Part shown: one piece after another, positions 1 to 64,000 of the stretch
Layout of the letters: the number at the start of each line of letters is the position of its first letter
Position numbering within the stretch: the stretch's first letter is position 1
Assembly (NCBI GenBank): GCA_044892505.1
Contig: CM097882.1
Coordinates: 153,202,001 to 153,266,000 of the forward strand
DNA: 64,000 nt
DNA from: Schmidtea nova
Lineage: Eukaryota
Reading direction: 5' to 3'
The notes under the pieces: generated by a model
The model's input: the letters and a program-made list of their open reading frames with translations, nothing else
The model's database searches: none
What the model was told of the DNA's origin: nothing
Position numbers and translations under genes: made by a program

Positions 1-838
1 GATGAAATATTTGTTGCTTTTAACTTTAAAACTTCAAAATAGTTATTGATAACCGACCTAGTTTCATCAATTAAACGATTGTCTTCTTGTCCAACGCTAG
101 TGATTTTTCTGACCGAAAATTCATTTCTATTCATAAAGTTTTCAATCCAGCAATTACTTCCTATGAAATCATTTAATGATAAAGAAGCTGCAATTTTTTT
201 TGCTTGCTCACGCAGGGTGTTGTAAGAAATTAGCCGTTTATTTGTTTTTCTCTCAAAAGCCAACAAAACCTTTAGCTTCTCTTCTAACTCAGGAAAAAAC
301 GCATTTCTACCGGATCCTATGCAAAAGATTGTTGATTTTCTTTTACTTCACATATTTTATTCTCCTTCATTTTCCAATCCCGCACCATTTTGTTTGTTAT
401 TCCACAGTCCTTCGCTGTTTTGCCTATGTTGTTGTTGTTTCTAGATTTTCTTTTGTGCTGTACGACCTTCTTTTCATGGGATATAAATATTAAAATATAA
501 AATCCATAATATATAAAAATATTATAAATAAACTAAATAATTAAATTTTATTTATACCAGATTAATTAACCAAAATTGTAAATAATATTTAATAAATAAA
601 ATTACCTAAATAAAATTAATTCATGTAAACCATTTGATATTCTTTAAAAAATTAATAGAAAAATAATGATCAATGTCTTTTATTTTATAATCATAGAAAA
701 TAAATTTTAATTTTAATGTAAAAAAATAAAAAAATGCTTGAAAATAAAAAAATTCTTATTAAAAAAATAAAAATAAGACCCTTCAAAAATAAGACCTGGG
801 TCTTATTTTTGAGGGGTCTTATTTTCGAGTAAAACCGG
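1..838 (-). mobile_element. pogo/Tigger-superfamily DNA transposon, 5' part (degraded transposase N-terminus plus 5' TIR); continues beyond the window start
   Basis: The minus strand from ATG ~477 reads, with stops and frameshifts, MKRRSYSTKEN...IGSGRNAFFPELEEKL...TLREQAKKIAASLSLNDFIGSNCWIENFMNRNEFSVRKITSVGQ, a Brinker-like plus CENP-B/Tc5 HTH pattern. The terminus TA|CCGGTTTTACTCGAAAATAAGACCC is at 838, with repeated AATAAGACC subterminal motifs. Confidence 0.8.
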
Positions 839-1548
839 TACCTGACGAACTCATAATTGTTATAACTCTAATCAAACCTATACAGCGCCCCGATTTGATG
901 GGTAAAAATAAAAGATATGTGTATGGCTATTATAGATGGGGTGCAACGATTATAGGTTTTGAAAATGATCTAAATGTATTCAATTATCTAAATGAATTTA
1001 ATGATCCAGATGAATACTATGTTTTGGCGTTTTGAAATCCAAATATACTCATGGAGGTGAATGATACAAATAAGCTTAATGCTTTGAATCATCACCATTT
1101 TTAAAATTGTTAATTTAATAAAATTTCTTAAGGTAAGGAAGATTTTGTTTTAAATTTTTTAAATTATTTATTTTAAAATTGTATGTGTTTTTGATGAGGG
1201 AAAATTAATCCATAATTTTTATAAACAGACTTTGAGTAGTATTTAAATATTTATTATCAATTATTTTTAAAAATATTTTTTAAGTAGTAAGTAATCTATC
1301 TAGTTTACCAAGTAGTTAAATGAATACAATTTTATTACATGTATTCAGATATAATTTGCAATATAGATACAATACATATGCATAACATCATTCATATAAG
1401 TAAACAACATAAAAAATCATGAACTTTAATACATTCAATACATTTTGTCATGTGCATGTCATGCACTATAAAAATGCACGTATCTGATTGGTCGCACTCA
1501 AAGAAAGACGAGTAATGATAAAAGAAAAGAATTAGTCATAATCATAAA

Positions 1549-1965
1549 ATGATATCTGTTTTCAATATTCAGTAATCTATTCCAATCAAGAAAATATGTG
1601 ATTACTGAATGAAAAGAAGATTAAACGAATTTTCAAACCCGTTTAAAGTTTTCATTAGCATCAATATATTTTTCTTGTAAAAGGATATTGAATTCATCAA
1701 TTCAAGTTTAATTAATCAAGTCGCTATATTCAAACTTGATTGGAAAATTATATAAACAAAATAATGTTAGTGTAAACAAAGTTATATTGAAAATCAATAA
1801 AAATAGAAACGAAAATATATTCATCAACAATCGCAAAACACGTTTTAGTAATGCTTTTCAAACATTATATAATAAAAATAACGAAAACAGGTTCATCAAT
1901 ATTACAATTCAAGGATATAAAATGTTATTAGACTGAATTTGGAGAATAGATGGCTCTAGATTTGT
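1549..1965 (+). pseudogene. Degraded paralog of the Maverick ORF at 11509-11958 (relic of an older related element)
   Basis: Nucleotide similarity is clear by eye: atcataaaATGatatctgttttcaat...ccaatcaagaaaatat...caaacccgtt...attacaattcaaggatataaa...atttggagaat versus 11501-11958. This copy has stops and indels; the 66-aa ORF at 1736-1936 is its surviving piece (FINITIQGYK vs FISITIQGYK). Confidence 0.85.
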
Positions 1966-2075
1966 GTAGATTGTCCTAGATTAGTGTAAACTTGAATTTT
2001 AATAAATGTTGATAATTAATTTGGCCTTACATTATAAATTACGGCATTATAATAAAAAAAATTTATAATGACGTC

Positions 2076-2941
2076 AGTAGTACCATATGGGCTATCTACA
2101 CCACCAGTGCCCCCCCTCCCACTACCCCCCCCCCCCCCCGAAATTTTTTTTTTTTTTTTTTGAAATTTTTGAATTTTAAGGTCAAATTTTTACGCCATTT
2201 TGAATTTTAAGGTCAAATTTTTACGCCATTTTGAATTTTAAGGTCAAATTTTTACGCCATTTTGAAATTTAAGGTCAAATTTTTACGCCATTTTGAATTT
2301 TAAAGTTAATTTTGTACGCCATTTTGAATTTTAAGGTTAATTTTGTACGCCATTTTGAATTTTAAGGTTAATTTTTACGCCATTTTGAATTTCAAGGTCA
2401 AAGTGGTGTTAAAAATCAAAATTTTGTCGGCCATTTTGTTTTTCAAGTGGTGTTAAAAATCAAAATATTGTCGGCCATTTTGAATCGGCCATTTTGTTTT
2501 TCAAGTGGTGTTAAAAATCAAAATATTGTCGGCCATTTTGAATCGTCCATTTTGTTTTTCAAGTGGTGTTTAAAATCAAAATATTGTCGGCCATTTTGAA
2601 TTTTAAGGTTAATTTTCTACGCCATTTTGAATTTCAAGGTCAAAGTGGTGTTAAAAATCAAAATATTGTTGGCCATTTTGAATCGGCCATTTTGTTTTTC
2701 AAGTGGTGTTAAAAATCAAAATATTGTCGGCCATTTTGAATCAGCCATTTTGATTCTGCCATTTTGAATCGGCCATTTTGTTTTTCAAGTGGTGTTAAAA
2801 ATCAAAATATTGTCGGCCATTTTGAATCGGCCATTTTGTTTTCAAGTGGTGTTAAAAATCAAAATATTTTCAATGTCAAAGTGGTGTTAAAAAACCAAAA
2901 TATTTAGCGAATTTTTTCTATTACATTATTATCTAGATACT
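2076..2941 (+). repeat. Left terminal inverted repeat of the Maverick, built of ~31-bp and ~57-bp tandem units
   Basis: Reverse complement of 12330-12965 from the terminus to ...TTACATTATTATCTAGATAC. Units are TTTTGAATTTTAAGGTCAAATTTTTACGCCA and TTTTGTTTTTCAAGTGGTGTTAAAAATCAAAATATTGTCGGCCATTTTGAATCGGCCA; copy number differs between the two TIRs. Confidence 0.95.
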
Positions 2942-3324
2942 AGTACCATATGGGCTATCTACACCACCAGTGCCCCCCTCTCCCTACCCCCCCCCCCCCC
3001 GAATTTTTTTTTTTTTTTTGAAATTTTTGAATTTTAAGGTCAAATTTTTACGCCATTTTGAATTTTAAGGTCAAATTTTTACGCCATTTTGAATTTTAAG
3101 GTCAAAATTTTACGCCATTTTGAATTTTAAAGTTAATTTTGTACGCCATTTTGAATTTTAAGGTTTATTTTGTACGCCATTTTGAATTTTAATGTTAATT
3201 TTGTTCGCCATTTTGAATTTTAAGGTTAATTTTGTATGCCATTTTGAATTTTAAGGTTAATTTTTACGCCATTTTGAATTTCAAGGTCAAAGTGGTGTTA
3301 AAAATCAAAATATTGTCGGCCATT
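2942..3324 (+). repeat. Second, partial tandem copy of the left TIR
   Basis: Restarts at TAGTACCATATGGGCTATCTACACC (2941-2965), repeats the C-tract and the 31-bp units, and breaks off at ...TATTGTCGGCCATT (3324). Confidence 0.9.
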
Positions 3325-3340
3325 CTTAACAAATTCTTAC

Positions 3341-3906
3341 ATTTGTTTATTCTTCCTAAATTAGTCGTGGATCGATCATTTAGTCTTCCGCCATTATTAT
3401 TTTTCAGAGTTCTATCAATATTAATTCCTACTAAAAAAGTGATATAAAATATAACTATGAAGTAATAATTAAATTTACCATTCGATCCGTTTACAATAAT
3501 TTCATTAGATCCATTTACGTTAACTATGTTTCCATTTATGTTTCGTTTAATTCCTATTAAAAAGTGATATAAAATATAACTATAAAATAATAATTAAATT
3601 TACCATTCGATTCGTTTACAATTACTTCATCCGATCCATGTACAATAATTCCGCTTCCATTTATGTTTCGGTTAATTACTAATAAAAATTGATATAAAAT
3701 ACCAATTTTAAAATAATAATTAAATTTACCATTCGATCTGTTAGGGTTAAATACATTTGATACGTTTATTCTATTCGTTCTACTAGCATTTTCCAAATTA
3801 TTAATTTCTAAATAATGAATAACAATAATAATAAATAAAAAATAATAAAATACTTACCATTAACATTCTTGTTGTTGTTAATATTAGTGTTTCTGTAGTT
3901 TGACAT
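3341..3906 (-). CDS. Predicted multi-exon Asn-rich repeat protein (5 exons, 3'-truncated); not in the ORF track
   Basis: Exons 3906-3858, 3807-3730, 3678-3604, 3553-3479 and 3427-3341 are separated by 50, 51, 50 and 51-nt GT-AG introns, all phase 1. They splice into an open frame: MSNYRNTNINNNKNVNEINNLENASRTNRINVSNVFNPNRSNVINRNINGSGIIVHGSDEVIVNESNGIKRNINGNIVNVNGSNEIIVNGSNGINIDRTLKNNNGGRLNDRSTTNLGRINK. A fifth donor GTAAGA at 3340 is also phase 1. Confidence 0.7.
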
Positions 3907-4240
3907 AATTAATTAATTAAATATATTTTATATTTCGAATTTTATGATATAGTAAAAAGTGATTAAATTAATGAAAACATCTCTTTATATATCAGCTATT
4001 GCATAATATTTATTCAGCCAATTAAAATCGATTATAACTAAATAATTTTACACTCGCACACATATGTACCGTCACACACATGATATGTTTATCGTCATAC
4101 ACACGGAATGTACATTCACACATAATTAGTCATTCATTGTGACCGCAGAGGTCATGCATTTGAATTGCAATAACGAAATATTGTTAAATAATAATAATAA
4201 AAATAATAATAATTGCAAAAACAATTTATTACAAAAACAT

Positions 4241-4660
4241 TTAATTTTTTAAATAATCTAATACACCCACCAAACAACATTTATAAGCACAGTTTGTATG
4301 ATCACGATATGGGCATGAGATATTGTCTGGAAAATCTTCGATTTCTTTAATATTATATTTGATTAATCTTAGATTGGGAAAGTAACTCTTCAAAACAGTA
4401 AGTTTGTCTTGATTAGTGACATAGAAAATTGCACCAACATCTTCGATTTCATTCAAAATACACTTTGGACAAAAGCTATCTTCTCCTTCATACCATTCCA
4501 ATCGATCGGATTCACCAATTCCAGCCCAAAAAGGAACATCATTATATATCCAATACTTTGGTCGAAAAATATTATTTACATTCATAATACATAGTTCCTT
4601 AATAATTAACCCACCTGCATTATCATTATAACCATAAATATCAATAAAATAACAAGTCAT
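4241..4660 (-). CDS. Maverick accessory protein, possible degenerate DnaQ/DEDD-like fold with C-terminal Cys/His cluster (139 aa from ATG 4660)
   Basis: MTCYFIDIYGY...IIKELCI...LEWYEG...QDKLTVLKSYF...CPYRDHTNCAYKC resembles the D-x-E-G-F...KEL...W..G...K...L...C..H...CA pattern I recall from Maverick accessory ORFs. The expected catalytic Glu is replaced by Tyr. The function is inference. Confidence 0.5.
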   Translation of the reverse strand: MTCYFIDIYGYNDNAGGLIIKELCIMNVNNIFRPKYWIYNDVPFWAGIGESDRLEWYEGEDSFCPKCILNEIEDVGAIFYVTNQDKLTVLKSYFPNLRLIKYNIKEIEDFPDNISCPYRDHTNCAYKCCLVGVLDYLKN

Positions 4661-4694
4661 CTTTTTTATAAAAACATTTATTAAACTACATTGT

Positions 4695-5078
4695 TTATAC
4701 TTTGAACATAGAATTAAGCCATGCAAGGCAATGTTGACCACAAGTAATTGTTAATGGATGTTGATACCGAATTCGATTATATACAATAGGTTTACCTAAA
4801 GTTTGAAGTTTACTAACTAATAAACTTGGATAGTAACATCCGAATGGATCAAATGCATATACTTTGATTGGTTTCACATATACAGCAATCCAATGTTCAC
4901 CACCTAAAGTAGATGATTGAGTATTGACGACCATGGCTTGATTTATATCTAAATAAGGGATTTTATCTAGTGGATAGACGCCAATAAATTCATTTCCCAA
5001 TAATTGTTTTCCAATTCGATTAACCTGAATAGAACTAGATAAATAGATTTATTTGATAAATAATAAAACTTACTCCAT
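4695..5078 (-). CDS. Adenain-like cysteine protease (virion maturation protease) with a 39-nt intron at 5035-5073
   Basis: Catalytic motifs GEHWIA, FDPFG and YQ...TCGQHC. ATG-GA|GTAAGT...CTAG|T-TCT splices to MDSIQVNRIGKQLLGNEFIGVYPLD; unspliced, the frame stops immediately (ATG GAG TAA). Confidence 0.92.
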
Positions 5079-5119
5079 AACAAATTGTTAACTTAAACTT
5101 ATACATTTATAATGGTAGT

Positions 5120-6341
5120 TTAAACCAAAACTGTTCGATTGGCAGTAATTTGGATTTCATTTTCAAATACTCCATATATTATTACATGTACTGGTTCTTC
5201 ATTAGCTTTAGAAAACTTTATATCCAATCTCAAATTTCCATTTTGAGGTAATTGACTTTGATTTAAATCGAAATCCGGAGCCAAAACAAATGTAAAGAAA
5301 GGGTATTTGTTTTTTAAAATCGGCTAGTGTTATAACACAATTCAAATTCTTATCTAAATATCCCATATTTCTGACCATCGACTGCATATATGTAGTACAA
5401 TAATTATCATTTTCGAAATCTTGAGTATATGTTTCTCGATAATCAGTGTTTTTCGATAGAGATAGAGAAGTTACATTGAAATGTTTAAATTTCGAACTTG
5501 ATGCAGTATATGATCCATTGTATTGAGTTTCACTTTGAAATGCGACCAAAATAAAATTAGGCATTCTTCGATCGCCGAATATTTGTTCTTTGTAGAAAGA
5601 TGATGCACCTTTACCAATAGCGAATTGCACTATTTCTTTGGTTTTCATTGGATAAATTGCATGTTTTGAATTAAGTCCAACTTGATGTCCAGCTAATACA
5701 GATTGTTCAACACGAACACGACGAATCATTAATTTTGCATCAACTAATTGACATTTTGGTGCTCCACTTTTAGAATATAGTGATAATGCAGAATCTGATC
5801 GCTTCAGTCTGATGTGAACATTGACACCAGGAAGTAAATATTTCGGCTGATCCATGAAATCCAGTTGTAGGGAAGAACACATTGTGAATAGCTTTGAGCC
5901 TTTGATCCACGCTTTTCTCTCGTCAGAATCTCCATATCCCATTGGAGTAAGACAAGTTTCTTTGGTATCACCATTATAATTTAAAATAGTTTCGATTATT
6001 GCCTTGTGTGCATAAGTATTGTTTCCACCTTCAATCTTAATATTATTAAAACCAAGAATTGCGTCCTTGAAAAGAGTATGAAACATGAAATTGTTTGGTA
6101 TAACATCATCAGTTGCAGACAAATCTTTTTTATCGGCATTTACTACTTTTACTTGAACAGTTAGTAAAGTATCATTCAAATCCAAATATTCAGATTGAGA
6201 TCCGTTAATATAAAATTCAACATCATTTCTACCGTCTGTAATAGAATTCATGGGAAATACTTCTTCAAATGCTCCATATTCAATAACTGCTTGAGGTGAT
6301 GGTCGGTCAAAAAGACATAATTCAGATTTACCACAAATCAT
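5120..6341 (-). CDS. Double jelly-roll major capsid protein (hexon-like), with one frameshift at ~5310-5315
   Basis: Maverick MCP motifs: ELCLF, VEFYI...YLDLNDTLL, FLDFMDQPKYLLPGVNVHIRLKR, LMIRRVRV, MPNFILVAF. Removing one A from the A6 run restores the C-terminus KNKYPFFTFVLAPDFD...GNLRLDIKF...HVIIYGVFENEIQITANRTVLV* ending at 5120. Confidence 0.92.
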
Positions 6342-6724
6342 TTTGCAAATATAGTTCCATGTCCTTTCATTCGATTGTTTATATACCTTCGATGCTTTTT
6401 ACGTCTAGGCCCCACTTGTTCAGGTTCAGGTTCATCTTTATTAAACATACTTGCAACATTATGAATCATACTAGTCACAGTAGGCAAGACTTTACCAATG
6501 GCAGACAAAGCATTTGTTTTCAATGATGGTAATATTTTCTGATCATTCATGATGACATCTTTGGCAGTTTTTAAACCAAAACTACCGATTCTCTTAAGAA
6601 TTGGGAGTGCAAATCGCCCTATAGTTTTTAACCAACCTGATCCATACTGTTTACCAGCAAAATAAGGTAATTCACCACCAGTTTGGCTATTACTATACAA
6701 TGAAATTATATCTGGATTAATCAT
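6338..6724 (-). CDS. Small virion protein with adenain-type cleavage sites and an amphipathic helix (pVI/core-like)
   Basis: QTGG-ELPYFAG-KQYGSG-WLKTIGRFALPILKRIG; basic C-terminus RRKKHRR and MKGH|G. It lies directly upstream of, and overlaps, the MCP start. Confidence 0.75.
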   Translation of the reverse strand: MINPDIISLYSNSQTGGELPYFAGKQYGSGWLKTIGRFALPILKRIGSFGLKTAKDVIMNDQKILPSLKTNALSAIGKVLPTVTSMIHNVASMFNKDEPEPEQVGPRRKKHRRYINNRMKGHGTIFAK

Positions 6725-7764
6725 TTAATTTACGAAAATGTAATGTCAAATGTGTTTTTGAATCTTTTGGAAAATTTATTAATTTACCACTATCGTCACG
6801 GATATTTATTTCTATATTGTTTATACATGAAGTAGAAATAGGTAAATACATTGGATTATCCATTACTATTTGTACAACTTCATCCTGTTCATATTTGTCG
6901 ATCCATACAGATTTCAGTAGAGGAACCAGAGAATCACCGACAATTATTGGTTCAATAATGTTACTGTAAATGAACATTTGTTAATGATGAACAAGTATTT
7001 TTGGTTTCACAGTCCCATCAATAAGGTTTCGATCTCTATAAGTTTGTTTATTTAATCCTAAAGTATTGACCAAGTTTTTATCGAATGTAACTTCGCTAAT
7101 ATTATCGTTGAGACTGAATTGAAACCATTTGTTAATCTCTAGAGTTTTAAAGATATGGGAGCAGTTGAATGATAAATATTTAGATAAATCTTCCAATTGC
7201 ACTATATACAAATCATTTGCAAATGTAAATGTTTCTTCAATTTCTGCATCATAAGATATTGTTATCTTAATATCTTCTTTCAAATAACTATTCGGTTCAA
7301 ATAACACGAACTTTAATTGATATTCTTTCAGTTTACTTACAATTTTGAGTTGATTACTTCCCATTCGTTTTGCTTCTTCAATATTTTCAAATGTAATTGT
7401 ATATGGAGTAAAGTCGCAATTAATATTTAAACATCCATTATTGTAAAACATACTACAATGAGCAGCCAGATTCTGATTAGGAATTTTATAGAATCTATCA
7501 AAGTTGTTGATAATGAAAAGACCACTACATGTTATAGTTTCAATTCTCTTGTAATCAATCTTACATTGACTATAAAAATGGAAATGTATTGTACACAAAC
7601 GTGAAATCTTGCAATGCAACTTCCCAATTACCATCTAAATAAATCGGATTTTGAAGATTGACCATGAATTTACTGGCTTCATTATCTGGATGTATTAATG
7701 GACAGCTATTACTCGGTAATATAGTATAAAAATTCACTTTACTAGGTCTTTTGATGATATCCAT
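6717..7764 (-). pseudogene. Minor capsid protein (penton, single jelly-roll), split into three ORFs by a frameshift (~7573-7577) and an in-frame stop (6981-6983)
   Basis: N-terminus FYTILPSNS...PDNEASKFMVNLQNPIYLDGNWEVALQD and C-terminus MFIYSNIIEPIIVGDSLVPLLK...YLPI...INNIEINIRDDSG...HLTLHFRK are Maverick penton motifs. TAA-CAA-ATG joins ORFs 6981-7634 and 6717-6977 in the same frame. Confidence 0.85.
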
Positions 7765-8788
7765 GAAGGGTTTTGATATCCATGCCACGTTACGTAGTAT
7801 TGTTTATCCTTACCCACCATTTTAGTTTTTAATATTTTTTGAATTCTAAATACAGTACGCGGAGGAATAACTTGTAATTCTTGCTCGTAAAATTTCCCCC
7901 TAACTACATTATTGTCAGAGTCAGAAATAACATACATGACACGGTCTTGGCTAGTATTAATTTTTGAGATCTGAAATACCTCATCACTCCAATTACTATC
8001 AAAATTTTTGATGAATGGCGAAGCGCTAATCTTGCTAATTCGAACATGATCACCAATTTTATATTTCGGTTTATTTATACTAGTTGTTAATTTGTGAGAT
8101 CCAGTATTTTTCGTTGAAACATCAACAGGTCTCAATCCATTTATACCTTTATGTGACGAATGATTATAACTATGTATTATTTTTGGCAATACATTAATCC
8201 ATGTTTTATTACCTTGATGTACAAAATACTTTTTCAAACGATCTCTTAATGTACGATAAAATCGTTCAACATGGGCTGCTTTGAATTGAGAAAACACAGA
8301 GTAATGATTAATCCCGGCCAAAACTTCTTTAACTTTACTATTGTAAAATTCTTTACCTAAATTATAATTAAAAATGTATAGAATAAGTATATATTCTTAC
8401 CCAAATCAGTTTGTAAGTTTTTTGGACGACCGGATTTAAACATAGTTTTCATTGCAATAGCCATTTCATTTGCTGATTTAGTTTTGGTAGGAATAGCACG
8501 GGCAAATCTATTGAAGACATCGATACATGTTAAAATATATTTATATCCCTTGTTAATATTTGAATAGGGAATCATTTCCATCAAATCCATTTGCCACAAG
8601 TCGTTAATACCATATGTTTTATATGTTCTTGTTGGAAATCTTTTCAATGCTGGTTTGTTTAGACTGTATGCCAGTTGACCCGATAACCATTTTTGAGTCT
8701 CTTTTGTCGAGTTTGGGACTTTTTTCTTTAGCTTTTCGACTCCACCGAAACCGGCGGGATCTTTTGGGTTTGTCCATATCTTCTCCAT
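7734..8788 (-). CDS. Retroviral-like (c-int) integrase with C-terminal chromodomain and a 44-nt intron at 8357-8400
   Basis: WQMDLMEM, TCIDVFNRFA, LQTD..., VERFYRTLR (DDE core) and FRIQKIL...YYVTWHGY...SWI (chromodomain). Splicing TTGG|GTAAGA...TTTAG|GTAAAGAA gives LQTDLGKEFYNSKVKEVLAGINHY, joining the two track ORFs. Confidence 0.95.
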
Positions 8789-8852
8789 TGCAACAAGAAG
8801 AATTAAAATTTAATTTAAGATTAGGTAAATGACCAATCGGTAATTGACCCAT
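8619..8852 (-). CDS. Small basic ORF (77 aa, MG start, SCC) overlapping the integrase 5' end in another frame
   Basis: ATG in ACAATGG context, 3 nt after the stop of the upstream gene: MGQLPIGHLP...SSCCNG...KPKRSRRFRWSRKAK. No homology recognised. Confidence 0.35.
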   Translation of the reverse strand: MGQLPIGHLPNLKLNFNSSCCNGEDMDKPKRSRRFRWSRKAKEKSPKLDKRDSKMVIGSTGIQSKQTSIEKISNKNI

Positions 8853-8855
8853 TGT

Positions 8856-9401
8856 TTATGATGTTGAGGGTTTTCCTAGTAATCCTACACCACCTAATAA
8901 AGATAGTGCTAATGGTAACAATGTCGCAATAAAACCTCCATGTTGTTTATATATTATTTTTCGCATTTGTTTTTTATTTTTAGTATTTACGAGCGATAAT
9001 AATGGTTTCTTATGTTTGTTCAAAACAGTTTTATTTGATTTACTAATATTGATTTTACCTTTTACCACTTTAACTATAACATCAAGTAAATCATCAATTA
9101 CGTAATTGGGAAATGATTGTAAAATACTCATTCTTCTAATGCTTGGAGCCTTGAGTAATGCATTAAAAAACGGAAAACTGCGATGATTTTTAGATTTTTT
9201 ATTTATAGATTCCTTTGGAGCCTTTGACGTTTTTGGTTTTGAATTATGTGAAATAAGATTCATTCTTGGAAAATTTTCGGTGATTAATGTTTTAGGGGGT
9301 GTGAAACTAGTTTTAGACGGAATTATTGTTTCACGATTCTTTTTAATAACTTTTCTAAGTTTAGATAACTTTGGTTGTTTGGTACGTGCTTTAAGTATCA
9401 T
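8856..9401 (-). CDS. Lys-rich virion core-like protein with C-terminal cleavage motif and hydrophobic helix (ATG 9401)
   Basis: Highly basic. IDDLLDVIVKVVKGKI...HKKPLLSL...KQHGG|FIATLLPLALSLLGG matches the conserved Maverick protein normally found between ATPase and integrase. Confidence 0.75.
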   Translation of the reverse strand: MILKARTKQPKLSKLRKVIKKNRETIIPSKTSFTPPKTLITENFPRMNLISHNSKPKTSKAPKESINKKSKNHRSFPFFNALLKAPSIRRMSILQSFPNYVIDDLLDVIVKVVKGKINISKSNKTVLNKHKKPLLSLVNTKNKKQMRKIIYKQHGGFIATLLPLALSLLGGVGLLGKPSTS

Positions 9402-9422
9402 GATTAATTTCAAACATGATTT

Positions 9423-10046
9423 TTAACTTTGTTTATAAACCATGGCTCCTTCTTTGTTAAAAATATCGGTTCTAACACGTAATTCATCACTACATTGTTG
9501 AGTATAGTCAAGAAAAATATAACCATGTGGGACTTTAGTTGCATCTTGAAATGCATTGATCAAAAAATTTCGATTATTAGGGTAAGCCTGTCTTGCAAGA
9601 AAATCAATAACTGTGGCATCTCTAGGATTTTTAAAAATAACTAGATATTGAACATTTAAATTTCGAGTCCGATGACTGCCACCCTGATGAAATAAATTTT
9701 GAGTAATAAAAATAATTGTAACACCCTTGTGTCTTGCGATTTTTGTAAATAAATTATTAAAATCCTTTTCTTTATTTGCTTCTTGATACAAATCATCGAT
9801 AATAATCACATCACCACTTCGTAATCTAGACGACCAGTTTTTTTCAAATCCCTTTATTATTGTCATTTTAATCTTGCAGAATTGATCTTGAGTCATTCCA
9901 TGTTCATCATCAGCTCCCCTATGCCAATAAATTTTGTTAAACTTTGATTTGAATAATTTTGATTGTAATAATTTACAAACAAATAATGTTTTTCCACTTC
10001 CACTTGGACCTACAATTTGATAAACTGCATCATTTCTTAATTCCAT
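9423..10046 (-). CDS. A32/FtsK-like genome-packaging ATPase
   Basis: Walker A GPSGSGKT, Walker B IIIDD, ARHKG..IIFITQNLF and YLVIFKNPRD. First ATG is at 10046. Confidence 0.95.
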   Translation of the reverse strand: MELRNDAVYQIVGPSGSGKTLFVCKLLQSKLFKSKFNKIYWHRGADDEHGMTQDQFCKIKMTIIKGFEKNWSSRLRSGDVIIIDDLYQEANKEKDFNNLFTKIARHKGVTIIFITQNLFHQGGSHRTRNLNVQYLVIFKNPRDATVIDFLARQAYPNNRNFLINAFQDATKVPHGYIFLDYTQQCSDELRVRTDIFNKEGAMVYKQS

Positions 10047-10141
10047 TTTCAAATATTAATTGTTTATTGTTATTGTTTATATTTGTTTAAATTCATTATT
10101 TTACTTTTATCAAAATTATTTGAAAAATACTCAGTTAAATA

Positions 10142-10612
10142 ATGTTAAGCAACATAAATTACAAAGGCAGATGTTGTGTTTCCCATATGAAATTTCCAAA
10201 TGGTAAACCACAACAAATTGTGGATAGGAGTGGAAAGTATCCAATTATATTTTTCAAGTCAGGGAAATGTAGAATAATGGGATGTAAACAGTCTCTTAAA
10301 CCTGAAGATTTATTTTACGAAATAAATGATTTGCAAATACAATCAATTACAGTTACTACAGATATTGGAAATTGTGTCAATCTACACGAATTATCAAGAA
10401 ACATTGATTGTCTATTTGAACCAGAAATATTTCCGGCATTGAGATATACTAAGTATAACCCTTTATGTGTTAATATATTCAACAGTGGTAAAGTAGTTAT
10501 ACTTGGTATAAAAACATTAAACTATCAGGATTTGATTGATGAAATTATTAACGACATCAAATCAGTGATTGATGACGTGGAAATTTTGAATTTTTTATTA
10601 CTCATTGTATAA
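10142..10612 (+). CDS. TATA-binding-protein-like protein encoded inside the Maverick
   Basis: Two TBP half-repeats: IIFFKSGKCRIMG (cf. LIFSSGKMVCTG) and IQSITVTTDIG...NLHEL...FEPEIFPALRY...VNIFNSGKVVILG (cf. IQNMVGSCDV...YEPELFPGLIY...LIFVSGKVVLTG). Confidence 0.85.
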   Translation: MLSNINYKGRCCVSHMKFPNGKPQQIVDRSGKYPIIFFKSGKCRIMGCKQSLKPEDLFYEINDLQIQSITVTTDIGNCVNLHELSRNIDCLFEPEIFPALRYTKYNPLCVNIFNSGKVVILGIKTLNYQDLIDEIINDIKSVIDDVEILNFLLLIV

Positions 10613-10786
10613 TTACATAATAAAATACTTGATTTTGATTGGTTGACGGTGTGTTGAAATATTTAGTATATAACGCAGTTAATTTCATTAGATTTATATC
10701 AACAAAATGTCTTTAAATATGTCTAATGGTAAGAATCGATTATTTTATAGATATTTTTAACATTTTCATTCGTTTAAGATAAACTG

Positions 10787-11056
10787 ATGAGTGTTCTCAT
10801 TTCAAAGATGGAGGATCTATACCCTAAACTGATGCGAGAACTTGTATATTGTGCTCCGGAGCTCCTGCCATATAAGATTCAAGCTATTACCGGCATCGAT
10901 CTTAATGAAGTCCTGGCAGAACATCTACACAACTTAGATGATGATCTACCGAGCTGCAGCGCAAACATTGTCTGTGCATATAGATGTGATAGTTGTCTCT
11001 ATAGGACACAGAAATATCACAAGTGGCTACTACGAAAAGAACTTAGAAAATTATAA
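10787..11056 (+). CDS. Unknown 89-aa protein with Cys cluster (CSANIVCAYRCDSC)
   Basis: ATG-initiated ORF with higher GC than its flanks, inside the element and co-oriented with the TBP-like gene. Confidence 0.55.
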   Translation: MSVLISKMEDLYPKLMRELVYCAPELLPYKIQAITGIDLNEVLAEHLHNLDDDLPSCSANIVCAYRCDSCLYRTQKYHKWLLRKELRKL

Positions 11057-11508
11057 TTATTAATTTTATGGTAATAAATGTTTAGAAAGTGTTATAGTGT
11101 TTAATATTTGTTTACAACCTATTTTTATTGTTTAAGTCTTGTATGACTTTATTTAAGAGTTTTATATCATTGTTTTATTAGTGGAAAATAAAATTTATTT
11201 CTAGAAATTGAATTTATTGATGTAGTCATTTTAGTAATTTTTATTGGTGGAAAATTAAAAAAGTAATTTTAGGAATTAGTTTTTATATTTGTTTTATAAT
11301 TATTAAACTCATTGAAACTATATTTAAAAAATCATTAGCAATAGAGATGCAAAACATATGCAAAACATGTGCATGACATTAGTCATGAATGCACACAAAG
11401 GTCATGAACTTGCAAACATAATGTGTAATTCATATGAACGAATTTCATTGGATGCACACAAAAAATAACGAGTATAAATACAAGGATAAATTTATATATC
11501 ATCATAAA

Positions 11509-11958
11509 ATGCAATCTGTTTTCAGTTTCCAGAAATCAAGCCCAATCAAGAAAATATTTGAGGAGTCGAATGAAAATTCAAAGAAAATTAAACCAAATGT
11601 CAAACCCGTTCAAATGTTTCATGAACATCAAATGTTTTTCTTGGAAAAGGAAATTGAATTCAAATTCATTCATCCAGTTAATTTAGTCAAGTCACAATAT
11701 TCAAATTTTATGGGGAAAATATATAAACAAGATGTTGTTGCTGTTAATAAAGTTCTGATGAAAATCAATAAAAATTTGACATGTAATGAAAATGTATTCT
11801 TCAACAATCGTAACAGCCGATATCATGATGACTTTCAACCAATAGAATATAAAGATCATGAAAATTGGTTTATTTCTATTACAATTCAAGGATATAAAAT
11901 AGATGCTAAGGATGTTATGTCACCCATTTGGAGAATCGATAGCGCTAGACTTGCTTAA
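11509..11958 (+). CDS. Unknown Maverick protein (~149 aa), possibly an OB-fold ssDNA-binding protein
   Basis: Open ORF. The start is placed at ATG 11509 because the relic paralog shares atcataaaATG and a TATAAATA box lies at 11473-11480. The C-terminal ISITIQGYK...SPIWRI is reminiscent of viral SSB OB-fold ends (weak inference). Confidence 0.65.
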   Translation: MQSVFSFQKSSPIKKIFEESNENSKKIKPNVKPVQMFHEHQMFFLEKEIEFKFIHPVNLVKSQYSNFMGKIYKQDVVAVNKVLMKINKNLTCNENVFFNNRNSRYHDDFQPIEYKDHENWFISITIQGYKIDAKDVMSPIWRIDSARLA

Positions 11959-12329
11959 AATTTTTAATATATTTTTAATAAATGTTTAGTATATTTCATT
12001 TGTTGTCTTTTAAATAGTGAGCTGTGTATTTCTTTTATAGTTAACAGTGGTAAATATAGTGACTTGTGGTTCTTATATATAATAATAATTTGTATTATAT
12101 ATAATTATTATTATATAATAATAATAATTGCCAAATAATCGAAATATAATTTGTAATATAATAATTATATATAATAATAATGTGATAATTTTATTGTACT
12201 GTGAAGTAATTGTTTTAAGAATTAATAAATCTACTATTAAAATTGTAAGGTAAATAATTTTTTATTGTGCTAAATTTTTATTAACATTGAAAAATGAAGT
12301 TCTCGAAATACTTACCACAAATCATGCGA

Positions 12330-12965
12330 GTATCTAGATAATAATGTAATAGAAAAAATTCGCTAAATATTTTGGTTTTTTAACACCACTTTGACATTGA
12401 AAATATTTTGATTTTTAACACCACTTGAAAACAAAATGGCCGACTCAAAATGGCCGATTCAAAATGGCCGACAATATTTTGATTTTTAACACCACTTGAA
12501 AACAAAATGGCCGATTCAAAATGGCCGACAATATTTTGATTTTTAACACCACTTGAAAAACAAAATGGCCGGTTCAAAATGGCCGACAATATTTTGATTT
12601 TTAACACCACTTTGACCTTGAAATTCAAAATGGCGTAGAAAATTAACGTTAAAATTCAAAATGGCGTAGAAAATTAACTTTAAAATTCAAAATGGCGTAG
12701 TAAATTAACCTTAAAATTCAAAATGGCGTAGAAAATTAACTTTAAAATTCAAAATGGCGTAGAAAATTAACCTTAAAATTCAAAATGACGTACAAAATTA
12801 ACTTTAAAATTCAAAATGGCGTAAAACTTTGACCTTAAAATTCAAAATGGCGTAAAAATGTGACCTTAAAATTCAAAAATTTTAAAAAAAAAATTTAAAA
12901 AAATTCGGGGGGGGGGGTAGGGGGAGGGGGGCACTGGTGGTGTAGATAGCCCATATGGTACTTCT
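12330..12965 (-). repeat. Right terminal inverted repeat of the Maverick
   Basis: Reverse complement of the left TIR, with fewer repeat units. It has a G-tract at 12907-12931, and the terminus reads AGAAGT instead of AGTAGT. Confidence 0.95.
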
Positions 12966-13118
12966 GACGTCAATAATGACGTTATAAAAAAATATTAAAA
13001 AAATTTTGTGGGATGAGGGGTGTGCAAATATAATTATTAAAGGGACTCGAGTTATGGAAGAGGCTCGCTCGATTTTCATTGGTTATGAGTCATCGATGGC
13101 GTCATTTGATTTGTCGTA

Positions 13119-13169
<51 letters not shown>

Positions 13170-14058
13170 TCTCCGCTCTAGACTATTTTGTGCTTAACTT
13201 GTTTCTTATTTCCCCTTTTTATTTACGCTTTAAAGAAGAGTCATATTTTATGGAGGGGGAATAGTCTGACCAAGAATGTACTTAAAATGTAGAGACAACT
13301 ATATATGTATTTAAAATCGATGGACACTGGAAATTATTCAATAAATAAGTTTTTTTTAAAGATTATTCGCGTTATTTAAAGGATCTTACTTTTGATATAT
13401 TTAACCTGATATTTGTTAAATTAAATTTATATCAATTGTAATGATAAAGTTCTTAAGGCGCCAGATAAGAGTGCTATTTCTATTGAATTCTTTAAAAACC
13501 TTTAAGGTGCCTTATTGTTTGTCGATATCAAAGAATATTAAAATATAATAATATAATTAAAAATGGTTAACCTTTCTTAGCAATTAATAATATTTTCATT
13601 GAAAATATTATTCTGTTTAAATTAATAGAAAGACCAACAACTCTTAATCATATCAACAAATTTCATATTTACAGCAACATTGGAAAATAATTTGATTTTT
13701 GTTGTAAAGATTTATTTTATTATAATAAAAATAAATTGCTTTCAATTAACTTTTTCAAATTGAAGGTTTTTATAGCATTTTGTTCAAAATAAGAGCAGTA
13801 CAAAAATATAAAATGTAAAATCTTTAAGAATCCTTTTATTTAATTGTCTTTAAAAAATTTTAGGTTGTTTTCTTTTCCGTTTCAATCTGAAATTTCCAAG
13901 TTTATTTGCCTAACCAAAAACAGTATGTTTTCTTTAATCAGAAATTTTTTGATGACAAAATATTTTTCTGATAAGCAAAATTTTAAATCATATTATAACA
14001 TTTATAATGAAAAGAAATAAATATAAATTTTATTGTAGAATTGTTTAAATATATATTA

Positions 14059-14911
14059 CAGTGTACTCTCGATTATCCGTTCATGGATTATTCGGTTTTC
14101 GCATTATTCGTGCCTGAAAATAAATATTTGTTAATTCAAATTTAATTTGATTGATTTTTTTCTATTACGATTATAAGACGCATTATACATGGGATAGCAC
14201 AATCTTGGTCAAAAGTAAAACCAGTAACACTTCTTCGATCATAGAGAAAGATTCTTTCTGACATAGAAAATGATTTAATGGATTTGGAAAAGAATGAAGA
14301 AAGTTTCGTATTTGAAATGTGTGGATTATTTAAATTTTAAAATTTAAATTTTTTTGAAGACGTAGAAAAGGAAAACACAGAGGAGTGGCTCAATCATGAT
14401 TTAAATGATCCAGGCTTTGAACGCATGGACGATCCTGATATCGTTTTTCTTGTTACTCAAAAGGAAGAAAATGATATTAATACTACAAGCGAAGAAGATA
14501 CCAGTGGCTACGTTAGTCATAAAACGGCATTGAATTTTATTGAAACATTGCTAGATTACGCTGAACAAAGGGAACTGAATATAATAATGTAATAGCTTTA
14601 AGAATTTTTCGAAGTGAAATAAGAAATTCGTTTAAAAATCTCAAAAACAAATGAAAATAACTGAATTTTTTTAATTTGTGTACATATAAAAGTATAATCT
14701 TTTATTATATTTTTATGTTCATATATATGATAAAATATTATATTTTTACTTATTTGTTTGTGTTTTTTGATAAATAATGAATATGAAAATAGTGTGTTAA
14801 AGATTTGTGTTGTGTATATGATATTATATTCAAAAACTCTGATTATCCGTGTTTTTCAATTATCCTTGATCATCCTCCCCAGCATTAGCCCGGATAATCG
14901 AGAGTGCACTG
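14059..14911 (+). mobile_element. Tigger/pogo-like non-autonomous DNA transposon
   Basis: TA|CAGTGTACTCTCGATTATCCG ... CGGATAATCGAGAGTGCACTG|TA. It holds a decayed transposase C-terminus (EWLNHDLNDPGFERMDDPDIV, VSHKTALNFIETLLDYAEQ). Confidence 0.85.
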
Positions 14912-16172
14912 TATTATTTTATTAAATGAATAAACTATTTACTAATTTGGAAAATTTATTTTTTTCTAATTAATAGTTTTCTCTAACAAAATATTTTTAA
15001 AAACAATTTATTTATTCATTGTTTTCAAAAACTTTAGGATTTTTATTTTTTTATTAAAAGATTTGGCGCCCTTCGAAATGCTATTGTATGATTTTGTTAT
15101 AATTATTAATTCCTGCGCATTATAACTTTTACCATTATCAAGTGCATCACTTCATTTGTAATTATTGAAAATGCTTTTCAAAATTCTACTTGTAACTGGT
15201 TTTTTTCAATTAAAATAAAATAAAATAAAATATAATTTATCACTCATCTAAAATTTGGAAAACTATAAAAAACAGAAATTTGAAAATTCTTTTAATCAGT
15301 TTTCTAGTTTTATTATTATAATTTGTTTTTAAAAATAAAATTATTTAGGATTTTATTTTTCTGATTTCTTTTCATTTATTAAATTACTACAAAATCAAAA
15401 AAAAACTTTAAATTCGTGAGCCAATTAAAAAGATTTTTTTTTGATTTATATTCTTTAAAAAATGAAAATTTTTGAAATAGGAAAAGAAAATATCAAAGAT
15501 AAAAAAAGTTATTTTTAATTTATTTAAATAGATTGTCATATTTTAATTTGAAGTTAATTTAAAATAAGTATTTAAAATAATTTATTTTAAATACTTGATA
15601 TTACTCAAAAATAAATAAAATTACTATAATATATTTTTAATTATCTTTATCTAATTATAATTTCTGGAATTTTTTAGAAATGTATTCAAAATTAATTTAT
15701 GAAATTACATTAAAAATATAATAAAAATAAATAAATAAAAATAAAACTCTAATTATTTAAATTGATTTGGGATCTCTTTATTTTTAATCATGCAAATAAA
15801 TGTATTAATTAAAACTTTGATATTACTTTTATTAATTCTAATTTGGAAAACTGATTCCCAGGGTTAGGGGTAGGGGTAAAATGACATTAACGTGAGAAAT
15901 TAACGAAAACAATAATTTAATGGTGATACAAGGTATGCGGGACTACGTGAGGTATCTGAAAAATGTAAAATTAAGAAATTTAGAGTTTTGTATAAAAATA
16001 CAATAACTATTACGAAATTTGTTTATAGATTGTTTATTTATTAAAAATAATTGTCATAATAATTTTACTGAAATTTGTTACTCTATGACTTGATTTTTAT
16101 ATTAACATGTTGCTGTAACAAGTCTTTATATATTTTACAATGGGAGTTGTTTAAAATTTCCAATCATTATTG

Positions 16173-16209
<37 letters not shown>

Positions 16210-16214
<5 letters not shown>

Positions 16215-16401
16215 CTGTTTTACACGAGAGATACGTTCCTAAAAAATTCGTGTAAAAATAGGTATTGGTTGAATGGAAAAATAGTATTGAAAATATATTG
16301 AAAAATATTGAAAATCATGTTGAAACAAAGCAATTCGTGTTAAAAGAGAAAGAAAAATTCTTTTTAATTCATGTTAATCAAATTCGTGTAAAAACAGAAT
16401 T

Positions 16402-16402
<1 letters not shown>
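16210..16402. mobile_element. Small MITE in TA microsatellite
   Basis: TAATTCTGTTTTACACGA ... TCGTGTAAAAACAGAATTA inverted ends, with an internal repeat of AATTCGTG. Confidence 0.55.
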
Positions 16403-16439
<37 letters not shown>

Positions 16440-17536
16440 TTTCAGAGAAAAATATAATTCGAAAAATATTTAAGGCTAGAATGATGTCAATTAATATATT
16501 ATAATAATTTTATTTTAATTAAAATATTCATTTGTATATTGGTTACACAGGTCTAGAGCATATTTCTAATTACTACGTATCATGAGTTATACCACGAAAT
16601 GTTATCCCAATCTTTGTAATTATGACACTGCAGACTACTTGAAATTTAAATTATATAGTGAAAAGAATTTCATATAATACATTTTGAGAGATTTTAAAGT
16701 TAAAGAAAACTTTAAAAAAATAAATAAAATAGCCATTCATAACCTTTGATATCTCAGACAAATCTTTAATATATTGGAACAGCAAATGATATACAATCTT
16801 CAAAGTCTACCCCTATACATGGGTTTTGATATGACGCATACAGTAAAGAACTGCTTGAATTGCATCATACATTGTAGCGAAGCGAATGTTTATAACATTA
16901 CTTGAATGATCTTTTCTGTATTTACTTTTGGATCCAATGAAGCTACAGTACAAAGAACCATATGTTCTTCTGGAACAATTTCTTTTTACTGTAAGATATA
17001 TTATGCCAGTGGTTTCCAAATCCTAATTTGGCACAATACTCTGTTTCTTCGTCCCTATCATAATTATATTTTTTCCGCTGCCAATCATCTGCCAATCAAT
17101 CTTGGTCGACCGACAATAGATAGAGAAACCACCACAGAAATAAAACCTTCCACAATAAAGCATTTCAAATACCTAACTTACACTGTGCAAAACTAATTCA
17201 ATTATTGCCACATAATTTAATTTAATTAATATATTTCAACTAAAAAATAAAAAAATTGCAAATAATCCAATTAAACATTTTATATAGAACTAAGTTTTAT
17301 AGGATTGATCATTAAGTAATAGAATTAACACAATGCTATTTGGTTAGAGTTGAGACGCAGTCAAGTGGGTTAAAGGGTACAATTTCCATGACCGTGACAA
17401 CAGAGTTCGCCAATAAAAATAAATCAAACCATTCAATGATCACCCAATAGTTGTGAAATTAAGATAATTGAAGTTTCAAAACTTAACAATAAAACCTTGG
17501 AATCCCTGTAATGGTTTCCCAGTCATCAGTTTTATA

Positions 17537-17579
<43 letters not shown>

Positions 17580-19194
17580 GTATATCTTACTTAACTTTCA
17601 GTCTGTGCATTTGGTGTCGACTGGACCCCAGTAATTGTAAAATGTGATTCAATACGTTTTACACCAAACAAATATGCCAGTCAACTAGACTTGCTTCAAC
17701 TATGATATTACACACGCATTACTAAAAAGTATATCGAAAGAATATTATGTATTCTAACAGAATATATAAAAATGTATATGTACAAGACAATGGGAAATTT
17801 ACTATGCACAGACTGAGGGTTAATTTCACTTTCTAAACTTTAAAATATTTTTCACTTATTTATTTATTTACATATATATATATTATTAAAAATGCTTAAA
17901 ATTTTATTATTTATTTTCGCTCAAATAACCTGATAAATTAACTGTACAAATTGAGATGATACACANNNNNNNNNNNNNNNNNNNNNNNNNNNNNNNNNNN
18001 NNNNNNNNNNNNNNNNNNNNNNNNNNNNNNNNNNNNNNNNNNNNNNNNNNNNNNNNNNNNNNNNNNNNNNNNNNNNNNNNNNNNNNNNNNNNNNNNNNNN
18101 NNNNNNNNNNNNNNNNNNNNNNTCTGTTTTATTTTTTTCTGAGAACTTGCTTTTCAAAGGTTATAATGAGATTAATAAAACCTTTATTTTCTCAGTTAAT
18201 TTTAACAAAAAATGCCACCAAATAAATTAGTCAACATTCTATTCAAATTATATAAATTAATAAAAATTGTTAATTTCAAAAAAGAAATAAAATGCATCAT
18301 AAGAGATCAAATATTTTTCTTTGAATATTTCATAAACGCCCAAAAGTCTCATCAGAGGGTCCATAAACATGTGAACAGTTACATAACACACTTTAGCGAC
18401 GAATCTGCAAAAAAGAATATATTGTATTTTAAATACAACTGCTTAAATTTGGTTTTTATTTCAGTTGTTTACTTCTTATTTGTCATTTTTGCACAAATTG
18501 CAATAAATCGTTCTTTGAGGACTTGGGTTAAATTTATATAAAATAATTTGAGTAATTTTTAATCAATTTTCTTTCATTTATATTCTCTAAATTTATATAC
18601 TAATTTTCCTTTATTCGCATGAACGTTCTGAAAATTCATTTCTGTCATTTTATCAACTGCTTCAAAAGCACGCAATTTTCCTTTTCTTTGGAAAAAGTGA
18701 AAATTTGCTTNNNNNNNNNNNNNNNNNNNNNNNNNNNNNNNNNNNNNNNNNNNNNNNNNNNNNNNNNNNNNNNNNNNNNNNNNNNNNNNNNNNNNNNNNN
18801 NNNNNNNNNNNNNNNNNNNNNNNNNNNNNNNNNNNNNNNNNNNNNNNNNNNNNATTGCAGATAAGAAGAAATGTGCAATAAACATTTATTTAAAAAAAAT
18901 CTTCTTTCGCTGGTTAAAATTTTGCTTCTAGTAAAAATGTTAAAATTCTTCTGCGTTGTAACTTTTCTGAGTTTTCCAATTTTCTGCGTTTATAAATTTT
19001 CTGCGTTTATAAATTTTCTGCATTATAAATTTTTTGCGTTTTAAATTTCAAATCAATTATAAATTTCTTGCGTTTTGGATTTCAAATCAGATATCATTTT
19101 TTATTCTTTTAAACAAACTTTTTTTATAAATATCTGTTTTTTTTAATATAGATATGTAAATATAATATATTAAATTAGTTAAAATATAAATAAT

Positions 19195-19247
<53 letters not shown>

Positions 19248-20410
19248 CGGAGGCACTAGAATATATATATATGTGTGTGTGTACGCTAAAAGTAATTTTC
19301 ATTCCAAATATAAATTGAAACTTCGTAATTTATAAATGTTATCATTATAATATTTGATATTGTATGCGAAATAATCATATGATTGTTTGTCCAACTGTCA
19401 TTTCCCTTATATTTCATATGGAATGAAATATGCCATATATCATGATGTCTCTCATAATTAATAACTGAGGTGGCGAGGTTTTAACTTAATTATGTTATTT
19501 TCTAAAAGTATTTGCATACACTGTTTTATTATATATAAATAAACATAAATTAGCAATTTTGGACTTAAAGACATTTTAAATTCACTATTCGCATCTTGCA
19601 TTTGCTCACTTGGGCTCTGACCTCAAGGTTTTCCTTGAATATTAATTGTTTTAATTTGTTATAATACTTAATTGAGTTTTTAATTAATCTTGATATTTCT
19701 GTGCAAAAAATAATAGGGAAAAAGGAATTTTATAAAGTGATTATTTAAAACAACAAAAACGTTATTATAGTTTTATCGGATGATTGATTGTATTATTCTT
19801 TTTAATTTGAAAATTAATTACATAGCTCTAAAGAAAAAAATAAAATTTTAAAATTCTCTCGTTAATTACTGTCAAATCCAAATTCAATAATTAAATTCAC
19901 AATTTGTTTAAACGATTTTGAAATGAAATTTTCCATTATTTAATTAGGGTTTTTGTGAAAGATTTAGAAATTAATTACTTATTAAAATGTAATTAACACA
20001 AATTTAATTATTCATTTCAACTACAGAAAATGTAATTATTTAAGAATATGATGAATTATTATTCATTCGGCATTCACCATTTATTAATGTTTAAATTAAT
20101 GAATTTAAATTATTATTCTCAGGTACATTACGAATATTAATTGTATAAATAATAAAAGATAAAGAGGATTAAATTTTTAAAGACTCCTTAAAATTAATAA
20201 TAAATAAAAATTATTTAAACACATTTTAATGATTCTAAATGAAATATCTTACCGATAAAATCAAAATAAATATTATTATATACATTTTTTATTTAAAAAT
20301 TCTTTATTTTTAACAAAGTTATTTTAATTATATTTTGAAAAACAAATAAAAATTTTATTAGTAATAATAATAATAGTAGTAATAATAATAATTATTGTTA
20401 TTTTTATTAT

Positions 20411-21318
20411 TAAAAACAAACGCCAATCCAAAATTATATTCTGCAAAATATATTTCGAGAACTTAATTCTCTTCATCAGGTGCTGCTCAATCTTCCATTC
20501 AAATATAAATTAAATAAATCAATTTATCAAACAAATTAATATTAATTTTTAAAATAAAATATATAATATAAATTTTATATGATAGTCAAAGAATTTAAAA
20601 CGATTAAAAATTTTTTTTAATTTAAATAAATTAATCATAAAAATATAATACTTTTTTTACAAAAAAATATTTTTTTAAGAGTATATTATAAATATTTTCA
20701 TATTTATAAACAACTGTATTCGAGTTTCAGAGTGGAGTCAATTAATGGGATTTAGAGTTGTTTTCAGTCATATCGATGTTTGTGAATATGTGAGTGTGCG
20801 AGTTTTGAGTGCGTGTGTTTGCCTCATTTTTTGCGGTTTGTGATTGTTGATAATGTTTATTTTCTTCTTTTGATTTGTGTTCAATACTCGTTTAATATTT
20901 CAAATGTCATGGGCGTAATGCCACATACTTTGAACAAGACTGGCCGCCTTTTCTGTACTCGAGTATTAGAGCATTTTCAATTGAGGATTATGGATTTTGT
21001 TTTCGATCATTCTGTTGTTTATAAATATAAAAATATTTATAAAATATTCTAAAAAAAATATTTTTTTGTAAAAAAAGTATTATATTTTTAAGATTAATTT
21101 ATTTAAATTAAAAAAAATTTAATCGTTTTAAATTTTTCTACTATCATATAAAATTTATATTATATATTTTTTATTTAAAAAAATTAATATTAATTTGTTT
21201 GATAAATTGATTTATTTGATTTATATTTGAATGGAAGATTGAGTAGCACCTGATGAAGAGAATTAAGTTCTCGAAATATATTGTGCAGAATATATATTTG
21301 GATTGGCGTTTGTTTTTA
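20411..21318. repeat. Foldback-type element with ~300-bp inverted arms around a ~300-bp spacer
   Basis: 20411-20714 is the near-perfect reverse complement of 21014-21318. The spacer/arm sequence recurs, diverged, at ~48370-48570. Confidence 0.75.
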
Positions 21319-22969
21319 ATTATTTTAGTGCCATGTNNNNNNNNNNNNNNNNNNNNNNNNNNNNNNNNNNNNNNNNNNNNNNNNNNNNNNNNNNNNNNNN
21401 NNNNNNNNNNNNNNNNNNNNNNNNNNNNNNNNNNNNNNNNNNNNNNNNNNNNNNNNNNNNNNNNNNNNNNNNNNNNNNNNNNNNNNNNNNNNNNNNNNNN
21501 NNNNNNNNNNNNNNNNNTGATAATAAACCATTATAAAAAACATATCACAAGAATAAAAATAACTTTAACATTGTAAGATTATAATATTATCTTTACTTTT
21601 CACCATTTGAGAAACAATAATTATTAACTGAGAAAAATATATTCAAAAGAAAAAAATTAATTTTCAATTTTTACAAATGATTTTCATTCAAAATCGACTG
21701 AAAAACTTCTCAAAATTTCAGCAAGAATTTATTTCATTTATTATAATAAAAATTAAATATAAAAAATCGAAAATTTTAATTTGTATAATGTTTATTATTT
21801 AATTAATTATATTTTAATATTTTGAATAATTTTAAATGTTATTTTCGAAAGACAAATCAAGATATGCAGTATTTGGAAGTGAATAAATTTTCTTAGATTT
21901 TAAAGATATTAAACTACTATTTACAAGCTTTAAGAAATTATTACAAATCTATTAAAAAATAACGAGATACAAATTAACCCTTAGTTTAAATTAAAAAACA
22001 TACATATTATTTAAATGATAATGATAAAAAAAATTTTTAAAAACAAAAATGCAAATTTTCTGTTAATAAATCCTTTTTTTATTTCAATTATGGATATCTG
22101 GAATTAATAAACAGCTCAAGTCACTCCAAAATAATATTATATTTCTTTCAATTTGATAATCATTGAAATATTTTATGTCTTTGATGTAAGAAGTTGAAAG
22201 ATATTCTCAACTTACTTTCTTGGAAAAATTGACTTGCCCTTGAAAGATAGAAAAAGGTATAATTGAGATGATTTTCAATATTACAAAAATAATTAATCAA
22301 ATTGATTAGGACTTGTTTTTTTTGTTTTTTTTTATTTCATCAAATTTCTTTTGAATTCACGAATTGTAGAAGAATTTAATTTATTCTATGACTTATACAA
22401 AAATAAATCTCTTTTGTAAAGTTTTGTGAAGATTTGCTTACGAATAGAGTTTCAGATTTCAATTGTGTAAAGAATTTTTTTTTATTATTGAAGTCTTTAT
22501 TATTTTCAAATTTTTATTTATTTTTTTAAGAAATAAATACTTATAATTTTAGTAAGGTTACAAATGTATTCTTTAAAATATTAAAAATAAATTAAAATTA
22601 AAAATAAAATAAATTAAAAATAAATTAAATAGTATGAAATTGAATACAGTCCAGTTGACATAAAATTACATTTATTACATCAATTATCTCTCAAGTGAGA
22701 ACTTGGTCGGAATCCATAAAAAACAAACAAAAAAGAAAAGAAAAGAAATTATTATTCGAAATCGTAAATTTTAAAAATTAAGTAAATATGAGGCTTTGAG
22801 GAGTCTGTCTTAATACCCTCTGTAGTGTACAGGGTTGAATTGAAATTGTTGTCGTTTTACTATTATTAGTAGTATTGCAGGTACGGAAACCCTCTTCAAT
22901 TATTTGTATGATTACGGTGGTAAATATTGTGGATTTAGATAAAAATATAATTATTTTTATATGTAATTA

Positions 22970-23560
22970 ATATAATTATTATAACTGTATTTAATTATGA
23001 ATTTGAATTTGGCTTGCTATAGTAAATTGCTATAATAAGCAAAATCACAATTAAAAGTTATTGATCGAATTTAGGAAATATTAAACAATTAAAAATTTGA
23101 AGTTAAACAGAATTATTGTGTATTAAATGAAAAGATAATAAAGAAAATTGATTTTCCAAACGAGTGGTGCCTAAGGAAATAGAAAATCCTAAGAATCAAA
23201 GAGTTAACCAAACTCCATTACTTTTTGAAAATTAAAATACAGAATACAGAAAATTTAAAAGGAAAGAATATCCCGATAGAAATTAAAATATCAACAGAAA
23301 TTATTAAAGAAGGGTAACTGATCAATTTTTAGATTAACTTTGAATTAACTTTAAATTAACTTAAATCAACTTTTAATTAATATATTTTTTTGAAGTTGCT
23401 AATTAGTTTTTATCGTTCGAATCTTTTATTTTCTTGTAGCATTATTCCGTTATAACATACGCAGGCACCCCAACTGTCTTCATACAGTTTTTGGAAGACT
23501 CTATTGGGGCTCTACAATATCTCCATTACTAACAAACACTTACTACCAAACACTTACCAA
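22970..23560 (+). mobile_element. Probable relic LTR related to the gypsy LTRs in this window
   Basis: Contains TTTGGCTTGCTATAGTAAATTGCTATAATAAGCAAAA (the LTR hairpin) and CACCCCAACTGTC...AGACTCT...GGGCTCTACA (cf. CACCCCGAGTGTC...GGACTCTCTCGGGATCTACA). Boundaries are uncertain. Confidence 0.45.
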
Positions 23561-26500
23561 CAAACTTTAGATAACAAATATTCACTAACAAACTTTAAAT
23601 AACTATATATAATAATTAAGAAAACAACGTAAAACCCACCATGTATGTATATTGCAAAATTAGTCGGGTTTCATATAGTATGCATGACTACATAACCATT
23701 GTACAATGCTCAGGTTTTACATATCACGCATAACTATTTGACTATTACGTAACACGTATGGGCTTTTCCCGTTGCACACAAGTTATGACAGCATATTTAC
23801 AAAATTGAGGTCAACGGACAAGGTCATTTTGGAGTAAAGGTCATTTTCTAGGTCATTTTTCTAGGCGCAATTTTTGAATTTTTCTTTAAATGAAATACAT
23901 ATATAAATTTTTGGCACAATTTTACCGCCGTTTTGAATTTTTTTTAAATAAAGTAAATATTTAAAATTTTGGCGCATTTTAAAAAAGTTTTAAAATTTTT
24001 ATTAATATTTTTTACTACTATTTTCCAAAGTATTATTATTATTTTTTTTATTAATAATCTATGTCACTAAAAGAAGAGACAATATAAATAACATGTGCTT
24101 TAATATTTGTCAGTCTTAAATAGTGGTAATTAAAAGCATGTGCCTAAAAGACACACTGGGCAAGTGATCGCGCCCATAAGGGTAGTCAGTGGCACTTCCA
24201 AAGTTCTGGCTAATAAGACCTGGACATCAATAGTTCTCTATCTATAGCGATAATGTCTCGGATAATCAAGAGTAGTCAGCTACCAAGACATCATCCACAA
24301 CGTAGTGATTCATACGCCATGAATGTACAGGAAAGACATCTTTATAAATATTATGACTAAATTTAATTTATCTTCAGTCAAGAAATTATACAAACATAGC
24401 AGCGGCCTCCCATTAGGTTGGATTACGGCTGTCCACCATAGCGACTGGCATGCTTCAATAAATTAAGGGTATAAACGAAACCCATCCACCCTAATATATT
24501 TTAAAATAAACAACAAATAAAATTTTATCTTTTATTTCGTCATCTGTCATAGAACCGCTTGTTTTATCTAAAATTATTAAATAAGTTATATTAGAAATAA
24601 ATTGATTTACGATTCCAGAAAAGATTCTCCCGAAGTGTTGAAATAATTTGTTATCTTAAATAAAAGTTTAAATTATTAATAAATATTACTAATTAAATTT
24701 TTTTAAATTAATTTTTTGCATCAAAATGCGTTTATTTAAAAATAATAACTTTTAATAAAATAAAACTTTATACAAAAATAATAATTCAATTTTTCTTAAA
24801 AATTATTAAAATTAATTTTGAAAAAGTCGAAAATTCCTTCTAGATCAAGTTTTTTAATGCATCAACGAAAACAACACACAAATCCTCATATATATACCTT
24901 TATCAAAATCGTAATCGTTAGAATTTCGTACAACCAACTGGCAAAAATTCCATTTCAGCATAACTCTGCCAAAATATCTTGTTAATAAGAAGAATTTGCT
25001 TATGGTCAAGCTTCACGTAGTGAACCTCTCACGAAACGTCTTTCCATCGATACTGAGAAAGATCTTCAGCTGTTACTCGTTAGAAGAGTCTACAGATCCA
25101 AAATCAACCAACCATTCCGTTTGATACCATCAGGTGGATCTCAGTACTAAACCTCTCTCTATTCTAAGAAAACTGTTGATAGAATGGATTCAGAAGGAAG
25201 CCAACCAAATATTAGAAATGTAAGGTTGAACCTAGTTTTCATGCATGAAGCCAAGTATTTTATTATGGTTTGATTTATATGTGTATAATTTGTACGATAT
25301 TTTTAAATTCTATATACATTTATCTCATATTTAAAATGAATAATATAATTGAATCGATTATCGCTCATATTATGTTATATTTGTTATCATTATAGGATAT
25401 TTTCCGATTAAAACTCTGTAAAAATTACCGATCTAGCGACCATATGATTATTATATCTAAATAATTTCTTTTGATCTCCATACTATTTGAAGTCAGTCCT
25501 GCCCGTTAGCTATACTGACGGAAGTAGCATAGGTGGATCACTGTTTAGTTGAGGCACATCAATGACCATGCCCATATTTCTTTCTAAGATGAGACTCACA
25601 CATCCATGATCACTTCATCCCATACTTTGATGTTGGGGAACAGTGGCTTGGCCTAGGGTAAGGTTATTATAGTAATGCTAGTTGAATTGTTGATAGTTGT
25701 TATATTGATAGTAGTTGATATGATAGTAATGCATTTTATCTGTATTAAATCACATATTACAAATTTTACAATCAATGAAATTACAGAAATTATGTGTTGA
25801 AATTTGAAATCAATTTCAATAGAAGAAGTGAATATTTGCAAGCAATTCCCCACTGAGATGTTGTTCTTCTGTTTGTAAGGACGATCCTTTTAATTTAAAA
25901 GAAAACATTAAAAGCTATGATAAAACGACTTACTAATATCCCTACTAGTCAAAATAAATTTACGAATTTTAGGATTTTCCATCTGTAAATAAATGTCAAA
26001 ATTAATAACATTATATTAGAAAAAAGAATATTAGAATTGTTGCAGACGGATTCCAGAAATCTTGATTTCCACCTAAAAATGATTATATAGATTTATAATA
26101 ATTGAGCATTATTTTATTTCAGCAGACGAAAGGGGATGTAATATAATTTAAGTTGTTTAATACATTTCACAAGCTTAAATAAGAATCAAAGGGAAACCAA
26201 GAATCCAAAATTAACAAGTCGCATAATTTCTAAATCGTAAAAAAAATTTGTTTGTATAAAAAAACCGCATAATTTTAAAACTGCATAAAATAAAATCGCA
26301 TAAATACAGAATTGAGTATATATATATGACGCCGTTTGTCTATATTCTAATTTCTTATAACTTTTTACTTATAATGGATGTAATGCTGCATACATTGGAG
26401 ATACTGTTCAATAAATCTGTACACGAGATCAGGAGCATGTCAGAAAGTCGAAAAGAGTAATATTATTAATAATTATAATAAGATACGCAAGAATAGCATT

Positions 26501-26872
26501 GATATTTTTCATTTTATTATATTGTCTAGGTGTTTTAAAATGATTATTGGATTATGTACATGTTAATACATAATCACTAATAATTGCGTATGATCAACTT
26601 TTATTTATTTGAATTTGTTTTTTGCCTGAAGATGACATTTGAGCTGTCAAAATATTTTTCAAAAATATATTTTAGAAATTGATGCTTTTTTGTTTTTCGT
26701 TATTATTATTATTATTATTATTATTATCAATAATTCTCATAATGACTATAGATCAAATTTTTTTTTATAAACAATAAAATTAATTATTGTTTATAAAAAA
26801 AAATTTGATCTATAGCCATTATGAGAATTATTGATAATAATAATAAAAAAAGATCAAAGGTGAAAAAAGATA

Positions 26873-26908
<36 letters not shown>

Positions 26909-27234
26909 ATAATTATTATTATTATTATTATTATTATTAATAATAATATTAATATTTAGTTTTATTTTGTGTTAGGTTTTCGGAGCAAATATTCAAAAAA
27001 GCATTTGATTTTAGTGAAAATCATTACCAGATATTTTTATATAAAATTGAGACATTTTCTAATGTCAAATTAATATCTTTAATATTTTTATTATTAGTAA
27101 TATTCAATATATTCCTTGGTAACAATTCAATTTTTTTAAAATGACTATATTATTAATTAATTTATTAATATATGAAGCAAAGAAGACTGATTCTTACTAA
27201 TTTACCCTGTTTGACAATGACGTTCAAATGGTAG

Positions 27235-28228
27235 TTATTATAGTCTATGCGCGGTTGCAATTTGTGTTTTTAATTTGTTCTATGCGTGAATGTAGAGAAG
27301 AGTTGTAGATCCCGAGAGAGTCCGACGTTATTAATGTGCCGACACTCGGGGTGTGTGCTGTGTCGTGCGATTACAGTGATAATAATACAACAATTAAATC
27401 TAAAAAGGTGTATATGCTATTATAAAATAAACTGAACTAATATTAATTTACTAAAATTTATTATGAACAGGACAATAAAAAAACCACGAAAAAGTTACTT
27501 TTGGGTGTGTTAACACGGGGAAATATATCTACTGGAACAAAATCTTTTGATAATTTATCCTGGAAATCTTTTTATAGTTTCTTTTAATAAAATTTTATTT
27601 TGGCTCGGATTATAGCGATAAGCTCGGAAATTAATTCTGGAAGAGATCGTCTTTTAATAAAAATTTATTTTAACTCGGATTATAACAATAAGTTCGGAAA
27701 TTAGTTCTGGAAGGGATCTTCTTTTTATAAAAATTTATTTTAGTTCGGTTTATAACAATAAGTTCGGAAATTAATTCTGGAAGGGATCTTCTTTTTATAA
27801 AAATTTATTTTAGTTCGGATTATAGCGATAAGCTCGGAGATTAATTCTGGAAGAGATCTTCTTTTAATAAAATTTATTTTAATTCGGATTATAGCAATCT
27901 GTTCGGAAATTGATACTGAAAGGGATCTTCTGTTGTAATTTTCTTTTACAATTTATTGCAAACAATATTTAATTTTTCTTCCCCAAAAAAAATCGATTTA
28001 ATTAATTTGTGATTTGGCTTACTATAGCAAATTGCTATAGTAAGCCAAATTCAAATTTTAAATAAAAATAATTATAATAATTACAATAATAAAAATAAAT
28101 ATTAACAAGCATAATAAAATATGGGGGGGCCCAGGTGACCGCAAAGGCACCGTCCATAACAATGACGGCGCTTATAACCTCACCAGCAAATAAACATCTA
28201 AAACTGACAATAAAATGTGACATTCACA
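27235..28228 (-). repeat. 3' LTR (TGTGAATG...ATAATAA) with ~63-bp internal tandem repeats and a 37-nt palindrome
   Basis: Starts after the PPT AAAGGGGGAAGT plus TA. About five copies of AAAATTTATTTTAGTTCGGATTATAACAATAAGTTCGGAAATTAATTCTGGAAGGGATCTTCTTTTTAT lie at ~27590-27920. Confidence 0.92.
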
Positions 28229-28474
28229 TAACTTCCCCCTTTAAAACCGGAGGTTAACAAGAGAATAAAAATTAACAGATTAACCATGTTGACAACTTGT
28301 TTTTGTTGTTTTGTTTTATTTTGTTTTGTTTTTGTATTTGTTTTGTTGTTTTTATAACGTCTTAACCATAACATTTACATATTTACACGAAAATAAAACT
28401 GTACATTTCACTGTGTTGTGCTTGTGTTTATTTGTGTTTTATTTAAAGCATTATCTGTATTGTTTTTTTTTGGG

Positions 28475-31400
28475 CTAGGCTGTGTGAGGCGTTGAGTGTA
28501 AATTTTGATTGTTGTAATGGTAGGGTTTTAGTCTGCGGATGTTGACTCTAACTTTTCGGTTGTTTATCACTAATGTCCCCACGTTTTTGTCTAATTCGAG
28601 AAGTTTGTAAGGGCCTTCATATTTCGATTCGAAACCACTGGTAAAAGGTTTTTTTATTAAAACCATATCGACCCTTAAATTTGTTTTGGTTTGTTTGTTG
28701 TCATTGTCCATTAAGACTCCTTTTGGTTCATTCTGGGATGTAAGTGTTCTGTTTTTGTAAGTTTTATCGGGGTTTTTGTAGTTATCTATTAAATTTGGGA
28801 GGTTTGTTGAATGCCCGAAAGTTAATTGGCTTGGGCTTTTGTTCGTTAAGGAGGATGGGTTATTTCGTAAACCAATTAGGATTTCTGGGAGTTTTTCTAA
28901 CCAGTTTCTGTCATCGGCTTTAGTCCGGATCGCTTGTTTTAAGGATCTGTGCAATCTTTCCACTTTGCCGTTTGACTGTGGGTTATAGGCTGTTGTTCGG
29001 ACTTTTTTTATTTTATATTTTGAGCACAATCCTTTGAATAAGTCTGACTCGAATTGTCTGCCTTGATCACTGATAATTGTTTTTGGACATCCGTATCTCG
29101 CAAACCAGTTTATTTCCAGTTTTCTGCAAATTGTTGCTGCTGAGATCTCTTTGATTGGGATTGCCTCAAACCAGTTGGTGTATCGGTCTATTATTGTCAA
29201 TAGGTATTTTTGTTTGTTGTTAGGTGGTAATGGGCCCACTATGTCTATATGTATTGTTTGGAAAGGTTCTGTTTTTGGGAATTCAATTTTTGTTGTTTTG
29301 AATTTTGTTGTTATTTTGTTTTTCTGGCAGTTTATACATGAGCTTACGTATTCTTTGATGTCCTTCCTCATGTTCGGCCATACTACTTTTGTATGCATGA
29401 GTTCGTATGTAGCTTTCGTTCCTGGGTGGTATATGTTGTGAAATTGTTTTATTAGTTCAGTTCTGTGTTCCTCAGGTACTATTAGTCTTATGTTGTGTTC
29501 GTTAGAGACGTCGTACCAAATTCCATCAATCTCTTTTAGTATTAATGAGTTGAGTTTTGGGAAGTTATTTATTGTTCTTTCTTGTTTGTTTCTCATTGTT
29601 TCTTGATTCACTGTTGGAATCATGCTGATGGCGTTTGTTTCTGTTTCGATTCGCGAGAGGGTATCTGCGCATATGTTTGCGGCTCCTGCTATATATTTTA
29701 TTTCGCAATTGAATTGTGAAATGTAATTTAACTGTCTTATTTGCCTTGGTGATGGTAATTTCATGTTCATTGCGTTTACTAGGGGTTTGTGGTCTGTATA
29801 CACTTCAAATTCTTTCCCTTCTAAGAGGTATTGAAAGTGTTTTATTGTATCATGTACCGCCAGCAGCTCCCTGTCAAAAGTGGAATATCGCATTTGGTGG
29901 GTTTTGAGTTTTTTTGAGTAAAATGCGATGGGTTTTTTTTCGTTATGTTTTTCTTGGTATATTGTACCTCCCATTGCTGTTCCAGAGCAATCAGTGTTGA
30001 GGATGTATGTTAAGTTTGGGTCAGGGTAGTTTAATAGACTTGTGTTGGATAGGTTTGTTTTTGCCTTTTCGAAAACCCTTTCTAGTTGTTTGTTCCAGTT
30101 GATTTTAATGTTTCTTTTGTTGGTGTTTAAGTCGTTTAGTGGTGCGAGTATCTCGGTGCACTTTGGGATGTGTTTGTGGTAAAAGTTTATCATTCCCATA
30201 AAACGTCTTAATTCTCTTGTTGTTTTGGGGAGTGGAAATTCTTTGATGGCCTTTATTTTGTCGTCTAGAGGTCTTGTTCCATTTCCGTTAAGGATATGTC
30301 CCAAAAACCTGACTTCCTGTTTTAAGAATTCGCACTTCTTTATATTAATTTTGAGATCGTGGTTGTTGAGGGTGTTTAGAACTTCCGTGATGTCCTGCAT
30401 GTGTTCGGTTTTGTTTGTTGATGCGATTAGGATGTCGTCTAAATACGCTACCGTATTCCTGTGGTTTCTCAGGATTTGGTCCATGAACCTTTGGAAAGTT
30501 GCGGCTGCGTTTTTTAAACCGAATGGCATTCGGTTGTATTCATATAACCCGATCGGTGTTATTATTGCAGTTTTTTTTACGTCTTCTTCACGCACCGGAA
30601 TTTGGTGATACGCCTTTTGCAGGTCGATTTTACTGAAATATTTTGGATTATGTATCCTGTTTATGATGTCGTTGATTATTGGTATAGGGTATTTGTCAGG
30701 TATTGTAATATTGTTCAAAGCTCTGTAATCTCCGCATGCTCTCCATTCGCCATTTGCTTTTTCTTTTAGCATCAGTGCGGATGACCAGTTGGAATCTGAA
30801 TGTTGAATGATTCTGTTTTCCAATAGATCGTCGAAGATTTCTTTGGTTATTGTGAGTTTTTTGTTGTCCAGTTGTCTTACTTTGGCGTGGACAGGGTTAC
30901 CATTTGTTATGATGGCGTGTTTTGTGATGCATTTATTTGTGGTTTCTATTGATAGTTTATCAGTGATTGTAGGGTAGTTTTTGAGTAATTCTTTGATTTC
31001 TTTTGGGATGGAATTGTCTGCGTTTGTTTTTTCGCATTTTGTTATATTTTTAGTTTGTAATCCTTCAGTTTGTATTTTTTTTGTGTTTGCGGTTATTACC
31101 CCGATGTCACAATTTGTTAAGGTTTTTAGGTTTTCTTGGTTAGGTTTGTTGTTTGGGTATTTTTCTGTTTCGGAAGTATTTTGTATTATTTTTTTATTTC
31201 GGCAGTCTACTAACAAGTTATATTTCGCTAGGAAATCGGCTCCTACAATGGCCTGTTTCACGTCGGCGATGATGAATTCCCAATTGTAGTTTGTCTTGTT
31301 TATATTAATGGTTAGTTGCTGTTTGCCGTAGGTTTTGATGTTGCTGCCATTTGCTGCGCACAGGTTGTAGTTTCCTTCTTTTAAGGATTGGTATAAATAA

Positions 31401-31558
31401 CTTGGTAACAAACTAACTATTGAACCGGAATCAACGAGAAAATTTATATTGTTGCTTTGCACCGTGAATGTTTCGTAGTCGCCGAATGTCGGTGCTGTCA
31501 TTGGCGACTTTAATTGTGTTCCGGCTTTTTGTTGTGGAAAGCACAAGGTGCGTTGCAC
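28475..31558 (-). CDS. pol: Pol polyprotein (PR-RT-RNaseH-IN), intact
   Basis: PR LVDSGS; RT CGDYRALN, KIDLQKAYHQI, YLDD; RNase H TDCSG, ELLAV, TDHKPL; IN H-H-C-C, HIDIVGP, SDQGRQFES, GKVERLH. It overlaps the gag end in the -1 frame. Confidence 0.97.
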   Translation of the reverse strand: MQRTLCFPQQKAGTQLKSPMTAPTFGDYETFTVQSNNINFLVDSGSIVSLLPSYLYQSLKEGNYNLCAANGSNIKTYGKQQLTININKTNYNWEFIIADVKQAIVGADFLAKYNLLVDCRNKKIIQNTSETEKYPNNKPNQENLKTLTNCDIGVITANTKKIQTEGLQTKNITKCEKTNADNSIPKEIKELLKNYPTITDKLSIETTNKCITKHAIITNGNPVHAKVRQLDNKKLTITKEIFDDLLENRIIQHSDSNWSSALMLKEKANGEWRACGDYRALNNITIPDKYPIPIINDIINRIHNPKYFSKIDLQKAYHQIPVREEDVKKTAIITPIGLYEYNRMPFGLKNAAATFQRFMDQILRNHRNTVAYLDDILIASTNKTEHMQDITEVLNTLNNHDLKINIKKCEFLKQEVRFLGHILNGNGTRPLDDKIKAIKEFPLPKTTRELRRFMGMINFYHKHIPKCTEILAPLNDLNTNKRNIKINWNKQLERVFEKAKTNLSNTSLLNYPDPNLTYILNTDCSGTAMGGTIYQEKHNEKKPIAFYSKKLKTHQMRYSTFDRELLAVHDTIKHFQYLLEGKEFEVYTDHKPLVNAMNMKLPSPRQIRQLNYISQFNCEIKYIAGAANICADTLSRIETETNAISMIPTVNQETMRNKQERTINNFPKLNSLILKEIDGIWYDVSNEHNIRLIVPEEHRTELIKQFHNIYHPGTKATYELMHTKVVWPNMRKDIKEYVSSCINCQKNKITTKFKTTKIEFPKTEPFQTIHIDIVGPLPPNNKQKYLLTIIDRYTNWFEAIPIKEISAATICRKLEINWFARYGCPKTIISDQGRQFESDLFKGLCSKYKIKKVRTTAYNPQSNGKVERLHRSLKQAIRTKADDRNWLEKLPEILIGLRNNPSSLTNKSPSQLTFGHSTNLPNLIDNYKNPDKTYKNRTLTSQNEPKGVLMDNDNKQTKTNLRVDMVLIKKPFTSGFESKYEGPYKLLELDKNVGTLVINNRKVRVNIRRLKPYHYNNQNLHSTPHTA

Positions 31559-32511
31559 TTGAAAGCCTTGTCCCCAAATCTATTGTGAAAATAACACCAA
31601 TTTTCATTTGTTATGTAGTTGTTGTTCGTGTTAATGTATCGGTTCAAATTTGGTTTTTGCTCTGTGGGGTTGTTGTAGTTATTTTGGTAACGGTTAAAGT
31701 ATGGGTTTTGTTCTGTACGGTTGTTTTGATTGAGCTGGTTCCTTTTTGTTTCTCTTGTTTGTGCCTCTTGTAAATCGTTTCGGAGGTTCTTGTTTTCTAT
31801 TAAGACCTCGTCGACTTTCTTTATTAACGAGTTAAGTAGAAGGTTGGTATCGTTGTTAGGGTTATCTCGTTTTTGGCAGTCTTCTTGCTTATTTTCCCAT
31901 GGGTGCTGTTTTCGGTATGTTTTACAAACCGCTGGGAATAATTCATCATTTATTTTGTCCGCGATATCGGCTATTTTGTCAAGGTCGGTGGTGTCATTTG
32001 CGGCTAAAATGCGTCTTATTTCTTGTGGCATAGCCCTCATGAATAAGTCCTTTACGAATTCGCTCGATCCCGAGCTTGTTATTTTAGGTTGTAGGAATTC
32101 CAGTTTTGTTTTAAGGTGCCTTAAAAATTCGCTAGGTTTGTCGCTTCCTAGCTGAATGTCTTTTAGGCAAGATTCTAGTATTTCCCTCCTGTTTATCTTA
32201 TTTCTGTTCAATAAGGTCGAGTATAATGTTTCGAATGGGTCATTATTTTTTTCTATTTCTTTTATCCTGTCGCCGATTTCATTTAGTATGTTGCTTGGCA
32301 ATGCGGCGATTATGTGGGCGCATAGTGTTTTTGATGACTTGATTCCCGATAGAGTCAGTGTTAGTTTGGCAAACTCTAACCATTTTTGCAGGGTTCCGTT
32401 TTCATCGGTAAGAAAATTGGGGATGTTTGCTTTAGGGTTGATGATTGAGTTTATGGTGCTATGGTCGAGTGGTGTTTGTGAATTGTTTGAGTTTGTTTGG
32501 TTTGATGCCAT
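31510..32511 (-). CDS. gag: Gag with CHCC zinc knuckle
   Basis: Capsid-like core (QLGSDKPSEFLRHL, FMRAMPQEIRRILA, IADIADKI) and C-terminal CYFHNRFGDKAFKCNAPC, the CHCC motif of CsRn1-clade gypsies. Confidence 0.93.
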   Translation of the reverse strand: MASNQTNSNNSQTPLDHSTINSIINPKANIPNFLTDENGTLQKWLEFAKLTLTLSGIKSSKTLCAHIIAALPSNILNEIGDRIKEIEKNNDPFETLYSTLLNRNKINRREILESCLKDIQLGSDKPSEFLRHLKTKLEFLQPKITSSGSSEFVKDLFMRAMPQEIRRILAANDTTDLDKIADIADKINDELFPAVCKTYRKQHPWENKQEDCQKRDNPNNDTNLLLNSLIKKVDEVLIENKNLRNDLQEAQTRETKRNQLNQNNRTEQNPYFNRYQNNYNNPTEQKPNLNRYINTNNNYITNENWCYFHNRFGDKAFKCNAPCAFHNKKPEHN

Positions 32512-32685
32512 TTCTATATTCTTGCTGTTTGTTTATGTGAAAAAAAATGAGATTGGTTGAAGGATATAGCCTACTGTGTTCGGCTAACAGAGTCAACTAT
32601 CCTTTATAGCTCTATCTAATAGCTATTCTAAAAGGCGTAGTGATTGAAATAACAATATTCGGCGATTGTGTGTTATATTTTTTTG

Positions 32686-32697
32686 CTTCTGACACCA
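32686..32697 (-). promoter_or_regulatory. Primer binding site complementary to the tRNA-Leu 3' end
   Basis: The minus strand reads TGGTGTCAGAAG one base after the LTR end. It is complementary to ...CTTCTGACACCA, the 3' end of eukaryotic tRNA-Leu(CAA). Confidence 0.9.
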
Positions 32698-33311
32698 GTT
32701 ATTATAGTCTATGCGCGGTTGCAATTTGTGTTTTTAATTTGTTGTATGCGTGAATGTAGAGAAGAGTTGTAGATCCCGAGAGAGTCCGACGTTATTAATG
32801 TGCCGACACTCGGGGTGTGTGCTGTGTCGTGCGATTACAGTGATAATAATACAACAATTAAATCTAAAAAGGTGTATATGCTATTATAAAATAAACTGAA
32901 CTAATATTAATTTACTAAAATTTATTATGAACAGGACAATAAAAAAACCACGAAAAAGTTACTTTTGGGTGTGTTAACACGGGGAAATATATCTACTGGA
33001 ACAAAATCTTTTGATAATTTATCCTGGAAATCTTTTTATAGTTTCTTTTAATAAAATTTTATTTTGGCTCGGATTATAGCGATTAATTAATATTAATTAA
33101 TATTAGTAAATTAATATTAGTTCAGTTTATTTTATAATAGCATATACACCTTTTTAGATTTAATTGTTGTATTATTAACACTGTAACCGCACGACACAGC
33201 ACACACCCCGAGTGTCGGCACATTAATAACGTCGGACTCTCTCGGGATCTACAACTCTTCTCTACATTCACGCATACAACAAATTAAAAACACAAATTGT
33301 AACAGCACATA

Positions 33312-33344
33312 GAGGCGTGGGTTCAAATCCCACTTCTGACACCA
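33312..33344 (+). other. Reverse-transcribed 3' fragment of mature tRNA-Leu (T-arm, acceptor strand, CCA); not a tRNA gene
   Basis: GAGGCGTGGG-TTCAAAT-CCCAC-TTCTGACA-CCA has a perfect T-stem and T-loop and ends in CCA; it is embedded between inverted LTR fragments. Confidence 0.9.
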
Positions 33345-34075
33345 CCTTCCAGAATTAATTTCCAAACTTATTGTTATAATCCGAACTAAAATAAATTTTT
33401 ATAAAAAGAAGATCCCTTCCAGAACTAATTTCCGAACTTATTGTTATAATCCGAGTTAAAATAAATTTTTATTAAAAGACGATCTCTTCCAGAATTAATT
33501 TCCGAGCTTATTGCTATAATCCGAGCCAAAATAAAATTATATTAAAAGAAACTATAAAAAGATTTCCAGGATAAATTATCAAAAGATTTTGTTCCAGTAG
33601 ATATATTTCCCCGTGTTAACACACCCAAAAGTAACTTTTTCGTGGTTTTTTATTGTCCTGTTCATAATAAATTTTAGTAAATTAATATTAGTTCAGTTTA
33701 TTTTATAATAGCATATACACCTTTTTAGATTTAATTGTTGTATTATTATCACTGTAATCGCACGACACAGCACACACCCGAGTGTCGGCACATTAATAAC
33801 GTCGGACTCTCTCGGGATCTACAACTCTTCTCTACATTATTATTATGAAATTACATGAAATTACCATCACCAAGGCAAATAAGACAGTTAAATTACATTT
33901 CACAATTCAAAATAATAAAAATAAATATTAACAAGCACAATAAAATATGGGGGGGCCCAGGTGACCGCAAAGGCACCGTCCATAACAATGACGGCGCTTA
34001 TAACCTCACCAGCAAATAAACATCTAAAAATGACAATAAAATGTGACATTCACATAATCTCACTTCTGACACCAG

Positions 34076-35068
34076 TTATTATAATCTATGCGCGGTTGCA
34101 ATTTGTGTTTTTAATTTGTTCTATGCGTGAATGTAGAGAAGAGTTGTAGATCCCGAGAGAGTCCGACGTTATTAATGTGCCGACACTCGGGGTGTGTGCT
34201 GTGTCGTGCGATTACAGTGATAATAATACAACAATTAAATCTAAAAAGGTGTATATGCTATTATAAAATAAACTGAACTAATATTAATTTACTAAAATTT
34301 ATTATGAACAGGACAATAAAAAAACCACGAAAAAGTTACTTTTGGGTGTGTTAACACGGGGAAATATATCTACTGGAACAAAATCTTTTGATAATTTATC
34401 CTGGAAATCTTTTGATAGTTTCTTTTAATAAAATTTTATTTTGGCTCGGATTATAGCGATAAGCTCGGAAATTAATTCTGGAAGAGATCGTCTTTTAATA
34501 AAAATTTATTTTAACTCGGATTATAACAATAAGTTCGGAAATTAGTTCTGGAAGGGATCTTCTTTTTATAAAAATTTATTTTAGTTCGGATTATAACAAT
34601 AAGTTCGGAAATTAATTCTGGAAGGGATCTTCTTTTTATAAAAATTTATTTTAGTTCGGATTATAGCGATAAGCTCGGAGATTAATTCTGGAAGAGATCT
34701 TCTTTTAATAAAATTTATTTTAATTCGGATTATAGCAATCTGTTCGGAAATTGATACTGAAAGGGATCTTCTGTTGTAATTTTCTTTTACAATTTATTGC
34801 AAACAATATTTAATTTTTCTTCCCCAAAAAAAATCGATTTAATTAATTTGTGATTTGGCTTACTATAGCAAATTGCTATAGTAAGCCAAATTCAAATTTT
34901 AAATAAAAATAATTATAATAATTACAATAATAAAAATAAATATTAACAAGCATAATAAAATATGGGGGGCCCAGGTGACCGCAAAGGCACCGTCCATAAC
35001 AATGACGGCGCTTATAACCTCACCAGCAAATAAACATCTAAAACTGACAATAAAATGTGACATTCACA
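34076..35068 (-). repeat. Outermost 5' LTR
   Basis: Near-identical to 27235-28228 (only a few substitutions and indels by eye); followed by TSD GTAG. Confidence 0.92.
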
Positions 35069-35689
35069 GTAGTCAACAGAATTTATTAGTCCGTCATTGG
35101 AAAGAATTGAAGGTGACTATAATTACTTTTGATAATAAATAAAATATATTTAAAAAAAATCATTTTTTAATTGTCAAAGTCCAAAATATTTTTTTGTTAG
35201 TGCAAACATGGTTTACCCCTATAGACTTATTACTTTTAATTATTTACTTGTTAGTGTTAACTTAAAAATTATTACTACTTAATATAATTTAATAATTTCA
35301 TATGAAGATCTCTGATTAGCTTTTGTTTAAATAAATGGTTTTGCTTAAATAAATATTTTGTTTAAATAAATGGTTTTAGTAATATATTTATATTAATTTA
35401 GAAAAAATAAGAATAAATATAGAAAAGGTTTTTTGCACTAATTTACAAGAATTATTTTGTAGCATTTCTTGTATAATATTTACTATTTTGAATTATAAAT
35501 GGATAAGATTACTGTTTTTTTGAATAACAATTAGAACAAATTATTTTACAAATGCAGTAAGAATATAAAAATAAAATTTAAAGTGGTGACTCTTGATAAA
35601 TTTTTTTTAATATTCGATAAATTAGATAATCAAAATACTGTATGAAAAATGTTAACAATTTTAACCAAATATTATACTATCGTATATTT

Positions 35690-35836
35690 CAGCGGTCGGG
35701 AAACCGGGGTAAATTACCCCAAGTGGAGTAAAAATGAAAATTTACATTGATTGTTTTCTTTTCAGAATGGGGGGGATAATATCGACTGACGCAAAGATAT
35801 TTTCTGGTAATGGTTAAAAAAGTTCCCCAACCGCTG
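35690..35836. mobile_element. hAT-type MITE with perfect 8-bp TSD
   Basis: GTATATTT|CAGCGGTCGGGAAAC ... GTTCCCCAACCGCTG|GTATATTT. Confidence 0.85.
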
Positions 35837-37376
35837 GTATATTTGATGACAAAAATTTTCTACAATTAAATAAAAAAAACATCCCTTTTGGAAATGTTAA
35901 ATGAAATATATTTTCTTTTAAGTTCAGTCCTGAAATAATAACAATTTACAGAAAATAACATAAATATTTGGCTTTGCTTTTTTTCATTTTTTTACACTTG
36001 AAAAAGGCATTACCGAAAATTTGTGTCAGAAAAATTATATCAATTTTGATCTAATATTAAATAGTAAAAAATGAAAATATCAAAAAAAATCTTGATTTCT
36101 TGAAAAATATCTCTAAGTTTCTAAGGTTATTAAAAAGAATTTAAAGAATTATGTATATATATATATATATATATATATTTGATATAGTATAAAAAATAAT
36201 TGGTCGATGCATTTATTATTTTTCTGAAAATTATATTTACTACAAAATAATAATTTGTTAATTAAATTGATGTTCCCTGAAATGGAATAATAACCTCGGT
36301 TAAATTATTTTTTCCGTGTGACATTTCTCATTGAAATTTACCGTTATTAATCTTCGAAGAAACGAAAAAGAATTTGGAGAAATTTCTCTCTAAACTTTAA
36401 ATTCCAATATAATAGACAAGATTCTATGAATAGAAGAAATCAATAAAATCTAAACTAAAAATTTAATCTAAATGATGAGAATTAATGAATTTTATATGGG
36501 TGAAAAATCAGTCCATATCGGCCGCGAGTACTGCTAAATATTCCACGCGCGGCTTTCAAATGTCAGAATACAATTTTATCGGTTCTTCATTCAATTATGC
36601 AAGTATTAGAAAACTAATTTATGTTAATGGATTCATTAAATTCTGGCGAAATTAACAATAAATTAACCAAGTTTCCCGAGAGAATTTCGTTGAAAAAATG
36701 TGGACTCATTTTGGAGAAAGGGAGAAATAATATAGATAACTAGGAAATTTTGTTTTTCTTTTTATTTAATATTTCACGGTGATATCTTTTGACTTTATTT
36801 TATGTTTGACGTTTCCTTTCCTATGAAAGGAGACATTTTTCAACTGTCATTGAATTCAATAAATAATAAGATTTACTAATTAATTTTATTGGTGGATTTG
36901 GAAATTATTTTGCAAATTTAATAAAATTATTATTAAAAGTAAATTTTATTTTTCGTAAAGTTTTTGACTTATGAAGTTTTATTTTCATTTAGTTTTTTTT
37001 AAATAAAAATTCAAATTTTAACTGAAATAATTAAATAGTTTTGTTTTGTTTTTTATTTTATTCAATGTTAAAATATTTAATTATAGCAAGACATTTGATA
37101 CCAAATAATAATTTAAAATATAATCCTACCATACAATAAAAAAAGGTTTAAAAGTAGAGTTTTGGTAACTCCAGTAACTTGAAAGCGTAAAAAATGACTC
37201 CGACTCAACTTACACCTAAGTGTTAATAATAAAATATTTTTGCCGTTTTTTACTCTTACCAAAAATTAAAAACTGACTGCACAGTTCTAGATGAAATATA
37301 AAATTGAAATTTCTCAGAATGTCACGAAACATTTATATATTGCATGTATTATTAATTCACAAATTACTATTATTTA

Positions 37377-37463
<87 letters not shown>

Positions 37464-37539
37464 AAAGGTTATACTTTGTCATTATTTTTATTATTATTGT
37501 TGTGATTATCATGATTATTGTCTGGTGCTGTTGTTGTGA

Positions 37540-38100
37540 AGGCATTGTACCCCCCCTATTTTTGTTAATCATGTGAATGGTTTGGATTTTAAATGGTTTA
37601 AAAAAAATAATAATAATAGTTAGGGAAAATTTTAAAAAAAAATCAATAGAAGAAATTGATTAAAATATCAAGCAAAAATTAACTGAGAAAAATGAAAATA
37701 TGATTAGGAAAGAAAAACGATGAAAACTAAGGAATAAAGAAAACGAAAATTAACCAAAGAAGCGATTAAAAACTTGAAATTAAAGACGTTAAAAAAGAAA
37801 TTGGAGAATATTAAATTGGAAAATCAAAGCAAGAAATAATTATCAAGAAAATAACAAATGATGTTTCTATGAATTTTTTTGCGTAATCATAATAAAAGTG
37901 AGTAGTTTTTTTTGTGTTATAAATAATTAAAGAAAGTTGTATTCGTTTTCAGTTATTTTTTTTTGTTACAACAAACACTCATACGCATTCACTCACACAT
38001 CTAAACAACACGCACCCCAGCTGTCCCAAGACAGACTTTTTACCGGAGACTCTGCTGGGCTCTACAAATTCCTTTACACAATATAAATTTCTCCACAATA
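37540..38100 (+). mobile_element. Possible relic LTR of a related gypsy family
   Basis: CACCCCAGCTGTCCC...GGAGACTCTGCTGGGCTCTACA at ~38013-38066 matches the conserved LTR motif. The rest is highly diverged and boundaries are uncertain. Confidence 0.35.
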
Positions 38101-39987
38101 ACATCAACTACAAAATCTTCTAAAAGACCAATCCTAAACTACACAATAAATCGTAATTCCATTAGCACAACATAACCCTCCATTACCTTTTACAATATAT
38201 ATATATATTATATATATTATATTAAAAACACACCCAATAAAAATACAAAAATGGCATAGGAATATTATACAATAAAATTTTCAATCCATTTTTAGAAAAT
38301 AAAATTATAAAATATTCTGAATAATCCAAATAAACAATTTTGTCATTTTTAAAGAAGTAAATACCATGCAAAAAAATTTGATTATTATGTAATATTTTAC
38401 ATAAACAATTAAAGAAATATAAATGTGGTAATAGTAAAATCGAGATATCTTAAAAGATAAAAAATTTATCCACTAATGATTACTTAAATAAAATTATTTT
38501 TTTTCTAAATGTTCTGAAATTGAATCAATTTTTATTACAATTTCCATTATTGTTGTTGGTTATTGTTTGGATAATAAATAAAATTTTTATAATAAGAATT
38601 TATAAACATTATCTTTAAAGTAAGAGCACAGTTGATTAAGTTAGGATAGAATGAAAACTAATAAATTAGGTCTTACGAAGCATATGTAAAGAATTCATCG
38701 CAAAGGAGCAAGAATTATTAATATGGAATATAATTTTCACAATTACCAAACAATGATAACCAAAACCACTCAAGTGAGATTGAATTTTATTTAATTACTA
38801 TAACAAATTAAATTTTTACATTTTAAATAAGCAATTCGATATTTATCATTACATAAATTTCTTTTTGATAATAATGAAATAAAATGCATCTAAATTGTTA
38901 ATATTATTTATTTTTCTCGANNNNNNNNNNNNNNNNNNNNNNNNNNNNNNNNNNNNNNNNNNNNNNNNNNNNNNNNNNNNNNNNNNNNNNNNNNNNNNNN
39001 NNNNNNNNNNNNNNNNNNNNNNNNNNNNNNNNNNNNNNNNNNNNNNNNNNNNNNNNNNNNNNNNNNNNNNNNNNNNNNNNNNNNNNNNNNNNNNNNNNNN
39101 NNNNNNNNNNNNNNNNNNNNNNNNNNNNNNNNNNNNNNNNNNNNNNNNNNNNNNNNNNNNNNNNNNNNNNNNNNNNNNNNNNNNNNNNNNNNNNNNNNNN
39201 NNNNNNNNNNNNNNNNNNNNNAATAAGCCTTTGCTGCAAAAATAATTTTCTCACCTAATAAAATTATTTTTGCAGCAAAGGCTTATTTTGTAACTTATTT
39301 ATAAATTAATTTAATACTTAATGCTGCTACAAGGNNNNNNNNNNNNNNNNNNNNNNNNNNNNNNNNNNNNNNNNNNNNNNNNNNNNNNNNNNNNNNNNNN
39401 NNNNNNNNNNNNNNNNNNNNNNNNNNNNNNNNNNNNNNNNNNNNNNNNNNNNNNNNNNNNNNNNNNNNNNNNNNNNNNNNNNNNNNNNNNNNNNNNNNNN
39501 NNNNNNNNNNNNNNNNNNNNNNNNNNNNNNNNNNNNNNNNNNNNNNNNNNNNNNNNNNNNNNNNNNNNNNNNNNNNNNNNNNNNNNNNNNNNNNNNNNNN
39601 NNNNNNNNNNNNNNNNNNNNNNNNNNNNNNNNNNNNNNNNNNNNNNNNNNNNNNNAAATGATTTAGGAAAATGAATAATTGAAGTTTTATTTTGAGTTTA
39701 TCAATCGAAATAAAAATAAATGTTTTTATTTTCAAAACAAAGATCTGGAAAATAAATATTTTGAATTCTACTAAATTTTACTTTTCAACGTATATTTCAA
39801 ACTTTTTAATAATTGATACAAAATAATTTTCAATGTAATTTTCATTACAGATATTCCGCAGAAATGTCTTTGGATAAATAATTTCCCTCACTAATGACAA
39901 TTGCATTTAAGAATATCAACTCAAAGCTGAAATTGAAAGCTATAAATTTGCTTATTAATGAATAAATTAATTGTTCATTACAATTTA

Positions 39988-40636
39988 CGTGGTGGGCCCA
40001 ATAAGTCGTGAGACTAAAATAGAAAGACTTAAGATATCAACACAAAACTTTGTATTTAGATCAAGCATCGTAAATAGGCATCATTTCTCAAAATAATTTC
40101 CTTCTGCACTGACACAATTTTCCCAGCGAATAACGAGGTTTTCGAAGGCGTTTTTTAAGAATTCTGGAGGATTTTCTCCCAGAAAACTCTCCACGGCAGC
40201 TCTCAAATCATGTTTGTTGGCAAACAGCTGGCCCCGCAGATGCTTCTTAAGATGGTTAAACAGGAAAAAATTGGAGGGAGCCAAATTGGGGCTGTATGGT
40301 GGATGGGGAAGCAAATTGAGCCACTCTGAAGGTAATTGAACCAACGATAAATTGTTGCTGTGGATGGGCATTCTTGCTGGTAAACAGCTTTCAGTTCAGA
40401 AAGAACCTCTTCTCTATTTTTTCCATTCAGAAAGAGAAAGCGAATAACGCTACGGTATTGAATAGTTTCAAGAGGCATTTTTCGAATGTTCGCAAAAATA
40501 TACTTAAACAATAATTGAGTATTAAAACAAAATACATTTTCTTTACCTATATATGTTGAAGTTTAAATATGTCTGTATCAATTTTTTTACTATTATTATT
40601 TCTATATTAGTCTCACGACTTATTGGGCGCACCACG
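39988..40636 (-). mobile_element. mariner element, internal deletion derivative of the family at 60124-61408
   Basis: TA|CGTGGTGGGCCCAATAAGTCGTGAGACTAA ... TTAGTCTCACGACTTATTGGGCGCACCACG|TA. The N-terminal (YRSVIRFLFL) and C-terminal (HPPYSPNLAPS) transposase pieces are fused at a GG microhomology. Confidence 0.92.
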
Positions 40637-42558
40637 TATTTGTGGAGAAGGATAGTGTATTTATTCCTTTAAGGTAGTTGACGTTGGAATCTTTTAAGCA
40701 ATAACTGATTATCATTATAATTAAACAGAATGACACTGAAAAAACATTTTCACTTTTACAATAGTAAGACCTTGTCCATCTTATACATTTGGGCAGAAGT
40801 CATAAACTGCATGATAGTTTGAAATTAAAAGTTAGAACCACAAGCATTTGCTATGATTGTGTAATCCACAGAGCAAATGCGAAAGAAATAAATTTATATT
40901 AATAGTTTCATAGGGCCAGTCAAAAACCTCGCCTCTCACTATATTGATATAAATATTCCTAAAAATAATATTAATTAAGTAAATAATTTTTATAAATATT
41001 TATTAGTATAATAAATAAATATTATTGAAAAAAAATATTTTGATTAAAAACAGATTAATTTTGGTTAGCTTCCGGTCAAAAGGAAATGTAAAACAAGTCT
41101 GACATGTTGATTTTAATATATAATAATCCCAATATTTTATAATTTGTATTTTCAATGATCTCAGTTTTATTATTTTTTATACAGAATATTTTTTGAAATT
41201 CAAACTAATGAAATCGTTTTTATCACCTAAAATCACAACTTTAAATTAAAAAAATTTTTTTTTCAAAAATAATTAAAATGAATTATTATTTCTTTGACTT
41301 TAAGATTAAAGAAAATTTTCACTCATGTCTGTCTCAAAACATTTATTAATTTATTTTTAAACTTTATTCAAAAGAAAATTTCTTTTAAACAATCGATGTT
41401 ATTTAAATATTACTAATTATCAATTATTTATACACATTAATTTTTTTATAAATTTATTTTATTTATTTATTTATTTATATTTTTATTTTTATATGAAATA
41501 TTTAATTTCACATCTGTGGAACATTTTAAACGAAACAATGATCACATTATTATTAATTTGTTTAATAATAATCAAAAATATTTTTATTTTAATTATTAAA
41601 AATGTTGATTTCTTTAAATTGGTTTATGAGTCGAGATAAAAAATTTCTTAGCAAATGGAAAATTTTAATTATTTTAATATTGTTTGACTGCACTGAAAAA
41701 AGGAATTTTTTAAGACCAAAAAATATATTAAATTTTACTAGACATAAATTTTAAACTTAAATATTGAAATTTTGATTTTAAAATAATAATATCAGCAAAC
41801 TCACTTTACGGACTCTGGGAGTAAAAATACAAAGTATGAACAGAGTGTCATAATGAAAAGAAATGAATGATTAACTTATCCGAAAGAGCACATTTGAAAA
41901 TAAAATAATATTTAAAAATACCTATTTATTATAAAATAAAATATTAGTCAACTCTAAAATATTACTTTAATATTATATTGATATTACCAATTTAGTAAAA
42001 GTTTTCAGAGCTGCTTATTTTTATGAAAGTTCTTAATTTTTTACAGCTAATTATAAAAGTTATGTCCTTAAAATTAGATTTTCTATGTATCAAAGTATTC
42101 ACTAATTACACAGCAGATCTATTAGGAATTTATCTATGAAAAAGCAAAAACTAAATATTTTTAATGGCAATGGATGATGTATATTTATACTGAAAATGAA
42201 GAAGTTCACTTTCTTTATTATTACCTTAGTTATAAGTCAAATCATACTATATTTTATAGATATAATGTTAAAATAACCGCACCTTATGATATAAGAAAAG
42301 AAAATTCTTTTATGCATTAGTTTAATGAAAATGACTTTTATTTTTTCATCTGATAATTATAATAATGAGACTGAAAACAATTAGACGTACATAATTGCTA
42401 AGGAAATTAATTTTATTTATTTTACAAACATTGACAACATAATCTTGAGCATAACTTATTTTTATCAATAAATTTAATATCGCTATTTATTTTTTATTAC
42501 GGACATGCTTATTAGAAAATAATTTAAATAATATTAGGAAAATCATTTATTTTTCATT

Positions 42559-42619
<61 letters not shown>

Positions 42620-44983
42620 TTGTACGCGAAATATTAAATATAATATAAATATCAAATTGAAAAATATTTATATTTATAAAAAAAATATTTAAATTAACAG
42701 TAAAATGTAAAAATGTTTAACAACATTATTTAATTTAGTTTTACTTTCATTTATCGAAAATAATAATAATTTTATTCTTTTCTTTACAAACAATATTTTT
42801 TAATTTAAAAATTATTTTATTTAAATTTTTAAAAAATCAATATTTTTACAAAATGATTCTTATGCTTTAATTTCATTTTTTCTAGAGTTATTTTACATTA
42901 TCGTTTTTATCTTTAAGTTTGGTACCCTTTGATAAATTTTTTAAAATATAATTGATATTGACAGTTTTAAGACAATAGATCAAAATTTATTCATTGGAAC
43001 ACGATTTTTCAACACAGACTTTTCAAGTTAGTTCATTGTTTCAGTGATAGAAATTTGATAAAGAATAATTCTTATTAAAGTTCTCAAATCATAAGCTTTA
43101 GTTTTTGATTTTTTTACAAATTTATATTTTTGAATTTATGATAATTTATTTATATTTAAAATTTAATAATTTAAAATTCTAATTCCAATTATCTAATTAT
43201 GATCAATCGCATGTATAGAGAAAGAAATTTTTTATATAATTACAATAGTTTCTTATTGGTTTAAAATTGTACAGGTATATTTATATTTACATTTTTATAT
43301 TTATACGTTTTAAGCATTGTGCATAATTGAATCATTGTAGACTTTTTGTAATTTTTTATTTTTAAACAAATTTTAATTATATTAATTTTTAATAATATTA
43401 TTTTTGTCATAATTTAGAGAATAGCAAATATTAAGAATAACCAAATATTATTAATTTATTACGTTTAGTATAATGAAAATGTTTTATTTCAAATCTCTAT
43501 TAATTTTAGATTCATTTATGTACTCATATTTCTTCAATTGTGAACGAGCTCATATATAATTATTCTTATCTCAACAATTTTTAAAGACTGACAAAAATAT
43601 TTAGAATTTTCAATTTTTATAATCATATATTTTAAACGAAAGAATAGTAAAGCAGTTTTGTATATAGTTTGTTTATTAAATATTTAATTATAATTAATAA
43701 AAAACCATAATCAGTATAATCAAATTCATAAAAATTATTAAATAAAAACTCATTACTAATAAATTTATTTATTTAAAAATTGAATACTCATTTGAATAAA
43801 AATAATTTATCATATATATTATATTAAAAATTATAAAATTAAAAAATTATTTAATGTTAGTAAATGTTTTTAAGCAATTATTTATTACATTTCTAAAAAT
43901 ATTAAAAGCCATTCATGCACCATATCAAAAATCACTTATTTCAACAACTATTTAATTTCACATTAAAATAATTTTCAATTACCAAATTAAATTACCAAGT
44001 ATTACATATTTCCAATAATTATTTCAACATTTTTGTCTCAGACTATCATTTTATTATAATAATTTTCATGCTGGTAGAGCCCTAGTAGCAGAACTCACTT
44101 TGTGATGGTTTTTATCTACTTGAACATTTATTACTGTTACAATTCAACTTCATTCAGCATCAATTGTTCTAATATTTTCACCCAGTAATATTTTCTCCAT
44201 TGCTTTTTAAAATATTAATTTATTTGTATTTATTTATTAATATATTTATTTATTTGGTAATTTAATTAGGCACAACACTAATATTAAACAGTTATTAAAT
44301 TATTTAATGAAGTGTACAATTTGTTATTACACCAGCATATATTGCCATAATTTTTCTGCAACTGATTCAATATTTGATGACTGTTCTCACCACAAAATTT
44401 ATTCACAATGCTATACTCGACAGGATGCAACATTATTTGACAAACTAGTAAATCAAAAAAAATTTTTTTTTTCAAATCCATGCTTTATGCGAGCAGAACT
44501 CCACTTGGCTGAGAAATTTTTTTTTGCAATTTATATTACATTTACACGCAAAATTTCTCTGAAGACACCAACACATTTACCTCTCATCCATTGTTAAATG
44601 TATGGGGAAATTCAAATTGTTATTTAGTTAACTTAATTAACTTTTTTTGGTCAAATTTATCAATTTCCATGTATTGTCACCGGAAGTGAGCAAGTGTGCA
44701 AAATTTGAAGTGAATCGGTTGAGAGAAAAGCACTAAAAAATTGATTTGTAATTTTGTGGCACACACATATATATAGAAAGCAACCTTATATAAAGCATGG
44801 AATAAATAGAAAATGTGCTCTACGACACTGTTTTGCTGGGCACTTATAGAGCGTATGACGTATTTCAAAAATCCTAACTATGCTAAACCATTCACATAAA
44901 TAAATTTACGTAATGGTTCAAGTGCTATAATATGAAAGTTTCTTGATGAGATCCAAAAGGCTTATGTATCAATGTAGGTCTGT

Positions 44984-45627
44984 GTAGTAGGATGTGTCCC
45001 CGTCAGATACAGTTTTTCCGCGACAATTACGTAATAATGACATTTACCCACTGAATTGCGTAATAATTGACCAATATTGTGTAAGGTTTGACACAATTAC
45101 GTACTATTTAACCTCAAATTACACCTCATTTAACCTCTATTACACCATACCTGACTCCCAATTATGTCATATTTGACTCAATTACTGCACATTTCAGCGA
45201 CATTACGCCATATTTGACCCCAGTTGCATCACATTTAACCCCGATTACAGCATATCTAGCATATATTACGTCGTATAAACCTTTAATCACTATTACATTA
45301 AACTTTACATTTGAACCCCGTTGACCTTTACACCTTGACCTTTAGTTGATATACTGCTACACATACGCTTACTTGTTTATGCACACATGGTAAATCATTT
45401 ACGTAATTACTACATGCACCACTGAACCACTGTACCACTGAACTACTGTACCACTGAACCCCTTTACCATTGTACCACTGTACCACTGAACCATTGTACT
45501 ACTGTACCACTGTACTACTCTACCACTGTACCACTGTACCACTGGACTACTGTACCACTGTGCGACTGACAATTATTACGCAATTATCGGGGAAGGTACT
45601 GTATCTGACGTGGACACATCCTACTAC
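44984..45627. mobile_element. Non-autonomous TIR element of uncertain class with internal minisatellites
   Basis: GTAGTAGGATGTGTCCCCGTCAGATACAGT ... ACTGTATCTGACGTGGACACATCCTACTAC. An (ACCACTGT/A)n array lies at ~45411-45562. No convincing TSD. Confidence 0.65.
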
Positions 45628-48600
45628 TCTTGTAAAGAAAGAAAAAGATTTCCAAATTTGACTGGTATAATTCTGAAGGTTCAATATTGGATAATTGGAT
45701 ATTCTTTGAAATCGTTTTTGTTTTTCTGTAGATCCTTATTATAAGTGATATTTTTTTGTTTTATTTATTTTATTTTATTATTCGTTCCTCATTTCTCAGT
45801 TTTTCGCTTTTCGGTTTTCTTCTCCTAGTTCCACAATGCTATCTTAATCACCCTATCGATTCCCCTTTCCCACGTTATTCCATTTATTTATAATATTATT
45901 TATTATTTAGGTATCCTCAAAACGTGTATGTACCCTAGCAACAGGTTCCTCGGGCACTATATATTGATGTGTGTAATTAAAGAGGAGAGACAAATAGTGA
46001 ACATCCTACATAGGCTTTACTTCCAATTTCCCATTGAGTAATATATTTTAAAAAATTATTCTAATTGTTATATTGGAATTTTATAAAAAAAATTGTTATT
46101 TTATTAATAAACGTTTTCGTATACATTCTAAACTGTTGACTAATAGCTACAAAAGTAGTCTGAATGAACAACGCAATCCCAAAATGTTTTTAATTATTTA
46201 TATTAATATTATTATTAATATATTTCATCTACATAACATGAATATTTTGTTCTCAAAATATTTAAAAATAATTCGCAATAATAAATAATACGTGGTATAA
46301 TATCTTTATTTTTAGTGATTTTGAAATTTTATATAATTTAAGACTTAAAATATTTTTTTAAAAGAATTCACGAATGTTTTGCATAGCCGTTTTCAACTGT
46401 ATGTACACAATNNNNNNNNNNNNNNNNNNNNNNNNNNNNNNNNNNNNNNNNNNNNNNNNNNNNNNNNNNNNNNNNNNNNNNNNNNNNNNNNNNNNNNNNN
46501 NNNNNNNNNNNNNNNNNNNNNNNNNNNNNNNNNNNNNNNNNNNNNNNNNNNNNAAAAATTGAAAATTTCTTGAAAAAAAAATAAAAAATATGAAAAGTTA
46601 AAATAAAAATAATAATTATAATTTAATATTAATCAAAATTTAATATTTCACCGATAACTGATAACACTCGGTGGTAGTTTTAACATTTTATTCTAAATCA
46701 CCAATTAAATTTATCAAAAATAATTTTTTTGTTTTAATTTTACTACTACTTTTGTCAAACATTAATTAACCTTATATTTGTTATTTTGTGAAAATCTGTA
46801 AAAATTTTGTTTTATTTAATATTTTTAGAATTTGTAAAATGTTTATACATATTTTTAATATATTTTTACAAACTACTCTTGAAACTTTTTTATTGCTTCT
46901 GTTATTAAATTTTACCTTTGAAATATTTAACGTATATTTATTTATTTATTGTATGATTCGTAATTTTAAAAAATCTGTGAAATTCATATTTGCATTTCAA
47001 TAAATCATTTGTAGATTTTCTAAAATATTTTTCGCTAATTCTTTAATTTTCATAATCATCTCATTACTACTGAAATAGCATAAGAATATTCTCTCAACTA
47101 TATTTCCTAATTAGTGAAATCTTTATATTTATCATATATATTTTTCATTTATTTTTACATATATATTATATGAACTAATTCTATGTAAGTCTAAAAATCA
47201 AATATTTGATTAATTATTTTTAAGTCTAAAATTTCCACGGTAAAATAGATCGCAATCATCAAATATAATAGACATAATAATTTAGATAAAATTACAAAAT
47301 ATAATTTTATTGCTTTGATTTGCTTTGTAAAATATTCATTGTAAATTAAATAAGAGAAAAACAGAATAATTTATTAATATTTTAAATTACAAAAAAAGGA
47401 ACCCATAAAAACAAGTTTATAATGTAACTCTTTCTTTTTCTCATGTTCTCGGTTAATTTTATTGTTGTTTCATTGTTTGGTAGTTTCTTGGCAACAGTAA
47501 ATTGAAAAATCACATTGTTTCAAAATTTTTCAAAGTTTTTCAATTTTTCAATGGAATAATTTGTGTGCCACCACAAGTCTGCTCGCAAATTTTCAGATCG
47601 ATTGGATATTGGGAAGTGGGTTAAAAATTGATCCAAAGTTTGACAAGAAAACAAACAGAAATTGGAAGTTAAAAGAAAGAGTTAAAAGATTTTTTAAAAT
47701 TTTTTTTAAAAAAAAACATTGCTTTTTTAACCATGCATTTTGAGACTTATTTGCACCAAACGTTTATGTTTTAATTTAAGGTAGTCAAAGTTTAAGCAGT
47801 TGAGAATTTTTTCTCTTTTGCTTCAAATGTAAAATATTAAATATAGACTGCTAGAATTTAGAAAATATATTTAGACTCGTCAACGCCATAGCCGAGTTGA
47901 ATGGGTAAATATTAGGTTAATTTAATATTGAATTTTACATTTTTATATATTTTTCACATATTTAGAGAATAACAAATGAAGCTTCTCTGGTAAATTTGTG
48001 AACAAATAAGTACATTTGACATTGGGACAAGATAACACTCTATATTTTCAATTATTTAGGACCGAGAATCTCGAATTCTTGGTTGAGTGCTTACCCCAGT
48101 TTCCGAATACTTGGAAATTTATAAGTTACTATTATTTCTTTTCTAAATTAAATAACAAAGTTTTATACGATAATTATTTTTGTTTTATTTCTTTCTTTTC
48201 AAAAAATAAACGTTTCATATATTTTTTCAGGCTTTTAAAATTATTGTTTTAAAATTTTTCTCTTCACCGTAAATCGTGTTTACTTTTAGTTTTGCTATTT
48301 GATTAAGCTTACTGATGTTGTTTTATAAGATTCTCATATTTTACCTTTGATCTTTATTCTAAACTCGTTAAACATTTCATATGTCATGTGCGAAACGCCA
48401 CATACTTTGGAGAAAACTGGAGTTCTTTTCTGTACTCGATTTTAGAGCATGGATTTTGTATTCAATCATACTGATGTTTGCAAAAATGAAAATATTTGTA
48501 AAATATTCTTAAAATATTTTTTTTTAAAAAGTGATATTTTTATAAAAAATTATTTAAATTGTAAAACAATTATATCGTTTTTATATTTTTAGATAATTTA

Positions 48601-49427
48601 AAAAAATAATTTTTTTACAATATTTTGGGATTTCTAGCATCCTTGGCATTTCATATCCATAAAATAAGAATTTGGTGTTGGAATTAATCGACTAAGTTTA
48701 CATTTCTCTAATTCGCTCTTTTTTGATAGATTTAAATTATAGATAATTAATAGAATCATAAAAAATAAAAGCTTTTTTTTATATTTAAATTTTTATAATA
48801 TTCAAAAGTTGTTATTATTTAAAGAAACTAATTAAATTTTATTTCCAGCATTTAATTTTAATTATTAAATTATTTGGTTAATTCTATTTGTTAATATCCA
48901 TACATTATTTTGTGAAAATTAATTTATTTAAATGAATTTATTTATTTCATTTATATTAAAATGTTTGACTGAAAAGCATTTGATGATAAGAATGATTTTC
49001 TTGAAATATTTTGTGCAGCTTATAATTTTGGATTGGCACTTGTTTTTAAGTATTTACTATTTGTACCAATTATTATTTTTAAAATATTTAAATCTGTAAA
49101 AACATTTTCTAATAAGATACCGTTAGATTGAAGTTTATTGTTTAAAAAATTAAAACATAACATATTGATACAAATTTTATATATCTTTTTAATTTTTATC
49201 AAGAAAGTGTTCTTACTTTTAAATATAGTTTTATTAGAAATCTTCTAATATACTTTTAATAAATCAAAAATTTGAAAAATGGTTACATTTAATAGAAAAA
49301 GTCATATAGATAATGTGAAAGAATTTTCAAATTTTCAATTTGAAAACAAATCCATTTGCTGGTGTGAAAATATACAGAACTTTGATCAATTTTGAGACTA
49401 ACACTAATTCATTTCGCTCGTTTAAAG

Positions 49428-49487
<60 letters not shown>

Positions 49488-49574
49488 TCTCATCAATTTA
49501 ATTTTTAATTTATTAATTATAAATAATAATAATAATAATATCATAATTATCTTTTTTCACCTTTGATCTTTTTT

Positions 49575-50052
49575 ATTATTATTATCAATAATTCTCATAA
49601 TGCTGACTATAGATCAAATTTTTTTAATAAACAATAACACAATATTTCGGCACAGCCTTTATCAAGTGTGTATTGATAAAGGCTGTACCGAATTATTGTG
49701 TTATTGTTTATAAAAAAAATTTCTGATCTATAGTCAGCATTATGAGAATTATTGATAATAATAATAATAATATTAATAATAATATGTATTATCATAATTA
49801 TATTTTTGTTTCACCTTTGATCTATTTTTATTATTAATATCAATAATTCCCATAATGGTAAGACTATAGATCAAAGTTTCTATAAATAAGTATACGATAT
49901 TTCGGCACAGCCTTTATCAAGTGTGTATACATTTGTGAAATACTCACAATGTGAATTACACACTTGATAAAGGCTGTGTCGAAATATCGAGTACTTATTT
50001 AAAGAAATTTTATCTATAGTCATCCATTATGAGAATTATTGATATTAATAAT
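49575..50052. repeat. Two adjacent palindromic hairpin repeats (family also at 26718-26842 and, partially, ~58720-58760)
   Basis: Arms TATCAATAATTCTCATAATG..ACTATAGATCAAA...GGCACAGCCTTTATCAAGTGTG fold back on themselves with little or no spacer. Confidence 0.8.
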
Positions 50053-50084
50053 AAAATGTATTGTTATAATTATTATTCCTATTA

Positions 50085-50141
<57 letters not shown>

Positions 50142-51385
50142 TTATTATTAGATAATTTTAATTTTTGAAAATTTAGTAATCCATAATTTAAATATATTTT
50201 AAAATTATAAAATTTCCTTCTAGATTATAAAGAATCCCAATGAAATAATACTACTGATCAATAAATTATGAAAAAATAGTAATTAATTATTAATGTTAAG
50301 TTCCAATATTTATTTCAGTGAAAATCTTTATGGTTCAAAATTTTTTTTAATTGTCGAATAGATTAAAAAAACCATTTATTTTAATTTCAAATTAATTCTG
50401 AAACGAATTTGGAATTTAAAGGCAAACCATGTCTCCAGAGATCATTTTTAAATATTTGTTTAAATTATGAATTATTGATTATTATTATTATTATTTTTTT
50501 TCGAGACACGAATAAATATAAATATTTAATAACTAAAATGAATTAAGTTACAGAAGCAGGCAATATTCATATCGCTAATTAATCCTTTTTTATTTTCAAT
50601 GAAATATGTTTATGAGAACTTTGTAAATGGAATATATTAATTAAGTTGTTATACTACTTAGTTTTAGGGAACAGAAAGTGATATTTTGAAAATATTTAAT
50701 TATTAATTAAAATAAAAATTATAAATTTAGAATAATAATATTTTATTATTATTATTTTTAAGATATTTTTCTCTTTGTGTTCTAATTTTTAATAAAGAAA
50801 AATTTTATCAATGTAAAATTGTTAACTAAATTAATAAATATATTTATTATTTCCTAATATCTTAAGAAATAGTTTTTATTATTATTATAATTCTAACAGC
50901 GATTATAAATATATAAATAATGGGTATTTGTTCATTATCAATACCCACAGTAAAAAAATCAAAAATTCGGTGAAAACATTTAATTCAACAATTACAACTA
51001 CTGCATCTGAGACTCAGTATCCTCTCTGGCAACAGGCTTGCGCCACATGATTATTAATTAATAATTATTAAAAATNNNNNNNNNNNNNNNNNNNNNNNNN
51101 NNNNNNNNNNNNNNNNNNNNNNNNNNNNNNNNNNNNNNNNNNNNNNNNNNNNNNNNNNNNNNNNNNNNNNNNNNNNNNNNNNNNNNNNNNNNNNNNNNNN
51201 NNNNNNNNNNNNNNNNNNNNNNNNNNNNNNNNNNNNNNNNNNNNNNNNNNAACAAGTACCAAATAATGTATATATGTATCTCGCTTCTTTATTAGTTTCA
51301 CCGCAATGCTAATTTATTTTCTTTTATATATAATAAGTATATATTTTACGTCTAATTACGAAAAATTTATTTATAAATTTATTAA

Positions 51386-51604
51386 CCCTTAACCAGGTAA
51401 TGGTAATATCCTTCCCACATAAAAAAAACATTTTACCGGGCAATGGTTGTTAATTTCCCACAAAATGTCAAAAGCGTTATAACCTAAATATATCATTTAT
51501 GGTTACGAACACTGAATTTGACAGTTGGTTAATGAAATGTCATTAGATTTTGACAAGCCGCCTTTTGTACCAAGTTTGCTATATATCTGTGGCCTGGTTA
51601 AGGG
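51386..51604. mobile_element. piggyBac-type MITE
   Basis: TTAA|CCCTTAACCAGG ... CCTGGTTAAGGG|TTAA. Confidence 0.85.
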
Positions 51605-52920
51605 TTAAGATAAATTTTTAAAAAATATTACTTTTAAAAAAAACTAATTCAAACTATATCAAAACAATTGTTTATTATTAATTTATTTTATATCAAATTT
51701 AATATTCATATTTCTAAAAATAAATATTTTTTTATAATTATGCACAAAAAATAACAAAAAATCACTTTCCGCAATCTATTCGAGTTAGACACTGGCTAAT
51801 ATAATTATTATATAAATTATGATTATATGAAATATAATTATTTAAAAAGATTCAAAGAAATTTAATTTATTTTATTGCTTTAATTCAAGATTTCAGACAT
51901 GCAACACTGAATATACAAGCCCAATATATATTTTTCACTTTCATTGGATTTCAGTGGTTTGCGTTTCCGGATATGCAAATTTTTCAGCGCAAAATTTAAC
52001 TCTATTTCACAGCTTTTCCTTACTCGTGAATTGAGAAACTAATTATACTTTTCTAAATTTTCACATTTTCCGTACGAATTAAATTTGCTAATTCAAATAA
52101 ATTACCATTTTTATTCACTTGATTTGTATTTCATTTGATAAATAAATAAATAAATATTTATTTATTTATTGGAAATTTTTCAAAGAAAATGAATAAACAA
52201 TTTAAACGTGATTTGACAATCTTAATAAATATATATGTGTGTGTGTGTTGTGGGGTTTGTTCGGCGGGCGGAAGTAAAATTATTACAAACTTGAAATTGT
52301 GATGATGTGTATAATTTGAGAGTTTATTTGGTTTTCAAGCAGGCAGTTTTAGTTGTCGAACAAGAAAAGTGCTTCAAATGAAAGAGAAAAGACAACCATG
52401 AATCGCGTGAAAGACTTGCGAGCTTTAACTCCAACTTGCAAATGTTGAAACCTAATAATAATGATAGGAGAACTGACAGAAAGTTATCTAATCCTTACGC
52501 TCTTTCTAAAAATAAGGAATGCATTATGTCACTAAAAGAAACATTCGGTAATCATAAAGGACTAATAAGAAAATGCTTAAATTTAACTTTTAACTCCATT
52601 GTCGATCGGTTCATGTGCGTCTAAATTACAATCAGGTTCCAACGCTAGGCATATAACATTTGAGCTGTCTTAAACGGTTTTCGATCAAATTTTCATTTGA
52701 AGGGTTTTTTTAGAAAAACCTTCAATTTTCAAATTACATTTGCTGGATCTTTGATGATTTTATTTATTGGAAAATATTAACCGGGTGCTTTATTTGACTA
52801 TTTTGTTTTGGTTTATCAATTTTGGTCAAATTAAAATATTAAATTACTTTTTGAAAAAATATTTTTTAACTGGACTTTTGAACATTTTGATTCGAAATTA
52901 AGTATTGACATGAATATTAT

Positions 52921-54130
52921 GGGAGCAGGACAATATCCCCCCGGACAATATCCCCCGGATAATATCTCCCTGGACAATATCCCCCCGGACAATATCCCCC
53001 TGGACAATATCCCCCTGGACAATGACATTTTAGTTTATTAACTAGTAATTATAAATTAATTAATTAATTAAATTATTGTTTTAAAAATTAATTATGTATA
53101 AATTGTTTATTAAATAGTAAATAGTAAAAAGTAATAAAATATATAATAATAACTACTGAACTTGTTGAGCTGTCTCTAAAATCCTAAATTGTGTGCAATG
53201 CCACGCAGATAGTCCAGGGTGGTTCTATTTCCATAATCGCGCACAAAAGAGAGAACTCGCGCTTTCAGATCTGAATAAATCTTTCTTCTTGGCTGAGGAG
53301 CATGACCGGCTAGAGCTTTTGTTAAAGCGCTTGTTCGCGCTTAATGACTTCGACAAATCTCCAGAAATTTGGATGATGACTGTCGACGTTTGACTGGAAG
53401 CTTCTGTGCCAACCTTCAACAGAATTGTTTGTTCTTGGGAGTTCATGTTTAGCTCGATTAAATATATTCCACACTTCACTACTAAAGATAGGTGCACGAC
53501 GCCCTCGACGTTGTGGTCTGCCGCGTCAACATGATGACATCTTGATATCTTAACCGAAATTTACAGTGCCGTTCTTTGTCCTCGGACATGATGAGCTGCT
53601 TAGGCGTGGTTATACCCAGACAACCACGCAGACCCGGTGCCTAGCTTATCACAAGTCAACATAGAAAAGAGAAATAGAGTCTGAACACGATGCGAACAAG
53701 AGTTCGCTATCAAAATCTCCCACACCATTCCCATTGTATCGTAACTGACTGTTCAGTAAGTTTATTCTAACGATAGTGTCATAATTAAAATCAATTTAAA
53801 TCGCGCCTCGTTACGCAATCGAGTGATATGAAACCACATGACACACAGGTTTCGTCTCTACCGTAACACTCCTCAAACCGAGTGGAAGCTGCGATCTATG
53901 TCCTATTGCTCGGATCTGTTGACAACTACTGTGTAATATTAAGTCTGAAATAATAGTTCTGACGTAGTTAGTACGAATGGTCTTTATGTGTTTAACCAAG
54001 TCAAAAGGGTGTATTTGCCCGGGGGGTATTTGTCCGGAGGTATTGTCCAGGGGGATATTGTCCAGAGGGATATTATCCAGGAGGGATATTGTCCGGGGGG
54101 ATATTGTCTGGGAGATATTGTCCTAGAATC
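52921..54130 (-). mobile_element. Mutator-like (MULE) deletion derivative with 9-bp TSD
   Basis: GAATATTAT at 52912-52920 and 54131-54139; inverted subterminal arrays of GGACAATATCCCCC. The minus-strand remnant VWNIFNRAKHELPRTNNSVEGWHRSFQSNVDSHHPNFWRFVEVIKREQ is the MULE C-terminal motif. Confidence 0.9.
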
Positions 54131-54169
54131 GAATATTATAAAAAGTACCTGCAAAATCACCAATATATA

Positions 54170-57100
54170 TATGAGATTGTAAGCGCCGTCATTGTTATAG
54201 ACGGTGCCCTTGCGGTCACCGGGGACCCCCCCTTTCATCGGTGAATGCTAATATGTATTTTTATTATTATTATTATTAATATTATTATTATTTAAATTCA
54301 AATTCAAATTTGGCTTGCTATAGCAAAAGCTATAGTAAGCCAAATTGAAAAAAATTTTAAAAAAATCAATCAACAAATACATTAAAAAAAGCCTATTTTG
54401 AAATTCTCAATAATTCTCACAATAATTCCACAATAATTTCACAAATTCTCAATATTCCAAGAGCATTTTAAATTAGAAATTAGTTCTCGAATCTTTGGAA
54501 CATATCTACGACTGTTACCCAGATTTTAGAAACTTAAAATTGAAAAACCTAAAAAAATAAAGAATCCCCAAACTCTATTTTCCAACTCTATTCCTCAAAT
54601 CAAAAAATAATTTAGTTGAACTATCAAGAAAAAATACTCCAAACCTGAAAACGAACAGAAACGTATTCAAATCCACCTGATCCCTCCGAAACTCTATAAT
54701 CCCTCTAAAGTAACTTTAGTAAAATTGCGTATCTGACATTGGTGATAATAGTTGTGTTTAGCGTTAATAATTAATTTATTTCATTATTGGTTATCTTATT
54801 TTATTGCATACACTCTAGCACTACAAAGCATACACCCCGAGTGTCGGTACACTGTTAACGCCAGACTCTCTCGGGCACTTACATTCTTCTAGAGCCACAA
54901 AACAGAATATAACCTTAAACACACATACGTAACATAAATAGGAAAAAGAACGTACATAATAAACTGGTTTCAGAAGTCAACACAACACACACACACTCGC
55001 CGTTTTTTTTCAAGCGTTAACGCCTTCAGCATACCTATTATAGAGGTATAAGGATTAACGTCACTTTTAGCCGAACACAGTAGGCTATATCCTTTAGTCA
55101 AGCTCATTTTTTTTCACATAAAAAACAACATAACAAACAACAACAATAAAACTAAATGGCATCGAACCAAGCTAACCCAAAAATTTCACAAACACCGACT
55201 GATAACGAAAACACACAATCCAACACCAAAACAACAACTACTATTACAACCCCGAAAACCATAAATTTAGTAATTAACCCAAAACCCAACTTACCAAACT
55301 ACTTCACAGATGAAAATGGCACCCCACAAAAATGGCTAGAATTTGCCAAATTAACATTAACCCTTTCAGGCATAAAATCCACAAAAACCCTATGCTCCAA
55401 TATTATAGCCGCACTCCCCAGTAACAAACTAAATGAAATAGCGGATCAGATCGAAGAAATTTCTAAGGATGATGACCCCTTTAACAAACTGTGTAACATC
55501 CTTACGAACAAAAATAAAATAAACAGGAGACAAATGCTAGAGTCATGTCTCAATAACACGCAACTAGGCGACAACAAACCAACAGATTTTCTCCGACAAC
55601 TTAAGCAAAAATTAGAATACCTCCAACCCAACATCACAAATTCAGGCTCCAACGAATTGGTGAAAGAATTCTTCATGCGAGCAATGCCACCAGAAATCAG
55701 GAGGATTTTGGCAGCCAGCAACAACGCTGATGTGGAAACGCTTGCCGACATAGCGGATAAAATCAACGAGGAAATTTATCCGACTATATGCTGCACCCAA
55801 AATCACAACAAAAACAAACCGCATTACAATAATCCCGCATACAAAAAAAACAACGAAACAAACGACAACATGAACAAACTATTAAACACCCTAATCGGCA
55901 AATTCGACGAAATCATAGTCGAAAACAGACAAATTAAAACAGAACTAGCCGAAATAAAAGAACGTTGTAATAAACAGACCTTCAACTCAACACAATCATA
56001 CGACAATTACAACAGATATAACTACAACAGAGACCTACCATCAGACGGTCAAAACAGACAATGCTACAATAAACCTCCAGAATACAACAGACAAAACTAC
56101 AGCCGCAGTCAATCACCTAACAACAACTACAGAAACCGGTCAAACTCCCCAAATCGAGACAACAACTACCGAAACAGAAGTCCAGAAAGAGACCCAAGAA
56201 ACAATTACCTAAACAAAAACCTTTGCTATTTCCACAACAAATTTGGTGAAAAAGCATTTAAATGCACACAACCCTGCGAATTCAATAAAACAGAGCAGGG
56301 AAACCAATAAGGTCACCAATGATAGCACCCACATCAGGTGACAAAAATAACACATTTTGGGTGCACAGCAACAACATAGATTTTTTAATAGACACTTGCT
56401 TGGTGATCTCACTACTGCCCCATTCTATGTACAAAAGTGCCAACAAAACAGAAAAACCATTAACAGCAGCTAACGGCACAAACATCAAAACCTTCGGGCA
56501 ACAAAAAATAAATTTAAACATTAACAAAAAGAACTACAACTGGACATTCACAATAGCTGAGGTCCAACAAGCGATAATAGGAGCAGACTTCCTAACAAAT
56601 TACAACCTCTTAGTTGATTGTAAAAACAAACAAATATTAGAAAATAATACTAATACTACAGCACCACAGCACAACACGAACAATGGAGGAAAACCGAAAA
56701 TAGACATTGGTGTTATCCAAATGGATTCAATGAACTACAAATCAGAAATAAATACAGAAATAAATACATTACTGGGAAAAGCCGACAAACTTATCGCACC
56801 AGTAACTTTCGACAAGAAAACAAACGAAATAAATAACGAAGAAACAAATAAACAAATAACACCCAAAAACAGTGAGAACATCGAAAACAAATTAAAAGGA
56901 ATACTGAAAAAGAGACCAAACTCAGAGAATGATGGCACGACCGTACTAACAACCGATTACCTACTAATAAAGAAGCCATACTCAAAAGATCCCGAAGACG
57001 AATACGAATACGAAGGCCCATTCAAAATACTCGAAATCAACAAAAACGTGGCCACAATAATAAAAAACAACAATACAACAAGAATAAATTTACGTAAAAC

Positions 57101-57224
57101 AAAACCGTACCACAACAAGCAAAACATCTCAAACAACCCCACAAAACAAAAAGCCCCGACACAAACAAAAACTCAAACAAAACACAAACACATCACATTC
57201 AACTACAAAAACTCAATAAAACTG

Positions 57225-57230
<6 letters not shown>
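54170..57230 (+). mobile_element. Second CsRn1-like gypsy element: partial 5' LTR, PBS, gag, internally deleted pol, no 3' LTR
   Basis: The LTR is homologous to element 1 (TGAGATTGTAAGCGCCGTCATTGTTATAGACGGTGCC, hairpin, CACCCCGAGTGTCGG). PBS TGGTTTCAGAAGT is at 54965-54977. Both ends abut TA runs. Confidence 0.88.
55156..56310 (+). CDS. gag: Gag with CHCC knuckle and RS/N-rich linker; GGGAAAC slippery site before the stop
   Basis: Clearly homologous to gag at 31510-32511; CYFHNKFGEKAFKCTQPC. CAG GGA AAC CAA TAA is followed by pol in the -1 frame. Confidence 0.92.
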   Translation: MASNQANPKISQTPTDNENTQSNTKTTTTITTPKTINLVINPKPNLPNYFTDENGTPQKWLEFAKLTLTLSGIKSTKTLCSNIIAALPSNKLNEIADQIEEISKDDDPFNKLCNILTNKNKINRRQMLESCLNNTQLGDNKPTDFLRQLKQKLEYLQPNITNSGSNELVKEFFMRAMPPEIRRILAASNNADVETLADIADKINEEIYPTICCTQNHNKNKPHYNNPAYKKNNETNDNMNKLLNTLIGKFDEIIVENRQIKTELAEIKERCNKQTFNSTQSYDNYNRYNYNRDLPSDGQNRQCYNKPPEYNRQNYSRSQSPNNNYRNRSNSPNRDNNYRNRSPERDPRNNYLNKNLCYFHNKFGEKAFKCTQPCEFNKTEQGNQ

Positions 57231-57306
<76 letters not shown>

Positions 57307-57332
57307 GTCTGAAGAGCTCTGAAGAGGGCTAA
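56319..57332 (+). pseudogene. pol: Truncated pol: protease fused in frame to the integrase C-terminal tail; RT, RNase H and IN core absent
   Basis: FLIDTC (DSG motif altered)...IIGADFLTNYNLLVDCKNK, then YLLIKKPY...YEGPFKILE...RINLRKTKPYH. The track ORF is extended by read-through into (TA)n. Confidence 0.85.
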
Positions 57333-57387
57333 AAGTCTTCTATTGGGTTTTGTACTGGGTATTACAAACCTTTTAGTAGTGTTTTAA

Positions 57388-57777
57388 CCCTTTCAATACG
57401 ATTTTTTTATTTTAATAATTCATGTAGTATTTATAGCACAAAATATTTATTGCTAATTTAGTTTGACGGGAAAAACAATTATTTAAATAAATGATCATAT
57501 TATTTATTGATTATTGCAAAATTATAATTGGGACATATTGTCCCAATAGTATTGGTTAGTGGGTCGTGTGTGTCCTAACAGTGTTTTATGATAGTAAAAT
57601 AGTGGAGCATATAAAATATATGTTGCACTAAAAAGAAAAAAAGAAAAGAAAAACATCATTGTAATTCAACATTTCTTTTGTTATTGCATATATCGCAATG
57701 CATTTGTAAGCATTTAAATTATTTTAGTAATTATTAGAAATTCTCTGGGACAATATGTCCTTACAGTATTGAAAGGA
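57388..57777. mobile_element. piggyBac-type MITE
   Basis: TTAA|CCCTTTCAATAC ... GTATTGAAAGGA|TTAA, with internal TGGGACATATTGTCCCA and TGGGACAATATGTCC repeats. Confidence 0.75.
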
Positions 57778-60123
57778 TTAAAAAGTAACTGTCATTTGAC
57801 AAATACTTTAAAGTGGTTGAAATAAAATGCTAAGGACAAACGTTCAAAAACAGTTTATGTTTTAAGCCTAATTTATACGTATAAACTTCCAATATCCAAA
57901 GAATATAATATTCATTGTACTGGAAAAGGATCCAATAAAATTATTCAAGATTTGTTTCATACTTATCTGAAATTAAGAAAAATCTTATTGTTTTCTTTAT
58001 TGCACTGATGAAAATCAAGAGCTCAAAACTTCGTTCTTTATCGTTCATTTTTCAAACAATAGAATTGTTGGATGTTACGAGAACATCTTCTAAGTTGTTT
58101 GAAAAGAAACATTTTCATTAACTGAATTCATATTACAAAATTTATTAATACCACAATAATGTTTAATATTTAAACAAACTTTTCGGCATTGAATCAAACA
58201 ATCTCAAAGCAATTTGTCAGAAGAATTCAATATCAAAATTCCAAATCGAATTAATTTTTTTTTAATTATATTTTAAAATTTAAAAACTTATTTTTAATTA
58301 CCACCATTTAACTAACTTTGTCCAAAGGATTTAATATTTCAAATTTAAAAATAATAATTATTCTTTTAATTTCTTTATAATAAAAACTTATTTTTAATTT
58401 TAATTTTAATTTTAATTTTAAACTCTTTAAATTATTCCGACAAATTATCCGAAATATTTAACTCTGCCGAAAACACCTCACACGAATATTATTTTTTGAA
58501 TTAGAAAAAAACTTTGATCTTTTGTGTGAAAATAAAAATTAATGAAAATAAATTATGTAATTACATTAATAATCTAACAACAGCCGGAAAAATTTTCAAA
58601 AATAAATTGAAAAGTCAAAATAAATTTAATTCAATTTGCGTAGTAGTCAGTCGAGTATTTTTGAGTAATTTTTTCTTTTATTTAATAAATCCTTATTTTA
58701 TCATCATTATTTTTTGGCTTCACTTTTGATCTTTTTTTAATTCAATAATTTTCATAATAATTTTTCTTAGATAATAACAAATATAGTGTAACTAATAAAA
58801 AAATTGATTTATAGTCTTAAAAAATTTATACAAAAATATACCTTTTTTCAAAAATTATAAAAGAGTGAGATATGTAAAAATAAAAAATAAATTTCGTCGC
58901 TTTGAAAATTGTTTTCTTCCTTAATTTTAATTATTTTATAAAATATTTTCCTTTTTGGAAAATAATTTAATTAAGACAAAAACAGGGGCTTACACGAGAT
59001 TAAACTGATATTGATATATTCATATTTATATATTAATAACTTTTAATGCACTGTCTGCGTTTTTTAATTAACATATTAAAATATATAAAATTAAATTTAG
59101 AAATAACATTTTGACTTTTCATTTTTTGAGGAAATAAAAATTTTATTTTAATTTACTTAATTTAATTCTTTCAAAAAATGATTGGTCAACTCGCTATTGG
59201 ATTCAGTCATACTGCTATCAATTTTCTTTCTGTAATTAATAGAAAAAAGGATTTATTTTGAATTTTTATGAAGTGTTTAAAAATTAATTTTTCTTCAAAA
59301 ATTACAAAAGACTAATGCAGTCTTCAAAGGTCTTCAAGTCATCAGAAAACTTTAATTTACTTATACAGTACCGTGTCTAAAACATGAAAACTTATGGCAT
59401 AAATTACATATCTTTGGACTAGAAAGAAAAAGGTTTTCTTTCTGGAGCTAACTTTCTTTTGAACAAAACTAGGACTGACAGACTTATATTTAATGGTTAT
59501 CTTTGGTTTCACTTTGGTTTATTGAATTTCTCCCATAACTTTATTAAAATTAAATAATTGTTATTAATAATTTTTTGTTGTTTACCCGTTAAATTTTCAT
59601 TTAATTTTTTTAATTTAAAATTTAAATAAATAATAATTAAAAACTTTCATTTTTTTGATTAACTTCAATACTTTTTTTTCAACATCAAGAACTCTTATTA
59701 ATTATTTTCCTAAGACTTCAATAGTACTGACAGGAAAATATATTTGAAATAAAATCGGATTACAGGTAAAACGGCAAAAAAGTAAAAAATCAGATTACAT
59801 ATAGGGAGAAATTAATTTGTGGGATAGGAATAATTTAATCAGATTTTACATGTTTTGTGGATTTACATATTTCTCTTCAAGTGATGTATTTATAAAAAAA
59901 AATTCCAAATAATTTTCAGAATTTTATTTGTTTTAATTTTATGCGTTTGGATATTTTGAAAAAGGTATTAGAAGGATATATAATTAATTAAATTTTTTAT
60001 TCGAATCAAAAATAATTCTAAATTTTACTTCTAAAATCTAGTTTTCACTTAAATAATTATAATAAATTTTAATGGTTGCCGATATATAAATAATGGCATA
60101 GCAAAAAAGATCAAGTGAAAGTA

Positions 60124-61408
60124 CGTGGTGCGCCCAATAAGTTGTGAGACTAATATAGAAATAATAATAGTAAAATAATTGATACAGACATATTTAAACT
60201 TCAACATATATAGGTAAAAAATGTATTTTGTTTTAATAATCCATTATTGTTTAAGTATATTTTTGCGAACATTCGAAAAATTCCTCTGGAAACTATTCAA
60301 TACCGTAGCGTTATTCGCTTTCTCTTTCTGAAAGGAAAAAATAGAGCAGAGGTTCTTTCTGAACTGAAAGCTGTTTACCAGCAAGAGTGCCTTCCACAGC
60401 AACAATTTATCGTTGGTTCAATTACTTTCAGAGTGGTAGAACCTTTGTGGTGGACGAAGAAAGATCTGGAAGACCCTCAGAAAATGATGAAAAAATAACG
60501 CAAAAGCTGCAGACAATCGTGCGAAATGAGAGAAAAATAATGACGAGAGAGCTCACAACCCGTATAAATGTGAGCAAAGGCACTATGCACACTCTCTTCA
60601 CTGAAAGTGGTATTTGAAAAATATGTTCCCGTTTTGTGCTACGCTTCTTAACGGTGGAAATGTGACAACGACGCTTGGAATGCTGCTTGGAGAATCTGCA
60701 GATCAGGACCAATGTTGGAGACTTTCATTGATAATATCATCACTGTGGACGAGACACCGTTGTCCCTTTATGTCCCTGAATCTAAAAGAGAGTCTTAAGA
60801 ATGGAAACTGCCAGGAGAAAGCAACTCACTGAAAATGCGGTCCTCAACTTGCCACCGAAAGGCTCTCATGCTGACGGTGTTTTGGGACGCCAATGGTATT
60901 ATTCTGACTGACTTTGCTGAACTGGCGTGAAGATCAATAGTTCTTACTACTCCAACATCGTACAGCAAGCAAGGAAGGCACGACGCAAGAGCAGAGTGTG
61001 TGATCTCTATTTTTACACGATAATGCTCCCATCCACACCAGCAGCGTTTCCATGGCCAAAATTGAGCGTTGCAGGCTCAATTTGCTTCCCCATCCACCAT
61101 ACAGCCCCAATTTGGCTCCCTCCGATTTTTTCCTGTTTAACCATCTTAAGAAGCATCTGCGGGGCAAGGTGTTTGCCAACAAACATGATTTTAGAGTAGC
61201 CGTGGAGAGTTTTCTTGGAGAAAAGCCTCCAGAATTCTTCAAAAACGCCTTCGAAAACCTCGATATTCGCTGGGGAAATTGTGTCAGTGCAGAAGGAAAT
61301 TATTTTGAGAAATGATACCTATTTACCATGCTTGTTCTAAATACAAAGTTTTGTGTTGATATCTTAAGTCTTTCTATTTTAGTCTCACGACTTATTGGGC
61401 GCACCACG
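60124..61408 (+). mobile_element. Full-length mariner (DD34D) element with frameshifted transposase
   Basis: TA-flanked ~30-bp TIRs, 1285 bp long. The pieces YRSVIRFLFL, RSGRP, IITVDET, MLTVFWD, HDNAP and HPPYSPNLAPSDF are spread over several frames. Confidence 0.95.
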
Positions 61409-61794
61409 TATGCACAGTACTCGGCCGATATAATCACAAAAATTTGTAAAAGAATTGCTTTTATGAAGTTTTTTCTTGTATCAGATTAATTGTATGCTAA
61501 ATTAATTAATTCTTTTATTAATCGAAAACTTTTTAAATCGAAATGTTTAGAATTGAAAGGGTGACTATATCGAAAGTTTCTTTTATTGAATGTGACTAAA
61601 CGGTTTTAAAATTATTATGTTTCATAAAGCTATTGGAAAAGGAAATAAATACATTATCGCAATGTTTTAGAGTTTTAGAGTTTTGCAGAAATAATTTTTA
61701 GACAAATAGATTTTTTTTTAAATACACAATAGAAAAAAAACAATATTAGTTATAAAAGTAATTTTAATCGGTCTCATCATTTATTCTTCTAAGC

Positions 61795-62226
61795 CAGTGA
61801 TTCTCAGAGTGGGTGATACTGTTCACTTGGAGGCGTTCAACTGAAAAGATTGGCATGGAGACAGGCCAATCTCAAGCCCAACTAAGGTTGTCGCGGCAGC
61901 AAACCGACTATTTACACGTCTTTTAACTATATTCATTGTGATCTATGTAATTTGTTTTTGTTATTGTTTTTCTTAGCTTATCGTTTGACTCAACATAAAG
62001 AGAAAAAAGGACAATCTTGACGAGTGAAAAGATTAGGATGAATTCAATTATATTTTTTGGTCAGTTTAATTTTATTTCAGTTAAAAATAATCTTTTCATA
62101 CAATAATAAATAATTGTCTTACTCAGGTTATTGTTTTTAAATATTGTTTATCTTTGTCACTGTGTCATGTAATTCGTCATTTTTAATCAAGGGGACGACG
62201 GCTCCAAAGGGTATTGAGAATCGCTG
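61795..62226. mobile_element. Old hAT-like MITE
   Basis: CAGTGATTCTCA ... TGAGAATCGCTG termini; the TSD is not preserved. Confidence 0.45.
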
Positions 62227-63078
62227 ATTTAAATAATTGACATTTACCATTGTTATAAAATTAATGTAACTTTGAATATAAAAGCTATCCCGTTCATTTG
62301 ATAAGATTTTATACAAGAATGATTTGTTTTGGAAACATTTGTAATTTTTTTCTGATTTCTGCAAGGCTTCATTTTGAACAAGGTCCGTCCATTAACCTTA
62401 CCATACATCTTTTCATACTGTATTCATATTTAATTGAAATTATTTTAATAGAGTAGTTATTTGTTGCTCCAACAAATATTTCTTTTAACAAATAAATAAA
62501 TTGTAAATAATAATTCTCATATTTTTGGACAAGGGTCTAACTCGAATGTCAGTGGTCAACCATGTGCTCTTAGTAATTTTGCTGGATTGTTGTTGAACGT
62601 TTGAATTTCGGAGAAGCTGATGGAGAGTTTTTCGATTTCAGTACCTGTATTAATTACTATAAATCTAAAGAGTATACCGCAAGAAAAGCATATATTAATT
62701 CGTGGAAGGATATGTATTATAGCAGTGTTTATTTTAGAAAGAAGAAAAATCAAACGAAAAAAACGGTTCAAACTTTCGATGTAAAAATATTTAGCTTAAA
62801 GGGAAATGATGGTAGACCTAGATTAAAACCGAGAACTTTTAGTCTGAAAACTTTGGAAAAATGTAATAAATTTTGGAAAATATTTTTATTTATTTTAATA
62901 GTTTAACTCTCCCAAAAACTTGAAATATAATTGAATAAAAAATTGAAAATTCAAATTTAATCCAATTAGAAAAATATTTATTTACAAATCCAAAACTTTC
63001 AAAAAATCAAAGAAAATATTATTAAATAAATAAATTTCAATTTGGACAATTTTTGAAAAATATTGATCGTTTCAATTA

Positions 63079-63698
63079 CGTGGTGCGGTCATTAAATACC
63101 CGGAATGAAGTATAAAAGAACATGACACAAGAATAATTTATTTAACCAACATTGCTGGGTGTGTATAGGTATTTATTTTTCAATGAAGGACACACTTTTT
63201 TCCAGTGTCTTACCAGCTCCAAGAAGGCATTTTCGTAGAAAATGATGACTTGATTCTCCAGGAATTCTTGCACCACCTGTTTTAATTATTCTTTTGAAAT
63301 TAAATATCTAACTCGTACGTGTTTCTTGAGATGGAGGAACAAATAAAAATCACTCGGAGTTAGGTTTGGTATATAGGAAGGATGTAGGAGGCTGTGGAAA
63401 CCCAATTTCTGGATTTCGCTTGACGAGAATGCACTTGTGTGTATTGGGGCATTATCCTGGAGAAAATAGAGATTGCATTTGCGGGATTTTCATCTGGACT
63501 TCCTCGACATAGTAATGCATAGAATACATGATTATGACGAAATTTTGAATGTCAGTAAAAATTCGACAACATGCAGACGTTACAGTAAAACTATTTCTAT
63601 TTCAGTTACCTTTAATACTCATGGAATATATCACAAAATATCATTTAAATTGATATTTTATTAGACCTTCATTTCGGGTATTTAATGGGCGCACCACG
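63079..63698 (-). mobile_element. mariner deletion derivative of a second family
   Basis: TA|CGTGGTGCGGTCATTAAATACCCG ... CGGGTATTTAATGGGCGCACCACG|TA; minus-strand remnants LQDNA and PNLTPSD. Confidence 0.8.
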
Positions 63699-64000
63699 TA
63701 TATATTATTTTTTTTTAAATAATTCTTTTACTTAAATAAACATAATTTTTTTTACACAATTCTACCACTTTTAGCAATGTTAATGAACATGTTCCAACCA
63801 ATAAATTTAAAATAAAAATTTATCATATTTAAAATTATACTGGGTTAAAATTATTTGAATGAACTTATTTATAACTATGTTAAAATAATTATCAATTTTG
63901 CCTGTTTTAAAAAGAGACATAAAGATACCAAAATATATTCTGACGACAAATATACAACACGCAATTAAATAGCTCTCCGTTGTATTACATCTAAAGACTG

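What the first reader, a model, noticed from the sequence alone, without database searches (positions are those of the whole stretch)
2076..12965. Polymerase-less Maverick/adintovirus-like provirus with intact ends and a full virion gene set
Seen: both TIRs, a 6-bp TSD, and ATPase, integrase, penton, MCP, adenain and two core/lytic-type genes in one compact, overlapping minus-strand block. I find no ORF with PolB exonuclease or polymerase motifs and no space for a ~1000-aa gene. Established: canonical Polintons are ~15-20 kb and defined by pPolB plus integrase. Inference: it is either a satellite-like lineage that packages and integrates itself but borrows replication (from a helper Maverick or the host), or a single deletion derivative. 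The rearrangement at ~3324 favours the second reading and must be excluded first.
Basis: partly seen in the sequence, partly recalled or inferred. Interest (0 to 1): 0.85.

Follow-up and report, generated by a model that had tools for sequence, protein, structure and literature searches.

The report
Polymerase-less, decayed Maverick-type provirus
This is a real integrated Maverick/Polinton-type virus-like element that has no DNA polymerase gene. Two of its capsid genes are broken and its left end is rearranged, so it is most likely a defective deletion copy and not a new self-sufficient kind of element.

Summary
A 10,890-bp element (2076-12965) lies between a 6-bp direct repeat (GACGTC) and long terminal inverted repeats. 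It encodes an A32-type packaging ATPase, an rve integrase with a chromodomain, an adenain-like protease and a double jelly-roll major capsid protein. No polymerase, helicase or primase family is detectable, and the largest unassigned gap is 377 bp.

The gene set is not intact. The capsid gene has one frameshift. The penton-like gene has one frameshift and one in-frame stop. The integrase is read in two frames. The penton assignment was not confirmed by fold search.

The left terminus is present twice. The inner copy breaks off after about 385 nt and abuts a gene whose reading frame runs into repeat sequence, which looks like a rearrangement scar.

Relatives' capsid genes and a conserved short TBP-like gene share five contig lengths of 14-22 kb, all longer than this element.

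PolB-lacking polintons flanked by inverted repeats are already reported in butterflies.

Best reading: a defective deletion derivative (0.55). A naturally replicase-less lineage stays possible (0.2).

I did not fetch relatives' DNA; that step is referred.

The parts
2070..2075 (.). left copy of the 6-bp target-site duplication (GACGTC)
   Evidence: read directly; identical hexamer at 12966-12971
2076..2940 (.). outer left terminal repeat arm: terminus, 31-bp tandem units (7.6 copies), 58-bp tandem units, inner unique segment
   Evidence: The inner unique 104 nt are 100% identical to the right arm, and the first 57 nt of the terminus are 96.5% identical.
2941..3324 (.). second, truncated copy of the left terminus: terminus plus 8.6 copies of the 31-bp unit, breaking off at the start of the 58-bp unit zone
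   Evidence: It is colinear with the right arm for about 390 nt at 91.6% identity and then diverges. The three terminal copies are about equally diverged.
3267..3906 (-). Asn-rich repeat gene candidate with 125-bp tandem units that look like exon plus short GT..AG intron. Its last reading frame continues into terminal-repeat sequence.
   Evidence: No Pfam match. The splice model rests on my reading only; the exons were not joined.
4241..4741 (-). ORF of 166 aa, Cys-rich (10 Cys), function unknown
   Evidence: no family or PDB match
4695..5048 (-). adenain-like cysteine protease (short form)
   Evidence: Pfam Peptidase_C5, E 8.6e-6. Weak PDB sequence hits to adenovirus protease, E 0.045. A relative's fused gene model ends at about the same place. 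There is no ATG upstream of the conserved domain in this frame.
5123..6341 (-). major capsid protein, double jelly-roll; broken by 1 frameshift
   Evidence: 108 relatives of about 405-410 aa. All 50 tested relatives align end to end in 2 pieces in 2 frames, with no intron-sized gap. AlphaFold model pLDDT 83.9. Foldseek top hits are iridovirus, PBCV-1 and vaccinia D13 capsid proteins, E 6e-10 to 1e-7.
6338..6724 (-). ORF of 128 aa, basic (pI 10.2), function unknown
6720..7788 (-). penton-like (minor capsid candidate) gene; broken by 1 frameshift and 1 in-frame stop
   Evidence: 22 relatives, full length 336-362 aa, colinear with this span. The model of the longest piece is beta-rich, pLDDT 90.2. 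No significant penton hit in PDB or BFVD.
7734..8788 (-). integrase: rve core plus C-terminal chromodomain, read in two frames (1 frame change; a short intron is an untested alternative)
   Evidence: Pfam rve E 1.2e-8, Chromo E 0.004. A relative's gene model fuses the integrase C-terminus to the start of the penton-like gene, which gives the same gene order.
8856..9413 (-). ORF of 185 aa, very basic (pI 11.2, 22% K+R) with a C-terminal hydrophobic segment
9423..10052 (-). A32/FtsK-type genome-packaging ATPase
   Evidence: Pfam Pox_A32 E 2.8e-6 and P-loop families
10142..10612 (+). short TBP-like protein (156 aa): one full TBP repeat preceded by a partial one; a conserved gene of this element lineage
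   Evidence: Pfam TBP E 1e-14. PDB TBPs match at E 5.5e-15 for the single sequence and 7.6e-21 for the family profile. 110 relatives of about 145-155 aa. Five contig lengths are shared with capsid relatives.
10787..11056 (+). ORF of 89 aa, function unknown
11434..11958 (+). ORF of 174 aa with no detectable homologue; a decayed paralogue lies in the left flank
   Evidence: no hits; paralogue at 1097-2023
12313..12965 (.). right terminal repeat arm: inner unique segment, 58-bp units, 31-bp units (8.5 copies), terminus
12966..12971 (.). right copy of the 6-bp target-site duplication (GACGTC)

Best explanation
The locus is an integrated copy of a Maverick/Polinton-type (Polintoviricetes-like) element. 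Its lineage also carries a short TBP-like gene.

Shown: it entered this site by an rve-integrase type of joining, which left a 6-bp duplication around long inverted termini. It keeps the capsid, packaging, protease and integrase genes. It has no replication gene of any recognisable kind.

Inferred: the replication module was lost in a rearrangement at the left end. That rearrangement also left a second, truncated copy of the terminus and fused a neighbouring gene to repeat sequence. The loss happened either in place, or in a defective genome that was integrated as such.

In its present state, with a capsid frameshift and a penton-like frameshift and stop, it can only be copied passively with the host chromosome. 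It is a defective derivative, not a self-sufficient new kind of element.
For: - Bounds, target-site duplication and termini.
- Gene identities.
- No polymerase, helicase or primase family at E <= 1 in 51 six-frame intervals of the non-core regions. None elsewhere in the window. The largest unassigned gap is 377 bp.
- Scar at the left end: the inner terminal copy is colinear with the right arm for about 390 nt only, then joins unrelated sequence. The adjacent gene's last frame reads on into repeat sequence.
- Broken genes: capsid 1 frameshift; penton-like 1 frameshift and 1 stop.
- Relatives appear larger. Capsid and TBP-like relatives share the contig lengths 14413, 16321, 17960, 20066 and 22064. 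One capsid cluster recurs on contigs of 13.9-16.3 kb in independent assemblies. This element is 10.9 kb, or 10.0 kb counted from the inner terminus.
- Precedent: polB-lacking, TIR-flanked polintons coexist with polB-bearing near-identical copies in Pieris (bioRxiv 10.1101/2025.02.07.637071).
Against: - No other copy of this element and no gene map of any relative was examined, so it is not shown that relatives carry a polymerase. The contig-length argument is indirect, because contigs may include flanking DNA.
- The three terminal copies are about equally diverged, so the duplication of the terminus is as old as the insertion. This fits a rearranged genome that was mobile as such.
- The inner unique 104 nt of the outer left arm and the right arm are identical, so the insertion need not be old.
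- The capsid frameshift zone holds a 6-nt homopolymer, so it could be a sequencing error.
Confidence: 0.55

Rival explanations
1. It belongs to a naturally replicase-less lineage that keeps capsid, packaging, protease and integrase genes and its own TBP-like factor. Such a lineage would depend on a polymerase supplied by an autonomous relative or by the host, in a satellite-like way.
For: - There is no polymerase remnant at all, not even a fragment.
- The gene layout is tight, with no large gap.
- The target-site duplication brackets the rearranged element as a whole, and the terminal copies are equally diverged. The element may therefore have integrated in its present layout.
- The lineage is widespread: 108 capsid and 110 TBP-like relatives.
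- PolB-lacking polintons that stayed mobile are reported.
- Group 2 Maverick-Polintons have variable replication modules (bioRxiv 10.64898/2026.06.19.733378).
Against: - Relatives with both marker genes lie on contigs 3.5-11 kb longer than this element.
- The truncated inner terminus and the gene fused to repeat sequence look like a one-off scar.
- The copy itself is broken in two capsid genes.
Confidence: 0.2
2. The left-end structure, and with it the missing module, is an assembly artefact. Tandem 31-bp and 58-bp units in the termini of several copies may have been mis-joined or collapsed in a draft assembly.
For: - The window has seven N runs, so it comes from a scaffolded draft.
- The termini are made of tandem repeats, which are prone to collapse.
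- The left terminus appears twice.
Against: - Neither junction lies between like repeats. One joins the inner unique segment to a terminus; the other joins a repeat unit to unique sequence.
- There is no N run inside the element.
- A matching 6-bp duplication brackets the whole element.
Confidence: 0.1
3. The replication module was displaced when foreign or repeated DNA was taken up. The right-hand plus-strand segment around the 174-aa ORF is a genomic repeat, not an ancestral gene of the element, much as TE cargo coincides with polB loss in butterfly polintons.
For: - Element 11078-12002 has a 66%-identical paralogue in the left flank at 1097-2023, outside the element.
- The 174-aa ORF has no homologue among the proteins searched, although capsid and TBP-like genes have over 100 each.
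- Precedent.
Against: - The flank copy may equally be the relic of an older element of the same family into which this one inserted.
- There is a weak, same-order match of the right flank (13545-13620) to the inner repeat segment.
- No transposon ends or target duplication were seen around the segment.
Confidence: 0.1

Closest known systems
Maverick/Polinton elements (class Polintoviricetes; 'adintoviruses' in animals)
   Same: 6-bp target-site duplication, long terminal inverted repeats, rve integrase with chromodomain, A32-type ATPase, adenain-like protease and double jelly-roll capsid protein.
   Different: No protein-primed PolB, which the classical definition requires (PMC5499653 abstract). 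It is 10.9 kb, not 15-20 kb. The left terminus is duplicated.
polB-lacking, TIR-flanked polinton-related insertions in Pieris mannii (Igolkina et al., bioRxiv 10.1101/2025.02.07.637071)
   Same: A polinton gene set bounded by inverted repeats but without polB. The same open question arises of how such copies are propagated.
   Different: In Pieris the loss coincides with LINE or LTR cargo, and near-identical polB-bearing copies are documented. Here no such cargo and no sister copy could be shown. This copy also has broken capsid genes.
Group 2 Maverick-Polintons with substituted replication modules (Bellas and Sommaruga, bioRxiv 10.64898/2026.06.19.733378)
   Same: Maverick-type capsid, protease and integrase genes without pPolB.
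   Different: In group 2 the pPolB is replaced by helicase-polymerase or primase-polymerase fusions. Here no helicase or primase family was found. Group assignment was not testable.
Polinton-like viruses (PLVs)
   Same: Capsid and ATPase core genes, and frequent absence of pPolB.
   Different: PLVs mostly lack the rve integrase and, apart from the Gossevirus group, the cysteine protease. This element has both.
MELD viruses with TBP-like genes (Starrett et al. 2021, PMC8502044)
   Same: A mid-size linear dsDNA element that encodes a TBP homologue.
   Different: Those were described from non-animal datasets and carry PolB or other replicases. Here the TBP-like protein is a short, roughly 150-aa form with one full repeat.

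Membership tests
Maverick/Polinton (classical definition) | 6-bp target-site duplication | tested here: met
   GACGTC at 2070-2075 and 12966-12971
Maverick/Polinton (classical definition) | long terminal inverted repeats | tested here: met
   Arms of 865 and 653 nt. The inner 104 nt are identical. The left terminus is present twice.
Maverick/Polinton (classical definition) | retrovirus-like (rve) integrase | tested here: met
   Pfam rve E 1.2e-8 plus Chromo. The gene is read in two frames.
Maverick/Polinton (classical definition) | [quoted passage not shown] | tested here: not met
   No polymerase family at E <= 1 in 51 six-frame intervals. None in the rest of the window. Largest free gap 377 bp.
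Maverick/Polinton (virus-like module) | double jelly-roll major capsid protein | tested here: met
   Model pLDDT 83.9. Foldseek probability 1.0 to iridovirus, PBCV-1 and D13 capsid proteins.
Maverick/Polinton (virus-like module) | penton (single jelly-roll minor capsid protein) | tested here: inconclusive
   Conserved family of about 340 aa in the expected position. Confident beta-rich model. Best fold hits are not significant: E 5.5e-3 to a MATH domain, and E 0.035 to giant-virus 'minor capsid protein'.
Maverick/Polinton (virus-like module) | A32/FtsK-type packaging ATPase and adenain-like protease | tested here: met
   Pox_A32 E 2.8e-6; Peptidase_C5 E 8.6e-6
Group 2 Maverick-Polintons (substituted replicase) | helicase-polymerase or primase-polymerase gene in place of pPolB | tested here: not met
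   No helicase or primase family in the non-core intervals. The RNA_helicase hit belongs to the P-loop of the packaging ATPase.
Group 2 Maverick-Polintons (substituted replicase) | capsid and ATPase clustering with the group's profiles | not testable with these tools
   The published profile set is not available here.
Non-autonomous deletion derivative of a DNA transposon | internal breakpoint relative to an autonomous partner with the same termini | tested here: inconclusive
   A scar-like junction lies after the truncated inner terminus, but no partner copy is in hand.
Non-autonomous deletion derivative of a DNA transposon | several copies with different target duplications sharing the breakpoint | not tested
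   The window's proteins are absent from the protein collection. No second full copy lies in the window. Fetching relatives' DNA was referred.
Polinton-like viruses | capsid module without rve integrase or adenain-like protease | tested here: not met
   Both are present.
TATA-binding protein (for the 156-aa gene) | two TBP repeats forming the saddle | tested here: inconclusive
   One full repeat matches strongly, and it aligns to either repeat of cellular TBPs. The N-terminal 55 residues align only to the end of repeat 1 in microsporidian TBP.

The most novel reading that the evidence does not exclude
This could be a widespread Maverick lineage that has given up its own replicase for good. It would keep capsid, packaging, protease and integrase genes, and steer its transcription with its own one-repeat TBP-like factor. 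That would make it a satellite of autonomous Mavericks or of the host replication machinery. This locus would then be one decayed member.
Probability: 0.15. Interest if true: 0.65.

Novelty: new member of a known kind. Interest (0 to 1): 0.3.

Why it matters
If this polymerase-less layout were shared by many independent copies, it would show that virus-like Mavericks can spawn capsid-encoding dependants. That bears on how these elements spread and how replication modules turn over. As it stands, the locus is one more defective copy of a kind already reported.

The more useful by-product is descriptive. There is a large, unnamed lineage of Maverick-type elements marked by a conserved short TBP-like gene. 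It is seen at protein level in more than 100 metagenome and run-assembly clusters.

Tried and rejected
- Exact look-up of ten window proteins: none is in the collection, so sister copies in the same genome could not be reached.
- Homologue search for the 174-aa ORF: nothing. PDB sequence searches for the 166-aa and 174-aa ORFs: nothing.
- Capsid family profile against PDB sequences: nothing. The fold search was needed.
- Fold searches for the penton-like piece in PDB and BFVD: no significant match.
- Rfam on the whole window: no family.
- Testing the integrase splice model exon by exon: the first exon candidate matches rve profile positions 5-73, and the second is too short to score on its own, so the result is inconclusive.
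- Host identification: not achieved. There are only indirect hints: Ty3/gypsy, Mos1-type mariner and Tc5/pogo fragments, about 25% GC, and chimeric gene models of near relatives with SART3-like and formin-like parts.
- Dating the insertion from arm divergence: rejected as unreliable. The tandem-unit zones differ by 6-9% while the inner unique segment is identical.


Full report
**Observation.** The element runs from 2076 to 12965 (10,890 bp). The hexamer GACGTC lies immediately outside both ends, at 2070-2075 and 12966-12971. For one fixed pair of positions, a 6-bp match has a chance expectation of about 1 in 4096. The termini are near-perfect inverted copies: the first 57 nt are 96.5% identical. 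The arms are long and are built from 31-bp and 58-bp tandem units followed by an inner unique segment. The element contains no N run. All seven N runs of the window lie outside it and were left untouched.

**The ends are not simply intact.** The left terminus occurs twice.
- The outer arm (2076-2940) has every part of the right arm (12313-12965). Its inner unique 104 nt are 100% identical to the right arm.
- Directly inside it a second copy of the terminus begins (2941). It follows the right arm colinearly for about 390 nt at 91.6% identity, with the same number of 31-bp units. It then breaks off at about 3324, at the start of the 58-bp unit zone, and joins unrelated sequence.
- In a three-way alignment of the first roughly 400 nt, the three terminal copies are about equally diverged: 91-94% over substituted sites, with informative sites split 13/13/9. 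The duplication is therefore not clearly younger than the insertion.
- No further terminal copy exists in the window.

**Genes.** A compact minus-strand block (4241-10052) holds these genes, in order from the right:
- an A32-type packaging ATPase (Pfam Pox_A32, E 2.8e-6);
- a very basic 185-aa protein with a C-terminal hydrophobic segment;
- an integrase with an rve core (E 1.2e-8) and a weak chromodomain match;
- a penton-like gene;
- a basic 128-aa protein;
- the major capsid protein;
- an adenain-like protease (Peptidase_C5, E 8.6e-6);
- a Cys-rich 166-aa ORF.

These rest.

The capsid protein has no Pfam or PDB sequence match. A model built on 48 sequences is confident (pLDDT 83.9). It matches the double jelly-roll capsid proteins of an iridovirus, PBCV-1 and vaccinia D13 at E 6e-10 to 1e-7.

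The penton-like gene belongs to a conserved family of about 340 residues that is colinear with 6720-7788. Its longest piece folds confidently into a beta-rich domain (pLDDT 90.2). Neither PDB nor BFVD gave a significant match; the best were a MATH domain at E 5.5e-3 and giant-virus 'minor capsid protein' at E 0.035. I therefore call it penton-like and unconfirmed.

On the plus strand lie a TBP-like gene (10142-10612), an 89-aa ORF and a 174-aa ORF.

At the left, a minus-strand gene candidate (3267-3906) consists of 125-bp tandem units that read like exon plus short GT..AG intron. Its last frame continues into terminal-repeat sequence.

**State of the genes (counts only).**
- Capsid gene: one frameshift. 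All 50 tested relatives align end to end in two pieces in two frames, with no intron-sized gap.
- Penton-like gene: one frameshift and one in-frame stop.
- Integrase: one frame change. The stretch between its two frames has splice-like GT..AG bounds. That splice model was not predicted by a tool or shown to be shared by relatives. I searched the two exon candidates separately by reference (inconclusive) and left the joined step out.
- Protease: its frame has no ATG upstream of the conserved domain.
- ATPase and TBP-like genes: they look uninterrupted.

The capsid frameshift zone contains a 6-nt homopolymer, so a sequencing error cannot be ruled out there. The stop cannot be explained that way.

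**No replicase.** I scanned all 51 stop-free intervals of at least 30 codons, in six frames, in the two regions outside the core block (3217-4750 and 10041-12379). At E <= 1 no polymerase, helicase or primase family appeared; the only solid hit was TBP. The rest of the window holds only transposon fragments and two Ty3/gypsy-type elements. The largest unassigned stretch inside the element is 377 bp.

**Relatives, at protein level only.**
- The capsid protein has 108 relatives (35-79% identity, about 405-410 aa). The TBP-like protein has 110 (about 145-155 aa). Both sets come from the same unnamed metagenome and run-assembly sources.
- The two sets share the 'longest contig' values 14413, 16321, 17960, 20066 and 22064. 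I read this as co-location on the same contigs, which would make the TBP-like gene a conserved gene of this lineage.
- One capsid cluster recurs on contigs of 13.9-16.3 kb in independent assemblies. This suggests a unit some 3-5 kb longer than the element here. The argument is indirect, because contigs can include flanks.
- The family profile matches cellular and archaeal TBPs at E 7.6e-21, but only over one repeat, which aligns to either repeat of TBP.
- The window's own proteins are not in the collection, so sister copies in the same genome were out of reach.

**Flank.** Window 1097-2023, just left of the insertion site, is a 66%-identical and decayed paralogue of element 11078-12002. That stretch covers the 174-aa ORF and its upstream region. 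The ORF has no homologue elsewhere. Either the element inserted into the relic of an older family member, or the segment is a genomic repeat taken up by the element.

**Interpretation.**
- Shown: this is a Maverick-type integration with capsid, packaging, protease and integrase genes and no replicase. It has a rearranged left end and two broken capsid genes.
- Inferred: the replicase was lost by a rearrangement at the left end, either in place or in a defective genome that was integrated as such (confidence 0.55).
- A naturally replicase-less, satellite-like lineage remains possible (0.2). So do an assembly artefact (0.1) and loss linked to uptake of repeated DNA (0.1).

**Comparison with the literature.**
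- By the classical definition a Polinton encodes pPolB and an integrase (PMC5499653). This locus fails one defining feature, so I do not file it as a canonical member. I file it as a polymerase-less derivative or relative.
- PolB-lacking, TIR-flanked polintons that coexist with polB-bearing near-identical copies are already described in Pieris (bioRxiv 10.1101/2025.02.07.637071).
- Group 2 Maverick-Polintons with substituted replicases are also described (bioRxiv 10.64898/2026.06.19.733378).
- TBP-like genes have been noted in related mid-size viruses (PMC8502044).
- The finding is therefore a new member of a known kind.

**Limits and declarations.**
The gene maps of the related contigs would probably settle the question.
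- The host was not identified. The transposon content and short intron-like stretches suggest an AT-rich invertebrate, but this is inference.
- First slip: in my reasoning I recalled from memory stretches of a mariner transposase and of a cellular TBP.
- Second slip: my reasoning, and notebook entries 1 and 3, carry the ORF bounds of the integrase pieces as printed by the ORF tool, and these bracket its frame change.

Noticed in passing
window 1097-2023 (+): A decayed paralogue (66% identity over about 925 nt) of element 11078-12002, covering the 174-aa ORF and its upstream region. It sits in the host flank about 45 bp from the insertion site. It is either the relic of an older family member or an independent repeat.
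   Followed up: partly
window 10142-10612 (+): A short TBP-like protein with one full TBP repeat. It has 110 relatives of about 150 aa and shares five contig lengths with capsid relatives, so it looks like a hallmark gene of an unnamed Maverick-type lineage.
   Followed up: partly
window 3267-3906 (-): A gene candidate made of 125-bp tandem units that read as Asn-rich exon plus an intron of about 50 nt with GT..AG bounds. A TATA-like motif lies upstream of its ATG, and its last frame runs into terminal-repeat sequence.
   Followed up: partly
window 2167-2402, 3025-3291, 12615-12878 and 2427-2868, 12432-12612: The terminal arms are arrays of 31-bp and 58-bp units that share a short GCCATTTTG-type core. 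They are possible protein-binding sites. Unit numbers differ between the three terminal copies.
   Followed up: no
window 28475-32532 (-) and 55156-57332 (+): Two related Ty3/gypsy-type retroelements with a DUF7041-type gag. The first has a full 1027-aa pol (RT, RNase H, integrase). In the second, the ORF after gag keeps only the protease-like start and a C-terminal tail.
   Followed up: partly
window 3-347 (-), 40081-40562 (-), 60214-61318 (+): A Tc5/pogo transposase fragment and two Mos1-type mariner remnants (HTH_48). The window is a transposon-rich, very AT-rich region, with intergenic stretches down to 16-17% GC.
   Followed up: partly
window 17966-18122, 18711-18853, 21337-21517, 38921-39221, 39335-39655, 46412-46553, 51076-51250: Seven N runs, all outside the element. 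They were left as they are.
   Followed up: no
window 13545-13620: A weak match (65% over 81 nt, E 0.001) of the right flank to the inner unique segment of the terminal repeat, in the order expected if the element inserted into an older copy. It is too weak to rely on.
   Followed up: partly

Follow-up and report, generated by a model that had tools for sequence, protein, structure and literature searches.

A predicted spliced, asparagine-rich repeat gene, probably cut short, in a Maverick/Polinton element of Schmidtea nova

Can what looks like AT-rich spacer inside a virus-like element be a gene that is read only once its introns are removed? The question is raised by positions 3341-3906 of a 64,000-nucleotide stretch of Schmidtea nova DNA (contig CM097882.1, 153,202,001 to 153,266,000, forward strand), which was analysed as a whole and is referred to here as the window. 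A sequence-only reading of this stretch had proposed five exons on the minus strand, joined across short introns into one open, asparagine-rich frame. The exons, their sizes, the GT-AG introns, their phases and the single open frame are recovered exactly from the sequence. The exons measure 49, 78, 75, 75 and 87 nt, have a G+C content of 27-33% and are all open in the spliced frame; the introns measure 50, 51, 50 and 51 nt, run from GT to AG, are 84-90% A+T and all fall in phase 1. In window positions, the predicted parts of the gene are as follows.

3906-3858, minus strand: exon 1, 49 nt, with its ATG at 3906, an in-frame stop three codons 5' of that ATG, and no signal peptide
3857-3808, minus strand: intron 1, 50 nt, GTAAGT..TTTAG, outside the 125-bp array described below
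3807-3730, minus strand: exon 2, 78 nt, the 3' end of which is a member of the repeat family
3729-3679, minus strand: intron 2, 51 nt, a paralogue of introns 3 and 4 and without a stop if retained
3678-3604, minus strand: exon 3, 75 nt, with octapeptide repeats
3603-3554, minus strand: intron 3, 50 nt
3553-3479, minus strand: exon 4, 75 nt, a duplicate of exon 3
3478-3428, minus strand: intron 4, 51 nt, or 48 nt if the first AG of the doubled acceptor TAGTAG is used, the frame being kept either way
3427-3341, minus strand: exon 5, 87 nt, without a stop codon and ending at a further phase-1 donor

This chain lies beyond what shuffled sequence yields. The chain finder links four introns at the gene, and at least three were linked in none of 2000 dinucleotide shuffles and two in 1 of 2000. 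The fairer comparison is with the two-intron count, because introns 2-4 are paralogues of each other and the gene therefore holds only two independent complete introns. No chain of more than one intron was found in 12 strand-blocks spanning 13,001-64,000. After base shuffling, the probability that all five exons remain open is 5.5e-6 (7.9e-5 without exon 4), and stops are present in both alternative frames of exons 2-5. Codon positions differ in composition (chi2 = 42.1, matched by 0 of 5000 shuffles), a bias that persists without exon 4 (P = 1.2e-5), and exon lengths differ by multiples of three, intron lengths by single bases. Asparagine takes up 37 of the 117 full codons (121 positions), for which shuffles give a mean of 9.5 and a maximum of 22, and lysine only 4, for which they give a mean of 15.7 and a minimum of 6; this excess and this deficit argue that the composition of the product is not plain A+T bias. 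The exon-intron structure is thus predicted from several properties of the DNA and is very probably real.

The virus-like element in which the gene had been placed is a Maverick/Polinton. It extends from 2076 to 12965 (10.9 kb), with long terminal inverted repeats and a 6-bp target duplication, GACGTC, and carries the following features.

2076-2941, no strand: left terminal inverted repeat, beginning AGTAGT and holding 31- and 58-bp arrays, with GACGTC at 2070-2075
4241-4660, minus strand: conserved Maverick ORF of 139 aa, with tblastn matches in related loci
4695-5078, minus strand: adenovirus-type protease (Pfam PF00770, E 1.1e-5), with a 39-nt phase-2 intron at 5073-5035 inside codon 2
5120-6341, minus strand: double jelly-roll major capsid gene, with a frameshift near 5310-5323
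6717-7803, minus strand: probable minor capsid gene, in three pieces, so labelled from its position
7734-8788, minus strand: rve integrase (Pfam PF00665, E 1.2e-8), with a 44-nt phase-1 GT-AG intron at 8400-8357 in the catalytic core
9423-10046, minus strand: A32-type packaging ATPase (Pfam PF04665, E 3e-6)
10142-10612, plus strand: TATA-binding-protein-like ORF (Pfam PF00352, E 9.9e-15), also present in related elements
12329-12965, no strand: right terminal inverted repeat, with GACGTC at 12966-12971

The structural model of the major capsid protein (pLDDT 83.6) has Foldseek matches to the capsids of vaccinia (D13), iridovirus and PBCV-1, the best at E 5e-8. Capsid relatives at E up to 0.001 number 110, the nearest being 85% identical, and 69 metagenome loci were fetched; the long ones among them have the gene order ATPase-integrase-capsids-protease in common. 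Beyond the protease arm, 6 of the 69 loci have a long polymerase-like ORF. The one in L016, which from motifs recognised by eye we take to be a family B polymerase, gave no match when it was searched against the element. Searches of the polymerase-like ORF in Pfam, PHROGs and PDB returned an endonuclease VII domain or nothing; in L016 (10212-14123, minus strand) the ORF carries an inserted endonuclease VII domain. The element in the window thus has the terminal repeats, target duplication, integrase, ATPase, protease and capsid of a Maverick and no polymerase, and is for this reason regarded as a non-autonomous or deleted copy.

Some further observations concern the element's relatives and its surroundings. 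Many relatives of the element also have the TATA-binding-protein-like gene, placed to one side or the other of the core module. Tandem duplication of the probable minor capsid gene is seen in L007 (1393-3469), L015 (560-1830) and L016 (5652-7684). A decayed copy, of about 75% identity, of the region of the ORF at 11434-11958 is found at 1474-1966 on the plus strand, which suggests that the element landed in the terminal part of an older relative. Mariner-, pogo- and gypsy-like elements are also present in the window and, taken with introns of 37-51 nt, would point to an invertebrate host. Among these elements are a Ty3/gypsy element at 27233-35071, with gag and an open pol frame of 1034 codons, whose long repeats hold 70-bp arrays and an inverted block (33094-33651), and two related copies at 39986-40562 and 60214-61410, presumably mariner-like from a motif, which lie in opposite orientation and are about 96% alike over their shared arms. 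No host genes were recognised by eye among 30 filtered ORFs of the window.

The five exons had been taken to make up a complete gene, and this does not hold. There is no stop at 3341 and, instead, a fifth phase-1 donor, GTAAG, leads into a short stub that abuts a repeat.

3340-3325, minus strand: putative stub of a fifth intron, 16 nt, with the GTAAG donor, joining the terminal-repeat copy
2942-3324, no strand: second, partial copy of the element terminus, just inside the full left terminal repeat

The nearest AG beyond the stub is more than 350 nt away. The partial terminus copy has neither its inner half nor a target duplication of its own, the duplication fitting the outer ends only, and the doubled terminus would reflect either a template switch or a misassembly. 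Because the donor at 3341 sits 16 nt before this copy of the repeat, we consider the gene probably truncated here. A single deletion, extending from inside intron 5 to inside the terminal repeat, would have taken away the gene's 3' end together with the polymerase gene that relatives have on this arm, and such an event would explain the cut gene, the missing polymerase and the non-autonomous state of the copy. The alternative to a deletion is a misassembly in the repeats at 3324/3325.

Predicted introns are also found in the conserved genes of the element, since both integrase and protease need the removal of a short GT-AG intron to be read. The protease of the window offers no in-frame start that would avoid the intron. 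The position of its intron (37-47 nt) is common to 12 of the 28 loci that span the end of the capsid gene and the start of the protease (L002, L005, L006, L008, L009, L011, L014, L015, L016, L018, L019 and L020), and in 2 of these 12 another in-frame ATG is available as well. When the 28 loci and the window are placed on a capsid tree, the intron is present in 13 of the 14 rows of a 100/100 clade that includes the window and in 0 of the 15 rows outside it; three near-identical pairs among the carriers reduce them to ten distinct ones. L013 is the sole member of the clade without it. Between protease and polymerase, at about 2100-3275 on the minus strand, L013 has an accessory gene with several intron candidates of 40-55 nt. 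This accessory gene contains Cys-x2-Cys motifs. The integrase intron is missing from all 14 related loci that span its site and would be a recent gain, because all of these are contiguous there. AG/GT-like ends flank it on both sides. No GT-AG insertions of at least 9 codons were seen among 23 long insertions in core genes of the related loci. As predicted from these genes, splicing is a trait of this Maverick lineage, and the conserved-gene introns are the best independent support for the view that those of the asparagine-rich gene are read as well.

The sequence-only reading had also put the growth of the gene down to tandem duplication, of about 125 bp, of exons 3 and 4 with their introns. 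Tandem exon-intron copies of that length are indeed present, and the extent given was too narrow. The array runs from 3421 to 3742 with 2.6 copies of a 125-bp unit, takes in intron 2 and the end of exon 2, and so covers introns 2-4. Growth by duplication of symmetric (phase 1-1) units, each of an exon and an intron, is supported. With every intron in phase 1 and every internal exon divisible by three in length, modules can be gained or lost without harm to the frame, and unequal recombination or polymerase slippage would add or remove whole 25-residue modules with the frame intact. Within the product, residue identity peaks at lags of 8 and 25, which corresponds to an octapeptide nested in the exon unit. 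The repeats that had been written as N-I-N-G-x-I-I-V-x-G-S are therefore present, and are better described by an 8-residue motif resembling [IV]-[IVN]-[VR]-[NH]-G-S-[ND]-[EG], of which each 25-codon exon unit contains about three. A comparison of exons 3 and 4 gives a pN of 0.18 and a pS of 0.19, and purifying selection between repeats is thus not seen; the two exons differ at 14 of 75 bases, compared with 4 of 51 columns for introns 3 and 4 (P = 0.12), which is at most a hint of diversification.

What this product might be is judged here from its residue pattern. Short runs of isoleucine and valine, together with Asn-Gly/Ser turns, fit a beta-roll or fibre-shaft-like repeat. In proteins of this type, such as the ice-binding beta-roll of grasses, the adenovirus fibre shaft and the beta-solenoids of adhesins, aliphatic strands alternate with Asn-Gly/Ser turns; the likeness is one of pattern only, no match in sequence having been found. 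Tentatively, the product may be a non-secreted repeat protein made of short Ile/Val strands and Asn-Gly turns, beta-roll or fibre-shaft-like, and possibly exposed on the virion, the main alternatives being a disordered low-complexity protein and captured cargo. The earlier suggestion that it is glycosylated fares less well. Seven N-x-S/T sequons can be counted, as claimed, and these do not amount to an enrichment (4.5 expected, P = 0.12); the N-terminus shows no signal peptide, and among its first 30 residues no stretch of 11 has a hydropathy above -0.4. The absence of a hydrophobic N-terminus and the chance level of sequons argue against glycosylation as far as the 5' part of the gene is concerned, the 3' part being missing. 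Introns 2 and 4 are in frame and stop-free, and their retention would encode hydrophobic stretches. A structural model of an intron-retaining fragment of 70 residues (pTM 0.39) was not used, a helix over the retained intron dominating it.

Homologue searches returned nothing for the gene. A phmmer search with exon 4, intron 4 and exon 5 against 1.84 billion representative proteins gave no match, nor did two ESM Atlas searches with gene pieces, Pfam searches of six gene pieces, or PDB sequences compared with exons 3 and 4; all of these queries were short and of low complexity, which makes the negative result a weak one. IMG/VR scans gave no match, and no homologue was present among the 22 listed relatives with loci reaching 3.3 kb or more.

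Public data lend weak support to the gene through contigs and variants. Four public runs, from one study and at most two samples, contain 65-69% of the sampled words of the window; their contigs include one that matches 3709-4178 with a single difference and one that matches 3709-4099 exactly. The window itself may derive from these runs, but the contigs argue that the part from exon 1 to intron 2 is no assembly artefact. In run X1, the summed contig depth is 4,636 over 3564-3865 and 380,000-1,560,000 over the core genes, a ratio of about 1% in a measure of depth and not of copy number. A single in-gene variant, at 3383 and silent in the proposed frame, is found among 40 listed variants, with 1493 more beyond these. 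Joints at intron positions and loose ends at 3325-3341 were both absent from the rows listed, beyond which lie 1227 joints and 10433 loose ends. One candidate joint, from 3930 to 11047, was dropped, its 21-letter side being too weak.

With moderate confidence, we take the five exons to be the 5' portion of a genuine accessory gene that the host splices; the Maverick/Polinton lineage to which it belongs would be transcribed in the nucleus and make use of minimal AT-rich GT-AG introns. Much more tentatively, the product might be assembled in the cytosol or nucleus and perhaps end up on the virion surface, its C-terminal part missing here. It is rather unlikely that the gene is instead captured host cargo, bearing introns from its origin and having no virion role, in the manner of the wosp/wasp proteases and krma kinases. 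The position beside the left terminal repeat fits the region described for such cargo (10.1101/2022.07.12.499685), the introns of 50-51 nt are longer than those of the core genes (39 and 44 nt), and the low depth in run X1 would mean that few members of the family carry the gene. However, no cellular homologue was found among the 1.84 billion representatives or in Pfam, the G+C content of the exons is not raised as it is in nematode cargo, and, since core genes of the lineage have introns too, introns are no sign of host origin. We also regard as improbable that the gene is complete, with exon 5 reading through GTAAG, unspliced, to a stop at 3266-3264 and a length of about 146 residues, or that the join at 3324/3325 is a misassembly unrelated to the lack of a polymerase. 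The frame does stay open for 25 codons past 3341, the window contains seven N gaps, and the junction lies in tandem repeats, which are prone to misjoins; but the donor shares its phase with the other four and stands 16 nt before the junction, the read-through tail is encoded by repeat units, and the terminus copy is without its inner half, with a target duplication that fits the outer ends only.

Two other readings have little to commend them. A minisatellite or decayed spacer that codes for nothing, with a single fortuitous GT-AG stretch copied to three, would account for introns 2-4 being a single duplicated sequence, for the want of a homologue and for pN being equal to pS between repeats, but intron 1 and donor 5 are not part of the array and yet are also in phase 1, and neither the codon-position bias that survives the removal of exon 4 nor the contrast between the length steps of exons and introns suits it; we hold it to be very improbable. 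Hardly any weight can be given to a secreted or membrane glycoprotein, anchored by the lost part or via retained intron 2 or 4. Its seven sequons, and the fact that these two introns would be hydrophobic if translated, are offset by the absent signal peptide, by the chance level of the sequons, and by the tendency of T-rich introns to translate as hydrophobic by default.

Splicing is routine in small DNA viruses of the nucleus, and to that extent the gene is less unusual for such a virus than the sequence-only reading had it. What stands of that claim is the mode of growth, as no published description of exon-intron tandem duplication in a Maverick gene was found at the level of titles and abstracts. 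At the same level no description of conserved spliceosomal introns in Maverick core genes was found, and supplementary genome maps might show some. Intron-bearing cargo, by comparison, is described: in nematode Mavericks, as presented in 10.1101/2022.07.12.499685, the core genes are intronless and such cargo lies between left repeat and integrase. The gene studied here resembles that cargo (wasp/wosp, krma) in being a multi-exon gene in a variable region by the left repeat, but whereas the nematode genes have enzyme domains and high G+C, it is an AT-rich orphan repeat that arose by exon-intron duplication.

The element as a whole agrees with animal Mavericks/Polintons, or adintoviruses (PMC8502044, PMC8097293, PMC6431247), in its terminal repeats, 6-bp duplication, integrase, A32 ATPase, protease and capsid, and in the gene order of its relatives; PMC6431247 gives the defining genes and size of Mavericks, and a TBP label appears in a Maverick figure legend of PMC8502044. 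It differs in its length of 10.9 kb, against a typical 15-25 kb, and in having no polymerase gene. The genes of intact vertebrate Mavericks are described as being without introns (PMC8097293), whereas integrase and protease here have GT-AG introns. Closer in this respect are the introner-containing Polinton-like proviruses of dinoflagellates (PMC11957031), in which spliceosomal introns occur inside full-length elements. The dinoflagellate introns, however, are transposon insertions, acquired mostly after integration, whereas three of the introns in the present gene are tandem copies of one another, and that of the protease, unlike introners, has been passed down through a clade whose capsids are 49-58% identical to that of the window. 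The relevant parts of PMC11296320, 10.1101/2023.08.22.554363 and PMC12220804 deal with self-splicing introns only.

The core genes of Mavericks have been described as intronless and annotated by ORF finders, and elements with spliced ones would be scored as broken or missed altogether. The clade-wide intron of the protease and the new one of the integrase would make nuclear splicing a requirement for such elements, and the importance of the present finding rests on the clade-wide protease intron as much as on the asparagine-rich gene. The weight of the latter is limited, as an orphan, probably truncated and predicted from sequence, and it nevertheless would offer a case of intron number rising by exon-intron tandem duplication in a virus-like genome, that is, of directly datable intron gain. 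A bolder and quite unlikely extension would have a whole clade of capsid-encoding Mavericks rely on the splicing machinery of the host even to mature their virions, and vary a virion-exposed beta-repeat protein in length and sequence by symmetric exon-intron duplication, in which case the faster divergence of exons than introns would be diversifying selection. If this were true, these elements would be using the same symmetric duplication of exons and introns by which animals lengthen their extracellular repeat proteins.

Follow-up and report, generated by a model that had tools for sequence, protein, structure and literature searches.

The window, a stretch of 64,000 nucleotides of contig CM097882.1 of Schmidtea nova, contains a Ty3/gypsy retrotransposon on its minus strand (27236-35068), both ends of which are normal and bordered by a perfect 5-bp target-site duplication (Table 1). 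All features of such an element are present: two long terminal repeats (LTRs), a primer-binding site (PBS), a polypurine tract, and the target-site duplication. The pol domain order RT, RNase H, integrase (Pfam) is that of Ty3/gypsy, and the best PDB match is Ty3 Gag-Pol (E 6e-106). In the approximately 250 nt from pol to the 3' LTR, no minus-strand frame of at least 120 amino acids was detected that might encode the env of an Errantivirus. The two LTRs differ at only 4 positions in about 993 nt. In seven sister pairs, the LTR begins with TG and stops 2 nt before the PBS, and all seven have 5-bp duplications. The PBS of the element's family covered 12-14 nt at 17 of 17 sites, and the 18 nt assumed in an earlier, sequence-only reading do not apply as its length. 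The window element is a young insertion, and one recent integration brought in the whole scrambled region that lies between the 5' LTR and the PBS. Because the element's ends are normal and the 5-bp target duplication is intact, the scramble is likely to predate integration and to have arisen in the cDNA. A second gypsy-like gag with a partial pol is located at 55156-57332 (+) and is partly 73% similar to the gag of this element.

Table 1. Features of the gypsy element and of its scrambled region (positions in the window)
Feature	Position	Strand	Basis
Target-site duplication, left copy, 5 bp	27231..27235	.	Sequence
Complete 3' LTR	27236..28228	-	LTR comparison
pol open frame	28475..31579	-	RT, RNase H, integrase by Pfam
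gag-like open frame	31510..32532	-	DUF7041, E 4e-5, under the curated cut-off
Element's own 12-nt PBS	32686..32697	-	Sequence
Last 384 nt of LTR, normal orientation, before PBS	32700..33083	-	99.7% to own 3' LTR
AT-rich palindromic filler at inversion point	33084..33102	.	Sequence
Inverted U5-side LTR piece, sister subfamily	33103..33313	+	99.5% to L156/L157 vs 97.1% to own LTRs
tRNA-Leu(CAA) 3' copy, CCA included, 33 nt	33312..33344	+	Match to host genes
Inverted 494-nt LTR piece, blunt at CCA end	33345..33838	+	98.8% to own LTRs
14-nt filler repeating 8 nt of the next piece	33839..33852	.	Sequence
Inverted 58-nt pol fragment, copy of 29709-29766	33853..33910	+	100% identity
Extra U3 start (144 nt) and 3-nt spacer normally after polypurine tract	33911..34057	-	Sequence
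Second primer copy, 18 nt (nt 59-76, mismatch at 62)	34057..34074	+	Sequence; exceeds 12-14-nt family PBS
Complete 5' LTR	34077..35068	-	4 differences from 3' LTR
Target-site duplication, right copy, 5 bp	35069..35073	.	Sequence; junction bridged by one run X4 contig

Read in the direction of the element, the complete LTR is followed by an 18-nt primer copy, a repeat of 144 nt of U3, an inverted 58-nt pol piece, and a filler. Next is an inverted LTR stretch of 494 nt, and after it the 33-nt tRNA copy, a U5-side LTR stretch of about 210 nt that is also inverted, and another filler. The final 384 nt of an LTR, the normal 12-nt PBS, and gag-pol complete the order. The 18-nt copy sits in the order U5-tRNA-U3, which is the geometry of a two-LTR junction. 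It is likely also tRNA-templated, ending at the textbook stop, because the family PBS is shorter. The first base of the 33-mer is exactly tRNA nt 76, and what precedes it is an inverted LTR piece unrelated to it, without U5 end or 2-nt spacer, whereas the U5 end is contiguous with the tRNA copy at 34057-34077 as well as at the loci L033, L034, and others. At the right junction, the tRNA copy ends and the LTR piece begins with zero overlap. At the left junction, two letters are common to LTR and tRNA. The U5-side piece, whose sister-subfamily marker has 34 matches, ends 11 nt short of the PBS. Capture at a short LTR microhomology, AG in CATAG, had been proposed from the sequence; the 2-nt match on the left exists, but the shared letters are GA (33312-33313), the flanking LTR piece is from a sister subfamily, and the right joint is blunt.

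Up to its terminal CCA, the 33-mer is identical to the 3'-terminal 30 nt of the host tRNA-Leu(CAA) genes. It is single in the window, and shuffled controls gave a match in 0 of 100 cases, even at 3 mismatches. Its first 30 nt have 753 matches in the host genome (1.25 Gb, 283 contigs), mostly in a tandem array on contig C2, and the 26 loci read in this array are intron-containing tRNA-Leu(CAA) genes with a T-run at the 3' end and without CCA. A58 was present and CCA absent in all 60 Leu genes sampled (CAA 27/27 and 10/10, CAG 23/23), the CAA genes being a small part of the roughly 750-copy array; six of the seven stretches taken along C2 contained no Leu gene. The intronless Leu(CAG) genes form a second set, the final 28 nt of which are identical to Leu(CAA). 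The 33-mer covers nt 48-76 and four variable-arm bases, and these four are of the CAA, not the CAG type. Base 58 of the window copy is the correct A and thus bears no modification signature. The copy is too short to include the splice junction; the loss of the intron is visible in two further copies, L050 and L084.

Since CCA is missing from all sampled genes and L050 and L084 span the exon junction without the intron, the template was a mature tRNA. Copying from RNA is required, because nothing else supplies both CCA and spliced junctions. The sequence-only reading is supported in this respect: a mature tRNA-Leu with a CCA not encoded by the sampled host genes is embedded in a scrambled LTR, its 3' end is the one matching the element's PBS, copying proceeded about 15 nt past position 58 into the variable arm, and the host isodecoder sought is Leu(CAA). 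Host genes encoding CCA or a variant base 58 were considered as a source, and none occurred among the 60 sampled. A tRNA pseudogene made by a LINE or a tRNA-derived SINE was rejected, as the window copy comprises the 3' part only and lies within an LTR element. ARAGORN detected no tRNA gene with a complete cloverleaf in the window, and an Rfam search of 26000-33300 gave no match.

The host genome was searched with a pattern of nt 51-76 that accepted any base at 58 and one mismatch at another position, and all resulting sites were read. This yielded 44 CCA-tailed copies of at least 26 nt, the window copy included, so the LTR-tRNA chimeras longer than 18 nt for which such a search had been suggested are recurrent rather than unique. 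Exact matches to the last 18 nt numbered 572, of which 27 extend to nt 51; the larger number likely includes many PBSs that were simply inherited, and the ratio is therefore not a rate. Neither a long PBS fixed in a family nor the normal consensus of a repeat family explains the copies, given the family PBS length and the upstream flanks, which differ among copies except in the pairs L042/L055 and L080/L088. Even within a single LTR family, base 58 can be A, G, or T. Among the 33 loci with long flanks, eight are two-LTR elements with the copy directly after the 5' LTR, two are LTR-tRNA-LTR tandems, and three contain an inverted repeat of the LTR end; at 20, no repeat of the adjacent LTR end was found in the available flank, and the LTR origin of these relies on shared flanks only. 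The pol sequence begins less than 100 nt from the copy in 8 of the 44. The inverted joint of U5 and tRNA recurs in three of the 44 (L040, L083, and weakly L081) at 9, 11, and 4 nt from the PBS. L042 and L055 are two copies of one short deleted element consisting of an LTR, a 49-nt tRNA copy, part of the integrase, and an LTR; they are 96.5% alike upstream and have A and T at position 58.

Base 58 was the correct A in 24 of the 44 copies; the other 20 had a wrong base there, T ten times, G eight times, and C twice. In an unbiased one-mismatch search, position 58 took 15 of 27 mismatches over 26 positions (p 7e-15), and positions 57 and 59 took none. With one copy of each shared-flank pair dropped (L055, L080), 58 was wrong in 19 of 42 copies versus 29 of 1375 cells elsewhere (2.1%), a background limited by the search, which allowed one mismatch outside 58 (nt 51-76). 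Wrong bases of this kind are what m1A is expected to leave. The scarcity of C fits as well, because an A follows, and RT misreads of m1A followed by A are described as low in C (PMC4787781). An exact end at nt 38, next to G37, was found in 13 of the 44 copies. When the window copy, L055, and L080 are set aside, 27 copies have a length of 30-49 nt, and 12 of them end there (p 2e-9 against a uniform null, which is crude). An unligated 3' exon is an unlikely cause, as three of the five copies of the intronless Leu(CAG) end at nt 38, too; a 3' half of a nuclease-cut tRNA could produce the same end. For human Leu tRNAs, mutations at m1A58 and m1G37 and stops at m1G37 are reported (PMC5066629).

Four copies pass nt 38. 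The overrun by 1-2 nt in L033 and L083 may be chance, L084 passes the splice junction by 8 nt, and L050 (also recorded as L168; G000:C2:131957873) is a nearly whole copy of spliced tRNA-Leu(CAA) that has an LTR copy on either side and deviates from the tRNA at 58, 37, 32, 29, and 26 and at two D-loop positions. At one variable-arm site, the long CAA copies show C-to-T in 5/21 and C-to-A in 1/21. This was rejected as a modification mark and is likely decay, since 5 of these 6 copies have other mismatches. As judged from these sequence patterns, the 44 long copies are likely overshoots of the reverse transcriptase, in which m1A58 left a misread base and a modified G37 ended the copying. The sequence-only reading had left open a hypomodified primer or read-through. 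The window copy with its correct A58 fits either, but the 19 of 42 copies wrong at 58, about 45% with the mark that a methylated primer should leave, favour the latter, so that modified primers were likely read through.

As a control, the very abundant Gly(GCC) gave 2485 exact matches and no copies with a wrong base 58, and CCA was found at none of the six Gly loci inspected. These non-primer controls are weak, as the matches listed for Gly and Gln are gene arrays from part of the genome. The sole exact Gln(CTG) match on contig C1 (L193/L205, G000:C1:140886282) is CCA-tailed and 52 nt long, runs past nt 38, and ends beside the U pair of the D loop. Neither an LTR pair nor pol was found around this dispersed copy, which indicates that other routes to tailed copies may exist. 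Large tandem tRNA arrays were noted at G000:C2:300.5 Mb, C1:287.6 Mb, C2:66.9 Mb, and C2:408.2 Mb, with units of Gly-Leu-Gln (about 900 nt), Gly (408 nt), Gln-type (213 nt), and Leu-CAG (273 nt).

For the 33-mer in the window, we favour an end jump at somewhat better than even odds (probability about 0.58 for the account as a whole). The element's reverse transcriptase would have switched to a primer tRNA that was paired to a sister RNA and offered its free CCA end, copied the mature tRNA-Leu(CAA) from nt 76 through position 58 and 15 nt beyond, and left it at the 2-base match to U5 of the co-packaged sister-element RNA; the scrambled cDNA would then have been integrated as one integrase event. 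The enzyme's identity, the order of the jumps, and the co-packaging are inferred. Read directly from the sequence were the identity with host genes plus CCA, the blunt beginning at nt 76, a landing only 11 nt away from a PBS on a piece that stems from a sister subfamily, and the normal element ends with their duplication. The end jump is favoured because a single step covers the exact start, the missing U5 end and spacer, the PBS-adjacent landing, and the sister origin. The plus-strand overshoot originally suggested is supported as to the mature primer template and the passage of position 58. However, no U5 end is attached to the copy, and a jump onto the free end fits at least as well.

The principal rival spells out the overshoot of the sequence-only reading: plus-strand strong-stop DNA of the sister element would have run 15 nt beyond m1A58 and then formed a hairpin by folding back on U5. 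At the border of LTR and PBS, this hairpin would have been broken or abandoned, and it would have become joined to other cDNA pieces before integration. Exactly such a fold-back, with both arms kept, is seen in L040 and L083, and overshooting agrees with the two-LTR elements in which the 5' LTR runs straight into the long copy as well as with the copies close to pol. Minor overshoot products, one of them ending at the modified base 37, are also described for HIV-1 (PMC13191261). The joints of L040, L083, and L081 keep U5 beyond the tRNA copy, and the window copy could have lost this first arm. However, the break would have to fall exactly at nt 76. A plain overshoot or an integrase cut would leave the 2-nt spacer next to nt 76, which is missing here; release of the extension by integrase was rejected for this reason. 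We therefore regard the fold-back as a tentative, less probable origin of the window copy than the end jump.

It is improbable that a host repair polymerase, in a Pol theta-type end joining, connected the cDNA fragments and itself copied the tRNA or a 3' fragment of it. Such a process would agree with two of the joints, where the filler is palindromic or repeats nearby sequence, and alternative end-joining factors are described as required for completion of the second strand in Drosophila (10.1101/2022.09.25.509424). But the copied tRNA is the primer species and landed next to a PBS, and the abundant Gly(GCC) left neither wrong-58 copies nor CCA at the inspected loci. Given the fillers, host end joining is possible at the other joints of the scramble. 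Even less probable is a chimera from the assembly or the library. Libraries are known to produce fold-backs artificially, and the inner junctions lack read support among the matches listed in the public runs, which are four contig sets from one study in which repeat depth masks these junctions. Nevertheless, the 5-bp duplication is perfect, the ends are normal, one contig of run X4, possibly the assembled sample, spans the right host junction, and 43 further long tailed copies exist with a position-specific error pattern. Under the favoured end jump, the window copy is likely a dead-end accident without function.

Primer sequence past the PBS was reportedly found earlier in deletions with a tRNA insertion in spleen necrosis virus vectors and at the junctions of two-LTR circles (Pulsinelli and Temin in 1991, Colicelli and Goff in 1986). 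It is said to have been fixed there via faulty plus-strand transfer or incomplete primer removal, in single clones from cultured cells and without a genome-wide count or a modification signature. A literature search with few subscription papers and no supplements revealed no survey of a genome for primer copies that are too long and bear marks of modification. Overshoot of m1A58 itself is already known biochemically for HIV-1. According to two studies, plus-strand copying usually halts at m1A58, smaller amounts of product end at 55, 54, and 37, and unmodified tRNA is copied whole (PMC13191261; PMC11251516). The over-extended strong-stop products (P1, P3-P5) resemble the gypsy copies in that the enzyme passes m1A58 and has a minor stop at the modified base 37. 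In contrast to these reaction or cell intermediates, of which the long ones are termed inactive, the copies described here are integrated, have a wrong base at 58, and stop at G37, not A37 (PMC13191261; PMC11251516).

The low share of C at 58 before A, the stop next to G37, and the mismatches at 26 and 37 in L050 are also known from RT signatures in tRNA sequencing, the latter for Leu tRNAs (PMC4787781; PMC5066629). Those signatures come from reads made with laboratory enzymes, whereas the genomic copies are likely products of copying in vivo. In a similar way, LTR-mediated retroposition (Tan et al., 2016; PMC5131818) captures cellular RNA at microsimilarities, replacing internal sequence, sometimes with filler. 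It concerns mRNAs, and the word tRNA does not occur in the main text; in the window copy, it is the primer that was captured, and its 3' end fixes one of the two junctions. Half-length tRNA copies in animal genomes have been described as tRNA/LINE-1 chimeras and tailless retropseudogenes (10.1101/2025.02.02.635956; PMC5322556). The chimeras mostly comprise nt 1-37, have 9-19-bp duplications, and are ascribed to cleaved halves, unlike the CCA-ended 3' parts beside LTR ends in the gypsy set (10.1101/2025.02.02.635956).

Taken as a set, the copies suggest that LTR-rich genomes probably act as a fossil form of tRNA sequencing, a reading we hold with more confidence than the origin proposed for the window copy. 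Gypsy reverse transcriptases would pass the methylated A58 of their primer frequently enough for dozens of copies to have been integrated. Their misreads and stops would map m1A58 and m1G37 and, in the rare full read-throughs, modified G26 and C32, and two defect routes would be exposed, namely mis-transfer into pol and jumps from the primer to U5 about 10 nt from the PBS. If this is true, the copies are in vivo evidence of a leaky m1A58 stop for gypsy-type enzymes on modified primers, with base 37 as the next hard stop, and an assembly would suffice to identify primer isodecoders and their modifications where a species has no tRNA sequencing. The set contains Leu(CAA) as well as Leu(CAG) primers despite their identical 3' ends. 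The tailed copies also show how elements with internal deletions can arise, and in at least one case such an element was seemingly copied again (L042/L055). The significance lies with the genome-wide set from this one genome and not with the single window copy, a replication accident.

Apart from the gypsy elements, the window contains a row of open frames on the minus strand (4241-10055), one of which has a weak match to an A32-like ATPase. The row is flanked by inverted arrays of a 31-nt repeat (about 2100-3400 and 12500-12900), and the region is possibly a Polinton-like element.
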